Shown: one piece after another, positions 1 to 64,000 of the stretch
How positions within the stretch are numbered: position 1 is the stretch's first letter
Layout: each line of letters starts with the position of its first letter
Origin: a phage
Assembly: GCA_018015315.1 (NCBI GenBank)
Contig: GCA_018015315.1_3629.1
Strand: one strand, 5' to 3'
Length of the DNA: 64,000 bases
Notes under the pieces: generated by a model
What the model was told of the DNA's origin: nothing
The model's input: only the letters and a program-made list of their open reading frames with translations
Databases searched by the model: none
Position numbers and translations under genes: made by a program

Positions 1-660
1 ATACTCACCTAGAGGGTGTGCGGCATTAAAGATGCACAGTGGACGGCTGACGTAATAGTCTCCGGGTGTATAAAAATTGTTGAGGTCTTTCACTAGAACA
101 TTCTTATCAGTCACTTCATTTATAACATCATGCATATCGCACATCTTTATATGTTTGAGGATTCCATCCCCCGTCACAAAATAAAAACTTGCTGAGACAC
201 TTTCGGCATAGATCTTACTAGATCCGTTGTAGTTGTATTTTACTCGGATGCTAACGGGGGTTTTTCCTGTCGCGTTAGCCATCATCCAAAGAAATGGCAG
301 CTCATACTTCTCCTCTGAGGAAACAAAAGGTGAGGTAGCCAGAGATCGAAAACCTCCAGAGAAGTTGAAAGTTACAGAACCGCTCCGGCGGTATGATACC
401 GCGTATTCTACTTTTATATCGACGTACCCATTGGAATAGGTGTGTCCTTCATTATCTAAATATGTCCACTTATCAGACCCAGATACCAATCTACGCTCAA
501 TAACCTTCATCACTACAGGAATTAGTGGGTTGGTACAAACCGCTTTTGAAGTAGCTTTATCATCTAAAGCCTCGTAAATTGCAGAAAGGATGTCCCCAGC
601 TGAAAGATTGGTTGTTATGTCCTGTTTCCACCGCGTACTAAAACTGTTAAGATTTGCCAT
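1..660 (-). CDS. hypothetical protein, 5' part only (continues past window start)
   Basis: Reverse-strand frame open for all 220 codons from ATG at 660 to the window edge; AGGAG-like RBS upstream at 667-671 on the minus strand. Not in the ORF track because no stop lies inside the window. Confidence 0.5.
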   Translation of the reverse strand, partial: MANLNSFSTRWKQDITTNLSAGDILSAIYEALDDKATSKAVCTNPLIPVVMKVIERRLVSGSDKWTYLDNEGHTYSNGYVDIKVEYAVSYRRSGSVTFNFSGGFRSLATSPFVSSEEKYELPFLWMMANATGKTPVSIRVKYNYNGSSKIYAESVSASFYFVTGDGILKHIKMCDMHDVINEVTDKNVLVKDLNNFYTPGDYYVSRPLCIFNAAHPLGEY

Positions 661-736
661 GAGGGAGTGCTCCTATGTTAGTTTTATTTCTAATGGGTGC
701 ACTATATCGGAGATTTAGAGTAAAGTCAACACGTTT

Positions 737-1780
737 TTGATGTTGACATCTATTGAAACAATTGATACGATTTCTTCACTTACAGAGCACGAGAGACAAC
801 TCATGAATCTTGAAAAATATTATACACCAGAAGAGTTAGAGCGCCTGCTCAAAAAATATAGACGCAAACAGAATAATGCACGGAAACGAGATATAGAGTT
901 CGACCTGTCATGGGAAGAATACCTCCTATTTGGTAAAAAACTTTTAGGAGATGGAGTATGCGACTATACCCTTATACCTTTTGACATGCACACAGATGAA
1001 AACGGGCTGGGAAATCCTTTCTACCCATCTCTGGAGCGGATAGATGATGAAGGTCCTTATGCGGTTGATAACTGTTGTGTAGTGGGATTGAGATGCAACT
1101 CTCTAAAGGACTGTCTGGTAGATAAAAAGACTGCAGTCTTGATTAAAGACGAAACTGATCGAAAAATTGTCCAGCAGATGATGCTCCACCTGAGCGAAGA
1201 GCGTATGGAGAAATTGAAAGGTGATTATACTTTTGAAGATTTCATCTTGCAATATGGAACGGAAGAGGATAAACTAGCACTCTTTGACGAAGAAGAGGAG
1301 GAAGATATGCTACCGATGTCTAAAGTTACTTATCGTGCACCCAAGAAGCACATTTCCGACATTGTAAACGAGCCTATCACAGAAGAGATTGAAGAAATGA
1401 CGCAACAGGTGCATGAAGAGGAAAAAGAGACTCAGGAGGTCGAAGAGGAGCTTACAGAAGAGGTTCCTGCACTACCTGATGATGTTGAGATTGCCAAAGC
1501 TTACACTTTCTATTGTCAAACGTTCTACGATGTAGGTATGAAAGTTGATCTGTCGTTCAGCCAATTTAAGAGTTCGTATATTCGCAAATGCTGTGCTTTA
1601 ACTGGTGAACGTCTTGGAGCTGGACTTAAACCCCTGTTGGTGACCGACTGGAATAAAGGTTTCACTAAAGGAAACTTTATGGTAGTATCTCCAATTATGG
1701 AGAAAGCTATGACAGATCTTATGAAGACCACCCGCATGACAATGACCGAGTTGGCAGGTATTTTCAAACACGTTAAATAA
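737..1780 (+). CDS. hypothetical protein with an internally duplicated Cys-containing domain and acidic linker
   Basis: 347-aa ORF; N-terminal segment (FDLSWEEY...GVCDYT) and C-terminal segment (VDLSFSQF...KCCALTGE) look like two copies of one domain, separated by an E/D-rich stretch. Exact start uncertain. Confidence 0.5.
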   Translation: MMLTSIETIDTISSLTEHERQLMNLEKYYTPEELERLLKKYRRKQNNARKRDIEFDLSWEEYLLFGKKLLGDGVCDYTLIPFDMHTDENGLGNPFYPSLERIDDEGPYAVDNCCVVGLRCNSLKDCLVDKKTAVLIKDETDRKIVQQMMLHLSEERMEKLKGDYTFEDFILQYGTEEDKLALFDEEEEEDMLPMSKVTYRAPKKHISDIVNEPITEEIEEMTQQVHEEEKETQEVEEELTEEVPALPDDVEIAKAYTFYCQTFYDVGMKVDLSFSQFKSSYIRKCCALTGERLGAGLKPLLVTDWNKGFTKGNFMVVSPIMEKAMTDLMKTTRMTMTELAGIFKHVK

Positions 1781-1792
1781 TGACAGGGGCCA

Positions 1793-3274
1793 ATGGCCCC
1801 TTCTGGAGTTTTAATGGATATCAGAAGTTCAGAAATCATTGCCTCACAAAAAGATGATGCCCTGAGAATGTTGCAGGCTGCACGTATGTATCTCCTTGAA
1901 AAGCTGCCGTTTTATGGCACACTGCTGTCAGGATTGCAGTTCGTAGAAAACCATACATGGTGCTCCACCATGGCAACCGACCATAAACGCATCTATTACA
2001 GTCCTGAGTTCATTATGGGGTTGGCTGATGAACGTAAGGCTATTCTTAAGGCTTCTCTAACTGACGAGCAGTTTGAGATGGCTGAGGTTTTCTATTCCCC
2101 CAAATCTGTGAAAGAGGTGGCCTTTCTTCTGTCGCATGAGGTGGGGCATATTATCTGTGATCACCTGGTCCGTGGTAAAAGCTTTGAGCCGGAACTGTTC
2201 AATATTGCTTGTGATCACGTTATCAACACAGGACTTGTGGTTGACTTTAGCAAGCCTCCTTGTGTTTTCTTCCCGAAGGGGAAAAGCACTACGTTCGTGA
2301 AAGGTAAGCCTTTTGGCTTCTTAGCCAGCTGCTACTGCGATATGAAGTTTCATGGATGGATTGCTGAGAACGTTTATGCAGTTCTTGATAAGCAAAGAGA
2401 TCAGAATAACGGTAAAAGTAAGAACGGTAAAGGTGAGAACTCTCAAGGTGATAAGCGACAAACAGATGATCACATGAGTGGGAACGGTGGCACCAGTGAT
2501 GATCTTGGAAAAGCTATAGGGTATGATCAGCCACAACCTGTAATCAGCCAATCTGATAAAGATCAGGCCATGCAGGACTCTGGTGATATGCTGGAGGCAG
2601 CAATGCAAGCGTCCGGAGGCCGTTGCCCCGAGGCGGTGCGTGAGTTTGTCAAGAACAGAGGTAAGCCTGTAATCAACTATATAGACATCATTAAGCAACG
2701 CATGTTGTCTAAACGAAAGGCTGAACTGACCTACAGAAAACCTGGTCGCCGATCTGGGTCTTTGACCAGCACAATGCGAAAAGTTGGGGCTATAAACAAG
2801 AACCAGCACGTTATTGTTCCTGGTCGTAATCCGGAAAACACTATAGATATTGTGGTGGCTTTAGACGTTTCTGGCTCGATCTCTCAAAGAACTTTAAAGA
2901 AAATGTTCAATGAAATCACCGGATTGTGCAATCTGTATAAAGAGTTTAAGGTTACAATGTTCTGTTGGTCAACTGAGGTTGGAGAGGTTAAAGTATACAC
3001 TCGCGGCAACATAGACGAGATGATTAACTATGAGGTCCACTCAACATGGGGCACAACAGCTGCTTGCGTGTTCGAGTATCTGGATGCCAACATACCGAAT
3101 GCAAAAGATGTCATCGTCCTGACCGACCTATACTTTGAGCATAACTTTGAACAAAAGGTTGTTGACAACAAGTGGAAAAAGTACGATACTTTATGGGTTC
3201 TAACCGAAGGGTATAATAAAAATTATATCCCGAGCTTTGGGAAAACTGTGGAATTAATCGAGTACGCTAAGTAA
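1793..3274 (+). CDS. putative Zn-metallopeptidase / von Willebrand A domain protein
   Basis: HExxH motif (SHEVGHIICDH) in the N-terminal half; vWA MIDAS-like motif DxSGS (LDVSGSIS) in the C-terminal half; 493 aa. Confidence 0.7.
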   Translation: MAPSGVLMDIRSSEIIASQKDDALRMLQAARMYLLEKLPFYGTLLSGLQFVENHTWCSTMATDHKRIYYSPEFIMGLADERKAILKASLTDEQFEMAEVFYSPKSVKEVAFLLSHEVGHIICDHLVRGKSFEPELFNIACDHVINTGLVVDFSKPPCVFFPKGKSTTFVKGKPFGFLASCYCDMKFHGWIAENVYAVLDKQRDQNNGKSKNGKGENSQGDKRQTDDHMSGNGGTSDDLGKAIGYDQPQPVISQSDKDQAMQDSGDMLEAAMQASGGRCPEAVREFVKNRGKPVINYIDIIKQRMLSKRKAELTYRKPGRRSGSLTSTMRKVGAINKNQHVIVPGRNPENTIDIVVALDVSGSISQRTLKKMFNEITGLCNLYKEFKVTMFCWSTEVGEVKVYTRGNIDEMINYEVHSTWGTTAACVFEYLDANIPNAKDVIVLTDLYFEHNFEQKVVDNKWKKYDTLWVLTEGYNKNYIPSFGKTVELIEYAK

Positions 3275-3289
3275 GAGAGGAGGTTATTT

Positions 3290-3553
3290 ATGGCAACAGA
3301 GTTAAAATTTGCATCAAACCGTAAAACTAAGAAGTATCTGTCCTCAGTAGCTCCAGGCACTGTGGTGATGTTTGTTGATGAACTTGGGGATGTGAATACA
3401 GCACTTGTTGTAAAATCACATCCTGCAAACATATATGTTGGGGTATTTGACCTGTTCAGAAAGGTGTTTGTAGAACTACCTCACAGTTTGGTTGTTACAG
3501 AAATGGATGCCTGCATAGAAATTCTTGGCGAAGTTATGGTGGAGGAACAATAA
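3290..3553 (+). CDS. small hypothetical protein, paralog 1 of a tandem array of four
   Basis: 87 aa; GAGGAGG RBS upstream; shares size and motifs (GTVV..., V.E.D..I.ILGE) with the next three ORFs. Confidence 0.6.
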   Translation: MATELKFASNRKTKKYLSSVAPGTVVMFVDELGDVNTALVVKSHPANIYVGVFDLFRKVFVELPHSLVVTEMDACIEILGEVMVEEQ

Positions 3554-3819
3554 TGGCTACTAGCATTGTATTCAATTCTAAGGTGAAGAACAAAAAGCGT
3601 GCAGACAGTTTTCCGTGTGGGACCGTGGTAAGTTGCGACGGAGACGGCATTCAAAACATAGTTATGATTGTCAAAACAGGAGAACATTGTGTGTGGGGGT
3701 TCGATTTAGAAAATAATGAGTTGTACGATCTGCCGCCAAACATGAAAGTTACAGAGCTTGACACCAAAATTACCATCCTTGGAGAGGCAAGCTATTCAAA
3801 AGAAGGAGGAGAACAATGA
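3553..3819 (+). CDS. small hypothetical protein, paralog 2
   Basis: 88 aa; start overlaps the previous stop (ATAATGG); same motifs as paralog 1. Confidence 0.6.
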   Translation: MATSIVFNSKVKNKKRADSFPCGTVVSCDGDGIQNIVMIVKTGEHCVWGFDLENNELYDLPPNMKVTELDTKITILGEASYSKEGGEQ

Positions 3820-4079
3820 CCACAAAAATCACTATCGCAGAACCGAAAGCTAACACTCAACCTATCGAAAAGTTTAAGTGCGGTGAGGTGGTAACATTCA
3901 CACCAGATAATGAAGATGCTAAGATTTTCGCAATGGTCACAGCTGAGTGGATGTGTGACAACACCACACAGGTTCTGCGTTTTGACACCTATCTTACCGA
4001 CGAAATCAGGAACGACAAGATCGTGACTGGTGTGGATACTGAGATTGTTTTCTACAAGAGCTTTTTAGAGGGTTTCTGA
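3816..4079 (+). CDS. small hypothetical protein, paralog 3
   Basis: 87 aa; ATGA start/stop overlap with paralog 2; CGEVV motif in the same position. Confidence 0.55.
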   Translation: MTTKITIAEPKANTQPIEKFKCGEVVTFTPDNEDAKIFAMVTAEWMCDNTTQVLRFDTYLTDEIRNDKIVTGVDTEIVFYKSFLEGF

Positions 4080-4080
4080 T

Positions 4081-4314
4081 ATGGCAAAAATTCGTAAATT
4101 ATCCAGCAATCAGGTTGTGAAAGACTTTGAATCTGGAGAGATTCTGTATGTTCGTGATGCAGATGACGAATGTGAAGATCTTGTTATGTTGGTGGGGCAC
4201 GCTGAGGACGGATGCATCCAAGCTGTTTTTCTTGAAACAGCTATGGTGCACTGGATAGAGCTGGACCTGAAAGCACGAAAACCTAAAGCAGAAATCCTGA
4301 TTTACGAAGATTAA
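4081..4314 (+). CDS. small hypothetical protein, paralog 4 (more diverged)
   Basis: 77 aa; similar size and acidic character, weaker similarity to the other three. Confidence 0.5.
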   Translation: MAKIRKLSSNQVVKDFESGEILYVRDADDECEDLVMLVGHAEDGCIQAVFLETAMVHWIELDLKARKPKAEILIYED

Positions 4315-4330
4315 CAAAAAGGAGAGAGCC

Positions 4331-4780
4331 GTGTTGAGCAAACGTGAATGCGACAGCATTAGCCTGAATTCTTATAAGAAACAATGGTTTGGAGTGGAAG
4401 TTTGCCGACTGCGGCTAGGCTCCTACCTGAACTTCGTTTATTATGAAAGCGATAGTCGTATCGTTTCTTATGAAGTGTTCTACACTAAGAACACCTTCGA
4501 ACTGCGCCGTAAAGTGGATGGTGGGAGAACTACCCCCCAGAATAATTGGGAAACTATCCTACCTACAGATGTTATAGGAAGTCCACTGAATGTATCTGAA
4601 GATGAAAATCTTATGGTTCATGCTATGATGGGACTTGACAGCTTAGAGCTGGCGATCTATGATATGTCCATCGAAGCAGTTAAGCTGGACTACATCGAAA
4701 ACACTTTAGAGGAAGGTATCAAGAAGTTTCTCAGTGAGAAATTAAAAGACCACTTTCATAAGGAGCTATACCTGTTATGA
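4331..4780 (+). CDS. hypothetical protein
   Basis: 149-aa ORF, GTG start with AAGGAGAGAG RBS; same strand and tight spacing as neighbours. Confidence 0.5.
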   Translation: MLSKRECDSISLNSYKKQWFGVEVCRLRLGSYLNFVYYESDSRIVSYEVFYTKNTFELRRKVDGGRTTPQNNWETILPTDVIGSPLNVSEDENLMVHAMMGLDSLELAIYDMSIEAVKLDYIENTLEEGIKKFLSEKLKDHFHKELYLL

Positions 4781-5022
4781 AGACCCGTAAAGAACGTAAC
4801 AAAATTTTACCTGGAGCTCTAGAACACCTGATGAAGTGCAGATCTATTTGGCACTCTGCCAAGGAAGGGCAGAAGGTGGTTGTGGTTAGTGACAATACCA
4901 ACCCGTTTGGAGATTATACCACTATGATGGCCCCGTATGTCCGTGATGGTGTTGTGGAAGTGGTCCCTTACAACGGTCTGCATGAACGGCACTTTGAAAG
5001 CACTTTGCTAGTGGAGCTATAG
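4777..5022 (+). CDS. hypothetical protein
   Basis: 81-aa ORF with start/stop overlap to the upstream gene. Confidence 0.45.
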   Translation: MKTRKERNKILPGALEHLMKCRSIWHSAKEGQKVVVVSDNTNPFGDYTTMMAPYVRDGVVEVVPYNGLHERHFESTLLVEL

Positions 5023-5024
5023 TC

Positions 5025-5591
5025 ATGGCGGTCAATGTGGCTTACAACACAGGAAAGCTTGACAGAGACATTGGGTGTCTTGTCCTTTCAGATACAGAAG
5101 AGTATTGGGGTTATGGGTTGCTGTCAGACCCACACCCGAGCAACCTTGTATCAACAGTGCTATACCGCTACGACCCTGTGCCAACGGTACACGACAAAGA
5201 CATTCACGACCTCCGGATCAAGTGTCTGGAAGATCTGCTGAACAATGGTTGCAACGATCTGCGGGTAGCCAAAGAGAAGCTTACAAACATTCACAAAGAG
5301 GAAGTGATGAGCACCCTCAGTAAGAGATCAGTGCACAAAAAGATGATGCTGAACTTTGCAATGGGTATCTACATGGACGGGTATAAGGGAGGTGATCCGA
5401 TTCTCAAGCTTCGCTGCCCAACACTGTGGGAAAGAGTGGTTGACAGTAAGGACGGTACTGCCCTGCTTGAGCTACACACTGCAGGTTGGATTTGGAGGTA
5501 TGTGGACGGATACCCTCTGTGGGCATGTGGACCTGGGGAATTTGTTGACAGACCTAGCGCGGTGGTGGACTTACTATTGCAGTTTGAATAA
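5025..5591 (+). CDS. hypothetical protein
   Basis: 188-aa ORF in the operon frame series; shorter overlapping ORFs in other frames judged spurious. Confidence 0.5.
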   Translation: MAVNVAYNTGKLDRDIGCLVLSDTEEYWGYGLLSDPHPSNLVSTVLYRYDPVPTVHDKDIHDLRIKCLEDLLNNGCNDLRVAKEKLTNIHKEEVMSTLSKRSVHKKMMLNFAMGIYMDGYKGGDPILKLRCPTLWERVVDSKDGTALLELHTAGWIWRYVDGYPLWACGPGEFVDRPSAVVDLLLQFE

Positions 5592-5648
5592 AAAGGTGAG
5601 TTATAAGGTATTCATACACCTACCAACAATACAACAGGAGAGACTGAG

Positions 5649-5924
5649 ATGACGAAAGAAGAGGCCGACGTATTAGATTTTGCACTAGAGGCTACGCAGG
5701 AGGCTTTGGTGTTAGCTTGGAAAATGAACCAGCGTGCTGCAGAATGCAACCGCCGCATCAATGAGATTCTGGGCATGTCCATGTATGATTTCACTATGCA
5801 TGCTGGAGAGATTCCTGAATTAACTGCAGAGATGAATGATCTTGACAATAAGATTAATATCATTCTGAAGACAGCAGAAACAACTCACCAAACCGCCCGT
5901 AAATTTATCAACGAGAAGGTGTGA
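5649..5924 (+). CDS. hypothetical protein
   Basis: 91-aa ORF; AGGAGAGA RBS upstream. Confidence 0.5.
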   Translation: MTKEEADVLDFALEATQEALVLAWKMNQRAAECNRRINEILGMSMYDFTMHAGEIPELTAEMNDLDNKINIILKTAETTHQTARKFINEKV

Positions 5925-6400
5925 ATATGGACTACAGCTACTGCGGGGAAGAAGTTCCTTTTAACTACAGCAATCTTACCACGAGCAATCCATATGAGAC
6001 TCGCCACGGCACACACATCATTGCCATTGACTTTGATGGAACGTTTAATGCGAGCCCTTTCATCTTCTCCCGCCTGATCAGGGATCTGAAGAAGGAGAGG
6101 TGGACAGTCTACCTTGTGACTTCTCGGTTCATCACTCAAGACAACGTGGACATTGAATATTGGCGCAAGGAGCTTGATGTTGGGGTGTTTTATACTGGCG
6201 GTGTTCAGAAGGCAGCCTACCTGGCGCAGTTTGATATCTACCCAGATATCTGGATTGATGATTCTCCGGCATGTATTCCGGCTAAAAATCAGTTAGAGTT
6301 TGCAATGAAGGAGATTGAGTACAAGTCTGATGCTAAGCGGAACGGATGGCCCTTTATTATTGAAGATTACCCAGACCCTGAGCCGGAGAAAGAGCCATGA
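5921..6400 (+). CDS. HAD-superfamily phosphatase (putative nucleotidase or 3'-phosphatase)
   Basis: HAD motif I DxDGT (IAIDFDGTF), motif II (VYLVTSR), motif IV (IWIDDS); 159 aa. Confidence 0.65.
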   Translation: MNMDYSYCGEEVPFNYSNLTTSNPYETRHGTHIIAIDFDGTFNASPFIFSRLIRDLKKERWTVYLVTSRFITQDNVDIEYWRKELDVGVFYTGGVQKAAYLAQFDIYPDIWIDDSPACIPAKNQLEFAMKEIEYKSDAKRNGWPFIIEDYPDPEPEKEP

Positions 6401-6567
6401 AACGAAGATATCATTACCTGATGTGGAAGTTATATCATGGTGCTGCTAAAGCTTACCGCACCGTGTTTAGCAATGACAATCACTGCATTATGTTACACCT
6501 TACCGCCATTAAACATCACAATGAGTGGATTCGTGCAATCGTGATAGGTGACAAAGACTTTAAGTAA
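6397..6567 (+). CDS. small hypothetical protein (56 aa)
   Basis: ATG overlaps the stop of the HAD gene (ATGA); open to TAA at 6565-6567; below the track size cutoff. Confidence 0.3.
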   Translation: MKRRYHYLMWKLYHGAAKAYRTVFSNDNHCIMLHLTAIKHHNEWIRAIVIGDKDFK

Positions 6568-6618
6568 GGTATGCCTCAAAAACGTAATAGTGTGGCTTTC
6601 TAGATGGAGACTGACTAA

Positions 6619-6999
6619 ATGTGCAAGTGTAAATCATATAATTGGAAAGTGAAAGGTGCCAAGCATCCAAATGTTATCGTTGATGTGCCTAAAAAGCTCC
6701 GTGACGGCAAAAAACGTGTGTGCCTTGATAAGTGCATGGCTAAACCTATCATGAGTCTATGGGCGGCAGGATTGAAAACTCTAAACTGCTGCTGTGGTCA
6801 TAACAAAGATGTTCCAAGCATCATTATCCCAGAAGATGCAGATCCTAAAGCTTATGCCAAAATACTGACCCGCTATCCCAGCACCTTCCTGATCGGAAAA
6901 TGGTGTCACGATGAACTTCAATGGTGGATAGCCTATGGTAGTATAGGCACTACTTTTGGCTTCCCAGCTTTGTCAGAGCGCTATGTCAAAGTGTCATAA
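6619..6999 (+). CDS. Cys-rich hypothetical protein (possible Zn-binding)
   Basis: 126-aa ORF with CKCK, CLDKC and CCCGH cysteine clusters. Confidence 0.5.
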   Translation: MCKCKSYNWKVKGAKHPNVIVDVPKKLRDGKKRVCLDKCMAKPIMSLWAAGLKTLNCCCGHNKDVPSIIIPEDADPKAYAKILTRYPSTFLIGKWCHDELQWWIAYGSIGTTFGFPALSERYVKVS

Positions 7000-7007
7000 T
7001 AGAATTT

Positions 7008-7028
7008 AAGGCCTCAAACGAGGCCTGT
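7008..7028 (+). terminator. putative hairpin terminator after the 6619..6999 gene
   Basis: AGGCCTC-AAAC-GAGGCCT perfect 7-bp stem; downstream T-tract is weak. Confidence 0.35.
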
Positions 7029-7103
7029 GCCTTCATAAATTGCCCCACCCTATGTGATTGCCTTCCTGAAACAAACACCCTCTTAAATCGCTTAAAATTA
7101 AGC

Positions 7104-7132
7104 TTGACATCAACGCAGAATTTTTATATGAT
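7104..7132 (+). promoter_or_regulatory. sigma70-like promoter
   Basis: TTGACA (7104-7109), 17-bp spacer, TATGAT (7127-7132); about 30 bp upstream of the 7163 start. Confidence 0.55.
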
Positions 7133-7162
7133 TATCCCACCAACCAAGCAGAGGAGACTGTC

Positions 7163-7570
7163 ATGGATAATCTTACAAATATAAAAGTCGAAATTGTTAA
7201 GCTAAAATTCTTAGGCTTTCGAGACCCCAGCTCTATAACAGCTATAATCATGGATACCCATTTTACAGCAGGCAAGGAATACACTGCCGTCCGTTATACT
7301 TGCGGGGATCATAAATCTGCCTACAGTGTTAATACAAACCTCGGTGAGGGATATTTTATCCGTGATATTACGGATCATTTGTGGGGAATGTGGGAGTTGG
7401 TGAAGGAAGAGGGTAACTCACTCCCCAAAGAGATTTGGGTGCATACCTTCCACACAGGTAAGTTTGGAGGCACGGAACATAAATCTATTCACTACGATGA
7501 AGAAAGCGCCCTCAAGCAACAAGCTGTTCTTGGCGGGTCTGTAGAAAAATTTATTAAATGCGAGGACTGA
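7163..7570 (+). CDS. hypothetical protein
   Basis: 135-aa ORF downstream of the promoter; AGAGGAG RBS. Confidence 0.55.
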   Translation: MDNLTNIKVEIVKLKFLGFRDPSSITAIIMDTHFTAGKEYTAVRYTCGDHKSAYSVNTNLGEGYFIRDITDHLWGMWELVKEEGNSLPKEIWVHTFHTGKFGGTEHKSIHYDEESALKQQAVLGGSVEKFIKCED

Positions 7571-7573
7571 TAA

Positions 7574-7774
7574 ATGGCTGATTTTTGTAAAGACTGTTCT
7601 GAAGAGTTGTTTGGTCACGATTGCGGAGATCTGGAAGGACTAATCACAGAAGATCAGTGGAAGGAAGGTTATGCAGCACCTGTTATCTGCGAAGGTTGCG
7701 GCTATATCTACGTTGACCACAAAGGTAAACGCGTCCAGCCGTCTGAAGATGGGTCGTGTTGGGAATATTATTAA
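7574..7774 (+). CDS. small Zn-ribbon-like protein
   Basis: 66 aa with CxxC...CxxC (CKDC, CEGC). Confidence 0.5.
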   Translation: MADFCKDCSEELFGHDCGDLEGLITEDQWKEGYAAPVICEGCGYIYVDHKGKRVQPSEDGSCWEYY

Positions 7775-7786
7775 TTATAAAAAGAA

Positions 7787-7810
7787 AGGGGCCGTTTGGC
7801 CCCTTTTTAT
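7787..7810. terminator. bidirectional rho-independent terminator between convergent genes
   Basis: AGGGGCC-GTTT-GGCCCCT stem flanked by A-tract on one side and T-tract on the other, so a U-run follows the hairpin on both strands. Confidence 0.7.
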
Positions 7811-7820
7811 TTACCCTCCG

Positions 7821-10800
7821 TTAACGAGAGAAAGTTGCATAAGCTTCAAGATCATACTGCTGATCACCAGGAAGCATGGCACCTATGGAGCCAAACCCCA
7901 TGACCCTGCCTTCTACTGCCAACTGCAGTCTGAACCCTACCCATCCGGAACTTCTTGCAGCCTCGATGTTATCGCTATACCCGAAAGTAGCAAGCTCGTC
8001 AACTCCAGATCCGAACAGCAACTGGATCTGATTTCTCGGAAGCCCTATAATTTCAGGAATATATGCTCCGAAGTACACCATTTGCCCTACTTTAGGACCG
8101 CTGCCATACTCCATCGGTCTGCTTGCAGAGAAAGTCTTCATTCCTGAAGTCCCTGCCGGATTTGGGTATGCCCCGTTTGTTGCTCTGCCTATCCACATTC
8201 TCCACTGTGGTGTCATCTGTTTGACAGTGAAAGATGTTGAAGACGTCTTGCGGCCTGCATCATCCGTAACTACAAACGTTATGTTGACATTACCGGGCGC
8301 TTTAAATGTTACCAGTCCTGTGTTAGCATCAACAGTTGCTATGCCAGTATTACTACTTTCCCAAGTCTTTCTGATCCCTGTTACGTTGGAAGGGGTGATA
8401 GAGGGTTCCTGCATCTGCAGTTTACCGCCAACAATACCTATGCCATTGCCAGGGTTATACAACACCCCAACCTCATCTACAATATTCCCAGCCTTGAGGC
8501 TGTATTTTCTTGAGAAGTTGTAGGTTCCGTTATAAGTATGTGTCCCTGAGAATGTGACATCGGCCTTGCCGTGGGAGATGCAAACCAAAGCATACTTCCT
8601 GTCAGGCAATGTAGCCCCGGTCTCTGGGTGAGTTTTACCCACTTGGAACACGCCAGGATCGGTAGAGTCGTGGCTATCCCTGATAGAGCTTGGACCACCC
8701 ATTAACTGAGACAAGCAATCCCTTACCCACGTCCAGTTATTATCACTGGAGAAGTCAACAGTCAAATCAAACACAACCCACTCGTTAGGCTTCCAAACAG
8801 GTGTTGTAATAGACTTGCCTACGCCACCACCCTGAAGGGTAGATGACTGCTCAGTGATCAATGCTGCATAAGCCAAAGTCCCTAAACGCAAGGTCTGGCT
8901 TGCGGTTCTCACCACCTTAGAATCGGCATCTGTGAAGTTGTTGATAACCTGGAAGGTGCCATAAGTGTTTTTACAGGTGATTCTTGCATTCAGTGTGTCA
9001 ATCTTTCTCACATCTGCCATGGCAGTGTTAGACACAGAGAAGTCAGAAGCTTTGGCTGAGTTTGCTGCAACAACCGGAACAACGTTAAGAGTTGCGTTGA
9101 ACTGGCAAGCAGGAGTAACCAGCAGCCTGTTATCACCTATTTGCTTCCATGAAACACTTTGAACAGGTAGATTCCATTTGATACCTGAGAAAACTTTAGC
9201 AACCCTTGGTCCCAGAGCTCCAGTCCTGTTGTCTTTACAACACATAGACATGGTGATCGTTGACGGAGTGGCCTGACCAAACAATTGCTGTGCTTTTGCA
9301 GAAGACATGGTGTAGAAATTGTCCTTAACAAACTCATCAGCTGCTAACGATCCGTCAGATTTCCACCACTGCACCTGATACCCTGTCTTATCCCAGCCCC
9401 CAACCTGCTTCAAGTCTTCCCAAGAGATTTCCAGATCTCCCGTGGTAGGATTGATTGCAGCAGTCCCTGGTGTGCCGGATGACCACAATGGAATATCGAA
9501 CCACGCTGGTTTAACAGATTGCACTGCGTTAGGACCTATTGCAGCAGCAAGTTGTTGGCCCATCAATACGCGAGCATCTTTTACCAGACCCCACTCAATC
9601 ATGGATCCAGAGTAACCTTCTTTCTTGTAGGCCGAGGATCCGTTTAAGTGGATAAGTCTGCTTGTGCCGAAGTTATACGCTCCACCACCGTTGTCGTCTG
9701 CAAAGTTGTACACAATTCTATCCCTGGTGTCTTTCCACGCTCTACCACCTATTTCATAGTTGTGGTCATAGCAACGTTGCAGTGTTGTCCAGCAAATGAT
9801 AGCCATCCTTCTGCCATTGCTGAAGCCGAAGGCATTATCGTTAAGCTCTCTCCACAAATAGCAGTTGGTAGTCCACATGGCTCTGTGGATGTTAAACCAG
9901 TTGACAGATCTTGCAGCATTGTTGTAGTCGGTTCCCTCTAGAGTAGGCCACACTGCATTAACCAGCATGTCTTCTGTCCCCGCATCCATCAGGAATCCTC
10001 TTACCTTTTTACCCATTCCTACTCTGTCTTTAGCAATCCAGCTGCCAAACAGTCTCAGTTTGGGGCCAATAACAGTTTCCTCCGGATGCTCAAGAGAAAC
10101 ATATTTCAAGTGTACTGTAGGATCACCATAGGTGCCATCGCAGACACTTTTGTGCATGTTTTCACCAAGGTCCAGACGAATACCTGTAAGAGTTTTTGTG
10201 TTGTCTGTGAGTTTGTCTGTCAAGTCAAACTCATACCACCACCATCCAGCACCTAACAATACCTTCTTACAACGCTGTGCATCTGTATCAGATATTCTCT
10301 TATCCCCTGCAAAAGGCGAATCTGCAAATTGGTAGTGCAGAGCAATTTCAAACGGGTGTGTTGATGTTCCGTTTTCAGCAGGAACTTGCTTACCTATCAG
10401 GTCGCACTTAATGATCATCACGACACGTCTGTATCCATTGGCTACCGGAACGTCGAACGGATACTTCTCTCCGTTCATATTTGCATGGACAGACGAGAAG
10501 ACTATATACGGGTCAACAGCATTACCCAGGGTTTCAGGACCAGGGATCATTTTGTATTTCTTGACTTGCCCCATAATATAGTCGCTGCCATAGGTTGCAG
10601 CCTCGAAGCAAGATCCCCCGTTAGGTAGTTCCCCCGGACCCCAGAAAAATGCGCCATAACAGTTATAAAACCACTTGTTAGGGTCGTATTTGTTCTTGAA
10701 GGTCTGAACCTCGTTGGCCTGTTTTGTCAAGAAAACCTGCGTATCTGTGAAGATTGCAGGGTTTACTCTCGCCTGACGCGGAGGGTAACCTGTAGTCTGG

Positions 10801-13457
10801 TTAAACCACTGATTACAAGAGATATCTCTCATATAGTCATAATCGGAATATTTGTTTGCATCTTCGTTCCAACACAGGTTCAGGTTGGTGCCGCCCATGC
10901 ACACAATATATTCTGTGACATATTTATCACTTCTGGTTGGGATTCCTATGAACCATCTGTTAACAGGCTCGTCCCAAGCTGTCCGCTCATCTTTAACGCA
11001 GATAGCGATCCAGTCATGTGTTCCTGTTTTCTTGCACACATCGCGCTTCATACCATAATAAAACTCTTTAGTATTTGGCTCAGGTGCATTTATCAGGTAA
11101 CTCCACGCCTGATTTGCATAGGTTCCATTGGTGCGAGGATCATGGTCAAAGGCATACATGATGATCCTTTCTCCACCAAGATGTTCACCGAGGGTAACTT
11201 TGATGTTTACATCACCGTAACCGTTACGAACTATATCCATATTGTCAATAGAGATGCCTCTAGGGGTGTAGGCAATTTTCAGAGAACTATCTTCACTGGT
11301 ACCACCCAGAGTAATACCTATATTGTTTGTTGTTCCATCAACATATTTTACTGTAGCTTCCCAACGTATCCCGAAATACCCTGCGTTGTGGCTAACAACT
11401 TTCAGTGTGCGAGCACCTGGGTGAGGCTTACCAGGATCAGGCCATGGATCAGCATGCTCGTGCACTGTTAACGATGTTCCGTTCTGCTCGTTAACCTGCA
11501 GCATCTTCCCGCCTTTGCCGTTAGGGTTGAACTCCCACAAGGCTTGTGTTTTCACAAGATTGTCATAGATACTGCGTCTCTGGTCGTAGATCTCCTGGGT
11601 CACATCATACGTGGTAGATCCGGCATCTTGCCTGTGAAGCCTAACCATATATGCTGTATCGCTTTCTGGAGCAGGCTGAGAGCCGTTAAGCCCAAAGTAT
11701 ACAGTATCGTTTACATGGAACTGTTTCTTCCTGCCAACAGTGTGCCATTTGCCGTCTGACGGATATGCAGGAACTATAATGTTCCAGTTTAAGTTTCGTG
11801 TGGTGTGGGTTCTTCCAGCGCCATGTTTATCATGATAGGTGATCTTGACAGAATACAGACCGCGTCTGTTGATGTTACGGTTATGCTGGGTAACCACAAT
11901 CTCGTTAGCACCGCCATGGTTCCAGTTAGTAGAGAACTGATAGTTTGCATCTGTAACAACAGTACCTGCAGCGTTCACGAGCTCAATCTTGTCAATAATG
12001 AACGTAGCACCCTCCGGTTGAGGTTTCAACTTCATTTTGACAGTGTCGCCAATGTATATATTGCTAACACTGCTTACACCATTGACATCAAAGATGTCTT
12101 CGATACTCCAGCTATCTACCGGAACATTTTTATACCAATTCTCAGGAATCTCTGTGAACCCTTGGCTGTTAAGTCTGCCGCCGAACAGGTTATTAGATCC
12201 TGAAAAACTACCACGTGGTATTCCTGACCACCAAAGCTTTCCATTTACCACACAGAATGTGCCTAAGAAACCTTCCCTGTGGATCCCTTGAAAATAAACG
12301 CTTTCTGTCCAGCTTACTGGCTCTGTCTGTTCAACAAACTTAGCTGTTGCCAGCGCTCTGTAATGAATAAAATTGGCCCTAGGATTATTATTAGCAGATT
12401 GAGCACCAATATCGTTACACAGGTTTCTGGAGAAACCACGGTACTGTTTTGTACCATTATTGAAGAAAATTCCACTAGTCCCGTACCCGCGAGCCATAAT
12501 TACTTCATGGGTATAGGTGATGTTAAGGCTTCTCCACGTGTCGTCACCCCAAACATCCTGACCATAAAACACATTAACAAGTTGTTGGTCATCAGGTTTG
12601 TGCATCCTTTCTGTGGCTATAATTGCCCCGTTAGGACCACACATAAACCCTTTCCACTCCTCATCTGCAGGAATGCCTCTCAAATCGTTACGAGTAATCT
12701 GCACAGGAGGCCAAACAAGGTCGTTTCTATTGTTATTTCTCAGAAAGTCGTATCCAGCAATCCAGAAACCTCTAGGACCACCGAAAATAACAGAGTTGTC
12801 ATGCACCTCGCAGTTGATGCTTGGGTTTTTCCAAGGTCCTGTTTCAGGATTTTCCGATGTCTCACCAATCTTTACAGGGGTTGCATGCTGATTTTTATCT
12901 ACATGCAAAGATCCGTAGGTGTTGTTACCAGATCCATATAGGTTAAGTATGCCAGTGCCTTCTGCCTCTGCAATAACCCAGACAGTGTTGTTAATACCAC
13001 CCATCACCTCAATAAGGCGCTCTGGGTGGGTGTCAAGGTGCAACCCTTTAACAATCTGTTCCGGAAGAGGTGTCCACTCGTTTACGCAAACATCATTACC
13101 GCCTGCCGCAGTGGATCCGATAAGACCTGCAGTGCAGCCGATGTAGAAAAACTGGTTATCAAAAGTCCGGATCACAAACGCACGGTCTGCTCTCCACACA
13201 TGATCAACATTCCAGGCTGTTTCGCTTGGGTAGTTTATAGGGTTACGATCCCCAGTGCGACACTCCCCGAACTTGTTATAGCCCGTAATATTAAGCTGAC
13301 CATCATCAAAAAGTATAGCTAAGCTATTTACATAGGATACTGTGTTGCTTGTACCATCACTGTTGTCTATTGGGTATGACAGAACAGCAAGTTCCTTAAT
13401 TCCACCCCTCTTATCGAGGAAATGACGACCAAGTTTTAGCAAAGGGATTGGAAGCAT
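7821..13457 (-). CDS. giant tail fiber / virion-associated protein (1878 aa)
   Basis: 5.6 kb ORF at the distal end of the tail-fiber block; bacterial Ig-like segment near the C-terminus; GGAG RBS upstream. Confidence 0.65.
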   Translation of the reverse strand: MLPIPLLKLGRHFLDKRGGIKELAVLSYPIDNSDGTSNTVSYVNSLAILFDDGQLNITGYNKFGECRTGDRNPINYPSETAWNVDHVWRADRAFVIRTFDNQFFYIGCTAGLIGSTAAGGNDVCVNEWTPLPEQIVKGLHLDTHPERLIEVMGGINNTVWVIAEAEGTGILNLYGSGNNTYGSLHVDKNQHATPVKIGETSENPETGPWKNPSINCEVHDNSVIFGGPRGFWIAGYDFLRNNNRNDLVWPPVQITRNDLRGIPADEEWKGFMCGPNGAIIATERMHKPDDQQLVNVFYGQDVWGDDTWRSLNITYTHEVIMARGYGTSGIFFNNGTKQYRGFSRNLCNDIGAQSANNNPRANFIHYRALATAKFVEQTEPVSWTESVYFQGIHREGFLGTFCVVNGKLWWSGIPRGSFSGSNNLFGGRLNSQGFTEIPENWYKNVPVDSWSIEDIFDVNGVSSVSNIYIGDTVKMKLKPQPEGATFIIDKIELVNAAGTVVTDANYQFSTNWNHGGANEIVVTQHNRNINRRGLYSVKITYHDKHGAGRTHTTRNLNWNIIVPAYPSDGKWHTVGRKKQFHVNDTVYFGLNGSQPAPESDTAYMVRLHRQDAGSTTYDVTQEIYDQRRSIYDNLVKTQALWEFNPNGKGGKMLQVNEQNGTSLTVHEHADPWPDPGKPHPGARTLKVVSHNAGYFGIRWEATVKYVDGTTNNIGITLGGTSEDSSLKIAYTPRGISIDNMDIVRNGYGDVNIKVTLGEHLGGERIIMYAFDHDPRTNGTYANQAWSYLINAPEPNTKEFYYGMKRDVCKKTGTHDWIAICVKDERTAWDEPVNRWFIGIPTRSDKYVTEYIVCMGGTNLNLCWNEDANKYSDYDYMRDISCNQWFNQTTGYPPRQARVNPAIFTDTQVFLTKQANEVQTFKNKYDPNKWFYNCYGAFFWGPGELPNGGSCFEAATYGSDYIMGQVKKYKMIPGPETLGNAVDPYIVFSSVHANMNGEKYPFDVPVANGYRRVVMIIKCDLIGKQVPAENGTSTHPFEIALHYQFADSPFAGDKRISDTDAQRCKKVLLGAGWWWYEFDLTDKLTDNTKTLTGIRLDLGENMHKSVCDGTYGDPTVHLKYVSLEHPEETVIGPKLRLFGSWIAKDRVGMGKKVRGFLMDAGTEDMLVNAVWPTLEGTDYNNAARSVNWFNIHRAMWTTNCYLWRELNDNAFGFSNGRRMAIICWTTLQRCYDHNYEIGGRAWKDTRDRIVYNFADDNGGGAYNFGTSRLIHLNGSSAYKKEGYSGSMIEWGLVKDARVLMGQQLAAAIGPNAVQSVKPAWFDIPLWSSGTPGTAAINPTTGDLEISWEDLKQVGGWDKTGYQVQWWKSDGSLAADEFVKDNFYTMSSAKAQQLFGQATPSTITMSMCCKDNRTGALGPRVAKVFSGIKWNLPVQSVSWKQIGDNRLLVTPACQFNATLNVVPVVAANSAKASDFSVSNTAMADVRKIDTLNARITCKNTYGTFQVINNFTDADSKVVRTASQTLRLGTLAYAALITEQSSTLQGGGVGKSITTPVWKPNEWVVFDLTVDFSSDNNWTWVRDCLSQLMGGPSSIRDSHDSTDPGVFQVGKTHPETGATLPDRKYALVCISHGKADVTFSGTHTYNGTYNFSRKYSLKAGNIVDEVGVLYNPGNGIGIVGGKLQMQEPSITPSNVTGIRKTWESSNTGIATVDANTGLVTFKAPGNVNITFVVTDDAGRKTSSTSFTVKQMTPQWRMWIGRATNGAYPNPAGTSGMKTFSASRPMEYGSGPKVGQMVYFGAYIPEIIGLPRNQIQLLFGSGVDELATFGYSDNIEAARSSGWVGFRLQLAVEGRVMGFGSIGAMLPGDQQYDLEAYATFSR

Positions 13458-13469
13458 TGTGTTCTCCAG

Positions 13470-13497
13470 ATAAGAAAACCGCCCCGTCAGGAGCGGT
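13470..13497 (-). terminator. rho-independent terminator after the 581-aa fiber gene
   Basis: 7-bp stem with one G-U pair, UGAC loop, then UUUUCUUAU on the minus-strand transcript. Confidence 0.5.
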
Positions 13498-13505
13498 TAG
13501 ATATA

Positions 13506-15251
13506 TTAACGTTGTGCAATTACTACGTCTACAATATCACCAACACCACAATACGTTAATTGCAGCAAGGTAACACTGTTAGCCTTGTTGTTAATAACAG
13601 GTGTTGCCGACAGGATAGCATACTTATCGTGCAAAGTCACGTTGTGACCTACAGCATCCTGAATGACATAGATAACTGCAGTGAATGGATAAGGTTTATC
13701 TTCCGCTGATGTCCCAGGCCACTGACCTATTGTAAAATCCCCTTTAGCGTGGACAACATACATACTGGCCTGCCCGTTAGGTGTCCATGTCCCACTGGAC
13801 GCGTCAACCTCCTCTAAATCAAAATCTACCTTTCCTGCGTGGAAAGTAGGGGCAGTAATGGTTTTACCCGCCTCAATTTCTTGAGAGGTGGTTATCTTAC
13901 CGCTGGAGTTAATGCCATTACAAACAAAGTTGACATTAGAGAAGTCTGGCAGCCACCCAGTCACTGTGCCGGATATTTCAAGGTTGTGAAGGTAGGTGGT
14001 TCCCGTACCTGCTGCGTTTAAACTAACATCTCCATTTACCTGCAAGTTTCGGGTAACGTTGCAGTTTTCAGAGTTTGCAGTTGTTGCAGTTAAAGTGGTG
14101 GTTGTCAGCTCGGTAATTGTACCTTTATTAGCTGTAAGCCCTTCTCCTTCAAAAGTTGCACGCTCATTAACTCTTAAGGTATTCAGAGCTATGTTTTGGA
14201 TAGAGGCCGTACCTCGAATAACTACAGACCCGCCAACCTCCAAATCGCCATTTATCAATGCATCACCAGTGCTTTCAATATAGCTAGGGTAGATCATGGT
14301 GCCATCGACAGAGTATGTTATCCCTGTAACGGTACCTGTCACCTCAAGGTTCTTAACCCTGGTGGTCCCATCGACCTGCAATGTCGGTTCGGTTGCTGCC
14401 TTCATGGCATTACCACGAATGTACACGTAGTCAAAAAAGTTATTACCCAGACCATCAAAATGCACATCGTTATTATTAGCCACTGGTTTCCCAGAAGTTA
14501 TAGTGTCAGCTATAACCCTGTGGGTGGACACTTCATGAGGTTGCAGCTCTGTACTTCTCCAGTCTGCATGCTTAGGATCGCTCCACGCAAAAGTAAGTGT
14601 AGAAGTATTTGCCGTGAGGATTAGATTCCTAAAGCGTGCAGTAGAATCTGCCCCATTAACAGGTCCATGTAAGGTAAGGGTGCCACCAACTATGGTGTTA
14701 GCAAGTTCTGTAAGACCTTTTACCACCAAAGACCCTACAGTAACCTTCATCCCCTCCATAGCTTCAAATATGCTATCTACATAGTCAACAACAAACTCTG
14801 TGTTTGCTATAGACTCAGACTTATCGTCCATTGGAGGCGTAGGTACTCGCGGGTCACCTTCGAACCTTGGGCTGTTAAGTTTTGCGTAGTATTTTGCCAT
14901 TACTGCAGAGTCGGTATATAATCTCCAGTTTGGAGATTGTGAAGGATCTGCTGGCATTCTAACCGGGTTAGATTTTGATGCTGCGGGAGCGTACCACCAC
15001 TGAGGGCCTGTGTCCCCTTTAAACTCATATAGCTGGTTAAAAACTGTTGTGGATGCACCATACGCCCAAGGGATCGGCGGCGTTTTAAAATAAAGGGTGT
15101 CAAGCATGGCTTTTCGTACCGTAGGGATGGTGGTCCCATCCTCTACGACAACTTCATCCACAGCGTTACCGTTGACAATCAGGTGCAAACGTTCAGAATC
15201 AACAATTACTTGATCTACCGCCTGCTCAAAGCTTGTCATGTCTTGCGCCAT
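13506..15251 (-). CDS. tail fiber protein
   Basis: 581 aa; Thr/Gly/Asn-rich repetitive beta-strand-like sequence typical of fibers; sits in the fiber gene block. Confidence 0.6.
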   Translation of the reverse strand: MAQDMTSFEQAVDQVIVDSERLHLIVNGNAVDEVVVEDGTTIPTVRKAMLDTLYFKTPPIPWAYGASTTVFNQLYEFKGDTGPQWWYAPAASKSNPVRMPADPSQSPNWRLYTDSAVMAKYYAKLNSPRFEGDPRVPTPPMDDKSESIANTEFVVDYVDSIFEAMEGMKVTVGSLVVKGLTELANTIVGGTLTLHGPVNGADSTARFRNLILTANTSTLTFAWSDPKHADWRSTELQPHEVSTHRVIADTITSGKPVANNNDVHFDGLGNNFFDYVYIRGNAMKAATEPTLQVDGTTRVKNLEVTGTVTGITYSVDGTMIYPSYIESTGDALINGDLEVGGSVVIRGTASIQNIALNTLRVNERATFEGEGLTANKGTITELTTTTLTATTANSENCNVTRNLQVNGDVSLNAAGTGTTYLHNLEISGTVTGWLPDFSNVNFVCNGINSSGKITTSQEIEAGKTITAPTFHAGKVDFDLEEVDASSGTWTPNGQASMYVVHAKGDFTIGQWPGTSAEDKPYPFTAVIYVIQDAVGHNVTLHDKYAILSATPVINNKANSVTLLQLTYCGVGDIVDVVIAQR

Positions 15252-15260
15252 GATTTCTCC

Positions 15261-15527
15261 TTAAGCTTTTTGCTCTTCGTTTTTAACGTGGTCAGGGTGC
15301 TGGCAACCCCACCGGAGCGAGATGAATTTGCTAATAAGCTGGGGGCAGGCTACTGAAGGTGCATATATCCACGCATACCATTCAGGAAGCGTATCATTAT
15401 ACCCCATATGAATAAACACCCCAGTCATCACCGCCATGCCTATGTTCGACCATAGCTTAGATTGGGATACTTTCGTAGGGTCATCAGATGCCGCAACCAG
15501 TCCCCATAAAAACTGAGTTAGTTTCAT
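15261..15527 (-). CDS. small membrane protein (candidate holin-like or fiber-associated)
   Basis: 88 aa; hydrophobic segments (LWSNIGMAVMTGVFIHMGY, WYAWIYAPSVA) and charged C-terminal tail (HVKNEEQKA). Confidence 0.4.
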   Translation of the reverse strand: MKLTQFLWGLVAASDDPTKVSQSKLWSNIGMAVMTGVFIHMGYNDTLPEWYAWIYAPSVACPQLISKFISLRWGCQHPDHVKNEEQKA

Positions 15528-15538
15528 TTACCCTCTTT

Positions 15539-16585
15539 TTAAGCATAAGATATAGTGATCCATTGACCATTTACAAGTTTTTGGATAGCACCTGTCCAGT
15601 AGTCACCTTGATAAGGGTGTTTATAAGCGTAGTTACCAGAGCACATCACATGTCCAGGGTAGACTCTTGACTCTCTGTAGGTGGTTTTGAAACGGTTTGC
15701 TATCCTTACATCATCAACCCCTCTGCTAGGCATAGGAATAGTAAGGTTACCACTACTGTCTGCGCCGTTACCATTTACCCTGCGGACCACGTTTCTTCCA
15801 CCAACTGTTGCATATTGGCCCCTGACGGTTTCATCGTTACAATCAACTCTTCCACCTATTTGAGCGCTTCCGCAGGATTGTTGTCCATTAACAGTGGCTC
15901 TTGGTATAGTAACTGCATTGGCATTTGCAGAGGAACTTTTTGCATCGTTGCATTCAAGATTTCCTTGGATAGCCAGTCTTGCACGGTTGGCAGTTATAGC
16001 ATTGAGCTTCATAGCCGAAAACACAGGATGCCCACCAGAAGGTTGAAATCTCCAACGGAACCCGTCTATTTGGTGAGAAGGATCATCAAGGTCTGTGCCG
16101 TCAGCACCGCCGATGTTGTCCATAATCCAGAAGTCCATAGTCGTCTTGTCTGGAGTTATGGTGGTATATATTGCCGCATTGTCTGTTGACGCAGATGCAA
16201 ACTCGATTCTTTGAAGACCTAAAGTTTGAGTCTGAGTCATTATGTCTCCAGACTTGTCAACATACAGATCGTCCATTTCTTCAGGCGAGTATACATTGAG
16301 AACTTGACGTGCAGCAGCTTTGTCTGGAACGTCTGCTAGATTATTAGTGACCCTTAAGAATCTATTGTCCCATCCTGGGACAACATCCTCTGTTAAATGC
16401 TTTAACCACGCAGAAAGCATGTGAAGTTCAAAGTTAACAACTTCACATGCCACTCTTTGTGTCATATCCCAACCTTTCAATCTCTCTTCTTTTTTTGGTT
16501 GAGATTTATTCAACTCTCCCGTATTTTCAAGCACAACATCCTGATTGGCCCAAATATCAAGAGGGATAACTGGTTTAGTCATCAC
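15539..16585 (-). CDS. tail fiber protein, paralog A
   Basis: 348 aa; N-terminal region and C-terminus (QKLVNGQWITISYA) paralogous to 17597..18637; KSGDxMTQ motif like the GDTMTG motif common in phage fibers. Confidence 0.65.
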   Translation of the reverse strand: MMTKPVIPLDIWANQDVVLENTGELNKSQPKKEERLKGWDMTQRVACEVVNFELHMLSAWLKHLTEDVVPGWDNRFLRVTNNLADVPDKAAARQVLNVYSPEEMDDLYVDKSGDIMTQTQTLGLQRIEFASASTDNAAIYTTITPDKTTMDFWIMDNIGGADGTDLDDPSHQIDGFRWRFQPSGGHPVFSAMKLNAITANRARLAIQGNLECNDAKSSSANANAVTIPRATVNGQQSCGSAQIGGRVDCNDETVRGQYATVGGRNVVRRVNGNGADSSGNLTIPMPSRGVDDVRIANRFKTTYRESRVYPGHVMCSGNYAYKHPYQGDYWTGAIQKLVNGQWITISYA

Positions 16586-16671
16586 GTTCTCCTGAGAAAA
16601 TTCCTTAGGACTATTTTAACACTTTAGGGAACAAAATGCAAGAACGGAGTCCTTTCCGTCCTGACCTTTGT

Positions 16672-16986
16672 TTACCTTTTACTATGCTCTACAAGCATGT
16701 GCAAAATCTTTTGTACATCAGCTCTGATGCCGGAGACATCTGTCCTAACATCCTGCTTAAGGTCGTTAATATCGGCCTCTAGCTTGCTTAACCGAGTCTC
16801 GATAATAGAATCAAGTTTATCTTTTGTAACCATACTGTTTTTCACTAAGATGAGGTCTTTCTCCAGTTCATCCAACCTCTTGGAAATGCCTTTCCATTTG
16901 GTGTGCCACTGGTTGAAAGCCCATACACAGATCGGGACAACGGTACCCATGCAGATACCGTACAATGCCGCCAAATCCAACTCCAC
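16672..16986 (-). CDS. membrane-anchored coiled-coil protein
   Basis: 104 aa; one N-terminal hydrophobic helix (LAALYGICMGTVVPICVWAF) followed by heptad-like charged sequence. Confidence 0.4.
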   Translation of the reverse strand: MELDLAALYGICMGTVVPICVWAFNQWHTKWKGISKRLDELEKDLILVKNSMVTKDKLDSIIETRLSKLEADINDLKQDVRTDVSGIRADVQKILHMLVEHSKR

Positions 16987-16997
16987 AACACCTCCTC

Positions 16998-17582
16998 TTA
17001 GAGGGTAGGTCGCTCCGGGAAGAAAATGTCAGGGGCTTTAGATGTATCTATTTCAAGAAGTTTTACCCTGTACATTTTCAAATCTCTGATGTTACGTTTC
17101 TGGTCATCAGTAAGATCATATTCAAGGTCAATCATGTCTTGATAGGCACCAATTCTAGCAGTAGCCCAAGCAAGTTCTGTCTCTATGACACCCTCTGCCT
17201 GTTGAACAAAGAATTCATTGTCTGTGACAAATTCATCACCAACTAAACGCAAAGCGTCGTGGTGAAGCATAATGTTTTCTGGTACCTCTTCTTTTTTGGC
17301 GATAACCACACGAAGACCTGGAGCAGGCCATAGGGCATCAGGTTCTTCTGTAGATGTCTTAAGAATTCCCTTCTCGTCAACAAGTAGGAAGATACAACCA
17401 GGATTTTCTTGTCGTAATGTTCGTGACTGCACATACCAATCGCCATCATCATTACGTAAAAAATACCCAGTGTATGCGGTGTAATCCTCAACCTCTTGAG
17501 GGGTCAGCTCCTTGGTTCCCTTGTTGGGGAGGTATTCGCCAGATCCCGGTTGGTAAAGTTTAAACTCTTGAAGTATTTTCAT
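16998..17582 (-). CDS. tail fiber assembly protein (Tfa-like chaperone)
   Basis: 194 aa; C-terminus (LKMYRVKLLEIDTSKAPDIFFPERP) matches the conserved C-terminal signature of tail-fiber-assembly proteins; directly downstream of a fiber gene. Confidence 0.7.
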   Translation of the reverse strand: MKILQEFKLYQPGSGEYLPNKGTKELTPQEVEDYTAYTGYFLRNDDGDWYVQSRTLRQENPGCIFLLVDEKGILKTSTEEPDALWPAPGLRVVIAKKEEVPENIMLHHDALRLVGDEFVTDNEFFVQQAEGVIETELAWATARIGAYQDMIDLEYDLTDDQKRNIRDLKMYRVKLLEIDTSKAPDIFFPERPTL

Positions 17583-17596
17583 GCTAGTCCTCCGAT

Positions 17597-18637
17597 CTAT
17601 GCATAATTAACAGTGATCCATTGACCATTTACAAGTTTTTGTAAAGGTCCTGCCCAGTAGGTTGAACCACGCATCTCTTTTTTGTCACCGAAATGCCAAC
17701 CTGTGACAACGTAGCCGTTGCGAATTGGAGATTCGGAAACGCCGTCAACAAGTCTTGCACCGATTCTGATGTCTTGCACACCTGTCTGCGGGATAGTGAT
17801 CGTTACATCACCGTTGCCGTTAGCTGTCACTCCATTCACGGAGCGCACCACATTTCTGTTACCGACAACACAGTGCTGGCTTCTTACAACCATACTGTCA
17901 CAACTTGCACCACCATTAATATATACTGACCCAGCCGTCAACTGACTAGCCACATTACAGTTGGTGAATGTTGCTGTATTGCTGATAGTAAGGTTATTGC
18001 ACCTCATGTTATCGACAACTTCAACATTGCCTACCACTTTCAACAGCGCACGGTTAGCCGTGATCGCGTTAAGGTACATCAAAGTGAACTCTGGATTAAT
18101 ATCCGGCTGAGTTGGCTGGAATCTCCAACGAAACGCATCTACTGTAGATGTACCACCATCATCAAACGACCCAATATTATCACTTAACCCGAAGTCGAGA
18201 GTTGTCTTATCTGGGCCAATAGTTGTCTCTATCCAAGCCTTATCTGTCTCGGCAGCTTTAAAGTTGATACGTTGCAAACCCAATGGGCCTGTCATTGTAT
18301 CACCTGTAACTTTTACATACCTGGCGTCTGCCTCTTCCTTAGTAATAATCCCAAGGTTTCTACGGGCAACAGGAATGTTCAAAAGATCACTCAAGTTATT
18401 ATCACGTACCAGATAACGGCCTTCTTGAGCGGGGATCTGCTCGTCAGCAATGTATTTTGCCCAAGTTCCGAGCATATTGAAAATATAGTTAAGTTCTTCA
18501 CATGAGGGCTTTTGACCAAGATCCCAACCTTTTCTCCACAAATCATCAATCGGGCGTAGCCTGTTCTGTCTGTGGGTGTTAGGCAGAACCTGATCCTCCT
18601 CTGCCCAAATCTCTAATGGAAAACTAGGTTTTGACAT
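17597..18637 (-). CDS. tail fiber protein, paralog B
   Basis: 346 aa; VTGDTMTGPL motif; C-terminus QKLVNGQWITVNYA nearly identical to paralog A. Confidence 0.7.
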   Translation of the reverse strand: MSKPSFPLEIWAEEDQVLPNTHRQNRLRPIDDLWRKGWDLGQKPSCEELNYIFNMLGTWAKYIADEQIPAQEGRYLVRDNNLSDLLNIPVARRNLGIITKEEADARYVKVTGDTMTGPLGLQRINFKAAETDKAWIETTIGPDKTTLDFGLSDNIGSFDDGGTSTVDAFRWRFQPTQPDINPEFTLMYLNAITANRALLKVVGNVEVVDNMRCNNLTISNTATFTNCNVASQLTAGSVYINGGASCDSMVVRSQHCVVGNRNVVRSVNGVTANGNGDVTITIPQTGVQDIRIGARLVDGVSESPIRNGYVVTGWHFGDKKEMRGSTYWAGPLQKLVNGQWITVNYA

Positions 18638-18649
18638 TTTATCTCCTGA

Positions 18650-20722
18650 TTATGAGAAGTCTGGCGGGACAACATCCTCTACATACCCTTTCAGAGCAAC
18701 CTGCCCCATATGAAGCACGGTAGAATCTCTAGCGGTAACAGTGATGCTGTCAGACATTACTTGCGGATATGCCCACACATACTGTTTTACCTCAGGGTAT
18801 CTATACTCTATAGTTGCCATGTTTCCGCAAATACATCTCCATAAAAATTCTTGGTAATTCCTGGTTGGGTCGTAGCCATATACCGGAGCAAGCTCTTTAC
18901 TAGGAACGAACCCTGCAAGGTATTGTATTTCAGACGGTTGCCAACCTAACTTAACGATAGGTATGTTTACAGACTCTTTTGCCTTTTCAATACCTCCCTG
19001 CATCACCCAATCGTAGCACTCAGTGCAGAAGAAATCAAGAGCACCTGCTTCCTTTTTATATTGGTCAGCAAGGTTCAGCTTTTGCGTAAGCTCGGTTTCC
19101 ATAATGGTTGGGAAAAACAGCAAAGCTGTCATCTGAGCTGATGCAGCGTGTGCTTTTATTGCCTTTGAAATAGCAGCAATACGAGCGCCAAGCTTACCAC
19201 GACAAAATGCTACATACTTGTCGTAAACACCGCCAGTTTTAGGATCGTCAATAGTCCCAATATCTAAGGCATACTCTCCTGTCTCATCATAAAACGCCTG
19301 TTTTGTAGGGTAATCATAAATACAAGGTCTACGAGTATCGGTATTGTACCACCACCACGGTTCACCAACCTGCATAATCACTGGCAGGTTGTTTCTCATA
19401 GCGACTGATGCAAAATTCTTAAATACTGCAGTAAGGAAATTCATACCCTCTTCAATGGTTGGAGACAGGAGGTAGCTACAAGGTGTATATCCTGTTTTAG
19501 CGTAGTTATCATTCCAGTCTCTTTGGGTCCATTCCAACGGGCAGGCATCGCTGTAAAGCTCAAAACTTACAGACTGCATAACGTCGAAGTTATGTCGTTT
19601 GGCATTGTACATAAAATCATCATGCCATTTATAAGCTGCAGCGTTTAGCGCCCCTGTTCTGTTTATAGACCATTGGGTTCCTGACCATGTGTAGTCATAA
19701 TAATGACTCATACCAACATAATGGTTTATGGTTCCGGTATAGCCCAGACGCTTGATATTGTTCAACACCCTTAAAGGAGATACGTTCCACATATCGTCAT
19801 ATGCGGTGCAGATCCCAACGTCGTGCTCTTTAACCTGAATATTGTTAAGTTGCATCATTTTCCAGCCCGTGTCTGGCTGAAGCAGATCTAGGCGCAACTC
19901 ACACTCTACATTTTCCGTTCTCGGGTCTGTGCTATTACTTACCCAGTCTTTAGGCATGAGCGGTATTAAAATTCTTCTCACCTGTCGAGGATCAACACCC
20001 ATCATGTTGTTGTTCTGATCCATCCCGACGCAGTCCTCGAAATCAATATGAATCTCTGCAACATTCTTATCCTCTGAGATGCTGACAGCATATTGAGCTA
20101 AAGGAACATAGATGATTGTACCATCAACAAGGTCTACAGTCATAATCATCTTTTCAGGAGTGGAGAAGTTGCTGGCATTGGTTATTGACATTCTGAACCA
20201 AAGCTTGGTGTTTCTCATCTCATAGTGATCATCAAACCCAATACCGAAATGGTCATACTTGTCAACTGTTTCCCAAATGCACCCAGCCATACCTCCATAT
20301 GTTCTTGACACTAAACGGTTAATACAACAGTTGTCATCTGCAACAATACAGGTACTTTCAGTCTGCTGAGTGGTTGTAACCCAATATCTTGGGTGAAACA
20401 TTCTCTCCTCGACAGTATCCCAAGATATTCTGTCAAGATTCTCATCTGAAACTATTGTACATTTCGCCCTTTGTGTCCCAATCATCACCCCTTGAGATTT
20501 TGATGAAAACTCCATAAAGAAGCTTCTTGGTAACCTGTTGGGTAATTTGTCAACAATTTCCACTGGGATTTCAATACTGGTTGCCCCAACTGGGATAGTT
20601 ATATCGCCCTCAACATGATCATAATCCCTACCAGGAACGGCAGTATCCTGAACTGTGCGGTAATGAAACCGTGCAGCCATTGTAGAGTAATCACGGTAAG
20701 GTTTAAAAACAGCTGTTGCCAT
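18650..20722 (-). CDS. tail-associated protein with Calx-beta-like N-terminal segment
   Basis: 690 aa; N-terminal DYDHVEGDITIPVGATSIEIPVEIVDK resembles a Calx-beta repeat; Trp/Tyr-rich remainder suggests a carbohydrate-active fold. Confidence 0.5.
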   Translation of the reverse strand: MATAVFKPYRDYSTMAARFHYRTVQDTAVPGRDYDHVEGDITIPVGATSIEIPVEIVDKLPNRLPRSFFMEFSSKSQGVMIGTQRAKCTIVSDENLDRISWDTVEERMFHPRYWVTTTQQTESTCIVADDNCCINRLVSRTYGGMAGCIWETVDKYDHFGIGFDDHYEMRNTKLWFRMSITNASNFSTPEKMIMTVDLVDGTIIYVPLAQYAVSISEDKNVAEIHIDFEDCVGMDQNNNMMGVDPRQVRRILIPLMPKDWVSNSTDPRTENVECELRLDLLQPDTGWKMMQLNNIQVKEHDVGICTAYDDMWNVSPLRVLNNIKRLGYTGTINHYVGMSHYYDYTWSGTQWSINRTGALNAAAYKWHDDFMYNAKRHNFDVMQSVSFELYSDACPLEWTQRDWNDNYAKTGYTPCSYLLSPTIEEGMNFLTAVFKNFASVAMRNNLPVIMQVGEPWWWYNTDTRRPCIYDYPTKQAFYDETGEYALDIGTIDDPKTGGVYDKYVAFCRGKLGARIAAISKAIKAHAASAQMTALLFFPTIMETELTQKLNLADQYKKEAGALDFFCTECYDWVMQGGIEKAKESVNIPIVKLGWQPSEIQYLAGFVPSKELAPVYGYDPTRNYQEFLWRCICGNMATIEYRYPEVKQYVWAYPQVMSDSITVTARDSTVLHMGQVALKGYVEDVVPPDFS

Positions 20723-21408
20723 TAACCCTCCTGTCTAGTTGCGTTTACTGTAATACTTTCACAATAAATGGTTGTGGTGTCCCAATCAGGTCTTACGTCA
20801 GGAACATACAGCAAAGTAGCCAGCCCACCAACTCCGAATTGGTTTTCTTCCCACACTGATCCGAAGCCAAGAGCTGCAGAGTCACCTTCAAAACCAAAAG
20901 CTTGCCCTTGCGATTCTGTAAGACGCAAATGACAAGGCAGTGGTAGCATGTCTAAGATCTGATCAATAGACTGCAATATGTCAAAGCAAGTTTTTCTAAT
21001 ATTTATGTCAAACCTGAAGTTGTCTCCTTTCCACGTATCGAAATTGTTTCTTCCGAACAATTGTCGCAAGGTGGAGATGACATCTTCGCGAGTCCCGCCC
21101 CTTGATGCTGCGGCCTGCTGAATAATTAGTGTGGCACGAAAATCAGCATCTGAAAGTCCATTCCTAAGAATACCGAGTTGATTACCAACTTCGTCAAGGT
21201 ATCTTCCGCTGGCATTATTAAGCAATCTTCCTTCAGCCAAACCTACCAGCATCTTATCAACATCCTCCAACCTTTTAAGGTACACGGTTAAGAATGTGAC
21301 TAAATTAACCTTCTCAGCCAGAAAATCTCCAGGCAGGTAGTCAAGACCTCCCTGAACAAAATCTGGCAGAGTGTGGATGTGGTTAACATCCGACTTAATC
21401 TCTGCCAT
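20722..21408 (-). CDS. hypothetical tail/baseplate protein
   Basis: 228-aa ORF, start/stop coupled to the downstream gene. Confidence 0.5.
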   Translation of the reverse strand: MAEIKSDVNHIHTLPDFVQGGLDYLPGDFLAEKVNLVTFLTVYLKRLEDVDKMLVGLAEGRLLNNASGRYLDEVGNQLGILRNGLSDADFRATLIIQQAAASRGGTREDVISTLRQLFGRNNFDTWKGDNFRFDINIRKTCFDILQSIDQILDMLPLPCHLRLTESQGQAFGFEGDSAALGFGSVWEENQFGVGGLATLLYVPDVRPDWDTTTIYCESITVNATRQEG

Positions 21409-21419
21409 ATCTCGCCGCC

Positions 21420-22910
21420 TTAAATAGTTTGTTGGAAAGTTATATTACTTTCATCGAGGTCAAACACCTCGGTCATGTTTGCAACAATATCGTTTGCAGT
21501 GTAAGCTTCATCAGAAGCCCCCACAGGTTTAACTTGAATTACCAGTCTATTAAATCTACCTATCGACACAGCAGCAGATGCAGCACCAACCAATTGGATA
21601 TTGTACAACGTATCTGCAACATCCAGTCCGTTAACAACCTGCAAAAGAGCCTCTACAATGGCATCTTTTTCGGTTGTGGAAAGCGCAGCACCGGAGTAGG
21701 TAATTCTTACATCCAGGCGGTAGGTATTTGCCTTGGAATAATAAATTCTTTCAGTTTGACCGTCAGATGTAGTTACATCGTAGAAAATATTACCATAAGT
21801 TCTGTTCGTACAGGCTATAGTTTGGTAAAGTGCTTGGCAAATGTCCTCCGTTGCACCACCAAACACAACCACTTGGAACTTGTAAGGAGGTATACCTTTA
21901 GCATCAGTTTTATCGGTGTTGTTGGAGAACACTCTCACTTTCTCAACACCTTTCACCTCGCTTACCGCGCTAAGGATTGCAGGACGGGTAGCCTTCGATG
22001 TTAACTGTTTAGTGCTGGAAGCTCTTAAGCGATACTCGGAATCTTTCTCAACATCCCTGCCCTCGTTGAATCTTTCGCGGTTGGTAAGCTTGATAAATCC
22101 ACTGGGAGTAGGTGACATTGTTGTCACGGTTTCTGCCTCTCTTGACAGCTCACCAGCCTCGTTAGCGATAACATCCAAGGTGATGGTTCTTTCCCCTACA
22201 ATCGGGGATACTCTGAAATCTACCCTACTATTAAGTCCAACTTGATCAAGATTCGAATTGTACCCTATCCACAACGTTCCTGTCAACATATCGATCTGAA
22301 TCAAATCGTCGTTCAACAGGGTTGTATTATCGACAATGAATTGCTTAATCTCTCCGTAAAAGCTTGGCAGATCAGAAGAGTCCAGAGCCTTATCTGTTAA
22401 AACCAAACTTTTTGTTTTGATACTTCCATCTGTCTGGTTGGTAATTTGAAAGTTGTATTTACCAATCCTTAGGTCTGGAGCATTTATTCTGTGGGCAATA
22501 AGATTCCCTGCCACTTGCACATCATTACTAAGAACAAAGTTGCCACTATCCAGCGTATAAGTTTTGGAATCATAAATCATATTGTACGGCACAGTTGTGT
22601 TGATCGTCAACTGGCAGGTACCTGATGATTTAGAACGGCCTCTTCGGTAAATACCTTGTCTTCCAAGAAGTTCGTCTAGGTAAATACCTTCTGCCCCATA
22701 CAGCGTCTGTGATGCGTATACAGATGCTGCCATAAGAATAAGTTGATACTCTCGCTCGTTGAAGATAGTGGTCAGCTTATCTGCAACGGAGTTACTCTGT
22801 ACGTTGAAGTTTTCGCCAAAAGCACGGATCAGGCTTTGCTTAGTTTCAACGATTAGGTCATTTAGGGTTGGTATAACGAAACCAGCCTCTGTCAATCCAT
22901 ACTTAGCCAC
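21420..22910 (-). CDS. putative baseplate or tail fiber structural protein
   Basis: 496 aa; GTG start with GGAGGAG RBS just downstream of a strong promoter; first gene of a fiber sub-operon. Confidence 0.5.
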   Translation of the reverse strand: MAKYGLTEAGFVIPTLNDLIVETKQSLIRAFGENFNVQSNSVADKLTTIFNEREYQLILMAASVYASQTLYGAEGIYLDELLGRQGIYRRGRSKSSGTCQLTINTTVPYNMIYDSKTYTLDSGNFVLSNDVQVAGNLIAHRINAPDLRIGKYNFQITNQTDGSIKTKSLVLTDKALDSSDLPSFYGEIKQFIVDNTTLLNDDLIQIDMLTGTLWIGYNSNLDQVGLNSRVDFRVSPIVGERTITLDVIANEAGELSREAETVTTMSPTPSGFIKLTNRERFNEGRDVEKDSEYRLRASSTKQLTSKATRPAILSAVSEVKGVEKVRVFSNNTDKTDAKGIPPYKFQVVVFGGATEDICQALYQTIACTNRTYGNIFYDVTTSDGQTERIYYSKANTYRLDVRITYSGAALSTTEKDAIVEALLQVVNGLDVADTLYNIQLVGAASAAVSIGRFNRLVIQVKPVGASDEAYTANDIVANMTEVFDLDESNITFQQTI

Positions 22911-22943
22911 GTCACTCCTCCGGTATGAAAATCTCTACAAGGT

Positions 22944-22972
22944 ATTTTACCAAATTTTGTAACAATAGTCAA
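22944..22972 (-). promoter_or_regulatory. sigma70-like promoter
   Basis: Minus strand: TTGACT (22967-22972), 17-bp spacer, TAAAAT (22944-22949); followed by GGAGGAG RBS. Confidence 0.55.
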
Positions 22973-22983
22973 TCTGAGCATAA

Positions 22984-23008
22984 AAATAAACCCCGCCGAA
23001 GCGGGGCT
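22984..23008 (-). terminator. rho-independent terminator after the 1279-aa gene
   Basis: CCCCGC-CGAA-GCGGGG perfect stem followed by UUUAUUUUUAU on the minus transcript. Confidence 0.7.
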
Positions 23009-23015
23009 TTAAAGG

Positions 23016-26000
23016 TTAGTCGTGAGACTCGTTCCAAGGTCCCTGGAAGCTGGAGTTAGAACGACTAACAACCACAGTAGGACAGGATATTGTAATACCT
23101 GTCACGTTTGACGTTGACCACGGGGTGTAGATTTCAATAATAATGTCTATAGTCTGTTCACCTAGACCTGTTATCCCAACTGCACACATGCCATCGTTGT
23201 CGTTTCCGTACTTCTTGCCAGCAAGGAGTTGATGACCAGCTATCCACGCATTTAGTTGGGAGTTGGCACGAGTACCGTTCAGTTTAAAGAAGAATGTTAC
23301 GTTCTTACCTTGACCTGAAACGTTATCTACGTATCTCCACCTCCAACGGCAAACCCTCTGCTGGGAGTTATATACTGGAGCACAATCTCCGTAAGTCCTG
23401 TGTGCAACAATTGCACCTTCAAACTGGTTAGCACGAATAACAGAAGCTTCTACACGACCACGGAATGTACCTCCGGTTGCATCTATGGTGCCTCTAAAGC
23501 TACCATTATTGGCATAAACATCTCCACGGAAGGTACCACTAGTGGCGTTAACTGCCCCTGTGAAGTTACCAGAACTGGCGTTAATGTTGCCTTTCACCCA
23601 CACATCCATAAATTGGGCATGCCCGTTCTTGTTAATATACCAACCGTATTTATGGTACCCGTTGCCATCGTAGTTGTTTGACGAAATTTCTTGTGCAATC
23701 TTGGCAGAGGAGATCGTGCCATTCTCTATAAAAGCGTCTTTCAAGAACGCTTGGTTGTTCTTGATTGCGAAAGCAAGGGTTGCTGTTCCGTTTCCGGGGT
23801 TGTATACCGCAAAGTTGTTTGCACTAACCATGAAGTATGATTGAACTTGTCCCCCAGACCCCTCCATGCCCAGCTGGATACCTGCAACATACTTATTCCC
23901 TGCGGAGTCTACCTGTATCTTTGTTCCCCATTGAGCATTTACTTTGCCCTCTAAGTCGGTTACAGCCTTAGATGTTGTAGCTACTGCAGCTCTAAGCTCA
24001 GATACATCACCAACATCATCAATTATTTCCTGTTTAGCAACCGCAAGTTCTTGGCGAATAGCTGACGCGGTACCGTTAATAAGATCCACAGTGGCTTTAT
24101 TAGTATCAGAAATTGTAGCATCAAGTGCTGTTTTTGTGGAGGTAAGTTTCCCATCCAAGTCCTTAATTGCCTGCTTGTTGGTAGAGATCTCTCCACGGGC
24201 AGAAGTTATCTGCTCTGACAGTGCAGATGTTTTCTGATTCAATAAATCTGTGGTGGCCTTATTGGTATTAGCGATCAAAGTATTGAGATCAGTTTTTGCA
24301 GTGGTTATCTTACCATCTAACGTGGTATAGTTCTTAGATACCGTCACATTTGTCTGACTGATCTTTTGATCCAGGGTTTCAGAGGTCTTGTTCAAAAGAT
24401 CCACTGTTGCCTTGTTGGTGCTTAGGATACTTGCATCAAGCTCTGTTCTCTGAGTATTGATCTTGCCATCTAGAGTTTTATCTCCAGCAAGGTATCCGCT
24501 CTCAACACCCCCTATTTGCTCTACCAGCTCACCCTTGGCGGCAACCAATTTTTCATCTAAAGCCTCTGTCTTTTTGTTCAAAAGATCAGTAGTTGCTTTA
24601 TTGGTTGTCTCGATCAGGGATGCCAGTCTACCACTTTCAGTGTTCAGGTCGTTAGTAAACTTATTTTGTGCAGCAACAAGTTTCTTATCCAGTGCTGTAA
24701 TGTTACCATTGACATCCTCAAACTTCTGAGTTGTCTCTGTAACTACCGCGCCTATCCTATCCCCGAGTTGCTGGAATGCTTCATCTACCCTACCATCCAT
24801 GTATTTATTGAGCTCTGTGACCCGATTTTCAACCTCTTCGATAGAGGAATCTAAAGTGCTCATCAACTCTTTATAAGTTTCTGTCTTTTTAAATTCAGCA
24901 TCTATCTGAGGCATCAGATCTTCAATGGATGTATAGCAGCGTGCAGCGCATTCTACAAACTGAGAACTACCAAAAGCGTTTGTGGTTCTAATGTACCAAT
25001 AATAAATCTTATCGTTCTGCAGACCTTCAGATGTCCAAGTTGAACCAACACCCATACGCGTGGCTTTTGAAGTAACGGTTGCATCACTGGTATCTGGCAA
25101 TCTTGTCATCCCAGATGTCCAAAAGTCGTACTGGGTGCTTACACTAGCCAAGTCTCTGCTGTGCGGGATCAGGGTAATAGCAAAGTATCCCTGTTTAACC
25201 TCCACAGAAACAGGAGCTTCAGGTGCCTGAATGTTGAACTCACAATATGCTTCCGGAGATACACCACCTTTATAAGATGTTGCAACAACAGTGGCTGTGT
25301 AGAATCCTTTAGTCAGACCCTCAACACGGACAAACTGCTCAACTGTCTGTGCTGTCCAAACAATCTCTCCGTTCTTTCTTACCTGCACAATATTTTGAGC
25401 GTATGTCCCAACGTTGTCCCAAGCCAAAACACCGTGAGTTACTTCTCCAGCTTGGAGAACGGAATATCTGAAGTTTTGCGGTTGAGCTACACCAGATGGA
25501 GATATTGGAATATCTACATCGCCAGAATCCGGAAGTTGCCCTGTGGCATCATTCCACTCTTTAGCATCTTGACGAAGTTTTACCTTGACACCGCCCTTTT
25601 TAGTAAACTCCCATTCAAGAACTCTCATTTCTTGGCCCACTATACCAATACTTGGGAGGTCCATTGTAACGTAACGACCAGGTTTAAATTTGAAACCTCG
25701 CATATTGCAGGTGACTTCAATAATCCTGCCAGCTCTGGCACGTCTTAGGAAGATTGCAGAAACACGCTGAGCTTGATAAGGACTGGTAACAAAGCGATAG
25801 TCTATATCGATTATCTTTCTTTCTCCATCCTTCTCTATCCACTCTGGGACAAACACTGATGGAAAATCTGTTTCAGAATACCCTTTGGTCGGACTAGTGA
25901 ATCTGCCAGTTATTGTGTTGGATCTTTTGTCAAATGAGGCTTCCGGATAGATCTTAACCTCACCACAGACACAGTCCTCACTCAATGTCATTGTTGCCGG

Positions 26001-26855
26001 ACCATAGTATGCACCAACCAGCAAACCATACTTACCAGCAACATAACTAAGGTCTGCACCGCAAGCTTTCAGCATTTCTGCCATAATACTTGCTGGGGCC
26101 TCATCCATGTCAAACTCACCGTTAATGGTGTAACGTCGCTCACTGGTTCCGTCAGCGTTTTTTACTGCCTCGTCGCATATGTTGGCAGCCTCCTTAAAGG
26201 ACTCCCAGTTGATGGTTTCGTCAGGACATTTAAGGTACGTTCTTAAATAGTCTAGGATCACCAAGGCAGCGTTATTGGTATACACCTCTTTACTGATACG
26301 AGGATCATAGCATTTTTTACCAACCTTGACAAGTGTAACGTTTGGCAACCCAAAAGGAAACTTGTTAGGGTCAAACCTGAAGCTGGCACGTAGCCAACTG
26401 ATCCCTCTACCTATCATGTCTGGTGACCATGATGGGCAGTGTGTACCCATGAAAGGATCAGATGTTTTTCTGTCGTTATGTAGCTCCCACGATACCAGAT
26501 CTCCATACGAGGAAATAGGATTACCGTCGATAAGTATATCTTCTATACCTTCCAGAGGGTGATTGGCAAGAACAATAGCACAATGGAGGGTTCTGTCGCT
26601 ATCCTGCTCCAAAAACGCAAGCAATCCGGATGTGCGTGTCTTCCCATACACTACAGAGCAGGGTGCAGCAGAAGATCTGAGAAGCTTTTGTCTATCTTGC
26701 TGACTTCTGTAAGATTTGTTGCCCTCAAAAATCTTATCCAGAGTTCTGGTGGTAACAGTGTTCAGGCTGTCAGCCAGAGCTGCCTTGGATGCGTTCCAGT
26801 CATAACTTGAAGATCTTGCAGAAGCAACGATGTTATCAATCATTGCAATTGGCAT
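23016..26855 (-). CDS. central tail fiber / host-specificity (J-like) protein with internal tandem repeats
   Basis: 1279 aa; about five ~38-aa repeats (TNKATTDLLNKKTEALDEKL and variants) in the middle; C-terminal Gly/Asn/Thr-rich fiber-like region. Confidence 0.6.
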   Translation of the reverse strand: MPIAMIDNIVASARSSSYDWNASKAALADSLNTVTTRTLDKIFEGNKSYRSQQDRQKLLRSSAAPCSVVYGKTRTSGLLAFLEQDSDRTLHCAIVLANHPLEGIEDILIDGNPISSYGDLVSWELHNDRKTSDPFMGTHCPSWSPDMIGRGISWLRASFRFDPNKFPFGLPNVTLVKVGKKCYDPRISKEVYTNNAALVILDYLRTYLKCPDETINWESFKEAANICDEAVKNADGTSERRYTINGEFDMDEAPASIMAEMLKACGADLSYVAGKYGLLVGAYYGPATMTLSEDCVCGEVKIYPEASFDKRSNTITGRFTSPTKGYSETDFPSVFVPEWIEKDGERKIIDIDYRFVTSPYQAQRVSAIFLRRARAGRIIEVTCNMRGFKFKPGRYVTMDLPSIGIVGQEMRVLEWEFTKKGGVKVKLRQDAKEWNDATGQLPDSGDVDIPISPSGVAQPQNFRYSVLQAGEVTHGVLAWDNVGTYAQNIVQVRKNGEIVWTAQTVEQFVRVEGLTKGFYTATVVATSYKGGVSPEAYCEFNIQAPEAPVSVEVKQGYFAITLIPHSRDLASVSTQYDFWTSGMTRLPDTSDATVTSKATRMGVGSTWTSEGLQNDKIYYWYIRTTNAFGSSQFVECAARCYTSIEDLMPQIDAEFKKTETYKELMSTLDSSIEEVENRVTELNKYMDGRVDEAFQQLGDRIGAVVTETTQKFEDVNGNITALDKKLVAAQNKFTNDLNTESGRLASLIETTNKATTDLLNKKTEALDEKLVAAKGELVEQIGGVESGYLAGDKTLDGKINTQRTELDASILSTNKATVDLLNKTSETLDQKISQTNVTVSKNYTTLDGKITTAKTDLNTLIANTNKATTDLLNQKTSALSEQITSARGEISTNKQAIKDLDGKLTSTKTALDATISDTNKATVDLINGTASAIRQELAVAKQEIIDDVGDVSELRAAVATTSKAVTDLEGKVNAQWGTKIQVDSAGNKYVAGIQLGMEGSGGQVQSYFMVSANNFAVYNPGNGTATLAFAIKNNQAFLKDAFIENGTISSAKIAQEISSNNYDGNGYHKYGWYINKNGHAQFMDVWVKGNINASSGNFTGAVNATSGTFRGDVYANNGSFRGTIDATGGTFRGRVEASVIRANQFEGAIVAHRTYGDCAPVYNSQQRVCRWRWRYVDNVSGQGKNVTFFFKLNGTRANSQLNAWIAGHQLLAGKKYGNDNDGMCAVGITGLGEQTIDIIIEIYTPWSTSNVTGITISCPTVVVSRSNSSFQGPWNESHD

Positions 26856-27280
26856 TAATACCTCCAGACATCAACAACGATAGAATCTTTCATGTCGAAC
26901 ATAAAGACCCCTTTATCACCTTTCGCCCAAATCTGGTTGTTCCAGAACACACCAGCGGTGAGCCCGTTCAGACCTTCGAAAATGACAATATCTCCACGCT
27001 GAACCTGTTTAGGAGTATCCAGCCGAGTCATAAAGAGATCAAAAATAGTAGGCAGGTGTGTGGTTTTGAAACGGAGCATGCACCATCTTTTGCTTTCCAA
27101 CTCTGTTTTATACGTTCCTTCGAAGTTAGAAAGAAAATCTGTTCCGTACTGGGCATCAACACACTTAGCTGCAAAGGTGCAACAATCGTGGAATCCCCAT
27201 TCAAAAGGTATGGTGGCCTCTTCGTCAAACACTTTCCACAATCTTTCTTGCCAATCCACTAAACGAGGGTGTGTGCTCAT
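26855..27280 (-). CDS. hypothetical tail protein (possible peptidase-like fold)
   Basis: Start moved to the second ATG (MSTHPRL), which has a GGAGG RBS; HDCC and GDIVIF motifs faintly resemble NlpC/P60-type proteins. Confidence 0.45.
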   Translation of the reverse strand: MSTHPRLVDWQERLWKVFDEEATIPFEWGFHDCCTFAAKCVDAQYGTDFLSNFEGTYKTELESKRWCMLRFKTTHLPTIFDLFMTRLDTPKQVQRGDIVIFEGLNGLTAGVFWNNQIWAKGDKGVFMFDMKDSIVVDVWRY

Positions 27281-27846
27281 TAAACCTCCCAAATGATCGG
27301 GCGGCTCGCCACCTGATCCACATATTTAAAAAATCTGTCATTATCGTTTCTTGAGCTGTGGCTTTCCTCCGTGTACCTATAAGGAAAACCTCTTAACCAA
27401 CTGTTGAAGATGGAAGAGATGGATATGGACAAAGCACTATTCTCACCTGTCTGAATAGCCATATCTGTTATAAGGCCGTCAAACAAGCCATTAGTTGTAA
27501 CAGGCAGACCATTCTCCATAGCGGTAATGTACAACGTGGCACGACAACCAGAATACTCCGTCTTCAGCAGATCACCAACATACTTAGGATCAAACCCGTT
27601 CAATGTTGCTACCACAGATCCGAAGTTGGTGGCATCTTTCTCAGACACAGCAGTTAATGTTGCTGATCCACCTATCCCTATAAAATGTTGCCCCTCAATT
27701 ACTACAACACCAGTGCCTGAGCACACCCTGACAGTTCCTGTCGGTAGCTCCAGCTTTGCAGCAATTAAGATCTCAACACCATCAAGCTCCAGCTTTTCAA
27801 GAAATAAATTATCTAATGGCGCTCTGATCATCTTAGAAATCCTCAA
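27280..27846 (-). CDS. hypothetical tail protein
   Basis: 188-aa ORF; coupled to neighbours. Confidence 0.5.
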   Translation of the reverse strand: MRISKMIRAPLDNLFLEKLELDGVEILIAAKLELPTGTVRVCSGTGVVVIEGQHFIGIGGSATLTAVSEKDATNFGSVVATLNGFDPKYVGDLLKTEYSGCRATLYITAMENGLPVTTNGLFDGLITDMAIQTGENSALSISISSIFNSWLRGFPYRYTEESHSSRNDNDRFFKYVDQVASRPIIWEV

Positions 27847-28423
27847 AGAAGTTGATAACTATATTATCACCTTTTTGCATAGCATCGACTTTTTGCTTAA
27901 TTTTATAAATATCTCTGATATGAAACCTACCCTTTGGGGATTGAGTTATTATCTTCATAGTATCCCCTGCGGCAATAGGTTTCCTAAGTCTTGGAGATAT
28001 GCTTATAACAGCAGCCCCAACACCATCGCTGCGTACTGGAGCTGTTACTACTTTCAACTCATCGTTCACAGATATTTTATCACCAGCTCTGGCTATGTCT
28101 CTGTTTGGCTCCCACCCGACCGTCTTCAAAAAATCGTCGTTACCAGTAGGCCCAAGAGCGATTGGCTCATTAGCTGTTACCGAGTGACCGTAAGTTTTAA
28201 TGAGAAATATGTTCCCATCTTTATATACCTGATCAACAAAGCTCTTAAGCTCTAACAACTGTGACTCGCTGATATTGGAAACCGTCAAAGTGCCTTTCCA
28301 GTTAGGTGTGGCATAGGTTACTTTTTGCGTTTTACCTGTAAACGGACTTTTAAACGTAACAATATCTGCTAGCAGCTCCAATCTAATATCTGGAAGGTAT
28401 CTAGGCCTTTCCCATAAAAACAT
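27833..28423 (-). CDS. hypothetical tail protein
   Basis: 196-aa ORF; GGAGG RBS; preceded by a promoter-like element. Confidence 0.5.
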   Translation of the reverse strand: MFLWERPRYLPDIRLELLADIVTFKSPFTGKTQKVTYATPNWKGTLTVSNISESQLLELKSFVDQVYKDGNIFLIKTYGHSVTANEPIALGPTGNDDFLKTVGWEPNRDIARAGDKISVNDELKVVTAPVRSDGVGAAVISISPRLRKPIAAGDTMKIITQSPKGRFHIRDIYKIKQKVDAMQKGDNIVINFFEDF

Positions 28424-28454
28424 TGTGCCTCCAGGTTAAACAATCATGATAGTT

Positions 28455-28483
28455 ATTTTACCAGATTTTAAGTTAATACGCAA
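28455..28483 (-). promoter_or_regulatory. candidate extended -10 promoter
   Basis: Minus strand: TGG-TAAAAT (-10 at 28455-28460) with weak -35 TTGCGT 17 bp upstream. Confidence 0.35.
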
Positions 28484-28485
28484 TA

Positions 28486-28515
28486 TAAACAAAAAGCCCC
28501 CGCCGAAGCGAGGGC
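28486..28515 (-). terminator. rho-independent terminator after the 110-aa gene
   Basis: 8-bp stem with one G-U pair, UUCG loop, then UUUUUGUUUAU. Confidence 0.55.
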
Positions 28516-28520
28516 AATAC

Positions 28521-28853
28521 TTAAAATACTTCCAAGGTAGACGCTGGAGGGTCGAACATGTTCAATTTCATCGACTCTACAACTTTTCCGCTTTTTGAGA
28601 TAATGTTTTCTGCACCTTCGTCCAGAGTTAAAACATTAACATAAAACAATTCGCTTTTCTCACAAACAGGATAGACAACCATGTTGCCAAACTCATCTTC
28701 TGCCTCATAGGTATCTCCCGTCTCTGTGTAAACAAAGCCAGCAACCTCTACAAGAAGTGTGTTTTGCAACACCTCATTTTCGTAAAAGCCGATTTCATCC
28801 ATGAAACCGTTAAAGTCCTCCCTGTCAGTGAACCCGAGGGTAAAGGTATTCAT
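28521..28853 (-). CDS. small acidic protein (possible tailspike chaperone)
   Basis: 110 aa; ATGA-coupled to the 1479-aa gene upstream. Confidence 0.45.
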   Translation of the reverse strand: MNTFTLGFTDREDFNGFMDEIGFYENEVLQNTLLVEVAGFVYTETGDTYEAEDEFGNMVVYPVCEKSELFYVNVLTLDEGAENIISKSGKVVESMKLNMFDPPASTLEVF

Positions 28854-31800
28854 TATTCAACACTCTCCATCATAAGTTGGGTATCTGTCAGCGCAGAGTT
28901 CCAAACTCTTATGTCCTTAATATGACCAAACAAATGTCTTTCTCCTGTTGCCGTTTGACCACCGATACGGATGAAAGCTCCTCCTGCCAGGAACTCCCAA
29001 GAAGACTGTGTTTCAGTGCTCACCAGTCCGTTAGCAAAAGAGCAAGTTTTACCGTCTTCTTTTATCCTGAACCCCATCTTCAGTTTACGCGCTTTAGCCA
29101 TCTCGTAGACACGTCTGTTTGACCCTCCAATATCGCAGTATGGATACCCATCCTCTGCAATATTTGTTGCAGAACCAAACCCGAGAATAAAAGCTGCGCT
29201 CGTCTGGTGTCCTTCTGTGTCTATAACCCTAGGGGCTGCGTTAGGAGCTTTGCCCCAACCTCTCCAGTTAGCATCCACAGTAGCGGCGATAGTGAACGGT
29301 CTAGGTGCTAAGTTATCCGTCATCGGGAATTTGCAAAGGTCTGCCGCTCTAGTTACAGGTGAAGATCCTGTGGGAATAAACGAGGACTCGCAAGAACCTA
29401 ACTCAAATTGAGGTATTGCAACATCAACCCAATCCCCTACAACATGCTGAGCACCTTCAGGTGGAGAAATCTGGAACTGGCACCCGATATTCTTGTCAGA
29501 GGCCACTGCCTCAAACGTAGCGGCAATCCTTACCCAAGCAGGTCCGGCTGTTTGCCATCTCTCAGCTTTTACTTTAATTCTCCCAGCTGCACCACCTGTT
29601 GTTTTAACTTCAAGTGTTGACAGGTTAACATAAGCGTCACCTTGGAATACTGTGGTGGATCCGTCATACATGTCGAATCTTACACGTAATCTCTGGTTCG
29701 CTTTACCTCCCCTTGCAATAATAGACCCAGTACAGAATTTCTCAGCACCTGTCACATCGGCACCTCTGGTGGCTGGAACTGTAGCAAGGTTTAACGCTGT
29801 TGTTTCCACACCGGATGCAGTGTTTACTGTAAATCTTGCACCTTTTGTGCCGTTGGTGTTTGTTACAGTACCACCAACAGTAATCTGTTGACTGGCTCCC
29901 CACTTGCTAGGATCTTCACTGTTGAGCATCAGGTTTGTCCTTTGCCCTTCAATGAGCAAACCATCTCTTTCGAAACGAGGTTGGTTAGCCTGTGCAACAA
30001 CCATAACACCACGTTTAGTGAAATAGGTCGCTGTAGACGGTCTGGAGAACACCATCTCACCTTCACCTAATACAGGTTTCAGGTTAGAAGTCAAAGGCAA
30101 CCACAAGTCAGGCATCACCGGAGCAGTTGTGCTTTCTGGGAAGCTTGTTCTCTTCCACTGGCTCCAAGCCATTCCGTTTCCAATGTTATTGTAATACCTT
30201 TCCCATGTTCCGCCAAGATACATCTTGTAGATCTGGATACAACCAGTGCCTTCGTTAGCAGAGTTTCTCAGCACGATCAGTGTGCCAGCCATCTGCTGTC
30301 CCGGCGGGTAGTTTCTTTCCGCTGTGGCGTTGGCATTTGCCTCTTGATGGTAAATACCTTCACGATCTGCCTTGTAATCGTTAAGGTTGTTAGTTCCCAA
30401 TCCTTGACCACGGTGCTGAATAACCTTGTTCCACGCTCTGTGGTTTCCCTGCTCTATGGAACGGGTATACAACTGGTCTAAACGACCTGCGATCTGGAAG
30501 GCATAGTTTCCAGAGAATGCCACAGACAACCCACCAACAACCATCGAACCTTCAGGTCCGTTGACATTGCCAGCCATTATTTTGGACGGGTTATTGTTGC
30601 CGAACTGGTTGTTCCAGTCAGCCCCTGTGTGGCATACAAAACCACCAGGTGCAGAGAAAGTGCCGTCTTTGTTGAAGTTATAGAATCTATGAGCAGAACC
30701 TACAACATCACGAACAATAACTTGACCCGCTTCTGGAGTAGATCTAAACTCCGCTTGACCTTTGAGATCAGCACCATTACCACATTTAGAGGTAAACGTA
30801 CCGTTAGTTAGATCCTCTGTTCCATCCGATGCACACTGGAATCCTGCATTAGAGAATAACGCCTTTCTAGGACTTCCGTAGCACAGATAGTCAATACCGT
30901 CTGCCCAGAGCTCAACTTTAGGCATGTTCATTTTGCTCATCACCGCATAGCGTTCAGCTGAGCCTATATAGTGCCACTGTGTGCCACCACCAGTGTAGAA
31001 TCCAGAGGTACCTTTGAAGTCAACAATAGGTCTGGTGTTGGTATTGTTATCTCCAAGAACAGCAAGATTCAAATCTGCCGACTGGAGAGGTGCAACAAAC
31101 TTAACCCCGTCCTGATTGTTTGTTACAGAACCAACCTGGTAGTCTTGTTCTTTGGTAAACACCTCTAAAACATTTCTACTTGCGTATATGCTGACAGGGA
31201 AAGCACGCGCCTCTGCATAGAAAGCAACATATTCTTGTTTACCCCTTGTTGGAGCAACCATCCCAAGAATTGCTTTTTCATTCTGGTAGAAATTTACTAC
31301 TCCGTAGAAAGAGTCCCCTCTATCTGTCCACCCACCAGTTCTATAATGACACTGTAAGGTAGCACAGTTCATGGGGTCACCACCAGATGACGACCTAGTA
31401 ACTATGGTAATATCGGTGCCAGTAGCTGGAGCATAATACGGATCTGTTCTAACTATAATTGGGTAGTATTTCCCATCTTCCATCCCTGCGGTTCTTGGCA
31501 GCGTTAAGAAATCTTTTACGCCTGCAGCTATAGGAACTCTAAACAGATTCTGAGCCTCTGCCAAAGTTGTAGCCCCAGTACCACCTGCGGCTTGCGGTAA
31601 AGGTTCCCACTTGGCCTTCCGGTTGTTATAAACACCCCATTCCAGAGTGCCGTTACCGGATTCATCCATCCCGCCATCCCAGATGACCATCTTGGCGGCT
31701 TTCTTGGATCCCCAGAAGCCTCTTTCTGCTCCTGAACTACGGATCCACTCTCCGAGTCCCCAGTTTGTCAGCTGACCAGTAAGATCCCCAACCTGCATGT

Positions 31801-33292
31801 ATTTAGGGCAGTCTAGCACGCCGTCTTCGCGGAAACCTAAATATCTATGGGTTTCAGATCCTTTTGCACCTTTGTGCAGGTGGATTGTCAACCAAGCCTT
31901 ATTGTCGTTTCTTACCTCAGAATAGATCCTATAACCATGCTCAAGAACACCATCAGTATTATATTTATCTCCATGGAGAATACCTGAGGCAGATTTAACA
32001 TCTCCAGAGTATTGAGCTAAGTAAAGGTGCCCGAAGGCTGGTGAGTTGTTTTTACCAAGGCCGATATGAGATCTGAAGGTATCATCGTTACGAGGTCTGA
32101 CCATCGGCTGCCATGCAGTCCACTGATTTGTGTTGGCCTGATAGGTTCTCAAATACCAAACATCTACGTTAGAGAATGGATAGTATTCCTGACGACAACC
32201 TGCACCGCCGTTAGCATTGTTCTGCCAAACAATCAGGTGACCAGCACCAGAACCTGCTGGGTAACCATTTGCCTCGGTGGCATTGGCAGTCATGGGCTGG
32301 TAGTATACACCATCCTGATTGCCAGTCAAATTGTTAATATTGAAATTTGCCTCAAGGGCTGCACGTTGTTTATAAAAAGTTCCTAAATTAATACGTGCAC
32401 CTGCGGCATCTCTGGCACCTGTACCACCTTGCTCTATAGCAAGAGGTTGCCATGAAGATGTCTGTTGGTTCCACATGCCCCAACGACCTGTTGCATCAAG
32501 CTGCAAGTACCCGGCTGTGTTTACATCATCACCAGCACGAATAACGGTTCTTGTTGGGCTGTTTGCCTCTAGGCGTTTAAATTCATCACGAAGTGCTATT
32601 CTTTTTGTTGTTGCTACACCGTTGGTTACTGCAATGGTGTACATAGCTCCGGAGGTAGCGCCACGGAAAATACCATCAACAGTTGTAGTATCACGACGAG
32701 ATACCACACCGTTCAGGAATTTTTCACCAGCTGCTACAGAAGGGTAGTTAGTAGTTCTTCCCTCTTCAATAACTGCAGGGCCAACAAAATTGACAAGGTG
32801 AATAACATCGCCTACAGTGTGCACGGTACCAAAATCTACCCGCTGTGCAAGTGCTTTAGCATCGTTGGCGGTCTTAACTGTAACATCCATTACATCCTGG
32901 ACAGACTGGCCTTCAGCTGTCATAATCATGGATGCGCCAATAGTTGATTCCAGCTCCTCTCTTAATGATGGATCTGTATATACCATCCATGCAGCATCAG
33001 TAATCCCACCATCGGAGTACGGTGAAGATAGTGCAGGAACGGTGTGCGGAAATTCGCCTTTCCAACGCAGGTAGAGGTCTTCCTCTTCGAAGTAGGCAAA
33101 ATCCATTGGGCCGTTTAACTTACCACCTTCCTTAAAGGAGATTACATGAGAAACAGTCCCATCCACATGGACAACATCGCCAATTTTTACACGACGGGTC
33201 AGGTCTGGTTGTTGAACAACCAGGTAATCATCCTCTGTCACTGCGGTAGTGGCAGGAAGAGATTCAATTCTGACAACTTTAATATCAGCCAT
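28853..33292 (-). CDS. large tailspike / tail fiber protein (1479 aa)
   Basis: N-terminal ~100 aa homologous to the 222-aa protein at 35927..36595 (DDYLVVQQPDLTRRVKIGDVV / FKEGGKLNGPMDFAY); long Gly/Thr/Asn-rich body. Confidence 0.65.
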   Translation of the reverse strand: MADIKVVRIESLPATTAVTEDDYLVVQQPDLTRRVKIGDVVHVDGTVSHVISFKEGGKLNGPMDFAYFEEEDLYLRWKGEFPHTVPALSSPYSDGGITDAAWMVYTDPSLREELESTIGASMIMTAEGQSVQDVMDVTVKTANDAKALAQRVDFGTVHTVGDVIHLVNFVGPAVIEEGRTTNYPSVAAGEKFLNGVVSRRDTTTVDGIFRGATSGAMYTIAVTNGVATTKRIALRDEFKRLEANSPTRTVIRAGDDVNTAGYLQLDATGRWGMWNQQTSSWQPLAIEQGGTGARDAAGARINLGTFYKQRAALEANFNINNLTGNQDGVYYQPMTANATEANGYPAGSGAGHLIVWQNNANGGAGCRQEYYPFSNVDVWYLRTYQANTNQWTAWQPMVRPRNDDTFRSHIGLGKNNSPAFGHLYLAQYSGDVKSASGILHGDKYNTDGVLEHGYRIYSEVRNDNKAWLTIHLHKGAKGSETHRYLGFREDGVLDCPKYMQVGDLTGQLTNWGLGEWIRSSGAERGFWGSKKAAKMVIWDGGMDESGNGTLEWGVYNNRKAKWEPLPQAAGGTGATTLAEAQNLFRVPIAAGVKDFLTLPRTAGMEDGKYYPIIVRTDPYYAPATGTDITIVTRSSSGGDPMNCATLQCHYRTGGWTDRGDSFYGVVNFYQNEKAILGMVAPTRGKQEYVAFYAEARAFPVSIYASRNVLEVFTKEQDYQVGSVTNNQDGVKFVAPLQSADLNLAVLGDNNTNTRPIVDFKGTSGFYTGGGTQWHYIGSAERYAVMSKMNMPKVELWADGIDYLCYGSPRKALFSNAGFQCASDGTEDLTNGTFTSKCGNGADLKGQAEFRSTPEAGQVIVRDVVGSAHRFYNFNKDGTFSAPGGFVCHTGADWNNQFGNNNPSKIMAGNVNGPEGSMVVGGLSVAFSGNYAFQIAGRLDQLYTRSIEQGNHRAWNKVIQHRGQGLGTNNLNDYKADREGIYHQEANANATAERNYPPGQQMAGTLIVLRNSANEGTGCIQIYKMYLGGTWERYYNNIGNGMAWSQWKRTSFPESTTAPVMPDLWLPLTSNLKPVLGEGEMVFSRPSTATYFTKRGVMVVAQANQPRFERDGLLIEGQRTNLMLNSEDPSKWGASQQITVGGTVTNTNGTKGARFTVNTASGVETTALNLATVPATRGADVTGAEKFCTGSIIARGGKANQRLRVRFDMYDGSTTVFQGDAYVNLSTLEVKTTGGAAGRIKVKAERWQTAGPAWVRIAATFEAVASDKNIGCQFQISPPEGAQHVVGDWVDVAIPQFELGSCESSFIPTGSSPVTRAADLCKFPMTDNLAPRPFTIAATVDANWRGWGKAPNAAPRVIDTEGHQTSAAFILGFGSATNIAEDGYPYCDIGGSNRRVYEMAKARKLKMGFRIKEDGKTCSFANGLVSTETQSSWEFLAGGAFIRIGGQTATGERHLFGHIKDIRVWNSALTDTQLMMESVE

Positions 33293-33327
33293 TCTTTCTC
33301 CTGAAAGGGGGCAAACAGCCCCCTATG

Positions 33328-35925
33328 TTAAAGGTACAATCCACGGTATTGAGCATAAAGGCCCAGACCGCGAAGGATTTCGCCAGAGTGATAGCCCACC
33401 GGATCAGAAACTGCCCAGCAGCCGTTTAAAACATTATCCCCATTGATGAAGTGGTGCTTTTGCAGTAGCTTCATACAGGCTTCTACAACAATGTCTATTT
33501 GAGGTATTGTCTCTGAATACCCGCACAGACCTAGCCAGCAGCAACCTGCAAGCCATTCACCTACCACCCACATCCTGTCCCCTCTGTCTTGATAAGAATA
33601 TCCCCCAGAGGTGTTAAAGTCTGTAGGCAGATTTCCTGAATGAGATGACTGGAATCTGTTGAGGAACCATGCCCATTTCTGGCAGAACAGGAATAATCTT
33701 TCATCAACAGGTTCTTTATGTTTCTTGAGCTCATAGATTGTGCGGCACGCAGCAACAAAAGATCTTGACTGGAGCTTAGAGTTATCTACCATCTCCCACC
33801 AACCAGTCAGCCCTTCATTACCTCTCTGCCATACATAACGCGAGGCAACTGGACCCTCTGTCTTAAATGTATTATTATACCAGACTTGAGCGTCATACAG
33901 AAAGCCTATTGTATTTGACAATCTATGGCGATCTATGTTTTCTGCACCCATGCAGTATACTGCTGGGTATTGCATGCCAGGGTAGGGCCAATTTGGCTTT
34001 TCCTCTAAGAGATAGTTTTCCTTATCTATCACCTTTCCGGCAGGGAACACACCTGGTGTGTGCCTGTATGCACCTTGCTTGTAGTTTCTGACATAGCAAT
34101 CACCAACCTTAGCGGTTGATTCTGTCTTGCTTGCCATCCATACGCTAAACCATATTAGATAAGCATCCCTATCTGCAATATAGAACTGCGGCAGCGTGTT
34201 TACGCAGTACAGATCAAACAAGCCATTACCTATCTGCCTGTCGCTTAGGCTGAAATCTACAGAGGTGAGCCCCTTAGGATTAGCAAAGAAAGGTTTAATC
34301 TCTTCTTCGGTGTGATGAGGTTGTGTCGGATCTAGTTTGAAATCTCCTAGAGTAAGAGTTTCTGTTATCCATTGTCCATTAGTGGCATATAGATCAGCAT
34401 ACCATAACCACCTATCTTTGTCAAGAAATTTGACCCTTACCATCTCATCATCTGATCGATAAGTTACTGAGTTTAAAGAAATCTCTCTCCCAAAATTGAA
34501 AGTTACTTTACCTCTTGCTATATTACAACGGGTGAAGTTGTCAGAGTGGTTGTAAATGTCGGTATCATACTGCATACTAACACTAGCGCCACCGCTTACG
34601 ACAATGTTTTCCTCTTTAGGTAAGAGATACGGATTACCGTCTTTACCAACTACCTCTACGAAATCAGTAACCTTGGCAACTATTTCTGTTACCTCTGCCC
34701 CTCCAAAAGGAACCCCTATCCTGTACTGTTTTTTGTTATTGTTGCCATCATTAAGGATGAAATGTGGCTGGAACAGAACCCCTTCTCCTCCGAAATTCAT
34801 AACAATTTCAGCATCTCTGCCTATTTTGTATGTAGTCCCTTTTTGAATTATTTCGCAAGGCTGGCGTGCGTTCATTCTAAAATTGATATACCCGTCACTG
34901 TCCCTGCTCATGGCAGGAACTGTTCCTGCAACAAGGCAAGTACCATCTGTAAACGGTGCCTTAATCAACGTGGTCTTCCTAAACAGTTTGTCGTAGGCGT
35001 TTATATCACTGAAATTAAGCAATTTGTTGTAAGACTGTTTAAACGCGGTGTAATACTTTTCCTCACCTGTCAAGGTGTAGAGTTGATAACAAGCGTCACA
35101 CCACATTTCTTCCCCGTCCAACTCTGGGGCCTGATTATCTGCAACCACGTTTATAGGATTTACAATTACAGGGGATCCTGCAGGTATCACCGATCCGCCC
35201 TGCTCTTGAGGTAATCTTACACAATAGGTCACCTTGTGGCTGCCTGTAACACCCTTATCTTGTAATTGGATTGTGCCGAACTCTACAGACGTATGACCAC
35301 TGTCGGCTATGCTACCGTTAGCCCAATAGCGGTTACCATCCCATGCTATGTACCACTCAACCCACCAACTTAATCCGGATGTTGTCCAATCTGGGTTAGC
35401 ATCTGTGCCACCGTAAACATCAGAGTCTACAGTGTTTCTTCCTAACACACCGTTATACGCTTGGAATGCCTTGTCAAGGTATTCCCCCCATGTCGGAGAT
35501 CCAGCTGGGATTTTTCCTCTACCGTTGGTAAAAGACACCACCACATCTTTAAACCCACCATGTGATGGAACCCCATCTGTGGATAGAGGGTAGTGGGACA
35601 ATCTTTGCATTTTACTTTCTACTGCATATGCACCCAGAAGATGGCTATTGTAAGCTTCCCAAGCATCTTTTGCCCTATCCAGATAGAAATCGCTTTTCGA
35701 TGCCCTGTATGCTTCAATGTATCCCAGAATCAACACAGCTTGGGACTCATGCATTGCCCAATCATTATTTATCTTATTACCTGCCCACCCTGCAGCTATA
35801 AGACCATCAGGGTTTACTAGCTTATTTTGTGTAGAGGTGTTGGTAATACCTGTGTTGTTATCGAGGCACTTCCTGTGCCCCTCAATCATCTGAAATACGT
35901 TATCAATGTTATGTTGAATACGCAT
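33328..35925 (-). CDS. virion-associated putative glycoside hydrolase / depolymerase
   Basis: 865 aa, rich in aromatic residues; lacks the shared N-terminal anchor domain; coupled 1 nt after the 222-aa gene. Confidence 0.5.
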   Translation of the reverse strand: MRIQHNIDNVFQMIEGHRKCLDNNTGITNTSTQNKLVNPDGLIAAGWAGNKINNDWAMHESQAVLILGYIEAYRASKSDFYLDRAKDAWEAYNSHLLGAYAVESKMQRLSHYPLSTDGVPSHGGFKDVVVSFTNGRGKIPAGSPTWGEYLDKAFQAYNGVLGRNTVDSDVYGGTDANPDWTTSGLSWWVEWYIAWDGNRYWANGSIADSGHTSVEFGTIQLQDKGVTGSHKVTYCVRLPQEQGGSVIPAGSPVIVNPINVVADNQAPELDGEEMWCDACYQLYTLTGEEKYYTAFKQSYNKLLNFSDINAYDKLFRKTTLIKAPFTDGTCLVAGTVPAMSRDSDGYINFRMNARQPCEIIQKGTTYKIGRDAEIVMNFGGEGVLFQPHFILNDGNNNKKQYRIGVPFGGAEVTEIVAKVTDFVEVVGKDGNPYLLPKEENIVVSGGASVSMQYDTDIYNHSDNFTRCNIARGKVTFNFGREISLNSVTYRSDDEMVRVKFLDKDRWLWYADLYATNGQWITETLTLGDFKLDPTQPHHTEEEIKPFFANPKGLTSVDFSLSDRQIGNGLFDLYCVNTLPQFYIADRDAYLIWFSVWMASKTESTAKVGDCYVRNYKQGAYRHTPGVFPAGKVIDKENYLLEEKPNWPYPGMQYPAVYCMGAENIDRHRLSNTIGFLYDAQVWYNNTFKTEGPVASRYVWQRGNEGLTGWWEMVDNSKLQSRSFVAACRTIYELKKHKEPVDERLFLFCQKWAWFLNRFQSSHSGNLPTDFNTSGGYSYQDRGDRMWVVGEWLAGCCWLGLCGYSETIPQIDIVVEACMKLLQKHHFINGDNVLNGCWAVSDPVGYHSGEILRGLGLYAQYRGLYL

Positions 35926-35926
35926 C

Positions 35927-36595
35927 TTAGATAGCTCCTGCGATAATCAGTGCCCCGTACCAAGTTAACCCGTTGTCGTAGGTTTCCAACTTGAAAATAT
36001 CTGTTGCACCAGCTGTAAATGTTAGGATAGGATCTCTTCCGTAGGACCATTTAACATTACCAGGCCAATAGACTTTGTTGCCGCCAGAGGTCTGAGTAAT
36101 GCATACGGTTATAGTTCTCGCCACCCCTTCAAGACCTTCTGTTTGATTTTCAAAAGAGATTGTGGTATTTGAAGTTAGTCGAACCTTAAAGGTATCCGCA
36201 ACTTCAAGATCCATATCAAGCTGACCACCGATAGATCCGTAATCAACTATTCTGCCAGAAGAAGTTGCAGCAAGCTCACCAAAAACAGACCAGGCATTTG
36301 CAGACACGCCCCCAGCACCCTCTACGGTGGAGTCTGGGAGGATTATTTTAGGATAATCCCCGTTCCACGTGTAGTAGCGCTTAGTCTCTGGGTCATAAGC
36401 AAAGTCCTTCTTGCTCTTAAGATAACCACCCTCTGTGAAATAGACTATCTTAGTAATACTAAGATCGTTGACAACATCGTCAATCTTAGCCTTTCTTGTC
36501 CCATCAGTCTGGTTGACAACCAAGAAGTCATCACTCAGGACTGTTTCTGCATCTTCAAGATCTGGAATTGGTATTGTAGGATAAGCTACAGCCAT
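35927..36595 (-). CDS. tailspike N-terminal anchor-domain protein
   Basis: 222 aa; N-terminus homologous to that of the 1479-aa tailspike. Confidence 0.55.
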   Translation of the reverse strand: MAVAYPTIPIPDLEDAETVLSDDFLVVNQTDGTRKAKIDDVVNDLSITKIVYFTEGGYLKSKKDFAYDPETKRYYTWNGDYPKIILPDSTVEGAGGVSANAWSVFGELAATSSGRIVDYGSIGGQLDMDLEVADTFKVRLTSNTTISFENQTEGLEGVARTITVCITQTSGGNKVYWPGNVKWSYGRDPILTFTAGATDIFKLETYDNGLTWYGALIIAGAI

Positions 36596-36604
36596 GATTT
36601 CTCC

Positions 36605-37321
36605 TTAGTTAACATCAATAGCACGACCAGACTGGTTGGCAATAGCCTCATCATTGGAGGTAGCAATAACACCAGAGTATTCGCGCTCATCTGGAGCAAG
36701 CGTCCAGGTATTGCGGTTAATGGTTTGTTCTGCCTCAGTCATCAGCAGATCTTTATCCTGAGTCAACAGAGAGCCTACAGGGATCGGGTTTTCCATCTCA
36801 GGGCCAGCATACTGGTTCCACCATGTGGCATCTCCTGTTCTAGGCAATCTGAAGTTGATCAGATAGTACAGTTTATTAGCCCACTTAATCCAACCCTCAT
36901 CATCACAGAGAGAGGTTGTCCCAGAATCAGGCTGTGGGTAGGTGAACTGATCAAGACCTACGAAAGCCAGCCTTACAATCTCGTTCTCTTTGGTAACAAC
37001 CTCAAAGAACGCTTGGTATGTTCTCGATCTTCGATCCATGGTAGACTGGAAGTTTATGATGTTTAGCACATCCGGCTCTTGTCTTGCCACTTCCATGATC
37101 TTGTTATCAAGAACAGTCTTCATGACCTTCTTACTGAGAAAGTCCATATAAGGGAAGCCAAACAACTCGTCAAAGTACCAGCTCCCCTTCCACGTATTAA
37201 ACCTCATCCACAAGCGCTGGCGCAGACTTACCTGGTTTGAATCTATCAACTCAAGACCTTTGTCTATCGCCAAATCGCCTGTCTGTGGGTCCATCAATAT
37301 ATCACTATAAAGCGTAGCCAT
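36605..37321 (-). CDS. baseplate wedge protein (gp25/GPW-like N-terminal domain)
   Basis: 238 aa; N-terminal GDLAIDKG...LRQRLWMRFNTWKGSWYFDELFGFPY resembles the GPW/gp25 family signature. Confidence 0.55.
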   Translation of the reverse strand: MATLYSDILMDPQTGDLAIDKGLELIDSNQVSLRQRLWMRFNTWKGSWYFDELFGFPYMDFLSKKVMKTVLDNKIMEVARQEPDVLNIINFQSTMDRRSRTYQAFFEVVTKENEIVRLAFVGLDQFTYPQPDSGTTSLCDDEGWIKWANKLYYLINFRLPRTGDATWWNQYAGPEMENPIPVGSLLTQDKDLLMTEAEQTINRNTWTLAPDEREYSGVIATSNDEAIANQSGRAIDVN

Positions 37322-37333
37322 GAAAGCCCTCTA

Positions 37334-38011
37334 TTAGTGCGGTCCACTTGTCTCGCCATCAGGGCAAGAGTGGGTATGACCTTTATATTCTGCATAGAAT
37401 GAATCCAAATCCACGCCAGCAGCAGTTATAATTCTACCAGATGGGTCTATTGTAGCACCATTCATTCTGATATTTCCATCCACAGCAGCTCGCAAATTGG
37501 CAGCACCGTTAGTGAAAGAGAACTCTCCGCTGCTGTCGCACCGTAATGTCCCACCAGGTGTTTGAAGCTCAAAATCACCAGAAGGTGTCAGTTTAAAATA
37601 AACCCTATCATTCCATAACTCTACGTTATCAGGATCGATCTGTAAAGCGTTTGAGTCTGAATGAACAGAGGTGATTGCCCACCCAGGAAACAGGCCGTGA
37701 GTTTGTTGATCATCGTTATTGTTTTCATTTCTCTCTGAAAACTGCAATCCTACAACATCTCCAGCCTTAATAGGAAGTGTTAACCTTGCCTTTCCGCTGT
37801 TTGCAGACATCACCTGAATTGGAACGTCATAGATAAGAGGGTATCTCTCCACATCCCCGTCATCAAACGTGGTTTCAGCAATTGGCTGCACGGCTGCAGA
37901 AGGGATACTGTAGTCTACACTGACAACTCTGGCCCTGATACTGGTGTGGTAGTCCCTCATTATTTTTTCTATGAAGGATCTTACAGCAGCATCTTTCCTA
38001 TTTATTGCCAT
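37334..38011 (-). CDS. putative baseplate central spike protein
   Basis: 225 aa; position in the baseplate block; C-terminal HTHSCPDGETSGPH suggests a metal-binding apex. Confidence 0.45.
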   Translation of the reverse strand: MAINRKDAAVRSFIEKIMRDYHTSIRARVVSVDYSIPSAAVQPIAETTFDDGDVERYPLIYDVPIQVMSANSGKARLTLPIKAGDVVGLQFSERNENNNDDQQTHGLFPGWAITSVHSDSNALQIDPDNVELWNDRVYFKLTPSGDFELQTPGGTLRCDSSGEFSFTNGAANLRAAVDGNIRMNGATIDPSGRIITAAGVDLDSFYAEYKGHTHSCPDGETSGPH

Positions 38012-39015
38012 TATACCTCCTCAGTTTTGTCAACAACTCCACCCACTGTTTCCCCAAGGCCAAGCTCTGTAGTGTAATCACCACCTTCTATGGTGCCCTT
38101 ATGATGCACCGTGATCACCTTATAGAAGCCTGTATATTGCTTGCTTTTAAGATAAATAGTGGACTCTGGGAGGATAGCTCCGTTAAGGCATGTGGTTACA
38201 GTAAGGCCAACATCCTCTCTCGGGTTTTTCTTTTTCTTTTTAGATGTCGAACCACCTTTGGCAGCAGCTTTAGCTTTTCGTTTTTTAGCAGGTTCTGGGT
38301 TTTTAGGGGTAGGAGACCCGTGCATCCCAGACTCTGCACTTATTTCAAACACAGAGTCTTTGAACCTTTTTCCAACCTTGGTCCAATACAAAGCCCCATC
38401 CTGAACGCTAAATGTGGAGTTGGTCAGCCTTGCAAACCTGCGGAGGTTCTCTGCAGTGTTTCCAGAGAAAGCCATAGAGTATTGCAAAGTCTGGTTTCCA
38501 AAACCAACAACCCTACCTTTTGGCAAGTTCATATCCTTCAGCAGGTCATTAAGCACAGAGTTCAGAGGTGTGCCTTTCTGATAAGATCTTGTGCTTTGGC
38601 ACTTAATGATGTTCTCAGTGCCATCCCCGAAGATGAACTTAGTTTTTCTGGTCGGACCTTCCCATCTGTCTTCAACAAACTCCACAGTTCCGGAGAATAT
38701 TAACTGGTTCTCATCATCATAGCCAGCCTCAAACATAACTGCAAGGGCATCAGCCTGATGCATATCCAGATAGTTAACTGTATCGTCAGACAGGTTGTAA
38801 ACTGTCACATAACCTTTGTTTGGCTCTTTGGTATTGTCCTTTTGTATGTCAAACTCTATATTGGCAGCACCAGTGTCTGAGCTAACTTCATAAACTCCGG
38901 AATCACTCTCCCCTTTCTTTTCAACAGATTTTGGGATATTGGTTTTTGATTTACCACCATGCTCTACCGGACGACCAAACAATAATCGCCATGTTCTACG
39001 TCTGTACTCTGCCAT
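38011..39015 (-). CDS. putative baseplate hub protein
   Basis: 334 aa with a Lys-rich linker; ATGA-coupled. Confidence 0.45.
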   Translation of the reverse strand: MAEYRRRTWRLLFGRPVEHGGKSKTNIPKSVEKKGESDSGVYEVSSDTGAANIEFDIQKDNTKEPNKGYVTVYNLSDDTVNYLDMHQADALAVMFEAGYDDENQLIFSGTVEFVEDRWEGPTRKTKFIFGDGTENIIKCQSTRSYQKGTPLNSVLNDLLKDMNLPKGRVVGFGNQTLQYSMAFSGNTAENLRRFARLTNSTFSVQDGALYWTKVGKRFKDSVFEISAESGMHGSPTPKNPEPAKKRKAKAAAKGGSTSKKKKKNPREDVGLTVTTCLNGAILPESTIYLKSKQYTGFYKVITVHHKGTIEGGDYTTELGLGETVGGVVDKTEEV

Positions 39016-39395
39016 TATTCTAACCCTTGCTGTTCCTTGTAAAGATCAACCGGGGTGCCGTATACAAGTTGTAGCTCAGATCTCGCCCCAAGGTTATATC
39101 TTCCAACTCTACCCCAATATTGATCGTCTTTAAACGACAGCACCATCAGTCTTCCTTTCGGTAAATCATCTCTGTAATGCAGTCCGTCTAAAATATCTTG
39201 GCAAGCTGTTACTTTTCTGGTTACTAAAGGGCTATCACCTACTGGACCAAGAGATAACCACCAGGACTCATCCCTCTCATTCCATTGCATACGCATTTCA
39301 TACGTTTCATTGTCTAAAACAACACGCATGGTTTGGTCAGGAAAGCCGTCAATGTCCCACACAAAGGTGATTATGCACCAATCTTTAAGCTCCAT
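39015..39395 (-). CDS. hypothetical tail protein
   Basis: 126-aa ORF. Confidence 0.45.
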   Translation of the reverse strand: MELKDWCIITFVWDIDGFPDQTMRVVLDNETYEMRMQWNERDESWWLSLGPVGDSPLVTRKVTACQDILDGLHYRDDLPKGRLMVLSFKDDQYWGRVGRYNLGARSELQLVYGTPVDLYKEQQGLE

Positions 39396-39407
39396 TATAC
39401 GCTCCCC

Positions 39408-40319
39408 TTATTTCCCGTTAACTTTGTTGTAGTTTCCCTGCTCAGATGGGACTATGGTAGAAGGTCTTCCATATTCCTGATAATACCAATCCGCAGCCGA
39501 TTGGGTAACACCGTTTTCATCTGTCCACATCATAGATTTGTATGGCTGCCACTCCTCTGCAGCGTTTGTGGATGCAGTGTCTGCGAATGCTCCTGTGTCC
39601 CTCTTGTTACCTACGTTACTACCATTCTTACAGTCGTTGACAGCGCCTTTTTGTTGGGTCTTGCCTACTTTCTTAGGATTGCTGTATACAGTTGCATTAA
39701 CAACCTTATTCAAGTAGAATGTGCGGAACTCTGTAAGTTCTACATCAAACACCATTGCAGCGCCTTCACCAACAGACTTGTTGGCAGAAAGACTGGTTAT
39801 GATGTAGTTCTCAAGAAGTCTCTCCTCGGTAACCAAAGAAACCAACTGTCGCTTATTGATAATCTCAGTCAAAGCCTCCAATGCAGCGCCTGGTCGCATA
39901 GATGCTGCAGGGTTTTTAGAGTCAGTATTCCTATCAATGTAGTTTTGCTCATAGATTATGTGTGGGGATGTATTTACCCTACCAGTAAAAGAAAATACAC
40001 CATCTTTAATTACAGCGTGGTCTGACAGGGTAGATTTATCTTCCACCGCAAACCCAGTCTTATCAACAGAATGTTTGAAAGAGTAATTCTCAACCTGATC
40101 GAAGATAATGGCAAGATCGTTAGTAAAGTTTTTACCCTTCATCTCCGTATTGCGACCGCCATAGTTAAGACCGCTGACAAACATAGTGTACTTTACATCG
40201 CTTTCAGTTTGCTGCTCTGCCTTTTCAGCCTTTGGAGATTTAACCTCTTGAGGCTTGTACAGGTCTTTTTCATCAACTATATTGCTTGGCATAACCTCTC
40301 CAGGACACTCCGATACCAT
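39408..40319 (-). CDS. hypothetical tail protein (distal tail)
   Basis: 303-aa ORF immediately downstream of the tape measure gene. Confidence 0.5.
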   Translation of the reverse strand: MVSECPGEVMPSNIVDEKDLYKPQEVKSPKAEKAEQQTESDVKYTMFVSGLNYGGRNTEMKGKNFTNDLAIIFDQVENYSFKHSVDKTGFAVEDKSTLSDHAVIKDGVFSFTGRVNTSPHIIYEQNYIDRNTDSKNPAASMRPGAALEALTEIINKRQLVSLVTEERLLENYIITSLSANKSVGEGAAMVFDVELTEFRTFYLNKVVNATVYSNPKKVGKTQQKGAVNDCKNGSNVGNKRDTGAFADTASTNAAEEWQPYKSMMWTDENGVTQSAADWYYQEYGRPSTIVPSEQGNYNKVNGK

Positions 40320-40361
40320 CTAAATATTGTATCATAAAATAGCCGTTTTTACAACACCGAT

Positions 40362-40386
40362 AAAATAAAGGGGGCCGGAGCCCCCC
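40362..40386 (-). terminator. intra-operon hairpin terminator/attenuator after the tape measure gene
   Basis: GGGGGC-CGGA-GCCCCC perfect stem followed by a U/A-rich run. Confidence 0.45.
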
Positions 40387-40397
40387 TGCACAGTTTA

Positions 40398-42734
40398 TTA
40401 CCAAAGGTCGGTAGACATGAAGTTGATATCTTTATTGTTCTCCCACTCAAGTTTTGCATCAAATATTTTGTTAAACTCACCCTCATCTATTGAAATCGTG
40501 ATTTTCCCATCACTGATCTCTAAAGGTAGCATTTCCATAGTTCTTAATTGAGAAGCAAAACCAGGGCCACCCGGCAACGGAAGAGTCCCGCCAGGCAAGG
40601 TGTCCAAAGGATTAACAAACCCGTTACCTCCCGATATGATATCTTTGCGAATCATATCGCTGATAGTATCCAGCTGCTGATTTCTTTCACTTAGTGGGTT
40701 GTAACGGTCATTAAATAATTCCCCGGCGCTTAGTATTGTACCGATAATACCCAGCTTACCGAGCAGACCAACTTTGCCACCAGGTGTCTTGAGGCCACCT
40801 CCACCTTTTCCTGCCGGAGCTCCACCACCAGACCCTTCTGTAGTAGCGGCACCCGCTGCTCCAGCTGCACCCCTTAGAGAGTTAAGGAATTTAAAGGTTT
40901 TTACAAGCATGGATGCCATGACAAAACCTTTTGTTAGGGCGTTGACTACCAGCATGATGGCAGCAGCAAACCCTGCCCATTTAGCATAGCTAAAGGTGTC
41001 ATGAAGCTCTTCAGAATATTCCTTCGTCTTAGCTGTTATGAATCCCCATTTAATCCCCCATTCAAGGAAAAACATGCGGATCTTGACTATAGTGTTGTTT
41101 AGTTCACCAACTACCCAGTTAAGGCCTCTCACAAACCCGCTAACAAAATCACCAGAGGCATCCCACACAAATTGCAGAGTCTCACCAGTGCGGATTAGTG
41201 TATAATAGAACTCTGTTAGTTCGTCAGACCAACGGGTGAACAGTTTCTGACGAGTCAGTTCGATGAAGGTTTTCAGTCTGTTTTCTGCCAGCACGTTAGA
41301 CTTCTGCATTCTTTCATAACCAGCTGCAGATGCCTCGTTCATGTACTTAGCCACATACTTCATGATCTTGGCTGTTTTAACCTCACCTTTCTTCATCATG
41401 TCCATGAACTGATCCATGGAGAGTTCAGAAAGACCAAAAGCCTCTTTGGTGGCCTTGATAAAAGGTTCGTATGCACCAGGCAATGCTTCAGCAAGTTGTT
41501 GCTTCAGTTCTTCGGACATTACTTGTCCCTTGCCAAGCATCTGTTGGATTGCCATAATACCGCGCTGGTATTTTACCTCATCGGCACCATAAGCAGCAGC
41601 ATACTGGGAGTATGCAGAAAACAGCTCATGCACTTCCTGATTTGTCATCTGGTTTTTGGCGTTTACCGACATCTGGGCGTAACCTTGAAGACCAGATTTG
41701 AGATCAAAACCAAGACGCATAGCCTCTTGCTGGACAAACGCAACCTCACTGTTAGCTTTGTTTGGATCTCCAGTAACAGCTGTAAGAGCAGCACTTGCCC
41801 CCTCCATCATGTGACCGGATCTGTTAACCGCAGCAAATCCAGAAAAAGCCGTATACGCAGCTGTTGCATTAATAACAGATCTACGTAGGTCTCTCATGGC
41901 ATCGCCTAGTGTAAGCGTTTGGCTGGTGGCGCTTTTAAACCCAGACTGCAGCGCTGACAGGTGGGCGTTAAAGGTTGACTTCTTCATCTCCCCGCGAGCA
42001 AACCTGGACTCTAACTCTGAGTATCCTGGCAAGCTTCCACGGAATCCGGCCCCATACTTGGCAGAAAGTCTTATCGCTGAGTTGTAGAGGTGGGTTCTCC
42101 TTGCCTCACGATCCGACATAAGCCTATTATCCATACCAGCTTTACTGTCTCTTCTTAGCTGTCTATGATAACGATTCATAGCGGCTGTCTGAGCTTTCAC
42201 AAGGTTAGGGTCGGAAGCCACACCACCCATATTAGGGTTACCGGGGATATATTTGAAAGATTTGGCATTAGCCAAAACTCTTGCCTTAGGTGCCTTATAA
42301 CCACCGTAAGACACTGGTGCAGATTTGGCAGCCTTTTTGGCCTCTTTAGCTTGCTGCTGGTAGAACTTACGCATCCTAGCCATTTCTGGATTTTTAGCGG
42401 TAAGATTACCTACAGCTTGTTTACGTCTCGCATTCTCCCTACGTTCTATTGCAGCCCTTACTGCAGCCTCTTTCTTGGCCTGTGCTACGCTCTCTCTGTG
42501 CAGTTTAGCATTTGCCTGAGATTGCTGTCTGGCAACCCTCTGCATTGTCTGCTGGGTTTTAACAGCTACCGCCTGCCATCTACTCATGGGGTTGGATGAG
42601 TTAAAATCCTCGCCCAGTTTCCTGAACTCCCTCCCAATACTGCGAATTTTCTCTACAGCTTTTTTGTAGGAGGAGTTCTCTATCTCAAAGCCAATCTTGT
42701 TGACTGTTGTGGCAACTATTTTGTTTGTAGCCAT
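40398..42734 (-). CDS. tail tape measure protein
   Basis: 778 aa; Ala/Lys/Gln-rich helical N-terminal half, hydrophobic segment, Gly-rich stretch; directly downstream of the chaperone genes. Confidence 0.8.
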   Translation of the reverse strand: MATNKIVATTVNKIGFEIENSSYKKAVEKIRSIGREFRKLGEDFNSSNPMSRWQAVAVKTQQTMQRVARQQSQANAKLHRESVAQAKKEAAVRAAIERRENARRKQAVGNLTAKNPEMARMRKFYQQQAKEAKKAAKSAPVSYGGYKAPKARVLANAKSFKYIPGNPNMGGVASDPNLVKAQTAAMNRYHRQLRRDSKAGMDNRLMSDREARRTHLYNSAIRLSAKYGAGFRGSLPGYSELESRFARGEMKKSTFNAHLSALQSGFKSATSQTLTLGDAMRDLRRSVINATAAYTAFSGFAAVNRSGHMMEGASAALTAVTGDPNKANSEVAFVQQEAMRLGFDLKSGLQGYAQMSVNAKNQMTNQEVHELFSAYSQYAAAYGADEVKYQRGIMAIQQMLGKGQVMSEELKQQLAEALPGAYEPFIKATKEAFGLSELSMDQFMDMMKKGEVKTAKIMKYVAKYMNEASAAGYERMQKSNVLAENRLKTFIELTRQKLFTRWSDELTEFYYTLIRTGETLQFVWDASGDFVSGFVRGLNWVVGELNNTIVKIRMFFLEWGIKWGFITAKTKEYSEELHDTFSYAKWAGFAAAIMLVVNALTKGFVMASMLVKTFKFLNSLRGAAGAAGAATTEGSGGGAPAGKGGGGLKTPGGKVGLLGKLGIIGTILSAGELFNDRYNPLSERNQQLDTISDMIRKDIISGGNGFVNPLDTLPGGTLPLPGGPGFASQLRTMEMLPLEISDGKITISIDEGEFNKIFDAKLEWENNKDINFMSTDLW

Positions 42735-42747
42735 GGTTTCCTCATAA

Positions 42748-42786
42748 TAAAAAGGGCCAGATCCCAGAAAAGGAATCCGGCCCTTA
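42748..42786 (-). terminator. hairpin (terminator or RNA-stability element) just upstream of the tape measure RBS
   Basis: 9-bp stem with one G-U pair, then UUUUUAUUAU, then GAGGAA RBS and ATG. Confidence 0.4.
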
Positions 42787-42788
42787 GA

Positions 42789-43037
42789 TTATCCTCTCCT
42801 GCGCTTAGCTTTCGCAGCAGCTGCGGCAGCCTTCTGCTCCCGCTCCATTTCCCTGTTTTGGACGGTATCTAGGAATTCTTCAATATCAAGATACTCACAG
42901 AGCTTCAGGAAATACGCCATATCTGCAAGATTTAGCGATTCAAAATTTTCCCCTTTGAAATTCTTGAGCACCCTGCACCAAAGAAAGTCGAACCAGTTGA
43001 GTGAACTGTTCTTGGCTGCCCACTCACTGGCCCTCAC
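42789..43037 (-). CDS. putative tail assembly chaperone (second ORF)
   Basis: 82 aa, GTG start; sits between the first chaperone ORF and the tape measure gene, as lambda T-like ORFs do. Confidence 0.4.
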   Translation of the reverse strand: MRASEWAAKNSSLNWFDFLWCRVLKNFKGENFESLNLADMAYFLKLCEYLDIEEFLDTVQNREMEREQKAAAAAAKAKRRRG

Positions 43038-43048
43038 AACAACCTTGC

Positions 43049-43522
43049 TTATTCCTGCTCTTCCGGAGTCTGATCCAGGTTGTTCACCTGCTGAATCATA
43101 CCCATCTGCTGTAACATCTCCAGAAGGCTTCCTAAACCGTCTTGTGTGAAAAAACAGCCGTAGTTAACCTCCAGAACCTTACCTGCCAGCTTAATCATCT
43201 CCAGCAGATGCCCCGCAAACACAACATCCGGGTTAAGCTTATCCACACCATCTACGGTAATATCTTCGAACAAGATTTTAAATAGCTCTTCAATAGAGTT
43301 ATCATCAAGTTCTTGGAACAGGTAAGCCAGAGCAGTAGGAAGGACCTCTGCCATGTTCTGACCGCCTGAGATAATAGATCCACCGATAGCACCTAGCGGG
43401 ACAGCCACAATCTTACCGATTTTAGGCATGTTTTTCATTGCTTTCATCGGTCCCCAATGGGTGATCACAAAGTTGTGCCCTGCTAAATCAATCTCTGTTG
43501 TAGGTCTAAAGTTTATAGCCAT
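43049..43522 (-). CDS. putative tail assembly chaperone
   Basis: 157-aa acidic protein between the tube and tape measure genes. Confidence 0.5.
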   Translation of the reverse strand: MAINFRPTTEIDLAGHNFVITHWGPMKAMKNMPKIGKIVAVPLGAIGGSIISGGQNMAEVLPTALAYLFQELDDNSIEELFKILFEDITVDGVDKLNPDVVFAGHLLEMIKLAGKVLEVNYGCFFTQDGLGSLLEMLQQMGMIQQVNNLDQTPEEQE

Positions 43523-43635
43523 TTTATAGCATCCTTATTAGTCATGTTGTGCACCATATTTGTGTATTTTACCATGATTAGGGTGCATTGTCAATTTAAC
43601 CTTTCAAGCAATTCAAGAACGTGTGTCAAAACCAT

Positions 43636-43668
43636 AAAAGCAAAAAGCCCCACCCGAAGGTGAGGCTT
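43636..43668 (-). terminator. rho-independent terminator after the tail tube gene
   Basis: Stem with UUCG tetraloop followed by UUUUUGCUUUU. Confidence 0.65.
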
Positions 43669-43683
43669 ATGCTAAAGTTGCCC

Positions 43684-44157
43684 TTAGATAATACCTGCAA
43701 GACCTGCTAGGCCAGTAAGAGCACCAGTGATGTTATCACGGTTGAGCCATGCATCCAGAATACCGATATCCCAGTCCAGTTGACCTACTTCGGTTCCGTA
43801 AGTCAGGTCAGGCTGTTTCTGGATCCAACCGATTGTGGAAATACCAGGACCCTGGCTACCTTCCAGCAGAACCGGGAAGAATACCAGACCAGTAATCGAT
43901 GCCTGTTTCTGCCAGTCAGAAAGGTAAGCGTTCCATACAGAAGTGTTCTGCAAAGATACAGTCATAACACCAGATTGGTTACGAGACAGGGCCGCAGACA
44001 TTTCGCCATCCACACCAACGTGAGGGTAGATGTTGTCTTCGTTTCTTGAAACAACGATCTTGGTGTCAGCAGCGAAGCCAGTGACACGCTGCTGCATCAG
44101 GTACAGTTTGACCTTTTTAGGATCATAAGCATAAGGAGTTAAAATTTGAGTTTCCAT
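43684..44157 (-). CDS. tail tube protein
   Basis: 157 aa, directly downstream of the putative sheath gene and followed by a strong terminator. Confidence 0.6.
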   Translation of the reverse strand: METQILTPYAYDPKKVKLYLMQQRVTGFAADTKIVVSRNEDNIYPHVGVDGEMSAALSRNQSGVMTVSLQNTSVWNAYLSDWQKQASITGLVFFPVLLEGSQGPGISTIGWIQKQPDLTYGTEVGQLDWDIGILDAWLNRDNITGALTGLAGLAGII

Positions 44158-44167
44158 CTAGTCTTCC

Positions 44168-45544
44168 TTATTCAGTCATTGCAACAGCATTGGTGGATTT
44201 AGAACCAACTTTGTCCAGAAGGACGTTGATCCGGATACGAACGAAGTGCAGGGCGTTGTTATACACCAGTTCTACTTTCACACCTTCCAGAACACGAGCA
44301 GCCAACTGATTGGTTGGAATCTCTGCACGTTTAGGAACTGTGATGATCGGGTCGTAGAACACATTGTTGTCTTCGTCAAAACCTGTCAGGATCGCACCAT
44401 TCTTAATGCCAGTGTTGATTGGGTTGTTCATCAGGACAGACTTGATAACCGGAAGATCATCATCAGACATCTTCATGCTTAAACCCATGTTGGAGCGACG
44501 ATGCATGTACCCAAACATAGATTCTTCAGATCTGAACTTGATCCAGTGTGCAAAACGAATAGCGTCTGCATACTGACCTGAAGCACACTTACCTTCCCAG
44601 AAAGCACCAACACCGTTAATCATTCTGTAGAAGTTAACGTGGTTTTCCCAAATAGCCATACGCTGAGTTAAAGTCAGAGACGGTGCAATCACACCTGGCA
44701 TCTGTTTTAAGTGCAAGCTGTCGCCGTAAGACGGATCGTTGGATGCCATAGCACCTATGATACCACCCTCCGGGAAGTCCTTATCTGCACGAGGATCGTA
44801 CATGCCGACACTGTCATATTGTGCAGCTTTCAGTTTGGTGGCGATGTTATTATCTTTACCCGTCACATCTTCTGCAGTAGAGTAGACATGCAGCTTGTAG
44901 TTAGCCTGAGCCCACTTAGCACATGCTTCAATGTCGGTGTGGTCTTCATGGCACAGGAAGTACCAATTGTCACGCTCAGCATTGATCTTATCAACTACTG
45001 TAGAAGGTTTTTCAGCATTGGCGATATTTTTGATTGTATAGTTACCAGTATGGTAACCAACAGTACAGTCACCAGTGATGGTGAGAACACCTTCAGAAGC
45101 CTCTACAGTGATATCGTCCAAGTTATCATCTGCTTCGATTTTAGTCTTCATTGACTCTGCAATCTGAGTTGCAGCTGTTCCACCAGAGATAGGGACTATC
45201 AAAGAGGTATTGTAGCTACCTTTTGCAATAGTCATTACGACATCGGTATCAGCTGCGGCAGCAATACCTTTAAAATCTACAGTGGTCTTTTCTTTGGCCT
45301 GTCTGCCGATCATAACGTATTGTGGAGGGAATACACCACCAAAAGCTTTTGCTGCAAACTCATACGCTGCAGAGCCTTGTGCGAAACCATCTTCCACCAT
45401 CTGATCCAGCTCTGCATATACGCGAGCTCGCTCAGTAAAGTTGTTGTGGATAGCGATGAACAGGGGAGTTTCGAAACCTACAGTGTCAATAGGCTGGGTT
45501 CCGAGGTTAACTGTAACATCTACCACTTTATCTAAATATGGCAT
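44168..45544 (-). CDS. tail sheath protein
   Basis: 458 aa; sheath-tube-chaperone-tape measure gene order. Confidence 0.6.
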   Translation of the reverse strand: MPYLDKVVDVTVNLGTQPIDTVGFETPLFIAIHNNFTERARVYAELDQMVEDGFAQGSAAYEFAAKAFGGVFPPQYVMIGRQAKEKTTVDFKGIAAAADTDVVMTIAKGSYNTSLIVPISGGTAATQIAESMKTKIEADDNLDDITVEASEGVLTITGDCTVGYHTGNYTIKNIANAEKPSTVVDKINAERDNWYFLCHEDHTDIEACAKWAQANYKLHVYSTAEDVTGKDNNIATKLKAAQYDSVGMYDPRADKDFPEGGIIGAMASNDPSYGDSLHLKQMPGVIAPSLTLTQRMAIWENHVNFYRMINGVGAFWEGKCASGQYADAIRFAHWIKFRSEESMFGYMHRRSNMGLSMKMSDDDLPVIKSVLMNNPINTGIKNGAILTGFDEDNNVFYDPIITVPKRAEIPTNQLAARVLEGVKVELVYNNALHFVRIRINVLLDKVGSKSTNAVAMTE

Positions 45545-45616
45545 TTGTTTCCTCTTAATATCTGTGCACGGATATCAAACACGCAGTGTAATCATTACAC
45601 TACACAATTATAACGA

Positions 45617-46168
45617 TTACTGACCACTGTCTGTAACCGCTTTACCAGAATTGGGTGAAGGGAAGTGTGTGGTTATTTCAGCCTTAATTCCCTGAAGATC
45701 CTCAAAAGCCCCAATGTCTGTTTCAACAAACCTTACGTTAAATGTCAGCATCACAGTGGCTCTATTTTCATACGTCTGCTTATTCAACGGCACTCTTTGA
45801 GGTGAGATTGTTGAATTGTTAGAGTAGGCAAAGCACGATCCCAGAGGGAAATACTTGTCATAAAACATTGGAAGGTTTATTGCTTGCAATACTCTGCTAA
45901 GTGCAGCATATGCCCTGCCACGATAAGCTGTTAACAGATAAGTAACAGTGTAGCTGTGGGTGACGTAAGCATTACCCTCCGCATCTTGAAACTCATTATC
46001 TTCCCAAGTGGTGGGATTGATCGCCAAGGTTTGTAAAAGCACAAACTCACCTTCCGGCTTCGGTATGGTAGAGCTTTCTGCCAGAACTACAGTTCTTCCT
46101 GTGGCAACCTTGACAAGCTTAGCAATGATTGTTTCAAGATCAGAAAAAACTTTTTCGAAAGCTTCCAT
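45617..46168 (-). CDS. putative tail completion / terminator protein
   Basis: 183-aa ORF between head and tail genes. Confidence 0.4.
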   Translation of the reverse strand: MEAFEKVFSDLETIIAKLVKVATGRTVVLAESSTIPKPEGEFVLLQTLAINPTTWEDNEFQDAEGNAYVTHSYTVTYLLTAYRGRAYAALSRVLQAINLPMFYDKYFPLGSCFAYSNNSTISPQRVPLNKQTYENRATVMLTFNVRFVETDIGAFEDLQGIKAEITTHFPSPNSGKAVTDSGQ

Positions 46169-46593
46169 CAGTCTTCTCCTTCAGGCTCTTCTACCACAAA
46201 AAATCTATATCTCCCACCACCAGAGGTAACATATGCATCGCATTTTAAAACGGTAAACCATTTCAAGTCACCACGGATGTCAGGCAGCTGAATTTGATCA
46301 GCCATTGCATATGTTCCTTCATCTGGACTATACAACTTGGTTGAGGAGTAGACTGTAAAAGCCTCGTACTGTCTGTCACCTTCTGGATTTATTTGAGAGG
46401 AGTAATCTTTAGCTGCCCTTCCTGTCAACGGCTGCACAACACACTCTAAGACATCAAACTCTTCATACTCAAGTTCTAACCCCTCGTTAGCAAAAGGACC
46501 ACCAACTGTTTTGTTATACACTCTGTGGCGACCTTTGAATGTTTTACGGGGTATTAGCCTGTTCTTTCCTATCAGCTTATAACCTGCTGCCAC
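46168..46593 (-). CDS. putative head-tail joining protein
   Basis: 141-aa ORF, ATGA-coupled. Confidence 0.4.
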   Translation of the reverse strand: MAAGYKLIGKNRLIPRKTFKGRHRVYNKTVGGPFANEGLELEYEEFDVLECVVQPLTGRAAKDYSSQINPEGDRQYEAFTVYSSTKLYSPDEGTYAMADQIQLPDIRGDLKWFTVLKCDAYVTSGGGRYRFFVVEEPEGED

Positions 46594-46602
46594 TCAACCC
46601 CC

Positions 46603-47079
46603 TTATTTTTGCTGTCCAATTTTAAAGGTTGCAGATTCCAGCAGCACATCGTAATGCCGCATAGCCTCGTTGAAGCCCTTCTCTTGTGCCCACTGCTCAC
46701 TAACAGTAGGGTTACTAAACTGACCAGCCTCAATAACAAACTGGATAGCTTTGGCCCCTGTGTCCCCCATCTGCTTAAGAATAGCCTCTGCACTTGATCC
46801 TCTAGCCATAGCTCTCAACAATTTTTCTGTCAAGGTCTGTAGTTGAGTGCTGTGAAATGCAAAAGCTGTCTCCATGAAATTGCGAACAGGCAGCCCGTTC
46901 CAACCGAAGTTGTGAATGGCTGCCAATGTTGCCATATTTAAGCCTGACGGGTGAGGTTCGTCATAAAAGCCGTAGGTTATTGTTTTACTTTCAAGTCTCA
47001 CAAGTTCTTTGTAGAAGCGATCTAAACGCTTTAGGTTGAACCTTGTTTGACATTTAACCTTTAGCATTATATCTCTCAC
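46603..47079 (-). CDS. putative head completion / connector protein
   Basis: 158-aa ORF in the head-tail joining block. Confidence 0.4.
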   Translation of the reverse strand: MRDIMLKVKCQTRFNLKRLDRFYKELVRLESKTITYGFYDEPHPSGLNMATLAAIHNFGWNGLPVRNFMETAFAFHSTQLQTLTEKLLRAMARGSSAEAILKQMGDTGAKAIQFVIEAGQFSNPTVSEQWAQEKGFNEAMRHYDVLLESATFKIGQQK

Positions 47080-47120
47080 TAATGTATTTTACCACAAAGA
47101 TACATCAAAAGCAACAATTT

Positions 47121-47741
47121 TTAAAAACTGCGTTTGCGTCTTGGGTGGCGAGGAGGTTGGTTATTTAGACCGCTGATAGGTGTAATCCCCTGGACATCGA
47201 ACGGTCCGTTGCTGTTTTCATTAAATTTAACCCGAATTCCTTCGTCTACACGAACACCACCAATGATAATCATTCTGCTGTAAGCATCTAGCTCAGAATC
47301 TACATAATCTGGGTGTGCCAGCAGCCAATCAAGAAAATCTTTCCACTGAGCGTAGGAAGATCCACCACGAATCTCTATGGTCTCATCACCTATTTTTTCC
47401 AGACGAGAAGTTATACTTGCATTACCGCTGGAAACTTCCTGCATCATCAGCCACCGCACAAGCTGCACAAGCACATTGTACTTAAGCAGGGGTAGCTTAT
47501 CAGGGTCTGCCGGATAATTTAGTTTCAACTTCTCCATGTCAAGGAATGTTTTAATTACCCCATCAGGGAGTGTTTCCTCATCAACATTTCCAAGCAATAA
47601 CCTCATAATATCAATAAGAGGTTGGTCTGGATCAGGTTCTGGGGGCACAGGATCTTCTTTTGGTGGTTCTTCTGGGGTATCGACTACACCATCATGGTTA
47701 GGCGGTGACGGGATAATCTCTTCATCTTCATACCATGCCAT
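47121..47741 (-). CDS. hypothetical virion protein with Pro/Glu/Asp-rich N-terminal linker
   Basis: Start set at the internal ATG (MAWYEDEE); the longer track ORF would run through the terminator hairpin. Confidence 0.45.
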   Translation of the reverse strand: MAWYEDEEIIPSPPNHDGVVDTPEEPPKEDPVPPEPDPDQPLIDIMRLLLGNVDEETLPDGVIKTFLDMEKLKLNYPADPDKLPLLKYNVLVQLVRWLMMQEVSSGNASITSRLEKIGDETIEIRGGSSYAQWKDFLDWLLAHPDYVDSELDAYSRMIIIGGVRVDEGIRVKFNENSNGPFDVQGITPISGLNNQPPRHPRRKRSF

Positions 47742-47754
47742 TTGAAAATACCTC

Positions 47755-47790
47755 GTAAAAATAAAGCCCCATTCCTGATTTGGAAGGGGC
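47755..47790 (-). terminator. putative terminator
   Basis: GCCCC...GGGGC stem with a bulge, followed by a U-rich run. Confidence 0.4.
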
Positions 47791-47800
47791 CTTAACAAAA

Positions 47801-48655
47801 TTATGCCAGTGCAGCCTCAAAATCTTTCATCATATTTTGGAAAGTTTTTGCCTTACTTAAGGTAACACCGTGCTCTTTAGCGAAGGTTTGGAGTGCATCT
47901 TTCGAACCACTTTTGTCATCTTCGTTGTTAAGAGCTGCGGCTTGGTGCAGTATGGCATCAACATCGCCGTGAGAAGATCTTGATTCTTGTGCCTGCTCAG
48001 GATCCTGTTCAGTACCTTCCGTACCCTCCTGTGCGGTCGGGCCTGGTGATTCCTCACTGCCACCACCAGGTTCAGTAGGGCCTACAGGTGGCTCCGGCTC
48101 TGGTTCAGGTTCTGGGGCTACTGTAGAAGTCAGCCCAAGATTTACAACCTGAGAACGTTTCTTAGGCCACTCAATGGTGAAAGTCTGGGTATCTTCTGCA
48201 TAAGCAACATCGCATTGCTCATCGTTTATGGTCACTTTTTTGGGCATCCCTTCAGGGTCCCACAGATGGCCCTCTGCCACTGAAACTTTGAAAGCGGCAT
48301 CTACCTCTTTAAACACTGACGGGGTGAGTGTGATATTGACATCACCGCTTTGCAGTGTTAAAGTGCTTTCATCAAGGTTCTCTGTGAAGAACAGAAGAAT
48401 AACACCCATACGGATAGTTGAGATACCAGTATCAATTGGCAGGCCTGTGTGTTTTGCAATCTTCTCGAAGAAGTCTACAATCGTTCTGCATGGATAGTGA
48501 ACACTTCCAATAACGAACTCTGTTGGTGGCAGCAGGGCTGATAAACCAACATTGATTTCTGGATTGTATTGTGCTAAAAATTGATAAAAACTTAACTGAT
48601 TGTTGAAAACTCTTAATAGAGGATCATACTCGACTGGATATACAACTCTATTCAC
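47801..48655 (-). CDS. hypothetical head-associated protein with PEPEPEPEP linker
   Basis: 284 aa; two domains joined by a Pro/Glu repeat and Gly/Glu/Thr-rich region. Confidence 0.5.
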   Translation of the reverse strand: MNRVVYPVEYDPLLRVFNNQLSFYQFLAQYNPEINVGLSALLPPTEFVIGSVHYPCRTIVDFFEKIAKHTGLPIDTGISTIRMGVILLFFTENLDESTLTLQSGDVNITLTPSVFKEVDAAFKVSVAEGHLWDPEGMPKKVTINDEQCDVAYAEDTQTFTIEWPKKRSQVVNLGLTSTVAPEPEPEPEPPVGPTEPGGGSEESPGPTAQEGTEGTEQDPEQAQESRSSHGDVDAILHQAAALNNEDDKSGSKDALQTFAKEHGVTLSKAKTFQNMMKDFEAALA

Positions 48656-48680
48656 GGGACACTCCTGTTAAACCCTAATA

Positions 48681-48713
48681 AATAAAAAGGGGAGGGGGAG
48701 AACCCCCTCCCCA
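48681..48713 (-). terminator. strong rho-independent terminator after the capsid gene
   Basis: Perfect 10-bp stem GGGGAGGGGG/CCCCCTCCCC with AGAA loop, followed by UUUUAUUUAUU. Confidence 0.75.
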
Positions 48714-48736
48714 TATGGGATGAATCACCTTAGTGA

Positions 48737-49753
48737 TTAGTCACCACCTTTCAGAGTTGCTTTAACAACCAGCTCTGGACGGGTGTTAACTGCCAGCATA
48801 GAGGTTTCAGATTCGATTTTCTGTTCTCTCAGGTAGGCAGAGTGTTTATACCACATATACAGCTCTTGAGCTGGGGTATTTGCATCTTCCACAGTGTCAG
48901 CCGGGGCAAAGTGCAGCTGGAACATCTGATCGATACCCATAGGCATCAGGCGAGCCTCACCGTCCGGAATGTTGCCAGAAATATCTTCGATAAAGGTCAT
49001 ACCCTTGTGTTCAAACACACGGTAAATGCTTTGTTCGCCACCTGCACCCAGACGACGACGCAGCGGTTCCTGAGAAGAGCTGTAGTAGGTGTAGGCCAGC
49101 TCTACCAGTGGGTGATGAACCAGTGCAGAGAAGAATTTCGGAGAGCACAGCGCGATGATGTTATAAGCACCAGCGTTGTCACCAGCCTGCAGAGCAATGT
49201 GCAGACGTGCATCTTCGATTACTTCCATCGGGTCCTGTGCTGCATTTTTAGGATCGATTTCGATAGATTTCTGAGAAACGCCCCACAGCGTGTAATAGTC
49301 ATACTGGCAAGTTTTGTCACCAGGTGCATAGGATTTACCCAGAATTGCAGAAAAAAGAGCTTTTTCACGCAGGGTTTCGTGGCTCAGACGAATACGACGA
49401 ACTACACGAGTAACCACGTCTTGCACAGTTTTCGGTGCATCTGGGGTGAAGTAGCGACGAAAGTTCTGAACGTCCGCAGCAGTAATGCCCTTATCCAGCG
49501 GGAAGAACGGGATGTTCAGGTTTTTGATCTGTGCACGTTCGCTATCAACGTAGTTACGTTCACCACCACGACGGCGAGCGGCGATATCACCAACCACTTC
49601 ATCAACACGTTCGATCTGTGCGATTGTTGAGGTGCCGAGATGGGTTTCAAACAGATCCATACCAGTGATCAGGCGATATTGGCGCGGAACCAGTTCAAGA
49701 GTAGCACCTAAATCAACAATACCAAAATCATCTTTACGCATTATTTTCTCCAA
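48737..49753 (-). CDS. major capsid protein (putative)
   Basis: 338 aa; follows scaffold and decoration-like genes; flanked by the strongest terminator in the window. Confidence 0.65.
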   Translation of the reverse strand: MEKIMRKDDFGIVDLGATLELVPRQYRLITGMDLFETHLGTSTIAQIERVDEVVGDIAARRRGGERNYVDSERAQIKNLNIPFFPLDKGITAADVQNFRRYFTPDAPKTVQDVVTRVVRRIRLSHETLREKALFSAILGKSYAPGDKTCQYDYYTLWGVSQKSIEIDPKNAAQDPMEVIEDARLHIALQAGDNAGAYNIIALCSPKFFSALVHHPLVELAYTYYSSSQEPLRRRLGAGGEQSIYRVFEHKGMTFIEDISGNIPDGEARLMPMGIDQMFQLHFAPADTVEDANTPAQELYMWYKHSAYLREQKIESETSMLAVNTRPELVVKATLKGGD

Positions 49754-49787
49754 ATAACTTTAAAATTTGTTTCCCAAAGATCTAGGA

Positions 49788-50162
49788 TTATTCCTGAACT
49801 TTGTTGCCTTTGGCTTCGAGAGCTTCCAGAACTGCAGCAGGTGCAGCTTCGCCGCTGGCTACTTTCAGGTGTTTTTTAGCGAAAGTAACGCCACGAACAG
49901 CAACGACTAATTTGTATTTCTGACCCACAGTCAGAGGCTCTGCCAGATTAACTTTGCCAGCAGAGTCCGGCAGAAGTGCACGGTCAACCAGAACACCAAA
50001 TGTGTCTGTACCATCTTTGTTAGCCAGAGTGCCAGTTTTGGTAACTACTGCGCCAGCAACGTGATCAGCAGTAAGGGTAATTTCAATCTCTTTAAAGTTG
50101 AAACCTGCATCGCTTGCATCTACTTTGCCGAGCACGATATCAGAATATTGAGTGGTGATCAT
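49788..50162 (-). CDS. putative head decoration / stabilisation protein
   Basis: 124-aa Ala/Val/Gly-rich protein immediately upstream of the capsid gene. Confidence 0.4.
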   Translation of the reverse strand: MITTQYSDIVLGKVDASDAGFNFKEIEITLTADHVAGAVVTKTGTLANKDGTDTFGVLVDRALLPDSAGKVNLAEPLTVGQKYKLVVAVRGVTFAKKHLKVASGEAAPAAVLEALEAKGNKVQE

Positions 50163-50183
50163 TATTTTCCCCTATTAAGCAGA

Positions 50184-51164
50184 TTATTTATTAGATTCTT
50201 TACGTGCACGAGCCAGAGCTTTAGCGACGTTTTCAGCAATAATATCTTCAGCAGATTTAGCAATGTCATCTACTACGACATCACCATCTTTGCCTTGCTC
50301 GGTGGTTGCGAACTCTTCTTTAGCTTTTTCAACTTTAGCTTCCAGTTCAGCAATACGAGCTTGAGCTTTTTCCAGCAATTCAACAACAGGAGCGTTAGCT
50401 TTATCCAGCATGAATTCGACCAGAGATGCGTGGTCTTCTTCAGTGGTGAAGCTTAACGCCTGAGCTTTTTCCAGCATTTTAGCTTTTTCAACTTCTACCT
50501 GAGCCTTGATGATTTCTTCAGCTTTTTCATTGGTAGCTTTCAGTTCTTCGAACTGTTTCAGCAGGTCCAGGTACTCTTGAGACTTGGTTACGTCTTCCAC
50601 CGGATTCTCCTCGGTATTTGCGGATTTATCAACATTGTCCACAGCGTCTGTAACAACTTCTTCTGTGGTTTCCTGCGCCGCTTTAATAAGTTTCCCTTCT
50701 TCATCGAAGAGATCAGCGGTCATCTGCTCAAAAACTTGTTGGGTTTTCAACAGAGTGTATTGGTCAACAATACTTAAATCTTTACCTTCTTTAGCAGCTT
50801 TGTGAATGGTTACGTTATCACAACGTTCTTCTAACCACTGCACACAAGCCTCTGCATCAGCCTGTGCCCACTCCCAATCTGGGTGTTCTTTTGCCCAAGC
50901 TTCTTCCTCAATCTCGAACCCAAGCAGGTGAGCCAGTGCCTTAGCATCGTCATACCACATATCGAAAAAACGACGCAGGTATTCTTCAAAACTGAGCTCC
51001 ACAGTAACTTGGCGAAGTGCCTTAACAATATCGTCTGTTAACTGCTCAGGCTTAAGATCGCTCTTCATTAAAAGAGATACAGGCCGATTGTTAGCGCTAT
51101 AGCCTTGCGCCTTATGGCACAGGGCAATACCCTTCTCTTTAATAGTGATTGTTTTTTCAGACAT
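50184..51164 (-). CDS. scaffolding protein
   Basis: 326 aa, highly acidic and Ala/Glu/Lys-rich; located between the protease-position gene and the capsid gene. Confidence 0.6.
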   Translation of the reverse strand: MSEKTITIKEKGIALCHKAQGYSANNRPVSLLMKSDLKPEQLTDDIVKALRQVTVELSFEEYLRRFFDMWYDDAKALAHLLGFEIEEEAWAKEHPDWEWAQADAEACVQWLEERCDNVTIHKAAKEGKDLSIVDQYTLLKTQQVFEQMTADLFDEEGKLIKAAQETTEEVVTDAVDNVDKSANTEENPVEDVTKSQEYLDLLKQFEELKATNEKAEEIIKAQVEVEKAKMLEKAQALSFTTEEDHASLVEFMLDKANAPVVELLEKAQARIAELEAKVEKAKEEFATTEQGKDGDVVVDDIAKSAEDIIAENVAKALARARKESNK

Positions 51165-51595
51165 TATTCATTGCCCTCTTCTACAACACTGATCCCGAAA
51201 TTTACATTGGTAATTTCGCCCGTCTCTTCATCAACATTACCTGTTGCCTGAATGCTTAGGCCACCAACAATGCCAGCCTTCTTAGCTTCCCATAATTCAG
51301 GATTATTGTATTTAACTTTAGCAACCCAAGAGCCAGCCTTGATGACCTGCTCAGTACCAATTACTACAACATCAAACTCTTCTTGAATCCACGTCTTTTC
51401 AATAGTGAAAGCATCTGTAGAGGTCAAGTGGAAAAGGTTTTCAGAAACTAGGCCTGCGGCGTATGCTGCGTCCCAATTATCTTTAGCCTTTTTGATGGTG
51501 TCTTTACTCATCCACTCACCGTGAGCGTCTTTAGTGTCCGGTTCGTAGATGATTTCGTAGGAAATCATTTCTTCCTGTGGCATCTTATTCCCCAT
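51164..51595 (-). CDS. putative prohead protease / head morphogenesis protein
   Basis: Sits in the portal-protease-scaffold position; the track ORF (start 51736) overlaps the portal gene by 85 nt, so an internal ATG start is assumed. No catalytic motif identified. Confidence 0.35.
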   Translation of the reverse strand: MGNKMPQEEMISYEIIYEPDTKDAHGEWMSKDTIKKAKDNWDAAYAAGLVSENLFHLTSTDAFTIEKTWIQEEFDVVVIGTEQVIKAGSWVAKVKYNNPELWEAKKAGIVGGLSIQATGNVDEETGEITNVNFGISVVEEGNE

Positions 51596-51650
51596 GTGGA
51601 TTATTTTATCACGCCAAAGGAGGTTTTGCAACCCCCTGTGTTGATAATTT

Positions 51651-53207
51651 TTAATTTTCCATGTTGGATATGGAATTATCTCTGGTTGATGACATCTTAG
51701 AAGTGCCGTTGCCAGCGGATCCTGCAGCCATTCCATCGCCAGCCCTACTGATGTCCTGGCCCAAGAGCTTCATTAGCTCTTCCTGATCCATGTCCTCGTC
51801 AAATCTTTCATCAAACCCACCTACTTCAAGAATCTTATTAATTACTGCAGGAGTTTTTGGCAAGTAACCTACAGCACCGATCCTCTGGACAAACTTGGAG
51901 AAGCTCTCCATGTCCACCTCTTCAATCAGGCCAGGTTTCAGTTTAGGCATATCATCATCTTCAAGGATGATACCATTCAATGCCAGAAGCTGTGGAATAA
52001 GATCTTTATTGAAGGCCTCAGTGATAATATCTATATCACGCTGAACAAAATGACCATGGATAGACTGTTTTGACTCAGACAGAGAGAAGGATCCGACGTT
52101 ATCGTTACCGAGGTTAATAAAGCCAGCACCGAAACGGTCAAGAATCGCCTTCTTACGGGCATCAATCAAATCTTTAGTTGAATACTGCTTGCCCATACCG
52201 TCAACCCCCTTCAGGGTCATGGAGTAAAGCTCTTTACCAGACTTATCTCTATCAGACGGAAGTATAAAGAAACTTTGCTCCCCACTATGGGCGTTTGCTG
52301 CGTCAAGCATAAGATCTGCAACCATTCTCCCTTCCATTGAATTCGGGTCAATACTGGCCTTGTTCAAAATATTGGAAGGAATTTTCAGCTCAAGCACACC
52401 ACCAAGGTCTTTGGAACAGCCAACAACCTCAAGGTTTTCAATCAAAACTTTCTCACGGAAAGATCTGTAGCAACCTATCATCGGTGACACACCTGCAGGG
52501 TTAGATTCTGTTCCTGACAGAGTCATGAGCATAAGCTTTTTAGCAGGGATGAAAATTTCAGGCTCATTAAAGCCTTTTGAAGGCATTGCAGCGAGAGGAC
52601 CAGCCCAGCGTGCATTCTGCGTGTTTAGAAATGCATTAGGTGATTGATAAATACCTGTCAGTGTTCTACTATTCTTGTCAAAGACAAACGGCTCTGATCT
52701 GGACAAACTGGCCTGTGGTCGGAACGCAATCTTATCAATAAGAAGCATCCCGGCGTATTTACCTTCTTTCTCTCTGCGGTATACTTTCTCAAACAGTGAA
52801 AAACCATACTCGTTAAAGGTAGCTGCGCTTCTTGCAATATCTCGAAGAGTTTGTTGGTTTGCCAAATTACGCAAAGAATACTCTATAAGCTCGGCAGCTT
52901 TCTTAGAGTCTTCACTTTTAACATTATAAAGGATCTTAAAATCATTAAATGCTTTCGTGATGAAAACATATTTTGTATCTAAGGCAGTAGCAACTGTGGA
53001 ATCACATTTCATAGTCTCCACTGTGGCAATCAGTTGAGGCCAACGCAATTCCTCAACCATCATAGATTGTGATTCTGCCATAATTTGGGAAAGTGCGCCA
53101 GAACCGATCTCACTCATACGAACATTATGAGTTGGTGCGCCTGCGTTCCCAGATTTATTCACAGTTTTGGCTGTGGCGTTGTGTTTCCTGCGGTTCTTTT
53201 TGGACAC
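51651..53207 (-). CDS. portal protein
   Basis: 518 aa, immediately downstream of the terminase large subunit gene; basic N-terminus and acidic C-terminus. Confidence 0.65.
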   Translation of the reverse strand: MSKKNRRKHNATAKTVNKSGNAGAPTHNVRMSEIGSGALSQIMAESQSMMVEELRWPQLIATVETMKCDSTVATALDTKYVFITKAFNDFKILYNVKSEDSKKAAELIEYSLRNLANQQTLRDIARSAATFNEYGFSLFEKVYRREKEGKYAGMLLIDKIAFRPQASLSRSEPFVFDKNSRTLTGIYQSPNAFLNTQNARWAGPLAAMPSKGFNEPEIFIPAKKLMLMTLSGTESNPAGVSPMIGCYRSFREKVLIENLEVVGCSKDLGGVLELKIPSNILNKASIDPNSMEGRMVADLMLDAANAHSGEQSFFILPSDRDKSGKELYSMTLKGVDGMGKQYSTKDLIDARKKAILDRFGAGFINLGNDNVGSFSLSESKQSIHGHFVQRDIDIITEAFNKDLIPQLLALNGIILEDDDMPKLKPGLIEEVDMESFSKFVQRIGAVGYLPKTPAVINKILEVGGFDERFDEDMDQEELMKLLGQDISRAGDGMAAGSAGNGTSKMSSTRDNSISNMEN

Positions 53208-53309
53208 AAGCTTTACCCCTCAAAACAGTATAACAAAATAGCCCTCGTGTTAGAGGGCTAGTATCTCCGATTAATCTATTCTACCACATCTAATTAAGAT
53301 TGGCAACAC

Positions 53310-54857
53310 TTAGATAAAACGCTTGAACATAGAAGGTGATGAGATTGATGGAATCACACAAGGAAGTGCTACCTCCTCTTTCTCCAGGAAATTAATTGCA
53401 GAAGCTACACAGTCAGCCCAGTCGTCTTTTCTGTTAAATGTTGATCTTTCCCCGTTGAATTTTTCAAGTTCGGTCAGAAATGCTTCCAGAGTATCAGGAT
53501 GGAAACTGGATTTTACAATCCTCACCATCCCTTGTTGGGCAAGATTGGCAAAAGGTGAGAACCTTGTCAGTTTAGACTTGTTGGAAGGCATTGGGTCTTC
53601 TTCAACCCTGAACCCTTCTGCGAGCAAGGATCTGGATGAGGTTAAGAACTCACTCTTACCTGCCTGACCAGGGTCCACAGAGAATACGATTATACAATCA
53701 TCACCATCAAACTGCGCCTGTTTCCTGATGATCACATCTCGTTCACCAGCCTTTTTACAGAACTTGCCTTCCAGACCTGTGGAATACCTCCCGTCATCCA
53801 CGTTTTCAGGACAATAATCCCCTGACAGGTAATAAAATCCGTCGCTATCTTTACTTACCTTAACACTGGCGGTAAAGTCAGGAAATTTATTACCGGAAGT
53901 TCTCTCGGTTCCTGCCTTATCCCATGCCCTGCAAGATACTGATCCAAGGGGTACTCTATCGGCATCACGAAGGAAAGATCTTTGAAAATAGTTTGCACCC
54001 TCAGGCTTTGCAAACCAGTTACCATGGAGAAGCTGAGCTTTTTCCAGCTCTGGTAGACCTTCGAGGAAAGCAAGGTATTCTGGGTTGTCTCTCAAACAGA
54101 CAGGATTATCGAATATTGTTGCGCCTATGAACGAGAATGACAACGGTCTTGGCTTGATCTCCACACCCAGTCCGTTAACCGTGGTGTATTTCTCTATCAA
54201 CTCTTCCTTAGAGTCTCCCCAAATAAATTCACCGTCGCGTCGGATAAAATATCTTTTCTTACCACATTTCTCCGGATCTGGATACCCTTCATCGTCCAAC
54301 CACCATCTAACCAGTTTGGCAAGCATGTGTTCTGAATCAGGGTTACAGCTGATAACCATCCTTGATGGATACTTTGACTGAGATCGCAGACGAGACATCA
54401 GGTAGTCTATCTGCTCCCATTCGAACTGCGTGCCCTCATCGAAGCAAACCATGGTGTACTCAAGCCCCTGATGGTTAAGCTTATCTTGTACATACTCCAT
54501 GTGGCAGTATTTTACAACAGCTCCCTTTTTGCTTCTATCCCACTTGCCAGTGCTCGGATCAAACCGTGGAAAAATGAACTTATGATCCTTCTCTCTAAAC
54601 TTTGGCTTAATGTTTTCAGGCAGATCACTATAAATAGCTACTGCTTTAGGCCATAGTCCACCCTCACCTTCCAACTGCGGGGTTGTTCTTCGGAACATAA
54701 CCACAGAGCTGTGGGGGTCATCAATAATTTTAAGCGGCATCAACTGCAAGAGGAACGACTTGCCAGACCCTGCGGCACCGCCGATTACCAAAATATCTGC
54801 ATCGTTTTCGAGGATCATCTTCTGCTTTTCAGAACACGGTCCGTAAATCTTAGACAT
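53310..54857 (-). CDS. terL: terminase large subunit
   Basis: Walker A (VIGGAAGSGKS) near the N-terminus, Walker B-like hhhhDE (MVCFDEG), acidic C-terminal nuclease-like domain; 515 aa. Confidence 0.85.
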   Translation of the reverse strand: MSKIYGPCSEKQKMILENDADILVIGGAAGSGKSFLLQLMPLKIIDDPHSSVVMFRRTTPQLEGEGGLWPKAVAIYSDLPENIKPKFREKDHKFIFPRFDPSTGKWDRSKKGAVVKYCHMEYVQDKLNHQGLEYTMVCFDEGTQFEWEQIDYLMSRLRSQSKYPSRMVISCNPDSEHMLAKLVRWWLDDEGYPDPEKCGKKRYFIRRDGEFIWGDSKEELIEKYTTVNGLGVEIKPRPLSFSFIGATIFDNPVCLRDNPEYLAFLEGLPELEKAQLLHGNWFAKPEGANYFQRSFLRDADRVPLGSVSCRAWDKAGTERTSGNKFPDFTASVKVSKDSDGFYYLSGDYCPENVDDGRYSTGLEGKFCKKAGERDVIIRKQAQFDGDDCIIVFSVDPGQAGKSEFLTSSRSLLAEGFRVEEDPMPSNKSKLTRFSPFANLAQQGMVRIVKSSFHPDTLEAFLTELEKFNGERSTFNRKDDWADCVASAINFLEKEEVALPCVIPSISSPSMFKRFI

Positions 54858-55144
54858 TAACCTCTCTCCTTTGGAAACAGTGTTCTAATATAGTCTTGCA
54901 AAATGATCAATTTAGCTCTATCATTGCTACAAGACAAATTATTATCCCTCATAATGCCAGAATTTACTGCATCTGGAGCACCTTTCTTCAAAGGCATAGC
55001 TTTAGCAGGTGGTTTCATGGCACCTTCCGGGGGTTTAACAATCAACCTTCCTACATCTGGAGGGTCAATCTTGTATTCTCTCTCAACGCTGGTTGCACAC
55101 CCACATAATAACAAGCACACAATAAACAGTGTAGCAACTCTCAT
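54857..55144 (-). CDS. o-spanin (Rz1-like outer-membrane lipoprotein)
   Basis: 95 aa; signal peptide with lipobox LLLCGC; Pro-rich mature part; overlaps the i-spanin stop by 4 nt. Confidence 0.6.
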   Translation of the reverse strand: MRVATLFIVCLLLCGCATSVEREYKIDPPDVGRLIVKPPEGAMKPPAKAMPLKKGAPDAVNSGIMRDNNLSCSNDRAKLIILQDYIRTLFPKERG

Positions 55145-55539
55145 CTACCCTCCTGATTAATACTCTCATTATAAATATCTATAAGCTGATCAGGGAGTGT
55201 TGACTTCTTACCCTCAGGTGACTGGAGGTAAATAATCTGCTTTTCTTTACCTGCCTTCTCAGCCATATTTAATTTATCCTGTAGATCAGAAAGGGATTTT
55301 TCAAGGTTTTTAACCTCCTCTGCGTGGCCCATTTTAATTTTGTCGGCCTGCTTTTGTTGCTGATCAAGGATCCGTTCCCACTTTAACTCTGTTGCTGACA
55401 CACCTTCTTGGTAGGCATCATTAAGCTTAGAGTTAAACCAATACACGGCCCCAAGATAAGCTGTACCTATCGCAGCTGCAAAAACTAAACCTTTTATGAT
55501 CCCTCTATACCTGCTCAGCCATGTTAAAACTGAAATCAT
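55141..55539 (-). CDS. i-spanin (Rz-like)
   Basis: 132 aa; N-terminal TM helix (GLVFAAAIGTAYLGAVYWF) followed by coiled-coil-like charged sequence. Confidence 0.6.
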   Translation of the reverse strand: MISVLTWLSRYRGIIKGLVFAAAIGTAYLGAVYWFNSKLNDAYQEGVSATELKWERILDQQQKQADKIKMGHAEEVKNLEKSLSDLQDKLNMAEKAGKEKQIIYLQSPEGKKSTLPDQLIDIYNESINQEGR

Positions 55540-55554
55540 TTTAAGGCTCCAGAA

Positions 55555-55590
55555 ACGAAAAAACCCCGCAGCTATACAGCTAACGGGGCG
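55555..55590 (-). terminator. rho-independent terminator
   Basis: CCCCG...CGGGG stem with structured loop, followed by UUUUUU. Confidence 0.5.
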
Positions 55591-55644
55591 GGTTAAAATT
55601 GAGTAACCTAAATAGATCGAAACTAACTAAAAGGAGACTAATAC

Positions 55645-55914
55645 TTATCGAGGCACTCGGTGGATGATTCTAACAGTAACTGCATTTTCATTCATCAAGT
55701 ATGCATCTACATCTCTGTAAATATAAAACTTCTGCTCACTATCAACAACACAAGCTACCGCCCCTTCAGAGTTGTCTTCAAAAAAGACCACCACTGCATC
55801 GCAGCTGAGTTCATGATATGACTCTCGAAGATTTACAGCCAGAGGATTGAAATCGTCACGAAAATCTACGGTATGGGTTGGATTTACACGCTCTACAATT
55901 TTAAGTGTATACAT
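55645..55914 (-). CDS. hypothetical protein
   Basis: Start set at the internal ATG (MYTLKIVERV); the longer track ORF would overlap tRNA-Pro. Confidence 0.45.
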   Translation of the reverse strand: MYTLKIVERVNPTHTVDFRDDFNPLAVNLRESYHELSCDAVVVFFEDNSEGAVACVVDSEQKFYIYRDVDAYLMNENAVTVRIIHRVPR

Positions 55915-55960
55915 TTTAAAGGTTCCTTTTGTTTGTATATGTTTAAAGTATAACTGAAAG

Positions 55961-56037
55961 TGGTCTCCACGGAGTGATTCGAACACTCGACCTCCTGATC
56001 CCAAATCAGGCGCTCTACCAAGCTGAGCTACGCGGAG
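55961..56037 (-). tRNA. tRNA-Pro (anticodon UGG)
   Basis: Hand-folded cloverleaf: acceptor CTCCGCG/CGTGGAG, D-stem GCTC/GAGC, anticodon stem CCTGA/TCAGG, loop TTTGGGA, T-arm GAGTG-TTCGAAT-CACTC, CCA encoded. Confidence 0.75.
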
Positions 56038-56048
56038 TATTTACTATT

Positions 56049-56123
56049 TGGTGGCCCTGGGTGGAATTGAACCACCGTCTGGCGATTATGAGTCGCTTGC
56101 TTGAACCTTCCAGCTACAGGGCC
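56049..56123 (-). tRNA. tRNA-Met (anticodon CAU; could be Ile-lysidine type)
   Basis: Acceptor GGCCCTG/CAGGGCC, anticodon loop CTCATAA, T-arm GGTGG-TTCAATT-CCACC, CCA encoded; D-stem only 3 bp. Confidence 0.65.
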
Positions 56124-56124
56124 T

Positions 56125-56200
56125 TGGTGCTGATGGCAGGACTTGAACCTGCAACATATTGATTACAAATCAATTGCACTACCAATTGTGCTACATCAGC
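56125..56200 (-). tRNA. tRNA-Thr (anticodon UGU)
   Basis: Perfect cloverleaf: acceptor GCTGATG/CATCAGC, D-stem GCAC/GTGC, anticodon stem ATTGA/TCAAT, loop TTTGTAA, T-arm GCAGG-TTCAAGT-CCTGC, CCA. Confidence 0.8.
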
Positions 56201-56205
56201 AAAAA

Positions 56206-56304
56206 GGTGCTAGGTGATGGAATCGAACCATCTATGTATTCAACGACTACCTCGTCTATTTTCAGGATTAAAAATCCTCGCCCTTGCCAAAGGGCTTACC
56301 TAGC
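56206..56304 (-). tRNA. atypical tRNA-like gene (possible anticodon UUU, ~30-nt extra region)
   Basis: Perfect acceptor (GCTAGGT/ACCTAGC), D-arm (GCCC-TTTGGCAA-GGGC) and T-arm (GATGG-TTCGATT-CCATC), but 4-bp anticodon stem and an unusually long region before the T-arm. Confidence 0.4.
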
Positions 56305-56402
56305 TCAGTATGTTGACCATGTTGCTAGTCGGCGATGACGACTGTAACATTTGATAATCCGGTTCTGCTTCCGGCTTTCGCTTAATTACAAGGTCAACAA
56401 TG

Positions 56403-56493
56403 TGGCAGAGGATAATGGAATCGAACCATCATCGAGTCATCCTCAACGGGACGGTTTTCAAGACCGCTTGAGCACCATTGCTCCCTACCCTCT
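56403..56493 (-). tRNA. tRNA-Ser (anticodon UGA), long variable arm
   Basis: Anticodon arm GCGGT-CTTGAAA-ACCGT, variable-arm hairpin, T-arm GATGG-TTCGATT-CCATT, acceptor AGAGGGT/ATCCTCT with one G-U pair, CCA encoded; D-arm spacing unusual. Confidence 0.6.
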
Positions 56494-56610
56494 TTTATTA
56501 TAAACAATACTGATAATGACACTGATTTTCGAGCAGTTAGTGACTAGTATAAACGACGATAAATACCAATGCCATTATCTGTATGATTTATGCATCTAAA
56601 AATATAAATT

Positions 56611-56697
56611 TGGTGGGGAGTGGTGGAGTCGAACCACCCGAGTCGCAATGACAATAGATTTACAGTCTACACCGCTACCTCTACGGGATAACTCCCC
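56611..56697 (-). tRNA. tRNA-Tyr (anticodon GUA), long variable arm
   Basis: Acceptor GGGGAGT/ACTCCCC, anticodon arm GTAGA-CTGTAAA-TCTAT, T-arm GGTGG-TTCGACT-CCACC, CCA encoded. Confidence 0.7.
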
Positions 56698-56701
56698 AAT
56701 T

Positions 56702-56776
56702 TGGCACCCCGTACTGGACTCGAACCAGTGTCAACGGCTTAGAAGGCCGCTGCTTTATCCACTAAGCTAACAGGGC
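56702..56776 (-). tRNA. tRNA-Arg (anticodon UCU)
   Basis: D-stem GCTT/AAGC, anticodon arm GCGGC-CTTCTAA-GCCGT, T-arm ACTGG-TTCGAGT-CCAGT, CCA encoded. Confidence 0.75.
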
Positions 56777-56872
56777 ACTGGGTGGCTTTCTTTTACACCT
56801 TAGCCGCCAGAAAAGGTGGGAGACCATGTTTACAATATTACACTGTTAAGCAAAGTTTGTCAAGAAAATATT

Positions 56873-57211
56873 TTAGCTATTGCTAACAGGCTGTATTTCT
56901 GTGGTGAATGGCATAAAAGGTGCTGGTTTTTCAGCCTCTTCTACTACCACCTCTTCCTCTTCACCAAACATCTCATCATATTCTTCCTGCATTCGGTCTG
57001 CCTTATCAAGAACATACTCTGCAATGCTTTGACGAATATTTTGTTTGGTTTTCGGGTCCAACATCAGCTCTCTTAGAACTTTGTGAGCTTCTGGAACCAT
57101 CGCTATAAAAGATTCCTTCATATCAAGGATGTTCTTCTCTAGCTGAATGGCGTTGGACTCCTCTTTCAGAGGTCTGCCTCTACGGCGACGCTTTTTAGTT
57201 GTATCCGCCAT
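56873..57211 (-). CDS. small protein with basic N-terminus and acidic C-terminus
   Basis: Start at the internal ATG (MADTTKKRRRRGRP) with GGAGG RBS, 25 bp downstream of a consensus promoter. Confidence 0.55.
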   Translation of the reverse strand: MADTTKKRRRRGRPLKEESNAIQLEKNILDMKESFIAMVPEAHKVLRELMLDPKTKQNIRQSIAEYVLDKADRMQEEYDEMFGEEEEVVVEEAEKPAPFMPFTTEIQPVSNS

Positions 57212-57239
57212 GTTTCCTCCATTATCACGTGATAGGTGG

Positions 57240-57268
57240 ATTTTATCATAGCAAATACTGATTGTCAA
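57240..57268 (-). promoter_or_regulatory. near-consensus sigma70 promoter
   Basis: Minus strand: TTGACA (57263-57268), 17-bp spacer, TAAAAT (57240-57245). Confidence 0.6.
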
Positions 57269-57555
57269 GTTCGCCGCAGGGTGGTATTCCCTGCGACTTG
57301 TCCAGCGTCCTGGACCAGCAAGACCCAACAAGTGGGTTACCAGAGCCCATTACCGCGCTTTGGCTAGACCTTATTACAGGTTGGCTGGGGTCACATCGTC
57401 ATGTGCTGGCTGCCCCTACCATTTTAAGTGTGGTGCACTATCAAGCTCTCTAAGGGGAACTCAGCCTTCTCCGAACCCTGTTTCAAAGCATCCGGAGATA
57501 AAGCCATCAAATTCATCTTTAAATTGGATATTCATCATGATACACGAAAACAACC

Positions 57556-57798
57556 TCATTGTAAAGCACAAATAAATAAAACATACTTAATTTGTTTGTT
57601 ATCAGGCTCAGGGTAGAAGTAGAAGATCTTGCTATCACCGATCTGAACACCACCATCCCAACAGCATAGCCCATAACCCGTATTCATACAAGCTAAGTCG
57701 TTGGCAAAATCTATTGCATCATCCAGTGCACGAAATTCACCTTCATCTTCTAAATAATCCTCATTCATGGAACGAAAAACGAGCTTAACCTTAAACAT
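57556..57798 (-). CDS. hypothetical protein
   Basis: 80-aa ORF. Confidence 0.45.
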   Translation of the reverse strand: MFKVKLVFRSMNEDYLEDEGEFRALDDAIDFANDLACMNTGYGLCCWDGGVQIGDSKIFYFYPEPDNKQIKYVLFICALQ

Positions 57799-57874
57799 AG
57801 CATTACCTGTAGACCTCGTAAGTTAAAATTGTATCACATCATATTGCAGATCTTATCAGGTAACATTATTTTTG

Positions 57875-58084
57875 TCAACAGATTCCGGCCTTATCTCGCC
57901 TGTCTGTGTATTCTTTAATCGCAACCTCATCTGCATTAGTGACCAGGTCTTCAAAGTAACTCTCAAGCTCCTCGTCAATGTCAGGAGACCAGCCCTTTTT
58001 CCTGTCAGTGTGAATCGCAGACTTGTTAAACTTAGTACAGTTCTTTGCTACCGGATTGTTCATTAAGCACCCCTCAGCGTTCAT
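57875..58084 (-). CDS. hypothetical protein
   Basis: 69-aa ORF overlapping the upstream gene end by 11 nt. Confidence 0.4.
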   Translation of the reverse strand: MNAEGCLMNNPVAKNCTKFNKSAIHTDRKKGWSPDIDEELESYFEDLVTNADEVAIKEYTDRRDKAGIC

Positions 58085-58652
58085 AGTAAATCTTATTTAA
58101 CATTACCTCATCCTTTGCAGAAAGGATATCTAGATATGCATCACCGAATCTACCTGCAACAACCTCTGCATGATACATCACTTCGTTAATATCGTCAAGA
58201 GTGATAACTGGATGACCGTATCTCTCTGAGTATTGTCTCAGAGTGCGATGTAGGGAGTCATCATCATAGGCAGACTTTTTAATATCACAAACACGACGAA
58301 TAGCCTTGATGTCGAAAAACCCTGTACGATACCAACCAAGAAAAAGGTTTCGTGCAGTGTCAACATCTACATCAATACCATTAAGAACCTTATCTACAAG
58401 ATAGCTGTCATCCTTTGGACCAGCTTCCTTAGTGCGAATGTAGTTGCCATCTTTTCCAGGTGACATCTCCTTCTCATCACCAACCTGCATGCCATCATTT
58501 GGCGGTGTTAGCCACTTATCCGGATGCTTACGATCACGAGCGTTAGAATGATTACGCTGGAAACCAGGCTTCCACTTGAAAGTTTTCTCCATCTGTTCTT
58601 CATTCTGATAACGTTTTGCAATCTTTTCACGGTCATCTTTGCGTGAACCCAT
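58074..58652 (-). CDS. hypothetical protein
   Basis: 192-aa ORF with GAGGAGG RBS. Confidence 0.55.
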   Translation of the reverse strand: MGSRKDDREKIAKRYQNEEQMEKTFKWKPGFQRNHSNARDRKHPDKWLTPPNDGMQVGDEKEMSPGKDGNYIRTKEAGPKDDSYLVDKVLNGIDVDVDTARNLFLGWYRTGFFDIKAIRRVCDIKKSAYDDDSLHRTLRQYSERYGHPVITLDDINEVMYHAEVVAGRFGDAYLDILSAKDEVMLNKIYYER

Positions 58653-58780
58653 AGCTGCCTCCTCTTCAAGTTATAGAAAAACTCACTGTATCACTTTGTA
58701 ACGAGCTTTTCTATCAAACTGGTGCGATTGCATTACCTGGTATAGTTTATATAGCTGTGGAGCGATTTAGGGGCCTTCTT

Positions 58781-59025
58781 GTCAGTTTCCACACATAAAC
58801 TTCATCCAAGCTCGCGCGGGAGACTCTCAACCGACTCCTTACGGCGCTGGCAAGCTTTCGTCGGTGGTCCACATCAGTGCTCGGCCTTTGGCCTGCGCTA
58901 TCGCTTCGCTCCCACACATGTTAACAGACCTGCATGTATGCACTTCTGTTATTGTGTGCACCAAGGAGGCCCGGCATCTCGCCCATCGTAGGCGAGTGCC
59001 AATGAAGGGCCGACACTACCTATAG
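58781..59025. ncRNA. candidate structured non-coding RNA (GC-rich island, strand unknown)
   Basis: About 245 bp of GC-rich sequence in an AT-rich intergenic gap; ends can pair (GGCCTTC...GAAGGGCC); several internal hairpins; no credible ORF or RBS. Confidence 0.3.
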
Positions 59026-59155
59026 TAAGTAATAATTTTAAAACATGGTACTTAGGATCTAGTATATTCTACATAAGTTAAGTATATGTACTTAGTACCA
59101 TAAGTACTAGATCTTTTATTTTTTATTATTTAGTTATTTTAGTTATATTCTTTAT

Positions 59156-59236
59156 GTGTCCGTATCACGGACAGTTAGTGTCCGTATTACGGGCAGATGT
59201 GTCCGCGTGACGGACAGTAGTGTCCGTATCACGGAC
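59156..59236. repeat. array of four palindromic iterons (TGTCCGT-NNN-ACGGACA)
   Basis: Units start at 59156, 59178, 59199, 59220 (21-22 bp periodicity); units 1 and 4 identical, 2 and 3 differ by 1-2 bases; beside an AT-rich stretch with inverted repeats (GATCTAGTA 59055-59063 / TACTAGATC 59104-59112). Confidence 0.7.
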
Positions 59237-59312
59237 AGTTACTGACCTCTGTTCCAGAGCGAACATAAAACATACGAATCCTTATAGTACAGATATTTAA
59301 GTTTTTACTGGT

Positions 59313-59663
59313 CTAACCAGTTGTTGACATTCGAATAACCTCTTCTGGTGGCAAAACTTTGGAAAATGTACATCTTTTACCTCTCCCTTGTGTGGATATT
59401 TCAACCACTCCTGCACATTCTAAAGTTTTAACGCACGCTGCTGCTTTTGTTTTCTTTATCCCAACATCTGCTGCAATTTTCCTTGTGCTTGGTGTGAAGC
59501 GTGAATTTCCTCCAAGCTTATACCAGTTGTGCAGGTAGCAGTATACGATCTTGTCATATAAGTCAAGAACAACAACCTCCCCAGTTGTGTCATTCAAAAC
59601 TTTTGACATAGACAGTATTTCAAGGGGGACTTTAAGATATAGCAGCTTATCCCCATCTTTCAT
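59313..59663 (-). CDS. putative helix-turn-helix DNA-binding protein
   Basis: 116 aa; HTH-like segment TRKIAADVGIKKTKAAACVKTLECAGVV; adjacent to the iteron array. Confidence 0.55.
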   Translation of the reverse strand: MKDGDKLLYLKVPLEILSMSKVLNDTTGEVVVLDLYDKIVYCYLHNWYKLGGNSRFTPSTRKIAADVGIKKTKAAACVKTLECAGVVEISTQGRGKRCTFSKVLPPEEVIRMSTTG

Positions 59664-59710
59664 ATCTCCTGATTCTCCTTGTGTGGCAATTTTCTTTAAA
59701 ATAGCAGGGA

Positions 59711-60265
59711 TTACTCCCCGCTGTCAATAGCAAGACTCATTGCAATAAGGTATGCCTCTTCTAATGGTAAGAGTCTCCCCCACACATCCCAACCGACATC
59801 AAACTGCCTGCCAAACAACTGCTGTGTGGTTCCGTGAGCATGACCGAACAGTTGGACTGATCCGTGAGGCTTTCTGTTCCACTTTGCAAACTGGTAATGG
59901 CTCATACAGATCAAATTCTTGTTGTGGCGAAGCTCGTAATAATCTACAACCTCATGACCGAACTCTTTCATAATTCTGACAGTCGTCCTTGTGTCATGGT
60001 TACCACGAACAAGAATAATATGTCCGTTCAACATATTTAGAACATCTGGGAGCAATTTGTTGATATTCTTATCATTAGTGCACGCAATATCTCCCAAGTG
60101 AAACACAGTGTCTGCAGGCGACACAACAGAGTTCCACTCGGCGATGATTCCCGCATTCATACTGTCAAGATTGTGATCATACTGAGATCTGTGTTTTTGA
60201 CATGAATCAAACTCCATGACCCGCTGGTGGAGAAAGTGTGTGTCGCTTGTTACAAAGTATTTCAT
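59711..60265 (-). CDS. calcineurin-like metallophosphoesterase
   Basis: Start at the internal ATG (MKYFVTSDTHF); motifs D-x-H (SDTH), GD (HLGDIA), GNHD (RGNHDT), GHxH (GHAHG). Confidence 0.7.
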   Translation of the reverse strand: MKYFVTSDTHFLHQRVMEFDSCQKHRSQYDHNLDSMNAGIIAEWNSVVSPADTVFHLGDIACTNDKNINKLLPDVLNMLNGHIILVRGNHDTRTTVRIMKEFGHEVVDYYELRHNKNLICMSHYQFAKWNRKPHGSVQLFGHAHGTTQQLFGRQFDVGWDVWGRLLPLEEAYLIAMSLAIDSGE

Positions 60266-60272
60266 ACATTCC

Positions 60273-60683
60273 TCATTTAAGTTTAATGCAGTTTTTAAGC
60301 TGGCGTTCCATACGATCCACAACCTTGTCTGGAACATCATGAATGCTTTTATTACCGTGGCGGTTTTCAACCACGATCACGGTATAACTATACCCATGAC
60401 TGATTGCCATGTCAACATATTCCTGCACATGTTTTTCTTTTGTAAACGTATTACTTACCACGATACGGTCGTATCCCATACGCATCATATCTTCTACGTT
60501 ATCTTTGCACCATTTTGCTGCGAGTGTTACTTTACTTGCATCCCAGTTGTAATTGCCGTCATCGTCATACCAGAACATATCGTTCTCAAAATGTGGATAC
60601 AGACCTTCTAAAGATAGCGCATTTGCCAGTGTTGATTTGCCAGACCCTGGCAGACCACGCACGATATATAGCATTTTAGACAT
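60273..60683 (-). CDS. P-loop polynucleotide kinase-like protein
   Basis: Start at ATG (MSKMLYIV) with GGAGG RBS; Walker A GLPGSGKST at residues 10-18; ~136 aa, the size of a standalone 5'-kinase domain. Confidence 0.65.
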   Translation of the reverse strand: MSKMLYIVRGLPGSGKSTLANALSLEGLYPHFENDMFWYDDDGNYNWDASKVTLAAKWCKDNVEDMMRMGYDRIVVSNTFTKEKHVQEYVDMAISHGYSYTVIVVENRHGNKSIHDVPDKVVDRMERQLKNCIKLK

Positions 60684-60711
60684 AGCAATCCTCCGTTTTA
60701 ATTTTAATGAT

Positions 60712-60740
60712 AGTATACCTAACTGTTTTGTTAATTTCAA
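60712..60740 (-). promoter_or_regulatory. sigma70-like promoter for the kinase/phosphoesterase pair
   Basis: Minus strand: TTGAAA (60735-60740), 17-bp spacer, TATACT (60712-60717). Confidence 0.55.
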
Positions 60741-60783
60741 GTGTTGACACTAGGTTATTTGTGTGGCAGGATAGACTGACAAA

Positions 60784-61719
60784 ATGACAAATGAGGAACG
60801 TATGATGAAGTATTTTAATGCAGATGACCTAGTAGACAAAGGTCTTGTAACCAGTCGGTATTATCCAGATCTTGGATTAAAGATCTATAAATATGCCAGA
60901 AAAGTATTCTACAACAATCTGTGGCATTTGTCTCCGCGTTTACTGGAGTGCCGAGGTATTGTTGTTGGCAATGAGGGGAATGTTGTGGCATGGCCTTTCA
61001 CAAAAGTATTCAACTTAGGAGAAAACTCCACCAACCTACCGGACAGTAAACTTGTTACTGCGGTAGAGAAAAAGAACGGATTCCTCGGTGTGGTATCATC
61101 TCATAAAGGTGAACTATTGTTCTCAACAACCGGGTCTCTTGATTCTCCATATTGTAACCTTGCAAAGGAAACCATCCAAGAGCAATGTGGTAATTTAGAT
61201 CTTATCAAGAAGGTTATGGGCAATGAAAACATGACATTCATGTTTGAAATTTGTCACCCTTCAGATCCGCATATTGTTCAAGAAGACCATGGCGCATATT
61301 TGATAGGTTGCAGATATAATGATTCTGGAATAATGCTACCAGAAGCAGCTTTAGATGGGATTGCCAAATACCTTGGTGCAAAACGTCCTCACACTGTGCG
61401 TGAAATCCCGTTCAGCTATGCAAAAGAATTAGCTGCAGAAACAAGGGGCGAAGGGTATATGATCCGTAAGCCTTACTACCCTTATGACCTGCAGCTGAAG
61501 ATCAAGTCTCCATACTATTTGGCACGGAAGGCCGTAATGAGAGGTAAAGCATGGAAGATTTGGGATGACGATATTTTTAAACGTGTTGACGAGGAGTTTT
61601 ACGGTATGGTAAAATTTATTCGTAGCAACTATACAGAAGATGTGTGGAATTGCTTATTAGAGCAGGAGCGTCGCGAGATACTGGACTGCTATTTCCACAA
61701 CGAGGACTACATGAAATGA
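60784..61719 (+). CDS. RNA ligase (Rnl-like nucleotidyltransferase)
   Basis: 311 aa; candidate motif I lysine in VEKKNGFLG (KxxG); divergent from the kinase/phosphoesterase operon. Confidence 0.6.
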   Translation: MTNEERMMKYFNADDLVDKGLVTSRYYPDLGLKIYKYARKVFYNNLWHLSPRLLECRGIVVGNEGNVVAWPFTKVFNLGENSTNLPDSKLVTAVEKKNGFLGVVSSHKGELLFSTTGSLDSPYCNLAKETIQEQCGNLDLIKKVMGNENMTFMFEICHPSDPHIVQEDHGAYLIGCRYNDSGIMLPEAALDGIAKYLGAKRPHTVREIPFSYAKELAAETRGEGYMIRKPYYPYDLQLKIKSPYYLARKAVMRGKAWKIWDDDIFKRVDEEFYGMVKFIRSNYTEDVWNCLLEQERREILDCYFHNEDYMK

Positions 61720-62066
61720 AGAAGTGGATTGTGTGGCTTGATGATTTTAGAGATCCGTCAGATTATGGACTCCCAGACGCTCTGTGGCTAAAGAATTCTT
61801 CTGAATTTATGGATTTTCTTAATGATAAGAGAAAGCTCTACAGACGCGTATCTGAATGGTATTTTGACAATGATCTAGGTGAAGTTCTTGAAGGGTACGA
61901 CTGCTTCTCTGCGCTAGAGGAGAAACTTGTATTCGGAAAGCCACCACTTATTGACAACGTGATTATTTTCGTGCATACTTCTAATCCATCGGCAGCTCGT
62001 AAATTTATGCTTGCTGCTGACTCATTCAAGAAGTTTGGAATAGAGATCAAACAAAACATCTACTGA
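61716..62066 (+). CDS. hypothetical protein coupled to the RNA ligase
   Basis: ATG overlaps the ligase stop (ATGA); 117 aa. Confidence 0.5.
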   Translation: MKKWIVWLDDFRDPSDYGLPDALWLKNSSEFMDFLNDKRKLYRRVSEWYFDNDLGEVLEGYDCFSALEEKLVFGKPPLIDNVIIFVHTSNPSAARKFMLAADSFKKFGIEIKQNIY

Positions 62067-62074
62067 GGACACTT

Positions 62075-62836
62075 ATGCGACGACTGATTATTATCTCCGG
62101 TGCTGGTTTGAGCGCTGAATCTGGTATTCCCACTTTCCGATCTGGTAGCACTGCAATGTGGGAGAATTTCAGCATCGATGAGGTGTGCAACATCCACACC
62201 TTTGCCAAGAACTACTATAAGGTGCATGACTTTTACAATGCACGTCGTGTAGCTCTGGGCAGTGTTGATCCTAACCTTGCACATCTTCGGATCGCTGAGT
62301 GGTATTCCCGCTGGTCTGGTCGTGTGATCAACCTTACCACCAATGTAGATGATTTGCTGGAGCGTGCTGGTGTAAAACATGAAGATATTTTACATGTCCA
62401 CGGGTATTTGCCTGAAATCACCTACGAAGATGCTGAAGGTAATGATGTAATTAAAAATATCGGATACACGGAGGTAGATACAGGCAAGTATACCTGGGTT
62501 AAGCCCAATGTAGTGTTCTTCGGTGAGGTTGCTCCTAAGTATACAGACATGTATGACCTGTTGACATCTCTCACAAGCAATGATATGGTGATCCTAGTAG
62601 GTTGTTCTAACACAGTTATTAATTTTAACTGGGAATTGTTTCCTGCTACTTGTAAAGGCACAAAACTGCTGATTGTAAACAAGTATGACTCGCAGAGTGC
62701 AGATGGAAGTGGCATTTCACGTAGCGACCTTTATCAATATGAGGATCGCGGGATCCCTGTATGGTTTAACGGTGCTGTTGACGCTTTCTCTGATAAAGCA
62801 TTTATTGAAACTGTAGAAAACTTTATGGAACTTTAA
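62075..62836 (+). CDS. Sir2-family (sirtuin-like) NAD-dependent enzyme lacking the Zn-ribbon
   Basis: Sirtuin motifs GAGLSAESGIPTFRS, FYNARR, TTNVDD, HVHG, VVFFGE, ILVGCS; the CxxC...CxxC zinc module is absent. Confidence 0.75.
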   Translation: MRRLIIISGAGLSAESGIPTFRSGSTAMWENFSIDEVCNIHTFAKNYYKVHDFYNARRVALGSVDPNLAHLRIAEWYSRWSGRVINLTTNVDDLLERAGVKHEDILHVHGYLPEITYEDAEGNDVIKNIGYTEVDTGKYTWVKPNVVFFGEVAPKYTDMYDLLTSLTSNDMVILVGCSNTVINFNWELFPATCKGTKLLIVNKYDSQSADGSGISRSDLYQYEDRGIPVWFNGAVDAFSDKAFIETVENFMEL

Positions 62837-62849
62837 AAGGAGACCTTTA

Positions 62850-63563
62850 ATGCTGAATACTAAACTGATCGACAACCTGGAAAAACTGTCTCAGCCTGAA
62901 AACTACCTTTGGTCTGCCAACTGGGTGGAAAACTGGAACCGTGTGGCAGCTAAAGTGAAAAAATCATACACACCATTCGAATTACAGCTTAGCTTCATTG
63001 AGGAAGAGTTCAATGAGGTTTTGGAAGAGCTGGAGAAAGGTGATGGTGGAGATCACCTGCTAAAAGAGGCCTGCGATCTTCACGTTGTCACAAGTTATGC
63101 CGCTTATCTTGTTAATGATAATCACGAAAAGTGGTCAAACCTGTTTGATAATCCACGAGGTCTTAAGTTCAAGATCGGTGAGTTCTATGATACACTGATC
63201 GCTGCGAAAAACACATCCAAGCAAAGAGCGTCAGCTTACCGCTTAGCGGAGTTGTCAACAGCTTTGCTGTTCCAGCTTCGCGGCGATGTGTGTGGGATGA
63301 TGCGGAAGGTTCTCAAATCTAATGACAGTAAGTTTGCACGGATCAACCATCTACGATATTCTCACAGTGCCAGTGCAGATATGTCTACTGAATTGCTCAT
63401 AGAGTTAGAGATTGAAGATCTTGAGCGTCGTTTTGGTGGTCGCTACGAAGGTTTCGTTGCTAAAGAGGAGTTCTACAACGGTAATAAAGTTATTATATTC
63501 CTTGACAGTAAAGGTAAGATTATGAAGCCTTCGAGCTTCAAGGATGTAACAGAGTATATTTAA
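62850..63563 (+). CDS. MazG-like nucleoside triphosphate pyrophosphohydrolase
   Basis: 237 aa; EEEFNEVLEELEKGD...KEACD acidic metal-binding motif typical of all-alpha NTP pyrophosphatases. Confidence 0.55.
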   Translation: MLNTKLIDNLEKLSQPENYLWSANWVENWNRVAAKVKKSYTPFELQLSFIEEEFNEVLEELEKGDGGDHLLKEACDLHVVTSYAAYLVNDNHEKWSNLFDNPRGLKFKIGEFYDTLIAAKNTSKQRASAYRLAELSTALLFQLRGDVCGMMRKVLKSNDSKFARINHLRYSHSASADMSTELLIELEIEDLERRFGGRYEGFVAKEEFYNGNKVIIFLDSKGKIMKPSSFKDVTEYI

Positions 63564-63625
63564 CAACATAGCCGGGATTACCCGGCTTTACTTATTATGG
63601 AAAGTATGCAGTGAGGTAGTTAGTT

Positions 63626-63934
63626 ATGTACAAGCATTCCAGAGATCTTGAAAAAGATGCTGTGTTTGGCGACCAGATGAAGGAGCTGATCAAACTTATA
63701 GGTAGAATGGAAGATAAGTTTGACACTAAAATCTACATCGATAGCAAGATCTTCAACCACAAAATATGGACAAATGTGTGTGTTGGGCTACATGGTGATA
63801 AAGATATTGTAAATTTGGTTGTAATAAAGTTCATAGTGTGGCAGAATAGGACTATACGTTATTCCGATCCACACTTACTTGTTTATCCTATAAAAGACCT
63901 ACTACAGAAGGAGGACTGCAATGCCGTTATTTAA
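63626..63934 (+). CDS. hypothetical protein
   Basis: 102-aa ORF. Confidence 0.45.
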   Translation: MYKHSRDLEKDAVFGDQMKELIKLIGRMEDKFDTKIYIDSKIFNHKIWTNVCVGLHGDKDIVNLVVIKFIVWQNRTIRYSDPHLLVYPIKDLLQKEDCNAVI

Positions 63935-64000
63935 TCTTGCTAAACCTGTAGAAGCACACCAGTTTGATGGAAGCTCTTCATCAGTATCTGATCTGCAACG
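63921..64000 (+). CDS. hypothetical protein, 5' part only (continues past window end)
   Basis: ATG at 63921 with AAGGAGGA RBS; frame open to the window edge. Confidence 0.4.
   Translation, partial: MPLFNLAKPVEAHQFDGSSSSVSDLQ

Follow-up and report, generated by a model that had tools for sequence, protein, structure and literature searches.

In K1E/K1-5/SP6-type phages the cargo is a trimeric spike that docks by an N-terminal peptide of its own, and Klebsiella phages have reportedly been modelled (Latka et al. 2019) with a first protein that combines an anchor and a branching domain and a second that is an anchor-less depolymerase; the branching domains of these systems are said to be T4 gp10-like and the depolymerases to be beta-helices. 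The head of tailspike TSP1 of phage CBA120 docks on an XD domain of TSP4, and gp9, CpaA and StcE are published homologues of the TSP4 XD1 domain (PMC8825819). Phage rV5 virions contain gp41, gp42 and gp43, all found by mass spectrometry, and the N-terminus of gp43 was likened to that of the P22 tailspike (PMC3606486). The LL12 paper aligns LL12 gp42 with phi92 gp141, the BASEL paper calls the gene-to-fibre assignment unclear, RBPseg cryo-EM placed three fibres only, and the 2026 cryo-EM study of phi92 gave no assignment for fibre II and left gp141 out of account. The rV5, LL12, BASEL and 2026 phi92 papers draw no link between the small and the large protein as one unit; the genes are already known, and the portable cassette that they form appears undescribed.

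The window, a stretch of 64,000 nucleotides analysed over its whole length, derives from an rV5-like E. coli phage of the genus Vequintavirus (97.8% identity to phage LL12). Its minus strand carries the gene block of Table 1, for which a preliminary description had given coordinates and genes that all proved correct in an ORF check. The reading preferred here, at a probability of roughly 0.6, is a 'split tailspike', in which the 222-aa protein serves as adapter on the virion for an enzymatic cargo encoded by a gene of its own, the 865-aa protein.

Table 1. Features of the adapter, cargo and fibre gene block, in window coordinates.
Feature	Position	Strand	Basis
222-aa gene, proposed adapter; rV5 gp43 orthologue	35927..36595	-	ORF
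222-aa N-terminal peptide, residues 1-45	36461..36595	-	profile of 9 N-termini
222-aa Tail_spike_N (PF18668), residues about 46-105	36281..36460	-	Pfam + phmmer vs PDB sequences
222-aa C-terminal beta-sandwich, residues 112-222; putative docking site of the 865-aa protein	35930..36262	-	
865-aa six-hairpin glycosidase-like virion protein gene; rV5 gp42 / phi92 gp141 orthologue	33328..35925	-	
Small G+C hairpin GGGGGC-TGTTT-GCCCCC, then TTT	33307..33323	-	read from sequence
1479-aa lateral tail fibre gene; LL12-type allele of rV5 gp41	28853..33292	-	ORF + PHROG
Fibre N-terminal anchor region, residues 1-105 (N-peptide + Tail_spike_N)	32978..33292	-	BLASTP, Pfam
110-aa ORF, phrog_1361 (unknown function), PHROG E=2.1e-25	28521..28853	-	ORF
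Terminator-like hairpin GCCCTCGC-TTCG-GCGGGGGC, then TTTTTGTTT	28496..28515	-	consensus scan

The 222-aa and 865-aa genes meet at ...GCAGGAGCTATCTAA G ATG..., with the 865-aa ORF starting 1 nt past the 222-aa stop, which is the spacing previously claimed, and the AGGAG of the 865-aa gene lying within the 3' end of the 222-aa gene. The 1-nt spacing and a ribosome-binding site that lies within the upstream gene mark the pair as translationally coupled. A fused or frameshifted reading of the pair was rejected, the junctions in all 12 loci sampled below being ordinary coupling overlaps. In the 35 nt that separate the 865-aa gene from the 1479-aa gene lies a small G+C hairpin, directly 5' of the AGGAGA ribosome-binding site of the fibre gene; the terminator scan did not call this hairpin, its T-run being too short. 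The 110-aa ORF, the final gene of the block, overlaps the fibre stop by 1 nt and possibly, at a guess, encodes a fibre assembly factor; the hairpin that closes the 222-865-1479-110 block has 8 pairs, 7 of them G-C.

The 222-aa and 1479-aa proteins share their N-terminal ~100 residues (residues 8-105 and 7-105, respectively; BLASTP 38% identity, 55% positives, 1 gap, E=3e-18), and both match Tail_spike_N (PF18668, the TSP1/Gp66 N-terminal domain) above its gathering score of 25 bits (residues 51-105 of the 222-aa protein, 41.0 bits, E=2.1e-10; residues 46-103 of the 1479-aa protein, 40.4 bits, E=3.2e-10). When either N-terminus was compared by phmmer with all 294 six-frame window ORFs of at least 60 aa, it retrieved only its counterpart (E about 1e-17 to 1e-18, the runner-up at E>0.5), and a profile of the first ~45 residues, made from 9 sequences of 4 phage groups, picked out the same two proteins alone (E 4e-21 and 1e-20, the third match at E 0.14); neither search of the window ORFs found a third with the anchor domain. 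The similarity is therefore far beyond chance and confined to the two proteins. A common N-terminal domain had been claimed in the preliminary description, and BLASTP, Pfam and phmmer show the homology clearly. In both proteins Tail_spike_N is N-terminal (residues about 46-105), and orthologues of both are virion-borne in rV5. The N-peptide (consensus ..I.I.DLP.......D.LVV.Q.D.TRK......) also heads bas60_0024 and bas60_0027 of a phi92-like phage, Seunavirus ORF42 and ORF40, and gp70, gp71 and gp72 of phiEa104. The anchor is duplicated between adapter and large fibre or spike in Seunavirus (ORF42/ORF40, E=4e-22 to the 222-aa N-terminus), and likewise in phi92-like phages. Among PDB sequences, the 222-aa N-domain matched by phmmer the N-terminal regions of several solved phage tail or tailspike proteins, and fibre residues 50-160 matched 9occ_G, 9d84, 9lna, 4qnl and 4oj5; we take 4qnl ('Tail fiber protein') to be G7C gp63.1, and others among the entries matching the 222-aa N-domain are presumably CBA120 TSP1/3/4. 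The first ~105 residues of the proposed adapter and the N-terminus of the 1479-aa fibre are best read as old paralogues.

The 1479-aa protein is covered by phrog_6578 'tail fiber protein' (residues 1-1164) and phrog_1419 'tail protein' (residues 1078-1474), and has a weak, sub-threshold Laminin_G_3 match at its C-terminus (Pfam). Its matches to PDB sequences end at about residue 160, and BLASTP self-comparison gave no significant internal repeats. The term 'giant tailspike' used for it in the preliminary description is unsupported, as no beta-helix family or solved tailspike body was matched in searches of Pfam and PDB sequences; its sequence suggests a fibre that bears knob-like modules and ends in a lectin-like part, rather than a tailspike of the classical kind. 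The LL12 paper describes the LL12-type fibre allele as without the S74 chaperone domain of rV5 gp41. Two knob-like modules were noticed by eye only.

About 119 Vequintavirus records carry the 222-aa protein at 96% identity or more, and its relatives are annotated 'sialidase domain protein' or 'tail fiber protein'. Both domains are retained in the Seunavirus orthologue, with 41.8% identity across the whole protein and 47% across the N-terminal ~105 residues, and the C-domain of the small proteins has 10 invariant residues across families. The alignments were shallow because word-index homologue searches gave few relatives (4, 6 and 10 matches); in the AF2 model from the 10-sequence alignment the N-terminal half has pLDDT below 35 and is unusable, and the C-terminal part is a single sandwich domain at which the chain ends. 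Foldseek neighbours of this C-domain are the Pa223 capsid spike (prob 0.99) and Solidus gp83 (0.93), and further structural neighbours are the CBA120 TSP4 N-terminal region, gp9, CpaA and StcE; going by the model, those of the C-domain (Pa223 spike, Solidus gp83, TSP4-N, gp9, CpaA) are virion attachment modules. XD2/XD3 jellyroll domains were found neither in the model nor in Pfam and PDB-sequence searches for gp10-like domains, Phage_T7_tail (PF03906) was not found by Pfam, and a profile of the small-protein alignment matched nothing meaningful among PDB sequences.

The 865-aa protein has the (alpha/alpha)6 barrel of the six-hairpin glycosidase fold, with a large beta-rich insertion (about residues 329-613), and its chain opens directly with the first helix of the barrel. 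No anchor/head or Tail_spike_N was found in it by Pfam or phmmer, in line with the earlier claim that it lacks the shared domain, and its designation as a putative glycosidase is borne out at the level of the fold. Its sequence does not place it in a defined GH family: Pfam gave no match at E<=0.01, phmmer found no PDB sequence at E<=1, and its identity to each of the listed structural neighbours is at most 14% (8-13% in the top ten). E60, D270 and E849, each at least 90% conserved among 22 homologues, sit at helix N-termini in the model. Virion proteomics had been proposed as a check, and the rV5 orthologue gp42 is indeed detected in virions by mass spectrometry (PMC3606486). During adsorption the protein probably attaches to, or cleaves, a conserved surface glycan. 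The BASEL paper mentions an ECA-deacetylase fibre; the 865-aa protein was rejected in this role, the N4 gp65-like protein being a 690-aa ORF at 18650-20722.

Searches of 50,697 phage records by tblastn found the C-domain alone (~110 residues) in 526 and the 865-aa protein in 525. The counts per genus (C-domain/865-aa) are Escherichia 240/243, Salmonella 101/101, Vibrio 60/62, Erwinia 33/33, Campylobacter 23/23, Cronobacter 12/12, Aeromonas 7/7 and Klebsiella 6/6. Comparison of these counts, in total and by genus, indicates that the C-domain and the 865-aa family co-occur almost one-to-one, in practically the same ~525 genomes. The small gene is directly upstream of the large gene (gap -8 to +3 nt) in all of the 12 loci sampled from 11 distinct lineages: Vequintavirus, Seunavirus, phi92-like phages, Kolesnikvirus, Rosemountvirus, jumbo phages SPN3US and JP4, a 157-kb Vibrio phage, Aghbyvirus podoviruses (both ISAO8 and Kaonashi), Grimontviridae and TacPo2. 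All 12 large proteins are colinear from residue 1 and without an anchor; the small proteins have only the C-domain in common, and their lineage-specific N-termini represent at least four solutions (Tail_spike_N, bare N-peptide, T7 fibre domain, and unrelated non-homologous N-termini). The pair of the T7-like podovirus ISAO8 occupies the T7 gp17 position, between internal core genes and the holin and terminase genes, and the N-terminus of ISAO8 gp38 is Phage_T7_tail (PF03906, E=1e-8, 35.4 bits, cut-off 25.2); since the 222-aa protein lacks this domain, the anchor is exchangeable. ISAO8, SPN3US, Rosemountvirus and GAP52 keep the C-domain and have no protein with a Tail_spike_N-type head, the sole constant partner of the C-domain being the 865-aa family. 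Virion proteomics of phage S144 detected gp16 (21 kDa) and gp17 (111 kDa), which, from their sizes and from the genus-mate ZCSE2, would be the cassette pair. Co-occurrence, adjacency and swapped N-terminal anchors thus support the two-part tailspike proposed in the preliminary description.

A mirror-tree comparison of C-domain and cargo identities in the 11 lineages (Mantel r=0.15, p=0.12) was uninformative because the domain is short and its divergence saturated. The cargo has a ~270-residue N-terminal extension in four cluster representatives (P0035, P0046, P0043 and P0073), in which no separate C-domain gene was found upstream; the weak hhalign match of the extension to the C-domain (P=0.0034, probability under 10%; reversed control P=0.5) is suggestive only of a fused C-domain of the Rosetta-stone kind. 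P0076 (293 aa) joins the first ~205 residues of the cargo to a clear C-domain (E=2.6e-20), and was set aside as evidence of fusion, coming from a 1.3-kb metagenome contig that may be an assembly chimera.

In the mechanism proposed, the N-terminal ~105 residues of the adapter would insert at the periphery of the baseplate, in a site like the one that the fibre uses, and its C-terminal ~110-residue beta-sandwich would hold the anchor-less 865-aa protein. The gene pair would move between phage families as one cassette, with only the adapter N-terminus being exchanged, fitting the tail of the recipient. We infer the docking through the C-domain, the adapter's baseplate attachment site and oligomeric state, and catalysis by the cargo. 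The 1479-aa fibre and the 865-aa protein may use paralogous anchors at separate sites and need not sit on one branched structure.

The same beta-sandwich fold binds surface glycan in CpaA and StcE, as would be expected if the 222-aa protein were a complete short spike or lectin with a glycan-binding C-domain, the 865-aa protein being attached otherwise and the genes linked by a shared substrate. This is unlikely: the cargo is a virion protein yet has no recognisable anchor in any of the 12 loci, the ISAO8 pair fills a single fibre slot with the tail-binding domain in the small protein only, and one-to-one abutting or overlapping genes across unrelated families exceed the linkage usual for a shared substrate. 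Very unlikely is a 222-aa protein that branches the 1479-aa fibre and not the 865-aa protein, the fibre head docking on the C-domain, even though CBA120 heads with a Tail_spike_N-type domain bind XD domains of another tailspike (PMC8825819), the 222-aa C-domain resembles TSP4-N, and fibre II of phi92 is joined to the base of fibre I (2026 phi92 cryo-EM). The C-domain is kept in many phages without this head, with the 865-aa family as its only constant partner, and if the adapter N-terminus is the same head, both would be expected on the same kind of site and not on each other.

Tail-fibre assembly proteins are often encoded beside large fibre genes, and the 222-aa gene is small and adjoins such genes; together with the poorly defined N-terminal half of its AF2 model, this could suit a chaperone or scaffold that helps to assemble the 865-aa protein, or the decaying remains of a duplicated fibre-gene 5' end, in place of a working structural adapter. 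Either is still less probable, given the presence of gp43 in purified rV5 virions (PMC3606486), the strong conservation among Vequintavirus genomes, the retention of both domains in Seunavirus and the constraint on the C-domain evident from its invariant residues.

Phages of the rV5-/phi92-like type owe their use in therapy and biocontrol to a broad host range, and the adapter-cargo pair offers a concrete assignment for two of their virion proteins. For the engineering of receptor-binding modules, an exchangeable anchor of this small size, re-fitted in nature in at least four ways, is of direct use, and the 865-aa family, predicted to be enzymatic, would add a six-hairpin, non-beta-helix class of enzyme to the glycan-active proteins carried by virions. 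More tentatively, and with some doubt, the C-domain and the six-hairpin protein might form a universal plug-in cassette, that is, a barrel-type, probably non-trimeric glycan enzyme on a short adapter that is adapted only in its N-terminus to the kind of tail at hand (myovirus baseplate, T7-like tail, neck/head of others). If so, it would be the sole receptor-binding device of Aghbyvirus podophages and would account for the unassigned fibre II or 'arm' density in phi92- and rV5-like virions.

Among known systems, phi92 gp140/gp141 and rV5 gp43/gp42 are orthologous to the 222-/865-aa pair of the window, and bas60_0024 (157 aa) and bas60_0025 (958 aa) of a phi92-like phage represent this cassette at the corresponding genomic position, behind the sheath-initiator gene; unlike the 222-aa protein, the phi92-type adapter has only a ~40-residue N-peptide, without Tail_spike_N. 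In TSP1-4 of CBA120 (Kuttervirus) and in T4 gp9/gp10, as proposed for the adapter, a particle-proximal beta-sandwich protein carries other receptor-binding proteins; the Tail_spike_N of the window is part of the 'head' region of the CBA120 tailspikes, and the 222-aa C-domain resembles TSP4-N and gp9. However, CBA120 TSP4 and TSP2 are full tailspikes whose XD2/XD3 jellyrolls bind trimeric heads, whereas the 222-aa protein has one sandwich domain, without XD2/XD3 or a catalytic body, and its presumed cargo, unlike the CBA120 partners, has no head and is a six-hairpin barrel, not a beta-helix trimer. In G7C, likewise, a tail-anchored protein (gp66) carries a second, enzymatic protein (gp63.1; PMC8825819), but the arrangement is reversed: the domain-bearing gp63.1 is the cargo on XD3 of gp66, itself a long fibre or spike unlike the 222-aa protein, whereas here the small domain-bearing protein is the proposed carrier. 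The K1E/K1-5/SP6-type systems similarly use a short tail-anchored scaffold to hold an enzyme from another gene, and the Aghbyvirus small protein bears the attachment domain of the T7 fibre; the 865-aa cargo, unlike theirs, begins directly at the first helix of its barrel. The anchor-branch concept of the Klebsiella phages resembles the pairing of an adapter with an anchor-less enzyme.

By megablast, the region 28400-37400 matched 124 phage records. Escherichia phage LL12 ranks first, with 97.8% identity at 100% coverage, ahead of numerous rV5-like Vequintavirus genomes; the phage of the window is itself ordinary. The region is a tail and baseplate module with every gene on the minus strand (table below), in which the 222-aa, 865-aa and 1479-aa proteins are, by synteny and size, rV5 gp43, gp42 and gp41, respectively. 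The gp41 allele is of the LL12 type and lacks the S74 chaperone domain present in rV5 gp41. The end of the block of 222-aa, 865-aa, 1479-aa and 110-aa genes is marked by a strong terminator-like hairpin. A second hairpin, in the spacer between the 865-aa and 1479-aa genes, was not called by a terminator scan, and could attenuate read-through or stabilise upstream mRNA. Within this myovirus baseplate cluster lies a lambda-type tail-tip set, whose 1279-aa gpJ-like member has Ig_J, Ig_J_second and Phage_Tail_Tip domains. The 690-aa fibre protein contains Calx-beta, NCTSP_N and 'non-contractile tail sheath protein TIM barrel' (PF23845, E=5e-80) domains; it is the N4 gp65-like protein of the window, of the kind linked to ECA recognition in the BASEL paper, and the 865-aa protein was thereby ruled out for that identity.

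Tail and baseplate features of the window, in transcription order
Feature	Coordinates	Strand	Remarks
Tape measure protein	40398-42734	-	first of the genes listed
Tube initiator, plug, hub		-	between tape measure and central spike
Central spike	37334-38011	-	Pfam N-terminal domain of phage spike protein
gp25-like protein, 238 aa	36605-37321	-	directly before the 222-aa gene
222-aa gene	35927-36595	-	after the gp25-like gene
865-aa gene	33328-35925	-	after the 222-aa gene
G+C hairpin	33307-33323	-	GGGGGC-TGTTT-GCCCCC, then TTT; in 35-nt spacer
1479-aa gene	28853-33292	-	after the 865-aa gene
110-aa gene		-	after the 1479-aa gene
Terminator-like hairpin	28496-28515	-	8 pairs, 7 G-C, then TTTTTGTTT; directly 3' of the 110-aa ORF
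Lambda-type tail-tip set	23016-28423	-	196 aa, 188 aa, 145-aa DUF6950 protein, 1279-aa gpJ-like protein
Baseplate_J protein	21420-22910	-	after the lambda-type set
Fibre protein, 690 aa	18650-20722	-	N4 gp65-like

The N-terminal domain that the preliminary description had assigned to both the 222-aa and the 1479-aa proteins was borne out: it spans ~99 residues at 38% identity (E=3e-18), both N-termini match Pfam Tail_spike_N above threshold, and among the 294 six-frame ORFs of the window each matches only the other. It has two parts, a ~45-residue N-peptide (..I.I.DLP.......D.LVV.Q.D.TRK...) whose profile alone matches only these two proteins within the window, and the Tail_spike_N domain. Also as described, a sequence search found the 865-aa protein to be without this anchor, and its gene starts 1 nt past the 222-aa stop. 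The AGGAG of this gene lies within the upstream gene, and the two genes are predicted to be translationally coupled. Anchors are duplicated in other phages as well: in Seunavirus EspYZU15 the N-domain is common (48% identity) to the putative adapter ORF42 and the 712-aa ORF40, annotated as colanic-acid-degrading, in phi92-like PaulScherrer the N-peptide is common to the putative adapter bas60_0024 and the 624-aa fibre bas60_0027, and in phiEa104 it heads three consecutive fibre genes. Identity of the 222-aa N-domain is higher with its Seunavirus orthologue (47%) than with the paralogue in the window itself (38%), and thus the duplication is old, with both copies kept.

In the 1479-aa fibre, two knob-like modules (NNL...Y.Q.ANAT.A.NYP...AG.LIV..N.AN...GC.Q.Y) and two 'W.PL...GGTGA' collar motifs were recognized by eye (residues about 283-400, 562-585 and 968-1050); internal repeats were not significant by BLASTP self-comparison. 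Its C-terminal ~400 residues belong to a separate PHROG (1419), with a weak match to a ConA-like lectin domain.

Distant phages match only the C-terminal half of the 222-aa protein by tblastn. Residues 112-222 alone (the C-domain) matched 526 phage records and the 865-aa protein 525, with near-identical counts per genus (Escherichia 240/243, Salmonella 101/101, Vibrio 60/62, Erwinia 33/33, Campylobacter 23/23, Cronobacter 12/12, Aeromonas 7/7, Klebsiella 6/6). Eleven extra loci from ten lineages other than that of the window were compared: phi92-like PaulScherrer, jumbo phages SPN3US and JP4, Erwinia Kolesnikvirus phiEa104, Rosemountvirus IntR, a 157-kb Vibrio phage, T7-like Aghbyvirus ISAO8 and Kaonashi, Seunavirus EspYZU15, Grimontviridae GAP52 and Pantoea phage TacPo2. 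In all eleven, the homologue of the 865-aa protein (916-1157 aa) is directly preceded by a 156-277-aa gene, the two being separated by -8 to +3 nt. The small proteins have only their last ~105 residues in common, including ten invariant positions (L140, Q168, G171, W177, W183, L191, D199, G209, W212 and G214 in window numbering). Their N-termini consist of N-peptide plus Tail_spike_N in rV5-like and Seunavirus phages, N-peptide only in phi92-like phages, unrelated segments with no detectable domain in several other lineages, and the T7 tail-fibre attachment domain in ISAO8 (PF03906, E=1e-8, above cut-off). The T7 gp17 position, with internal core genes on one side and holin/terminase genes on the other, is where the pair lies in ISAO8 and Kaonashi. 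All the large proteins align colinearly from their first residue onwards, and in no compared locus does one carry an anchor. A constant C-domain behind variable N-termini, beside an anchor-less large protein, would be expected of a small protein that acts as a virion-binding adapter and contacts the large protein through its C-domain.

About 23 'Campylobacter phage' records (host C. jejuni; MG065635-MG065690, including H4-H6, H20, H21, H28 and H31) share 94-100% identity with E. coli rV5-like phages in this region, and the 53-kb 'Listeria phage' record PP583539 resembles Rosemountvirus; mislabelling or contamination probably accounts for these entries. Two 300-aa proteins (P0015 and P0016) on a 5.37-Mb K. 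pneumoniae contig have the same C-domain behind a different N-terminus with Pfam PF26209, and the cassette may therefore also be present in integrated elements such as prophages.

Within its family the rV5-type 865-aa protein stands apart as an outlier: it shares 26-37% identity with every other member compared (L003-L013), and those members are 32-77% identical among themselves (at least 41% when the Vibrio phage is left out). It is shorter by 50-290 residues and has lost the otherwise conserved segments 'NNRHFI...QPNGDATTEGQS' and 'GQPIPDTP..W..NW..NGKEP'. A 1512-aa homologue with a ~270-residue N-terminal extension is part of a bacterial chromosome (1.26-Mb contig, L014 5001-9539, GCA_024764835.1). 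Cellulose-synthase (bcs) and PNAG (pga) genes lie on either side of it, IS elements flank it and the neighbourhood is free of phage genes; this setting could hint at exopolysaccharide as the family substrate. On a 1.3-kb metagenome contig (L017 323-1204), the 293-aa P0076 joins the first ~205 residues of the large family to the C-domain (E=2.6e-20), and represents either a genuine fusion of both partners or a chimeric assembly. The fusion (Rosetta-stone) test of the pair, the P0076 lead and the mirror-tree test were dead ends.

By structural matching the C-domain of the 222-aa protein is likely XD1/gp9-like, and no more than likely because the match scores were modest; three of the kinds of protein matched, gp9, CpaA and StcE, are those already published as structural relatives of XD1 in CBA120 TSP4 (PMC8825819, Table 2). 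The phi92 cryo-EM authors independently likened gp140 to the Pa223 head spike. A PDB profile search with the small-protein alignment gave no meaningful match, and in the predicted model of the 222-aa protein the N-terminal part was too poor to be of use.

The two-part tailspike of the preliminary description supposes that the 865-aa protein is in virions, and its rV5 orthologue gp42 was indeed detected there by proteomics, together with gp41 and gp43 (PMC3606486). From their sizes and the cassette in genus-mate ZCSE2, we infer that virion proteins gp16/gp17 of S144 are the same pair. Virion detection, together with strong conservation, contradicts the reading of the small protein as a chaperone or gene remnant. 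That it carries the 1479-aa fibre instead is unlikely, because the only constant companion of the C-domain is the 865-aa family. An autonomous lectin-like spike, linked to the enzyme by function only, is plausible, for the same fold also binds glycans and XD1 is termed a spacer in TSP4, but it would explain neither the route of an anchor-less protein to the virion nor the arrangement in ISAO8.

As an adapter, the small protein, probably trimeric by analogy with other proteins bearing such anchors, would use its N-peptide and Tail_spike_N region to plug into the periphery of the baseplate, and its C-terminal sandwich to hold the six-hairpin 865-aa protein, while the paralogous anchor would place the neighbouring fibre at a like site; transcription of the four-gene block would stop at the hairpin that follows it. 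For the cargo, binding or cleavage of a conserved surface glycan is most likely, since its conservation within the genus is 96% or more, in contrast to the strong allelic variation reported for the gp41 gene (BASEL).

The cassette genes themselves are already known and annotated, and the resemblance of the gp43 N-terminus to that of the P22 tailspike was published in 2013 (PMC3606486). The cassette proteins were left unplaced by the 2021 BASEL, 2025 RBPseg and 2026 phi92 papers, and an account of the pair as one unit whose anchors can be exchanged was not found in the literature searched, coverage of which was incomplete. The concept is like the adapter or branched receptor-binding systems of CBA120 (TSP1-4), G7C (gp66/gp63.1) and T4 (gp9/gp10), and like the scaffold and endosialidase of K1E/K1-5. 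Unlike the gp10-type family, the putative adapter here has neither XD2/XD3 domains nor a catalytic body, and its putative cargo has no head and would be a barrel-type enzyme, not a beta-helix trimer.

Follow-up and report, generated by a model that had tools for sequence, protein, structure and literature searches.

Two small overlapping genes on the minus strand stand directly in front of the gene for the large terminase subunit (TerL) in the phage DNA studied here. They lie within a stretch of 64,000 nucleotides, called the window in the following. Read in the direction of the minus strand, the features of the locus are these:

55556..55588 (-): intrinsic-terminator-like hairpin, CCCCGTTAGCTGTATAGCTGCGGGG then TTTTTT (minimum free energy and centroid folds; terminator label in the Murica record)
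55141..55539 (-): i-spanin gene, 132 aa (ORF list, phrog_4297, Murica label)
55141..55144 (-): ATGA overlap of 4 nt between i-spanin stop and o-spanin start (sequence read)
54857..55144 (-): o-spanin gene, 95-aa prolipoprotein (ORF list, lipobox rules, phrog_1267, Murica label)
54855..54859 (-): TAATG junction, in which o-spanin stop and TerL start share 1 nt (sequence read)
53310..54857 (-): large terminase subunit gene (TerL), 515 aa, intact (phrog_979, Pfam)
53277-53286: TGGTAGAATA, late-motif-like or extended -10 site in front of the portal gene (motif scan)
53239..53260 (-): terminator-like hairpin downstream of TerL, closing the spanin-TerL block (scan; Murica terminator label)

The terminase gene was recognised by its match to phrog_979 (E 1.7e-208) and by the Pfam domains Terminase_6N (E 4.6e-20) and Terminase_6C (E 2.7e-06). 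Downstream of it lies the portal gene (phrog_113), and upstream of the i-spanin gene there are a gene for an 89-aa protein without assigned function and a tRNA array. An initial annotation had placed an Rz-like i-spanin and a lipobox-bearing o-spanin at 54857-55539, overlapping by 4 nt and directly upstream of a terminase gene. These coordinates are exact, with the genes on the minus strand, and both the overlap and the position beside TerL were confirmed.

The junctions between the three genes are tight. The i-spanin gene starts with ATG and is preceded by GGAG 7 nt upstream, an AGGAGG is found at about 55149-55154 within its 3' end, and the ribosome binding site of TerL (AGGAG) is encoded by the final codons of the o-spanin gene. 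Through the translational linkage via ATGA and TAATG, the spanins would be made together with the packaging enzyme, presumably late in infection.

Properties and conservation of the two gene products

The 132-aa protein contains a single hydrophobic stretch at approximately residues 14-35, where the best 19-residue Kyte-Doolittle window reaches 1.8 (residues 14-32), and the positive residues R10, R12 and K16 are located on the N-terminal side of this transmembrane domain (TMD). The part beyond the TMD is charged and heptad-like, and the whole protein is free of cysteine. Read from hydropathy and charges, the predicted topology is N-in/C-out, with one pass through the inner membrane and a helical domain in the periplasm. 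An AlphaFold2 model, built from the single sequence, consists of a helix at residues 12-99, a disordered linker and a second helix at residues 115-129 (mean pLDDT 72), and this modelled shape agrees with the one expected of an i-spanin. Over its full length, the protein matches phrog_4297, 'Rz-like spanin', with an E-value of 1.5e-49. Two further spanin PHROGs also match, more weakly. A sequence search of the PDB delivered no relatives of the i-spanin, and no match with E <1 was obtained when its model was compared with BFVD by Foldseek; this latter result is explained by a single long helix being too simple for a fold search. Pfam gave no match for either of the two spanin proteins.

The 95-aa protein begins with MRVATLFIVCLLLCGC. 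Its lipoprotein signal was judged by rules, and such a check had already been proposed with the initial annotation. The signal is present by PROSITE PS51257 (core match at residues 6-16, Cys16, an Arg within the first seven residues) and by the spanin lipobox pattern [ILMFTV][^REKD][GAS]C, into which L13-C14-G15-C16 (LCGC) fits. The h-region of the signal is uncharged, and Cys16 is the predicted lipidation site. The residue at position +2 is Ala, so that there is no Lol-avoidance signal and no inner-membrane retention is to be expected. The mature protein would comprise 80 aa, with 11% Pro and one further cysteine (C72). It matches phrog_1267, also an 'Rz-like spanin' family, with an E-value of 1.3e-22. 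Taken with the TMD of the first protein, the lipobox and the PHROG matches bear out the assignment of the pair as Rz-like i-spanin and lipobox o-spanin.

The closest relatives are phages of the rV5 group. Over the 5 kb around the spanin genes, identity is 99.1% with Escherichia phage MiataMamis and 98.1-98.7% with nineteen other records listed, including FFH2 and Murica; the identifiable records among these listed matches are all Vequintavirus. The Murica record (Center for Phage Technology) labels the pair as 'i-spanin' and 'o-spanin', and 'Rz-like spanin' is used twice both in MiataMamis and in the rV5 RefSeq record. By tblastn, the i-spanin was found in 197 phage records, with relatives down to 24-33% identity in Salmonella, Klebsiella, Cronobacter and Erwinia phages. 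Its amino acid identity is 94.7-100% among the Vequintavirus relatives listed, with 94.7% to rV5, and 91.7% to SYGMH1.

Beyond Vequintavirus, the order tRNA array, i-spanin, o-spanin, TerL and portal is kept in the Seunavirus phages PVP-SE1 and KE23 and in the Henunavirus phage pEp_SNUABM_01, with the tRNA array being annotated in two of these three records. The spanins of the three phages are 21-39% identical to the proteins studied here, with conserved lengths and the same 4-nt overlap between both genes, and their o-spanins match the same PHROG (phrog_1267). Instead of the TAATG overlap, a gap of approximately 100-140 nt separates o-spanin and TerL in Seunavirus and Henunavirus. Across four genomes from three Vequintavirinae genera, the lipobox residues L13, G15 and C16 are invariant and position +2 is A, Q, A or S. 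Further conserved motifs shared by Vequintavirus, Seunavirus and Henunavirus are NNL..DR..L..LQ.Y.R..F at the o-spanin C-terminus, and GV..T..KW and the C-terminal DIYN.S in the i-spanin. Upstream of the i-spanin gene and coupled to it, the Seunavirus and Henunavirus phages have a gene for a protein of 475-485 aa (phrog_16176) with a weakly nucleotidyltransferase-like N-terminus. This protein was considered as a lysis gene product and rejected, being neither a holin nor an endolysin.

In comparisons with rV5 and SYGMH1, which reach dS values of up to 0.5-1.1, the i-spanin gene has a dN/dS of 0.09-0.17 and the o-spanin gene one of 0.04, and both genes are under purifying selection. These ratios, the PHROG matches and the conservation across genera at low identity, with lengths and overlap retained, leave practically no room for the assumption that the two are chance ORFs or mis-called genes, in favour of which only their small size could be brought forward.

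The two genes are adjacent and overlap by 4 nt with the i-spanin gene first, as is typical of a two-component spanin, and the sequence matches (phrog_4297, phrog_1267, close identity to the rV5 i-spanin) point to membership in a recognised spanin family. We are thus highly confident that the 132-aa and 95-aa genes encode the two-component spanin of an rV5-like (Vequintavirus) coliphage.

Two other readings of the pair have to be weighed. The 132-aa protein, alone or together with the 95-aa protein, might be the missing small terminase subunit (TerS): the genes occupy the canonical TerS slot directly upstream of TerL, to which they are translationally coupled, the 132-aa protein is small and has a long helix, and no TerS is annotated around the locus in Murica, MiataMamis or rV5. 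However, an N-terminal TMD with a positive flank and a lipobox-bearing partner are incompatible with a soluble DNA-binding protein, the PHROG matches of both proteins are to spanin families, with none to a terminase family in PHROG or Pfam, the sequence search of the PDB gave no TerS match, and the example of T7 shows that genes between TerS and TerL can be spanin genes rather than terminase genes. On the grounds of the TMD, the lipobox, the PHROG matches and the blank PDB search, this reading was rejected as extremely improbable.

The second alternative accepts the envelope localization and assumes another role, such as superinfection exclusion or a lipoprotein moron, while a disruptin-type peptide or something else disrupts the outer membrane. 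It could appeal to the fact that the spanin function in the rV5-like group was assigned from sequence, to the distance of the genes from the other lysis genes and to the cysteines: C72 of the o-spanin is kept in Vequintavirus, whereas the homologues in Seunavirus and Henunavirus have Ala at this position and are without periplasmic cysteines. Yet, among 526 spanin systems, a single periplasmic cysteine was found in 72 and none in 21 (Kongari 2018, PMC6139136). Moreover, a type II membrane protein and an overlapping outer-membrane lipoprotein in this order are the defining signature of a two-component spanin, and conservation as core genes beside TerL across the subfamily is not moron-like. A scan of the window revealed four ORFs with a hydrophobic segment, two of them the pair itself, and no further spanin candidate. 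We therefore regard another envelope role as very unlikely. The homotypic disulfide, which was described as general for spanins, is doubtful for this pair, since the i-spanin has no cysteine and the single periplasmic cysteine predicted for the o-spanin is not conserved outside Vequintavirus.

As to the mode of action of the two-component spanin, we infer by analogy with the lambda Rz/Rz1 and T4 PseT.3/PseT.2 systems that the o-spanin is lipidated, that the two proteins assemble into a complex and that this complex fuses the membranes; the timing is likewise taken from these systems. The 132-aa product would insert into the inner membrane by its N-terminal helix, with a helical and probably coiled-coil part reaching into the periplasm. 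After its export, the 95-aa product would receive its lipid on Cys16, be cut by signal peptidase II and, having Ala at +2, be sorted by the Lol system to the inner leaflet of the outer membrane. Binding of the C-terminal regions of both proteins would then give a complex that spans the periplasm through the peptidoglycan mesh. After holin triggering and removal of the peptidoglycan by the separately encoded endolysin, the complexes would be free to collapse, and their collapse may fuse inner and outer membrane and thereby complete lysis.

Placement, expression and the other lysis genes

Spanin genes, family and placement beside TerL were already known from GenBank records and from the literature. 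The i-spanin group (rv5, 2_JES-2013, FV3) and the o-spanin family 'rv5 (7)', which includes PVP-SE1, 4MG, Av-05 and GAP31, are catalogued with 'separated' architecture (Kongari 2018, PMC6139136). In LL12, endolysin (gp90), i-spanin (gp66), o-spanin (gp65) and TerL (gp64) are annotated and, according to the genome announcement, a holin could not be identified (PMC6658697). For rV5, PVP-SE1 and CB7, it was stated that the spanin pair adjoins the large terminase and lies outside a lysis cassette, and a similar spanin arrangement was noted for the podoviruses VP4 and SP6 (Buttimer 2020, PMC7344957). Our search of the literature found no experimental work on rV5-family spanins; the labels all trace to bioinformatics.

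The initial annotation had called the separation of the pair from any holin or endolysin an unusual arrangement. Concerning the endolysin, the separation itself is real: a tblastn search with the Murica endolysin detected no homologue within the 64 kb, but the endolysin gene is located only just outside and on the other strand. In MiataMamis, it is found at 135072-135542(+) (phrog_90), which corresponds to a window coordinate of about 65.6 kb, i.e. approximately 1.6 kb past the right edge. The Murica GH24 endolysin gene (70326-70796, plus) lies in a DNA-metabolism cluster on the opposite strand, approximately 10 kb from the spanin genes. A second cell-wall hydrolase (PF07486, SleB-like) is encoded beside rIIA, approximately 3.5 kb left of the window start. 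Thus, the lack of a visible endolysin near the spanins is due partly to the window boundary and partly to the normal dispersed layout of the rV5 group, and a contiguous holin-endolysin-spanin cassette of the lambda type is absent from the spanin locus. The description as unusual could not be maintained. The same placement is seen in the Murica, rV5 and MiataMamis records, it has been stated in the literature (PMC7344957), T7 is alike and the T4 lysis genes are scattered, as is usual for large virulent phages.

It had further been assumed that the pair heads the late structural operon. This is not demonstrated by the signals around it. The T-tract of the hairpin at 55556-55588 ends 7 nt before the GGAG of the i-spanin gene, and the interval from this hairpin to the i-spanin ATG is free of sigma-70-like sites and of the rV5 late motif TGGTAAAATA. 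A simple terminator scan had missed the hairpin. With 19 matches where 5.3 would be expected, the late motif is overrepresented in the window, its copies being located mostly upstream of structural genes, and the nearest one downstream of the spanins is the site at 53277-53286 before the portal gene. Upstream of the spanins, the nearest promoter-like sites are the tRNA promoter at approximately 56835-56863 and another one at 57240-57268, both of which match promoters annotated in rV5. The spanin-TerL block is hence a small unit between two terminators, and it is probably transcribed either by read-through from upstream or from a promoter that the scans did not recognise.

The region upstream of the i-spanin gene is 100% identical in four phages including SYGMH1, despite the dS of 0.5-1.1 of the SYGMH1 spanins. 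A regulatory element under local constraint was considered here and rejected, because identity stays at about 99% over the entire stretch of approximately 1.9 kb upstream, with an insertion of about 127 nt in SYGMH1 as the one exception. As this level of identity meets diverged SYGMH1 spanin genes, sequence comparison places a mosaic boundary at the start of the i-spanin gene.

The TAATG lock to TerL, the terminator before the pair, the lack of a recognisable promoter and a possible TerS gene upstream as in T7 suggest a functional reading of the position, namely an ancient packaging-plus-spanin unit by which the amount of spanin would be coupled to the synthesis of terminase in virulent phages unrelated to each other. 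We consider this unlikely. The candidate for such a TerS is a 112-aa protein (56873-57211): its AlphaFold2 model has a three-helix core and phmmer gave a weak match (E 0.061) to the small terminase 7joq, while a Foldseek comparison of the model with the PDB found nothing. For the placement of the spanins beside TerL as such, we see little significance beyond correct annotation.

Comparison with known spanin systems

The closest counterparts are the pairs of the rV5 group itself. The same genes, with the same lengths and the same ATGA overlap, are found upstream of TerL in rV5 (gp068/gp067, ORF 67/66), Murica (gp65/64), LL12 (gp66/65) and MiataMamis. There is no difference of substance from these pairs. 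The TerL gene downstream is intact in the window, whereas its rV5 counterpart consists of three joined pieces and harbours an HNH endonuclease gene (PMC4591320).

The position resembles that in T7, where the spanin genes 18.5 and 18.7 are located directly upstream of the large terminase gene and away from the endolysin; according to the reference record, the T7 order is holin (17.5), TerS (18), spanins (18.5/18.7) and TerL (19). However, the o-spanin gene of T7 is embedded in the i-spanin gene in another frame, whereas the genes studied here overlap by just 4 nt, and in T7 an identified TerS and a holin lie just upstream instead of a gene for an 89-aa protein and a tRNA array. The T7 i-spanin shows no similarity to the 132-aa protein (E 0.12), and the T7 o-spanin could be aligned to the 95-aa protein over the signal and lipobox region only (E 0.008 in a single pairwise comparison). 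Although the 89-aa protein and T7 gp18 are equally long, they show no similarity. The T7 proteins in this position were therefore rejected as homologues, as no similarity extends past the lipobox region.

With the T4 pair PseT.3/PseT.2, the genes have in common that a non-embedded i-spanin gene is followed by an o-spanin gene in a large virulent myovirus. The T4 i-spanin is likewise without cysteine and has helical periplasmic segments, and neither holin t nor endolysin e is close to the spanin genes of T4 (Kongari 2018, PMC6139136). The two pairs differ in that they are listed as separate sequence families in the tables of Kongari, that the T4 pair is not beside the terminase genes and that PseT.2 has two essential periplasmic cysteines, compared with one in the 95-aa protein.

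The lambda o-spanin gene is embedded, the lambda pair ends a contiguous S-R-Rz/Rz1 cassette, and both of its proteins have a periplasmic cysteine; the lambda and rv5 spanin families are also listed separately in Kongari's tables. The likeness to Rz/Rz1 is one of topology and putative mechanism: a type II inner-membrane protein is paired with an outer-membrane lipoprotein whose mature form is rich in proline, and both systems would complete lysis in the same way.

Upstream boundary of the spanin-TerL block

The start of the i-spanin gene (window 55539) is, judged from nucleotide comparison, a mosaic boundary relative to phage SYGMH1. Across about 1.9 kb upstream of i-spanin, this phage is approximately 99% identical to the window save for one insertion of about 127 nt, and the intergenic region directly before i-spanin is 100% identical. 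From the start codon on, the two sequences diverge abruptly, with dS values of 0.5-1.1. In the Seunavirus phages PVP-SE1 and KE23 and the Henunavirus phage pEp_SNUABM_01, the gene upstream of i-spanin encodes 475-485 aa and is coupled to it by a 4-nt overlap. Its product belongs to phrog_16176, for which no function is given, and has a weakly nucleotidyltransferase-like N-terminus; in PVP-SE1 the gene is divided into two ORFs. Unlike these genera, Vequintavirus carries an 89-aa gene and a terminator in place of the phrog_16176 gene.

The spanin-TerL block is flanked by one hairpin on each side:

55556-55588 (-), intrinsic-terminator-like hairpin, upstream flank
53239-53260 (-), intrinsic-terminator-like hairpin, other flank

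Only 7 nt separate the end of the upstream hairpin from the i-spanin ribosome binding site, and no recognisable promoter was found between this hairpin and i-spanin. Transcription of TerL and the spanins may hence come either from read-through starting at the tRNA promoter or from an unrecognised late promoter.

Matches to window 53000-58000 include 18 GenBank records with 'Campylobacter phage' in their name. Those listed (C2, C12, C14, A116 and others, with Campylobacter jejuni as host) are 98-99% identical to this region. Such identity to an rV5-like coliphage region suggests that the records are coliphage genomes, either mislabelled or contaminating.

Holin candidates and an endolysin neighbour outside the block

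Two genes for small membrane proteins are enclosed by the tail-fibre cluster:

15261-15527 (-), small membrane protein
16672-16986 (-), small membrane protein

One of them encodes 88 aa with a charged C-terminus (phrog_1322, 'membrane protein'). The 104-aa product of the other (phrog_5345) has a single TMD at its N-terminus and, after it, a region resembling a coiled coil. No holin has been assigned in rV5-like phages, which makes both proteins candidates for that role. Separately, a small gene lies directly 3' of the endolysin gene, just outside the window:

MiataMamis 135606-135812 (+), 68-aa gene, corresponding to Murica gp82 (phrog_4641, function not given)

The protein starts with a hydrophobic segment whose Cys residues have surroundings similar to a lipobox (FMAAC, CLAC). 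Possible identities are a small lipoprotein or secreted protein, or an endolysin-linked membrane protein.

Possible packaging and head genes around the tRNA array

Three further features lie on either side of the block:

51164-51736 (-), 190-aa ORF overlapping the end of the portal gene
55961-56776 (-), seven tRNA-like genes: Pro, Met, Thr, an odd 99-nt element, Ser, Tyr, Arg
56873-57211 (-), 112-aa protein gene (phrog_3330, function not given)

The 190-aa ORF is annotated as 'DNA methyltransferase' in MiataMamis; Murica calls it 'hypothetical protein' and remarks 'contains PBSX protein domain, possible portal'. The ORF further matches head-maturation-protease families (phrog_3017, E 1.2e-13; phrog_15223, 'protease'), and its location between portal and head genes makes a prohead protease more likely. 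The odd 99-nt element (56206-56304), for which the predicted anticodon has 4 bases, carries the label 'tRNA-OTHER' in Murica and is absent from the annotation of MiataMamis. Possible readings are a pseudo-tRNA and an intron-containing tRNA.

No TerS is annotated in the rV5-like group, and the 112-aa protein is a possible candidate. It combines a very basic N-terminus (KKRRRRGRP), a confidently predicted three-helix core and an acidic tail, and for its gene there is a separate, strong sigma-70-like promoter of the extended -10 type (57240-57268). A phmmer search against PDB gave a weak match to the small terminase 7joq (E 0.061); Foldseek returned no match for this protein. If it is TerS, the order would resemble that of T7 (TerS 18, spanins 18.5/18.7, TerL 19); here TerS and TerL would be separated by the tRNAs and the 89-aa gene as well as by the spanins.

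Follow-up and report, generated by a model that had tools for sequence, protein, structure and literature searches.

A tRNA operon of an rV5-like phage with a probably non-decoding, tRNA-shaped RNA

Relation to the tRNA clusters of T4 and rV5

Lytic phages, in the standard picture, carry tRNAs for codons that are rare in their hosts. The tRNA cluster of T4 is a polycistronic phage operon in which small stable RNAs with a tRNA-like T-arm, rnaC and rnaD (species 1 and 2), are transcribed together with the tRNAs. T4 also encodes the ligase Rnl1 and a polynucleotide kinase (Pnk), which together repair tRNA and so counter the anticodon nuclease PrrC. A six-tRNA cluster was published in 2013 for the E. 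coli phage rV5 (Kropinski et al., PMC3606486).

The DNA analysed here, a stretch of 64,000 nucleotides (the window), comes from a Vequintavirus with 99.9% identity to phage MiataMamis and 98.4% to rV5. ARAGORN found seven tRNA-type genes at 55961–56776, all on the minus strand and with the anticodons that an earlier note on this DNA had listed, and the Rfam tRNA model, which is independent of ARAGORN, placed six of the seven above its gathering score. In the order of transcription, the genes are:

56702..56776, minus strand: tRNA-Arg(UCU), reads AGA/AGG (ARAGORN; Rfam tRNA, 67.8 bits)
56611..56697, minus strand: tRNA-Tyr(GUA), type II with a long variable arm (ARAGORN; Rfam, 29.9 bits against a gathering score of 29)
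56403..56493, minus strand: tRNA-Ser(UGA), type II (ARAGORN)
56206..56304, minus strand: atypical gene, a five-arm tRNA-like RNA of 99 nt (ARAGORN, without assignment; Rfam tRNA, 37.5 bits)
56125..56200, minus strand: tRNA-Thr(UGU), reads ACA (ARAGORN; Rfam, 78 bits; 74% identity to T4 tRNA-Thr)
56049..56123, minus strand: tRNA with anticodon CAU, Ile2 type by sequence (ARAGORN; Rfam, 60 bits)
55961..56037, minus strand: tRNA-Pro(UGG) (ARAGORN; Rfam, 66.4 bits; 82% identity to T4 tRNA-Pro)

The same locus is found in rV5 (DQ832317) at 98.4% identity, with the same neighbouring genes, an annotated promoter P(tRNA) and the same order, Arg-Tyr-Ser-(gap)-Thr-"Met"-Pro. In the rV5 record and paper, six tRNAs are counted, the 99-nt element has no annotation and the CAU gene is given as Met (PMC3606486), whereas we assign the CAU gene to the Ile2 type and the 99-nt element to a family of tRNA-like RNAs. 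The cluster is shared by 114 deposited phage genomes at a coverage of at least 80% and is therefore not a chance feature. In two natural isolates, V18 and JES2013, Tyr and Ser are missing and the tRNA-like gene is not intact, indicating that these parts are dispensable, at least on laboratory hosts. Five of the six canonical anticodons are common to T4 (Arg-UCU, Ile-CAU, Thr-UGU, Ser-UGA and Pro-UGG); the T4 cluster has no Tyr but includes Gln, Leu and Gly, and several T4 tRNAs lack the encoded CCA that all six canonical genes of the window possess.

The locus is thus the already known tRNA cluster of rV5-like E. coli phages, which fits the standard picture of lytic phages and is nothing new in itself; the tRNA-like RNA may be its sole new part. 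We consider it likely that the whole is explained by one rV5-like operon, comprising six codon-supplementing tRNAs and a non-decoding tRNA-shaped RNA, and a separate RNA-repair module.

Six canonical tRNAs and codon supply

Read directly, all six canonical genes have a 7-nt anticodon loop with U33 and a purine at position 37, and all encode N73-CCA (A73 in tRNA-Tyr). The tRNA-Ser gene matched only the tRNA-Sec model of Rfam, at 39.4 bits and below the cut-off of 47, but direct reading gave a regular type-II cloverleaf with G73 and an encoded CCA, and its acceptor stem carries compensatory differences relative to rV5.

The CAU gene, which the earlier note had labelled Met, proved to be of another kind. 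Its best E. coli match is annotated tRNA-Ile (81.6% identity); its acceptor strands, GGCCCT/AGGGCC, and its stem-loop, AGCGACTCATAATCGCCAG, are identical to those of E. coli tRNA-Ile(CAU), whereas differences from metT/metU run throughout the acceptor and the anticodon stem-loop. The T4 counterpart is likewise annotated Ile. By these sequence features it is a tRNA of the Ile2 type, which would carry lysidine and read AUA, and not an elongator tRNA-Met; the host enzyme TilS would be expected to convert it to lysidine-bearing tRNA-Ile2. The description of rV5 called its CAU tRNA Met and "seemingly unwarranted" (PMC3606486). The tRNA-Met annotation that is widespread in Vequintavirus genomes is very probably wrong, and it hides ATA, the best-matched case of codon compensation.

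Codon use was compared between mechanically chosen phage ORFs and a host table of only 40 K-12 genes; against this sample, the four most enriched codons were AGA (16.6-fold), AGG (10.5-fold), ACA and ATA (4.6-fold each), while ATG was not enriched (0.9-fold). The codon figures of the rV5 paper, in which supplementation was proposed for Arg and Pro, are concordant (PMC3606486). Codon supplementation by the canonical tRNAs, as the earlier note had suggested, is therefore well supported. The tRNAs would top up the host pool for codons used far more by this 44% G+C phage than by E. coli, chiefly AGA/AGG, AUA and ACA and to a lesser extent UCA, UAC and CCA. Enrichment was weaker for TCA (1.9-fold), TAC (1.6-fold) and CCA (1.4-fold), so codon supply explains Ser, Tyr and Pro less well.

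Promoter, spacers and the neighbouring RNA-repair module

Three non-coding features of the operon accompany the tRNA-type genes:

56835..56863, minus strand: predicted sigma-70 type promoter of the tRNA operon, TTGACA, 17 nt, TAATAT (consensus scan)
56494..56610, minus strand: Tyr–Ser spacer, a long imperfect hairpin of ~30 bp (minimum free energy (MFE) -25.9 kcal/mol, z -3.5)
56305..56402, minus strand: spacer between Ser and the tRNA-like RNA, a three-way junction (MFE -25.8 kcal/mol, z -2.6)

The predicted promoter matches the sigma-70 consensus at 10 of 12 positions, is invariant in six related clusters and is the element that the rV5 record annotates as P(tRNA). A late-type motif, TGGTAAAATA, is enriched in the window (19 copies against 5.3 expected), and on the minus strand every copy is found downstream of the cluster, at position 54517 or lower. 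The earlier note had placed the cluster in the late region, co-oriented with the late genes. Its orientation was borne out, since the downstream spanin, terminase, portal and head genes run the same way, but in the regulatory sense the placement does not hold: judged by its own promoter and by the positions of the motifs, the cluster does not depend on a late promoter and sits at the early/late boundary, upstream of all late-type motifs on its strand.

Host RNA polymerase would initiate at the consensus promoter (56863–56835) and produce, in order, Arg(UCU), Tyr(GUA), the long hairpin, Ser(UGA), the three-way-junction spacer, the tRNA-like RNA, Thr(UGU), Ile2(CAU) and Pro(UGG), from which host RNase P and 3'-end processing enzymes would release the individual RNAs. 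No terminator was found between the operon and the downstream ORF68, spanin and terminase genes. A terminator-like match at 56295–56280 is accounted for by the D-arm of the tRNA-like RNA and the U-rich loop after it.

Both spacers appear to be structured. None of 200 shuffled sequences folded as well as the Tyr–Ser hairpin, in which one C:G to U:A double change in the related sequence L010 keeps the pairing; the hairpin may serve as a processing site. In the second spacer, the outer stem GUUGACC/GGUCAAC is swapped for other complementary sequences in L062 and L010, and the interior is invariant. A permissive Rfam scan assigned neither spacer to a known RNA family.

The RNA-repair genes that the earlier note had reported nearby are present at 59711–62066, 3–5 kb upstream of the tRNAs:

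60273..60683, minus strand: P-loop kinase (AAA_33), candidate polynucleotide 5'-kinase (Pfam PF13671, 1.7e-10; PHROG 2071)
59711..60265, minus strand: calcineurin-type metallophosphoesterase, candidate 2',3'-phosphate healing enzyme (Pfam PF12850, PF00149; PHROG 547)
60784..61719, plus strand: Rnl1-family RNA ligase (PF09511, 55.6 bits against a cut-off of 28.3; PHROG 562, 8.9e-66)
61716..62066, plus strand: cREC_REC domain protein, a cyclic-phosphate processing receiver domain (PF20274, 9.1e-14, 52.3 bits against a cut-off of 27)

The kinase has a GSGKST P-loop and a weaker match to the polynucleotide kinase phrog_505 (7.6e-10); the metallophosphoesterase retains the metal-binding motifs DxH, GD, GNHD and GHAH and matches PDB 1xm7 at 1.6e-10; and the ligase has the lysine motif EKKNG. 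Sequence searches of PDB with the kinase and the ligase returned no homologue. Judged from the genes alone, this set has the same healing-and-sealing logic as T4 Pnk/Rnl1 (Rnl1-family ligase, P-loop kinase and phosphoesterase), and by that analogy it would form an independent RNA-repair module that could mend nuclease-cut tRNAs. It differs from the T4 pair in several respects. Kinase and phosphatase are separate proteins, and the phosphatase is of the calcineurin type rather than the DxD type of T4, which resembles bacterial Pnkp. The window has the cREC domain gene in addition, and its ligase scores 38 bits against the 242 bits required by the T4 RnlA equivalog model TIGR02308.

A link between this module and the tRNA cluster, and with it the protection of the tRNA pool proposed in the earlier note, is something that we only infer. 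The ligase/phosphoesterase module is widespread in phages without this cluster, and Rnl1-type ligases occur in so many unrelated phage groups that we discarded co-distribution of the ligase with the tRNA-like RNA as a guide; their spread indicates no specific link between the two.

The proximity of the four repair genes bears on a different account of the canonical tRNAs, in which their main service is not codon supply but the replacement of tRNAs cut by defence nucleases of the host, with the repair module as a second layer of counter-defence. The nucleases in question would include PrrC/RloC, PARIS AriB, the retron-associated PtuAB and colicin-type enzymes. There are precedents: with its tRNA-Lys and tRNA-Tyr, T5 overcomes PARIS and a retron, and tRNA-Lys cut by PrrC is repaired by T4 Pnk/Rnl1. 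A role as spares would also accommodate Tyr, Pro and Ser, which the 1.4- to 1.9-fold codon enrichments explain poorly. However, there is an exact match between the three strongest codon enrichments and three of the six tRNAs, and the CAU tRNA has the same anticodon stem-loop as the host tRNA-Ile(CAU), which would thus offer no escape from a loop-specific nuclease. In addition, the ligase module is not tied to the tRNA cluster, and we know of no nuclease target for this tRNA set. We regard this account as rather doubtful and favour codon supply as the main role of the canonical tRNAs.

The tRNA-like RNA and its family

The atypical gene at 56206–56304 encodes an RNA with acceptor, D, short "anticodon-like", extra and T arms, the junction strands of which, GAAAA and AAUACAUAG, are invariant. 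The general tRNA model is its best Rfam match, above the Sec model, and a permissive Rfam scan returned matches within the tRNA clan alone; sub-threshold matches to YrlA, mascRNA and Plastid-ycf2 were noise that fell on true tRNAs. Its MFE fold is a cloverleaf (z -4.0) in which the anticodon-like loop is closed to 3 nt, and the same five-arm MFE shape was obtained for all 16 sequences of the family. In an alignment of these 16 distinct orthologues, 99.4% of cells were paired, compared with ~40% in slid controls; double (compensatory) changes occurred at 10 of 22 pairs, and covariation supported four stems. The tertiary elbow pair 19:56 also covaries, being G:C in nine sequences and U:A in seven. 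Covariation across orthologues thus indicates that the acceptor, D and T stems and the D-loop/T-loop elbow have been retained.

The family is present in five Vequintavirinae genera, in one copy per genome, and its covariance model separates members (90–121 bits) from ordinary tRNAs (26 bits at most). Public annotations of this single conserved, structured RNA vary between tRNA-Lys, tRNA-OTHER, tRNA-TERM and tRNA-???, or omit it, and our literature searches found no description of it. Searches with the motif AATACATAGNNGGTTNGATTCC retrieved 12 IMG/VR contigs, all of 120–148 kb, a size consistent with Vequintavirinae, and 19 metagenome contigs, all but one of which contained family members. Among 185,579 species genomes, the motif gave one chance match without a tRNA-like context, and a looser two-part pattern, screened with the family model, gave mostly chance matches.

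Whereas the upper half of the molecule is retained, its decoding end is not. The anticodon-like arm has 15–16 nt, compared with 17 in a decoding tRNA, and its loop is UUUUUAA in the genus of the window and UUUAUAA, the six-nucleotide C[A/C/U]NCCA or [C/U]AUCAAA with A33 elsewhere. The 3' ends also differ: A-CC-UUUUU in the window, C/U-ACA in Avunavirus and an encoded U-CCA in Seunavirus, Mydovirus and Henunavirus. As the anticodon loop is not conserved across orthologues, the gene should not be counted as a seventh decoder; it probably specifies a conserved, tRNA-shaped RNA that does not decode.

For Vequintavirus itself, decoding is conceivable. Aligned to the Rfam tRNA model, the gene of the window yields the 7-nt loop UUUUUAA, that is, U33, anticodon UUU and A37, with the discriminator A73, and several GenBank records annotate the gene as tRNA-Lys. 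The gene could accordingly encode a functional tRNA-Lys(UUU) whose variable region is oversized and which would be charged by LysRS via U35 and A73 and might resist Lys-specific anticodon nucleases, and the 2.3-fold enrichment of AAG in the phage would suit such a tRNA. Yet AAA is at 1.1-fold and not enriched, ARAGORN makes no assignment, CCA is not encoded and the discriminator varies between genera. Two foldings are available to the 15-nt arm, one with a stem of 4 bp and a loop of 7 nt and the other with a stem of 5–6 bp and a loop of 3–5 nt, and the MFE fold takes the triloop. Orthologues carry UAU, a six-nucleotide loop or UCA with A33 in a molecule that is otherwise invariant. We consider a working tRNA-Lys unlikely.

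A decaying, functionless tRNA pseudogene would be compatible with the non-canonical anticodon loop, with the absence of CCA in the genus of the window and with the loss of the gene in V18 and JES2013. Neutral decay would not be expected to leave 99.4% of alignment cells paired, however, and the gene is kept in five genera as a single copy that scores 90–121 bits with the family model, with compensatory changes in ten stem pairs and at 19:56 and with invariant single-stranded junction strands. We judge decay to be highly improbable.

Several narrower identities were also rejected. For the four-base anticodon given by ARAGORN, "(atcc)" (AUCC), the required AUUUU/AAAAU stem was paired in 44.9% of cells, no better than in slid controls. 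A tRNA-Sec identity is at odds with stems of 7/5 rather than 8/5, with the loop UUUUUAA in the genus of the window, where a UCA anticodon would be expected, and with the preference of Rfam for the general tRNA model. A small ORF does not account for the conservation, because family members of 100, 108, 109 and 110 nt differ by lengths that are not multiples of three and the pattern of change is one of stem covariation. With regard to an antisense seed role of the invariant junction strand, its complement, TATGTATT, occurs nowhere else in the window.

The preferred reading, a conserved RNA that is shaped like a tRNA and does not decode, invites comparison with other tRNA mimics. The Y RNA-like YrlA of bacteria and phages and similar RNAs are likewise non-coding, have a tRNA-like elbow and arms and are possible mimics, but the 5' and 3' ends of the tRNA-like RNA, in contrast to those of YrlA, lie in an acceptor stem that is open, like that of a genuine tRNA. 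The YrlA model RF02553 gave 16–25 bits against a gathering score of 69, with weak matches on the neighbouring true tRNAs, and the examined stretches showed no Rsr/Ro gene. Allo-tRNAs are reportedly among the non-canonical type-II tRNAs that Mukai et al. described in 2017. With tRNA-Sec and allo-tRNAs, the tRNA-like RNA shares a long extra arm and unusual anticodons, and one orthologue is annotated as a suppressor (tRNA-TERM). Its acceptor and T stems are of 7 and 5 bp, however, compared with 8/5, 8/4 or 9/3 in those tRNAs; its extra arm, unlike theirs, is flanked on each side by 6–10 invariant unpaired nucleotides; and its anticodon arm has 15–16 nt with, in most genera, a six-nucleotide loop without U33. 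With T4 rnaC and rnaD it has only its genomic situation in common, as pairwise identity was 0.48–0.53, equal to background, and the family covariance model (R1) did not match them.

By way of its upper half and its invariant junction, the tRNA-like RNA might engage a factor that binds tRNAs and so act as a mimic, a decoy or a cofactor. It could, speculatively, serve a phage protein as a cofactor or, as a decoy or sponge, sequester a tRNA-directed host enzyme or a defence nuclease, among other roles. We give about an even chance to the proposal that the gene represents, in Vequintavirus, a family of non-decoding tRNA-like RNAs that spans the subfamily and has not been described before, with five arms, a preserved elbow, invariant junction strands and a freely evolving loop, and that the RNA is released from the operon and acts by tRNA mimicry. 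If this is true, phage tRNA operons would have a further stable RNA beside rnaC/rnaD of T4. The proposal would be easy to test, since deletion variants exist in nature and the E. coli phages are simple to grow, and defence and counter-defence directed at tRNAs are topics of current research.

A glycine-tRNA identity for the family does not hold for Vequintavirus, Avunavirus or Henunavirus, and A1:U72 is present in one metagenomic member. Seunavirus and Mydovirus nonetheless show a hint of glycine, with NCC in their six-nucleotide loops, G1:C72, C2:G71 and U73-CCA.

Six decoding tRNAs and the codons they read

ARAGORN called seven minus-strand genes, with the boundaries and anticodons that the earlier note had listed:

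55961-56776, minus strand: ARAGORN gene set, Pro-UGG, CAU, Thr-UGU, an unassigned 99-nt gene "(atcc)", Ser-UGA, Tyr-GUA and Arg-UCU

Independently of ARAGORN, the Rfam tRNA covariance model placed six of the seven genes above its gathering score, including the unassigned gene (37.5 bits). The sole Rfam match of tRNA-Ser was to the tRNA-Sec model, under that model's cut-off; its type-II cloverleaf is regular, and G73 and CCA are present. N73-CCA is encoded by all six assigned tRNAs. The cluster of the earlier note is confirmed, and its interpretation holds in part.

Over the 1-kb cluster region, identity is 99.9% to Escherichia phage MiataMamis and 98.4% to phage rV5 (Vequintavirus), and at least 80% of the region is present in 114 deposited genomes. 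In the rV5 record, tRNAs for Arg, Tyr, Ser, Thr, Met and Pro are annotated together with a sigma-70 promoter, "P(tRNA)", and the 99-nt element is left blank; the rV5 paper counts six tRNAs, makes the case for codon supplementation and terms the one for Met "seemingly unwarranted" (PMC3606486). Elsewhere, the seventh element is either missing from the annotation or entered as tRNA-Lys, tRNA-OTHER, tRNA-TERM or tRNA-???(atcc). Because these sources cover it, the tRNA cluster as such is already known, and it is ordinary. Eighteen "Campylobacter phage" records (GenBank MG0656xx) are ~98% identical to the E. coli phage locus; probably their host labels are wrong or the lysates were contaminated.

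The CAU gene (56049-56123, minus strand), previously assigned to Met, is by its sequence relationships an Ile2-type tRNA. Among E. coli tRNAs, the nearest to it is one annotated tRNA-Ile (81.6% identity, full length); in the alignment, the acceptor stem and the whole anticodon stem-loop (AGCGACTCATAATCGCCAG) show no difference from E. coli tRNA-Ile(CAU), and metT and metU differ throughout. The CAU tRNA of the homologous T4 cluster is annotated Ile, and, relative to the host sample, phage ORFs use ATA 4.6-fold more often, with ATG not enriched (0.9-fold).

In a comparison of 50 window ORFs with 40 annotated K-12 genes, phage enrichment was highest for AGA (16.6x), AGG (10.5x), ACA (4.6x) and ATA (4.6x), four codons whose readers are Arg-UCU, Thr-UGU and Ile2. 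Enrichment was mild for TCA (1.9x), TAC (1.6x) and CCA (1.4x). All but one of the six anticodons read codons that end in A, and G+C content is 44% in the window versus 53% in the host stretch. The proposed supplementation of the tRNA pool therefore holds unevenly, as standard codon compensation that is strong for Arg-UCU, Thr-UGU and Ile2 and weaker for Ser, Tyr and Pro. The T4 cluster shares five of the six anticodons, and the two tRNA-Pro genes are 82% identical.

The seventh element, a tRNA-like RNA

The 99-nt gene (56206-56304, minus strand) had been counted as a seventh tRNA; it is better read as a tRNA-like RNA, and the cluster would then hold six decoders and one tRNA-like RNA, which probably does not decode. 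Orthologues, one per genome and always within a tRNA cluster, occur in Vequintavirus, Avunavirus, Seunavirus, Mydovirus and Henunavirus, and our set comprised 16 distinct sequences plus further ones from metagenomes. A five-arm shape is common to the minimum-free-energy folds of all 16. Across four stems (acceptor, D, "anticodon-like" and T), pairing holds in 99.4% of cells, versus 34–45% with partners slid, and 10 of 22 pairs carry compensatory double changes. The tertiary elbow pair 19:56 covaries (G:C in nine sequences, U:A in seven), D-loop UUUGGCAA accompanying T-loop UUCGAUU and D-loop UUUGUCAA accompanying T-loop UUAGAUU. Variable in length and sequence, the extra arm is a hairpin in every case, flanked by invariant unpaired strands, GAAAA and AAUACAUAG. 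This pattern of conservation and covariation rules out neutral decay. A family covariance model scored members at 90–121 bits and ordinary tRNAs at 26 bits or less, and the core motif is essentially limited to Vequintavirinae-size phage contigs.

The "anticodon" arm is just 15–16 nt and its loop is unconserved: Vequintavirus has UUUUUAA and Avunavirus UUUAUAA, Seunavirus and Mydovirus share the six-nucleotide form C[A/C/U]NCCA, and Henunavirus-like members carry [C/U]AUCAAA, in which position 33 is A33. From genus to genus, the discriminator and 3' end vary as well. Taken together, these features fit selection on the tRNA-like upper half and the specific junction, not on the anticodon. The Vequintavirus copy could still read Lys codons, because it has U33, anticodon UUU, A37 and A73; given the short arm and a loop that varies between genera, we think this improbable. 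We infer that tRNA mimicry, as decoy or cofactor, is the likeliest function class of the tRNA-like RNA. The four-base-anticodon fold drawn by ARAGORN is not a conserved structure, a glycine identity holds in two genera only, and no targets were found for an antisense seed.

Two natural Vequintavirus isolates, V18 and JES2013, carry deletions inside the cluster (V18, L006 1451-1547; JES2013, L007 1309-1530). Gone from both are Tyr, Ser and the 5' portion of the tRNA-like gene; V18 also lacks Pro. Tyr, Ser and an intact tRNA-like element are thus dispensable in culture. No description of the family was found in the searchable literature, and it is the sole part of the cluster with possible novelty.

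About 190 nt following the tRNA-like RNA are kept between Seunavirus and Avunavirus loci:

L030, 1317-1510: conserved stretch
L031, 1318-1510: conserved stretch
L003, 1606-1799: conserved stretch
L004, 1601-1800: conserved stretch

Its start resembles a tRNA 5' half (GTGCATTAGCTCAG) and its end a T-arm/acceptor; candidates are a tRNA that carries a large insertion and a second tRNA-like RNA of aberrant form.

Operon layout, promoter and spacers

The minus-strand order is Arg, Tyr, a 117-nt spacer, Ser, a 98-nt spacer, the tRNA-like gene, Thr, CAU and Pro, preceded by a promoter that is unchanged across six related clusters:

56863-56835, minus strand: TTGACA-17-TAATAT, consensus promoter of sigma-70 type

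Upstream lie small ORFs whose counterparts in rV5 have sigma-70 promoters; downstream are ORF68, two spanin genes, the large terminase subunit and head genes, with no credible terminator seen between the cluster and the ORF68/spanin/terminase genes. The motif TGGTAAAATA, a late promoter as proposed by the rV5 authors, occurs 19 times in the window (5.3 expected), 16 of these on the minus strand. The minus-strand copies span 9577-54517, all downstream of the cluster, which places the cluster co-oriented with the late genes and at their head. The late-region assignment stands in orientation only: by sequence, the cluster would be driven by its own host-type promoter, not a late promoter.

The large terminase gene (53310-54857, minus strand) is uninterrupted (515 aa); its rV5 counterpart (11041-13886 of that locus) is annotated as three joined pieces around an HNH homing endonuclease gene. 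The Tyr–Ser spacer (56494-56610, minus strand) has the predicted fold of a long, imperfect hairpin (~30 bp, z -3.5), with one compensatory C:G to U:A change in a 91%-identical relative; it may serve for processing of the RNase III type or be a small RNA. The 98-nt spacer between Ser and the tRNA-like RNA (56305-56402, minus strand) is predicted to form a three-way junction; its outer stem is swapped for different complementary sequences in two related clusters (L062 and L010), its interior does not vary, the hairpin AGUCG-UCAUCGC-CGACU included, and the spacer had no Rfam match. It may be another structured RNA of the operon. Some metagenomic Vequintavirus clusters have 126 nt inserted between tRNA-Arg and tRNA-Tyr (L050 1984-2109, also L058 and L055); their tRNA-Tyr, missed by ARAGORN, is diverged and shows compensatory changes in its stems.

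RNA-repair genes

Nearby RNA-repair genes, also proposed earlier, were recovered as candidates 3–5 kb upstream of the cluster:

60273-60683, minus strand: AAA_33 P-loop kinase, weak PHROG match to polynucleotide kinase
59711-60265, minus strand: metallophosphoesterase, full set of metal-binding motifs
60784-61719, plus strand: Rnl1-family ligase, above the Pfam cut-off and below the T4 RnlA equivalog cut-off
61716-62066, plus strand: cREC_REC "cyclic-phosphate processing" receiver domain protein (PF20274), small ORF after the RNA ligase

The cREC_REC domain extends the module to four genes, which plausibly form a healing-and-sealing module with a logic comparable to that of T4 Pnk/Rnl1. Since the ligase family, often with a phosphoesterase alongside, is found across many unrelated phages, closeness to the tRNA operon is weak evidence of a functional link; that the module would protect the tRNA pool is a reasonable reading. 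The counterpart of the cREC_REC ORF is annotated as hypothetical in most deposited genomes.
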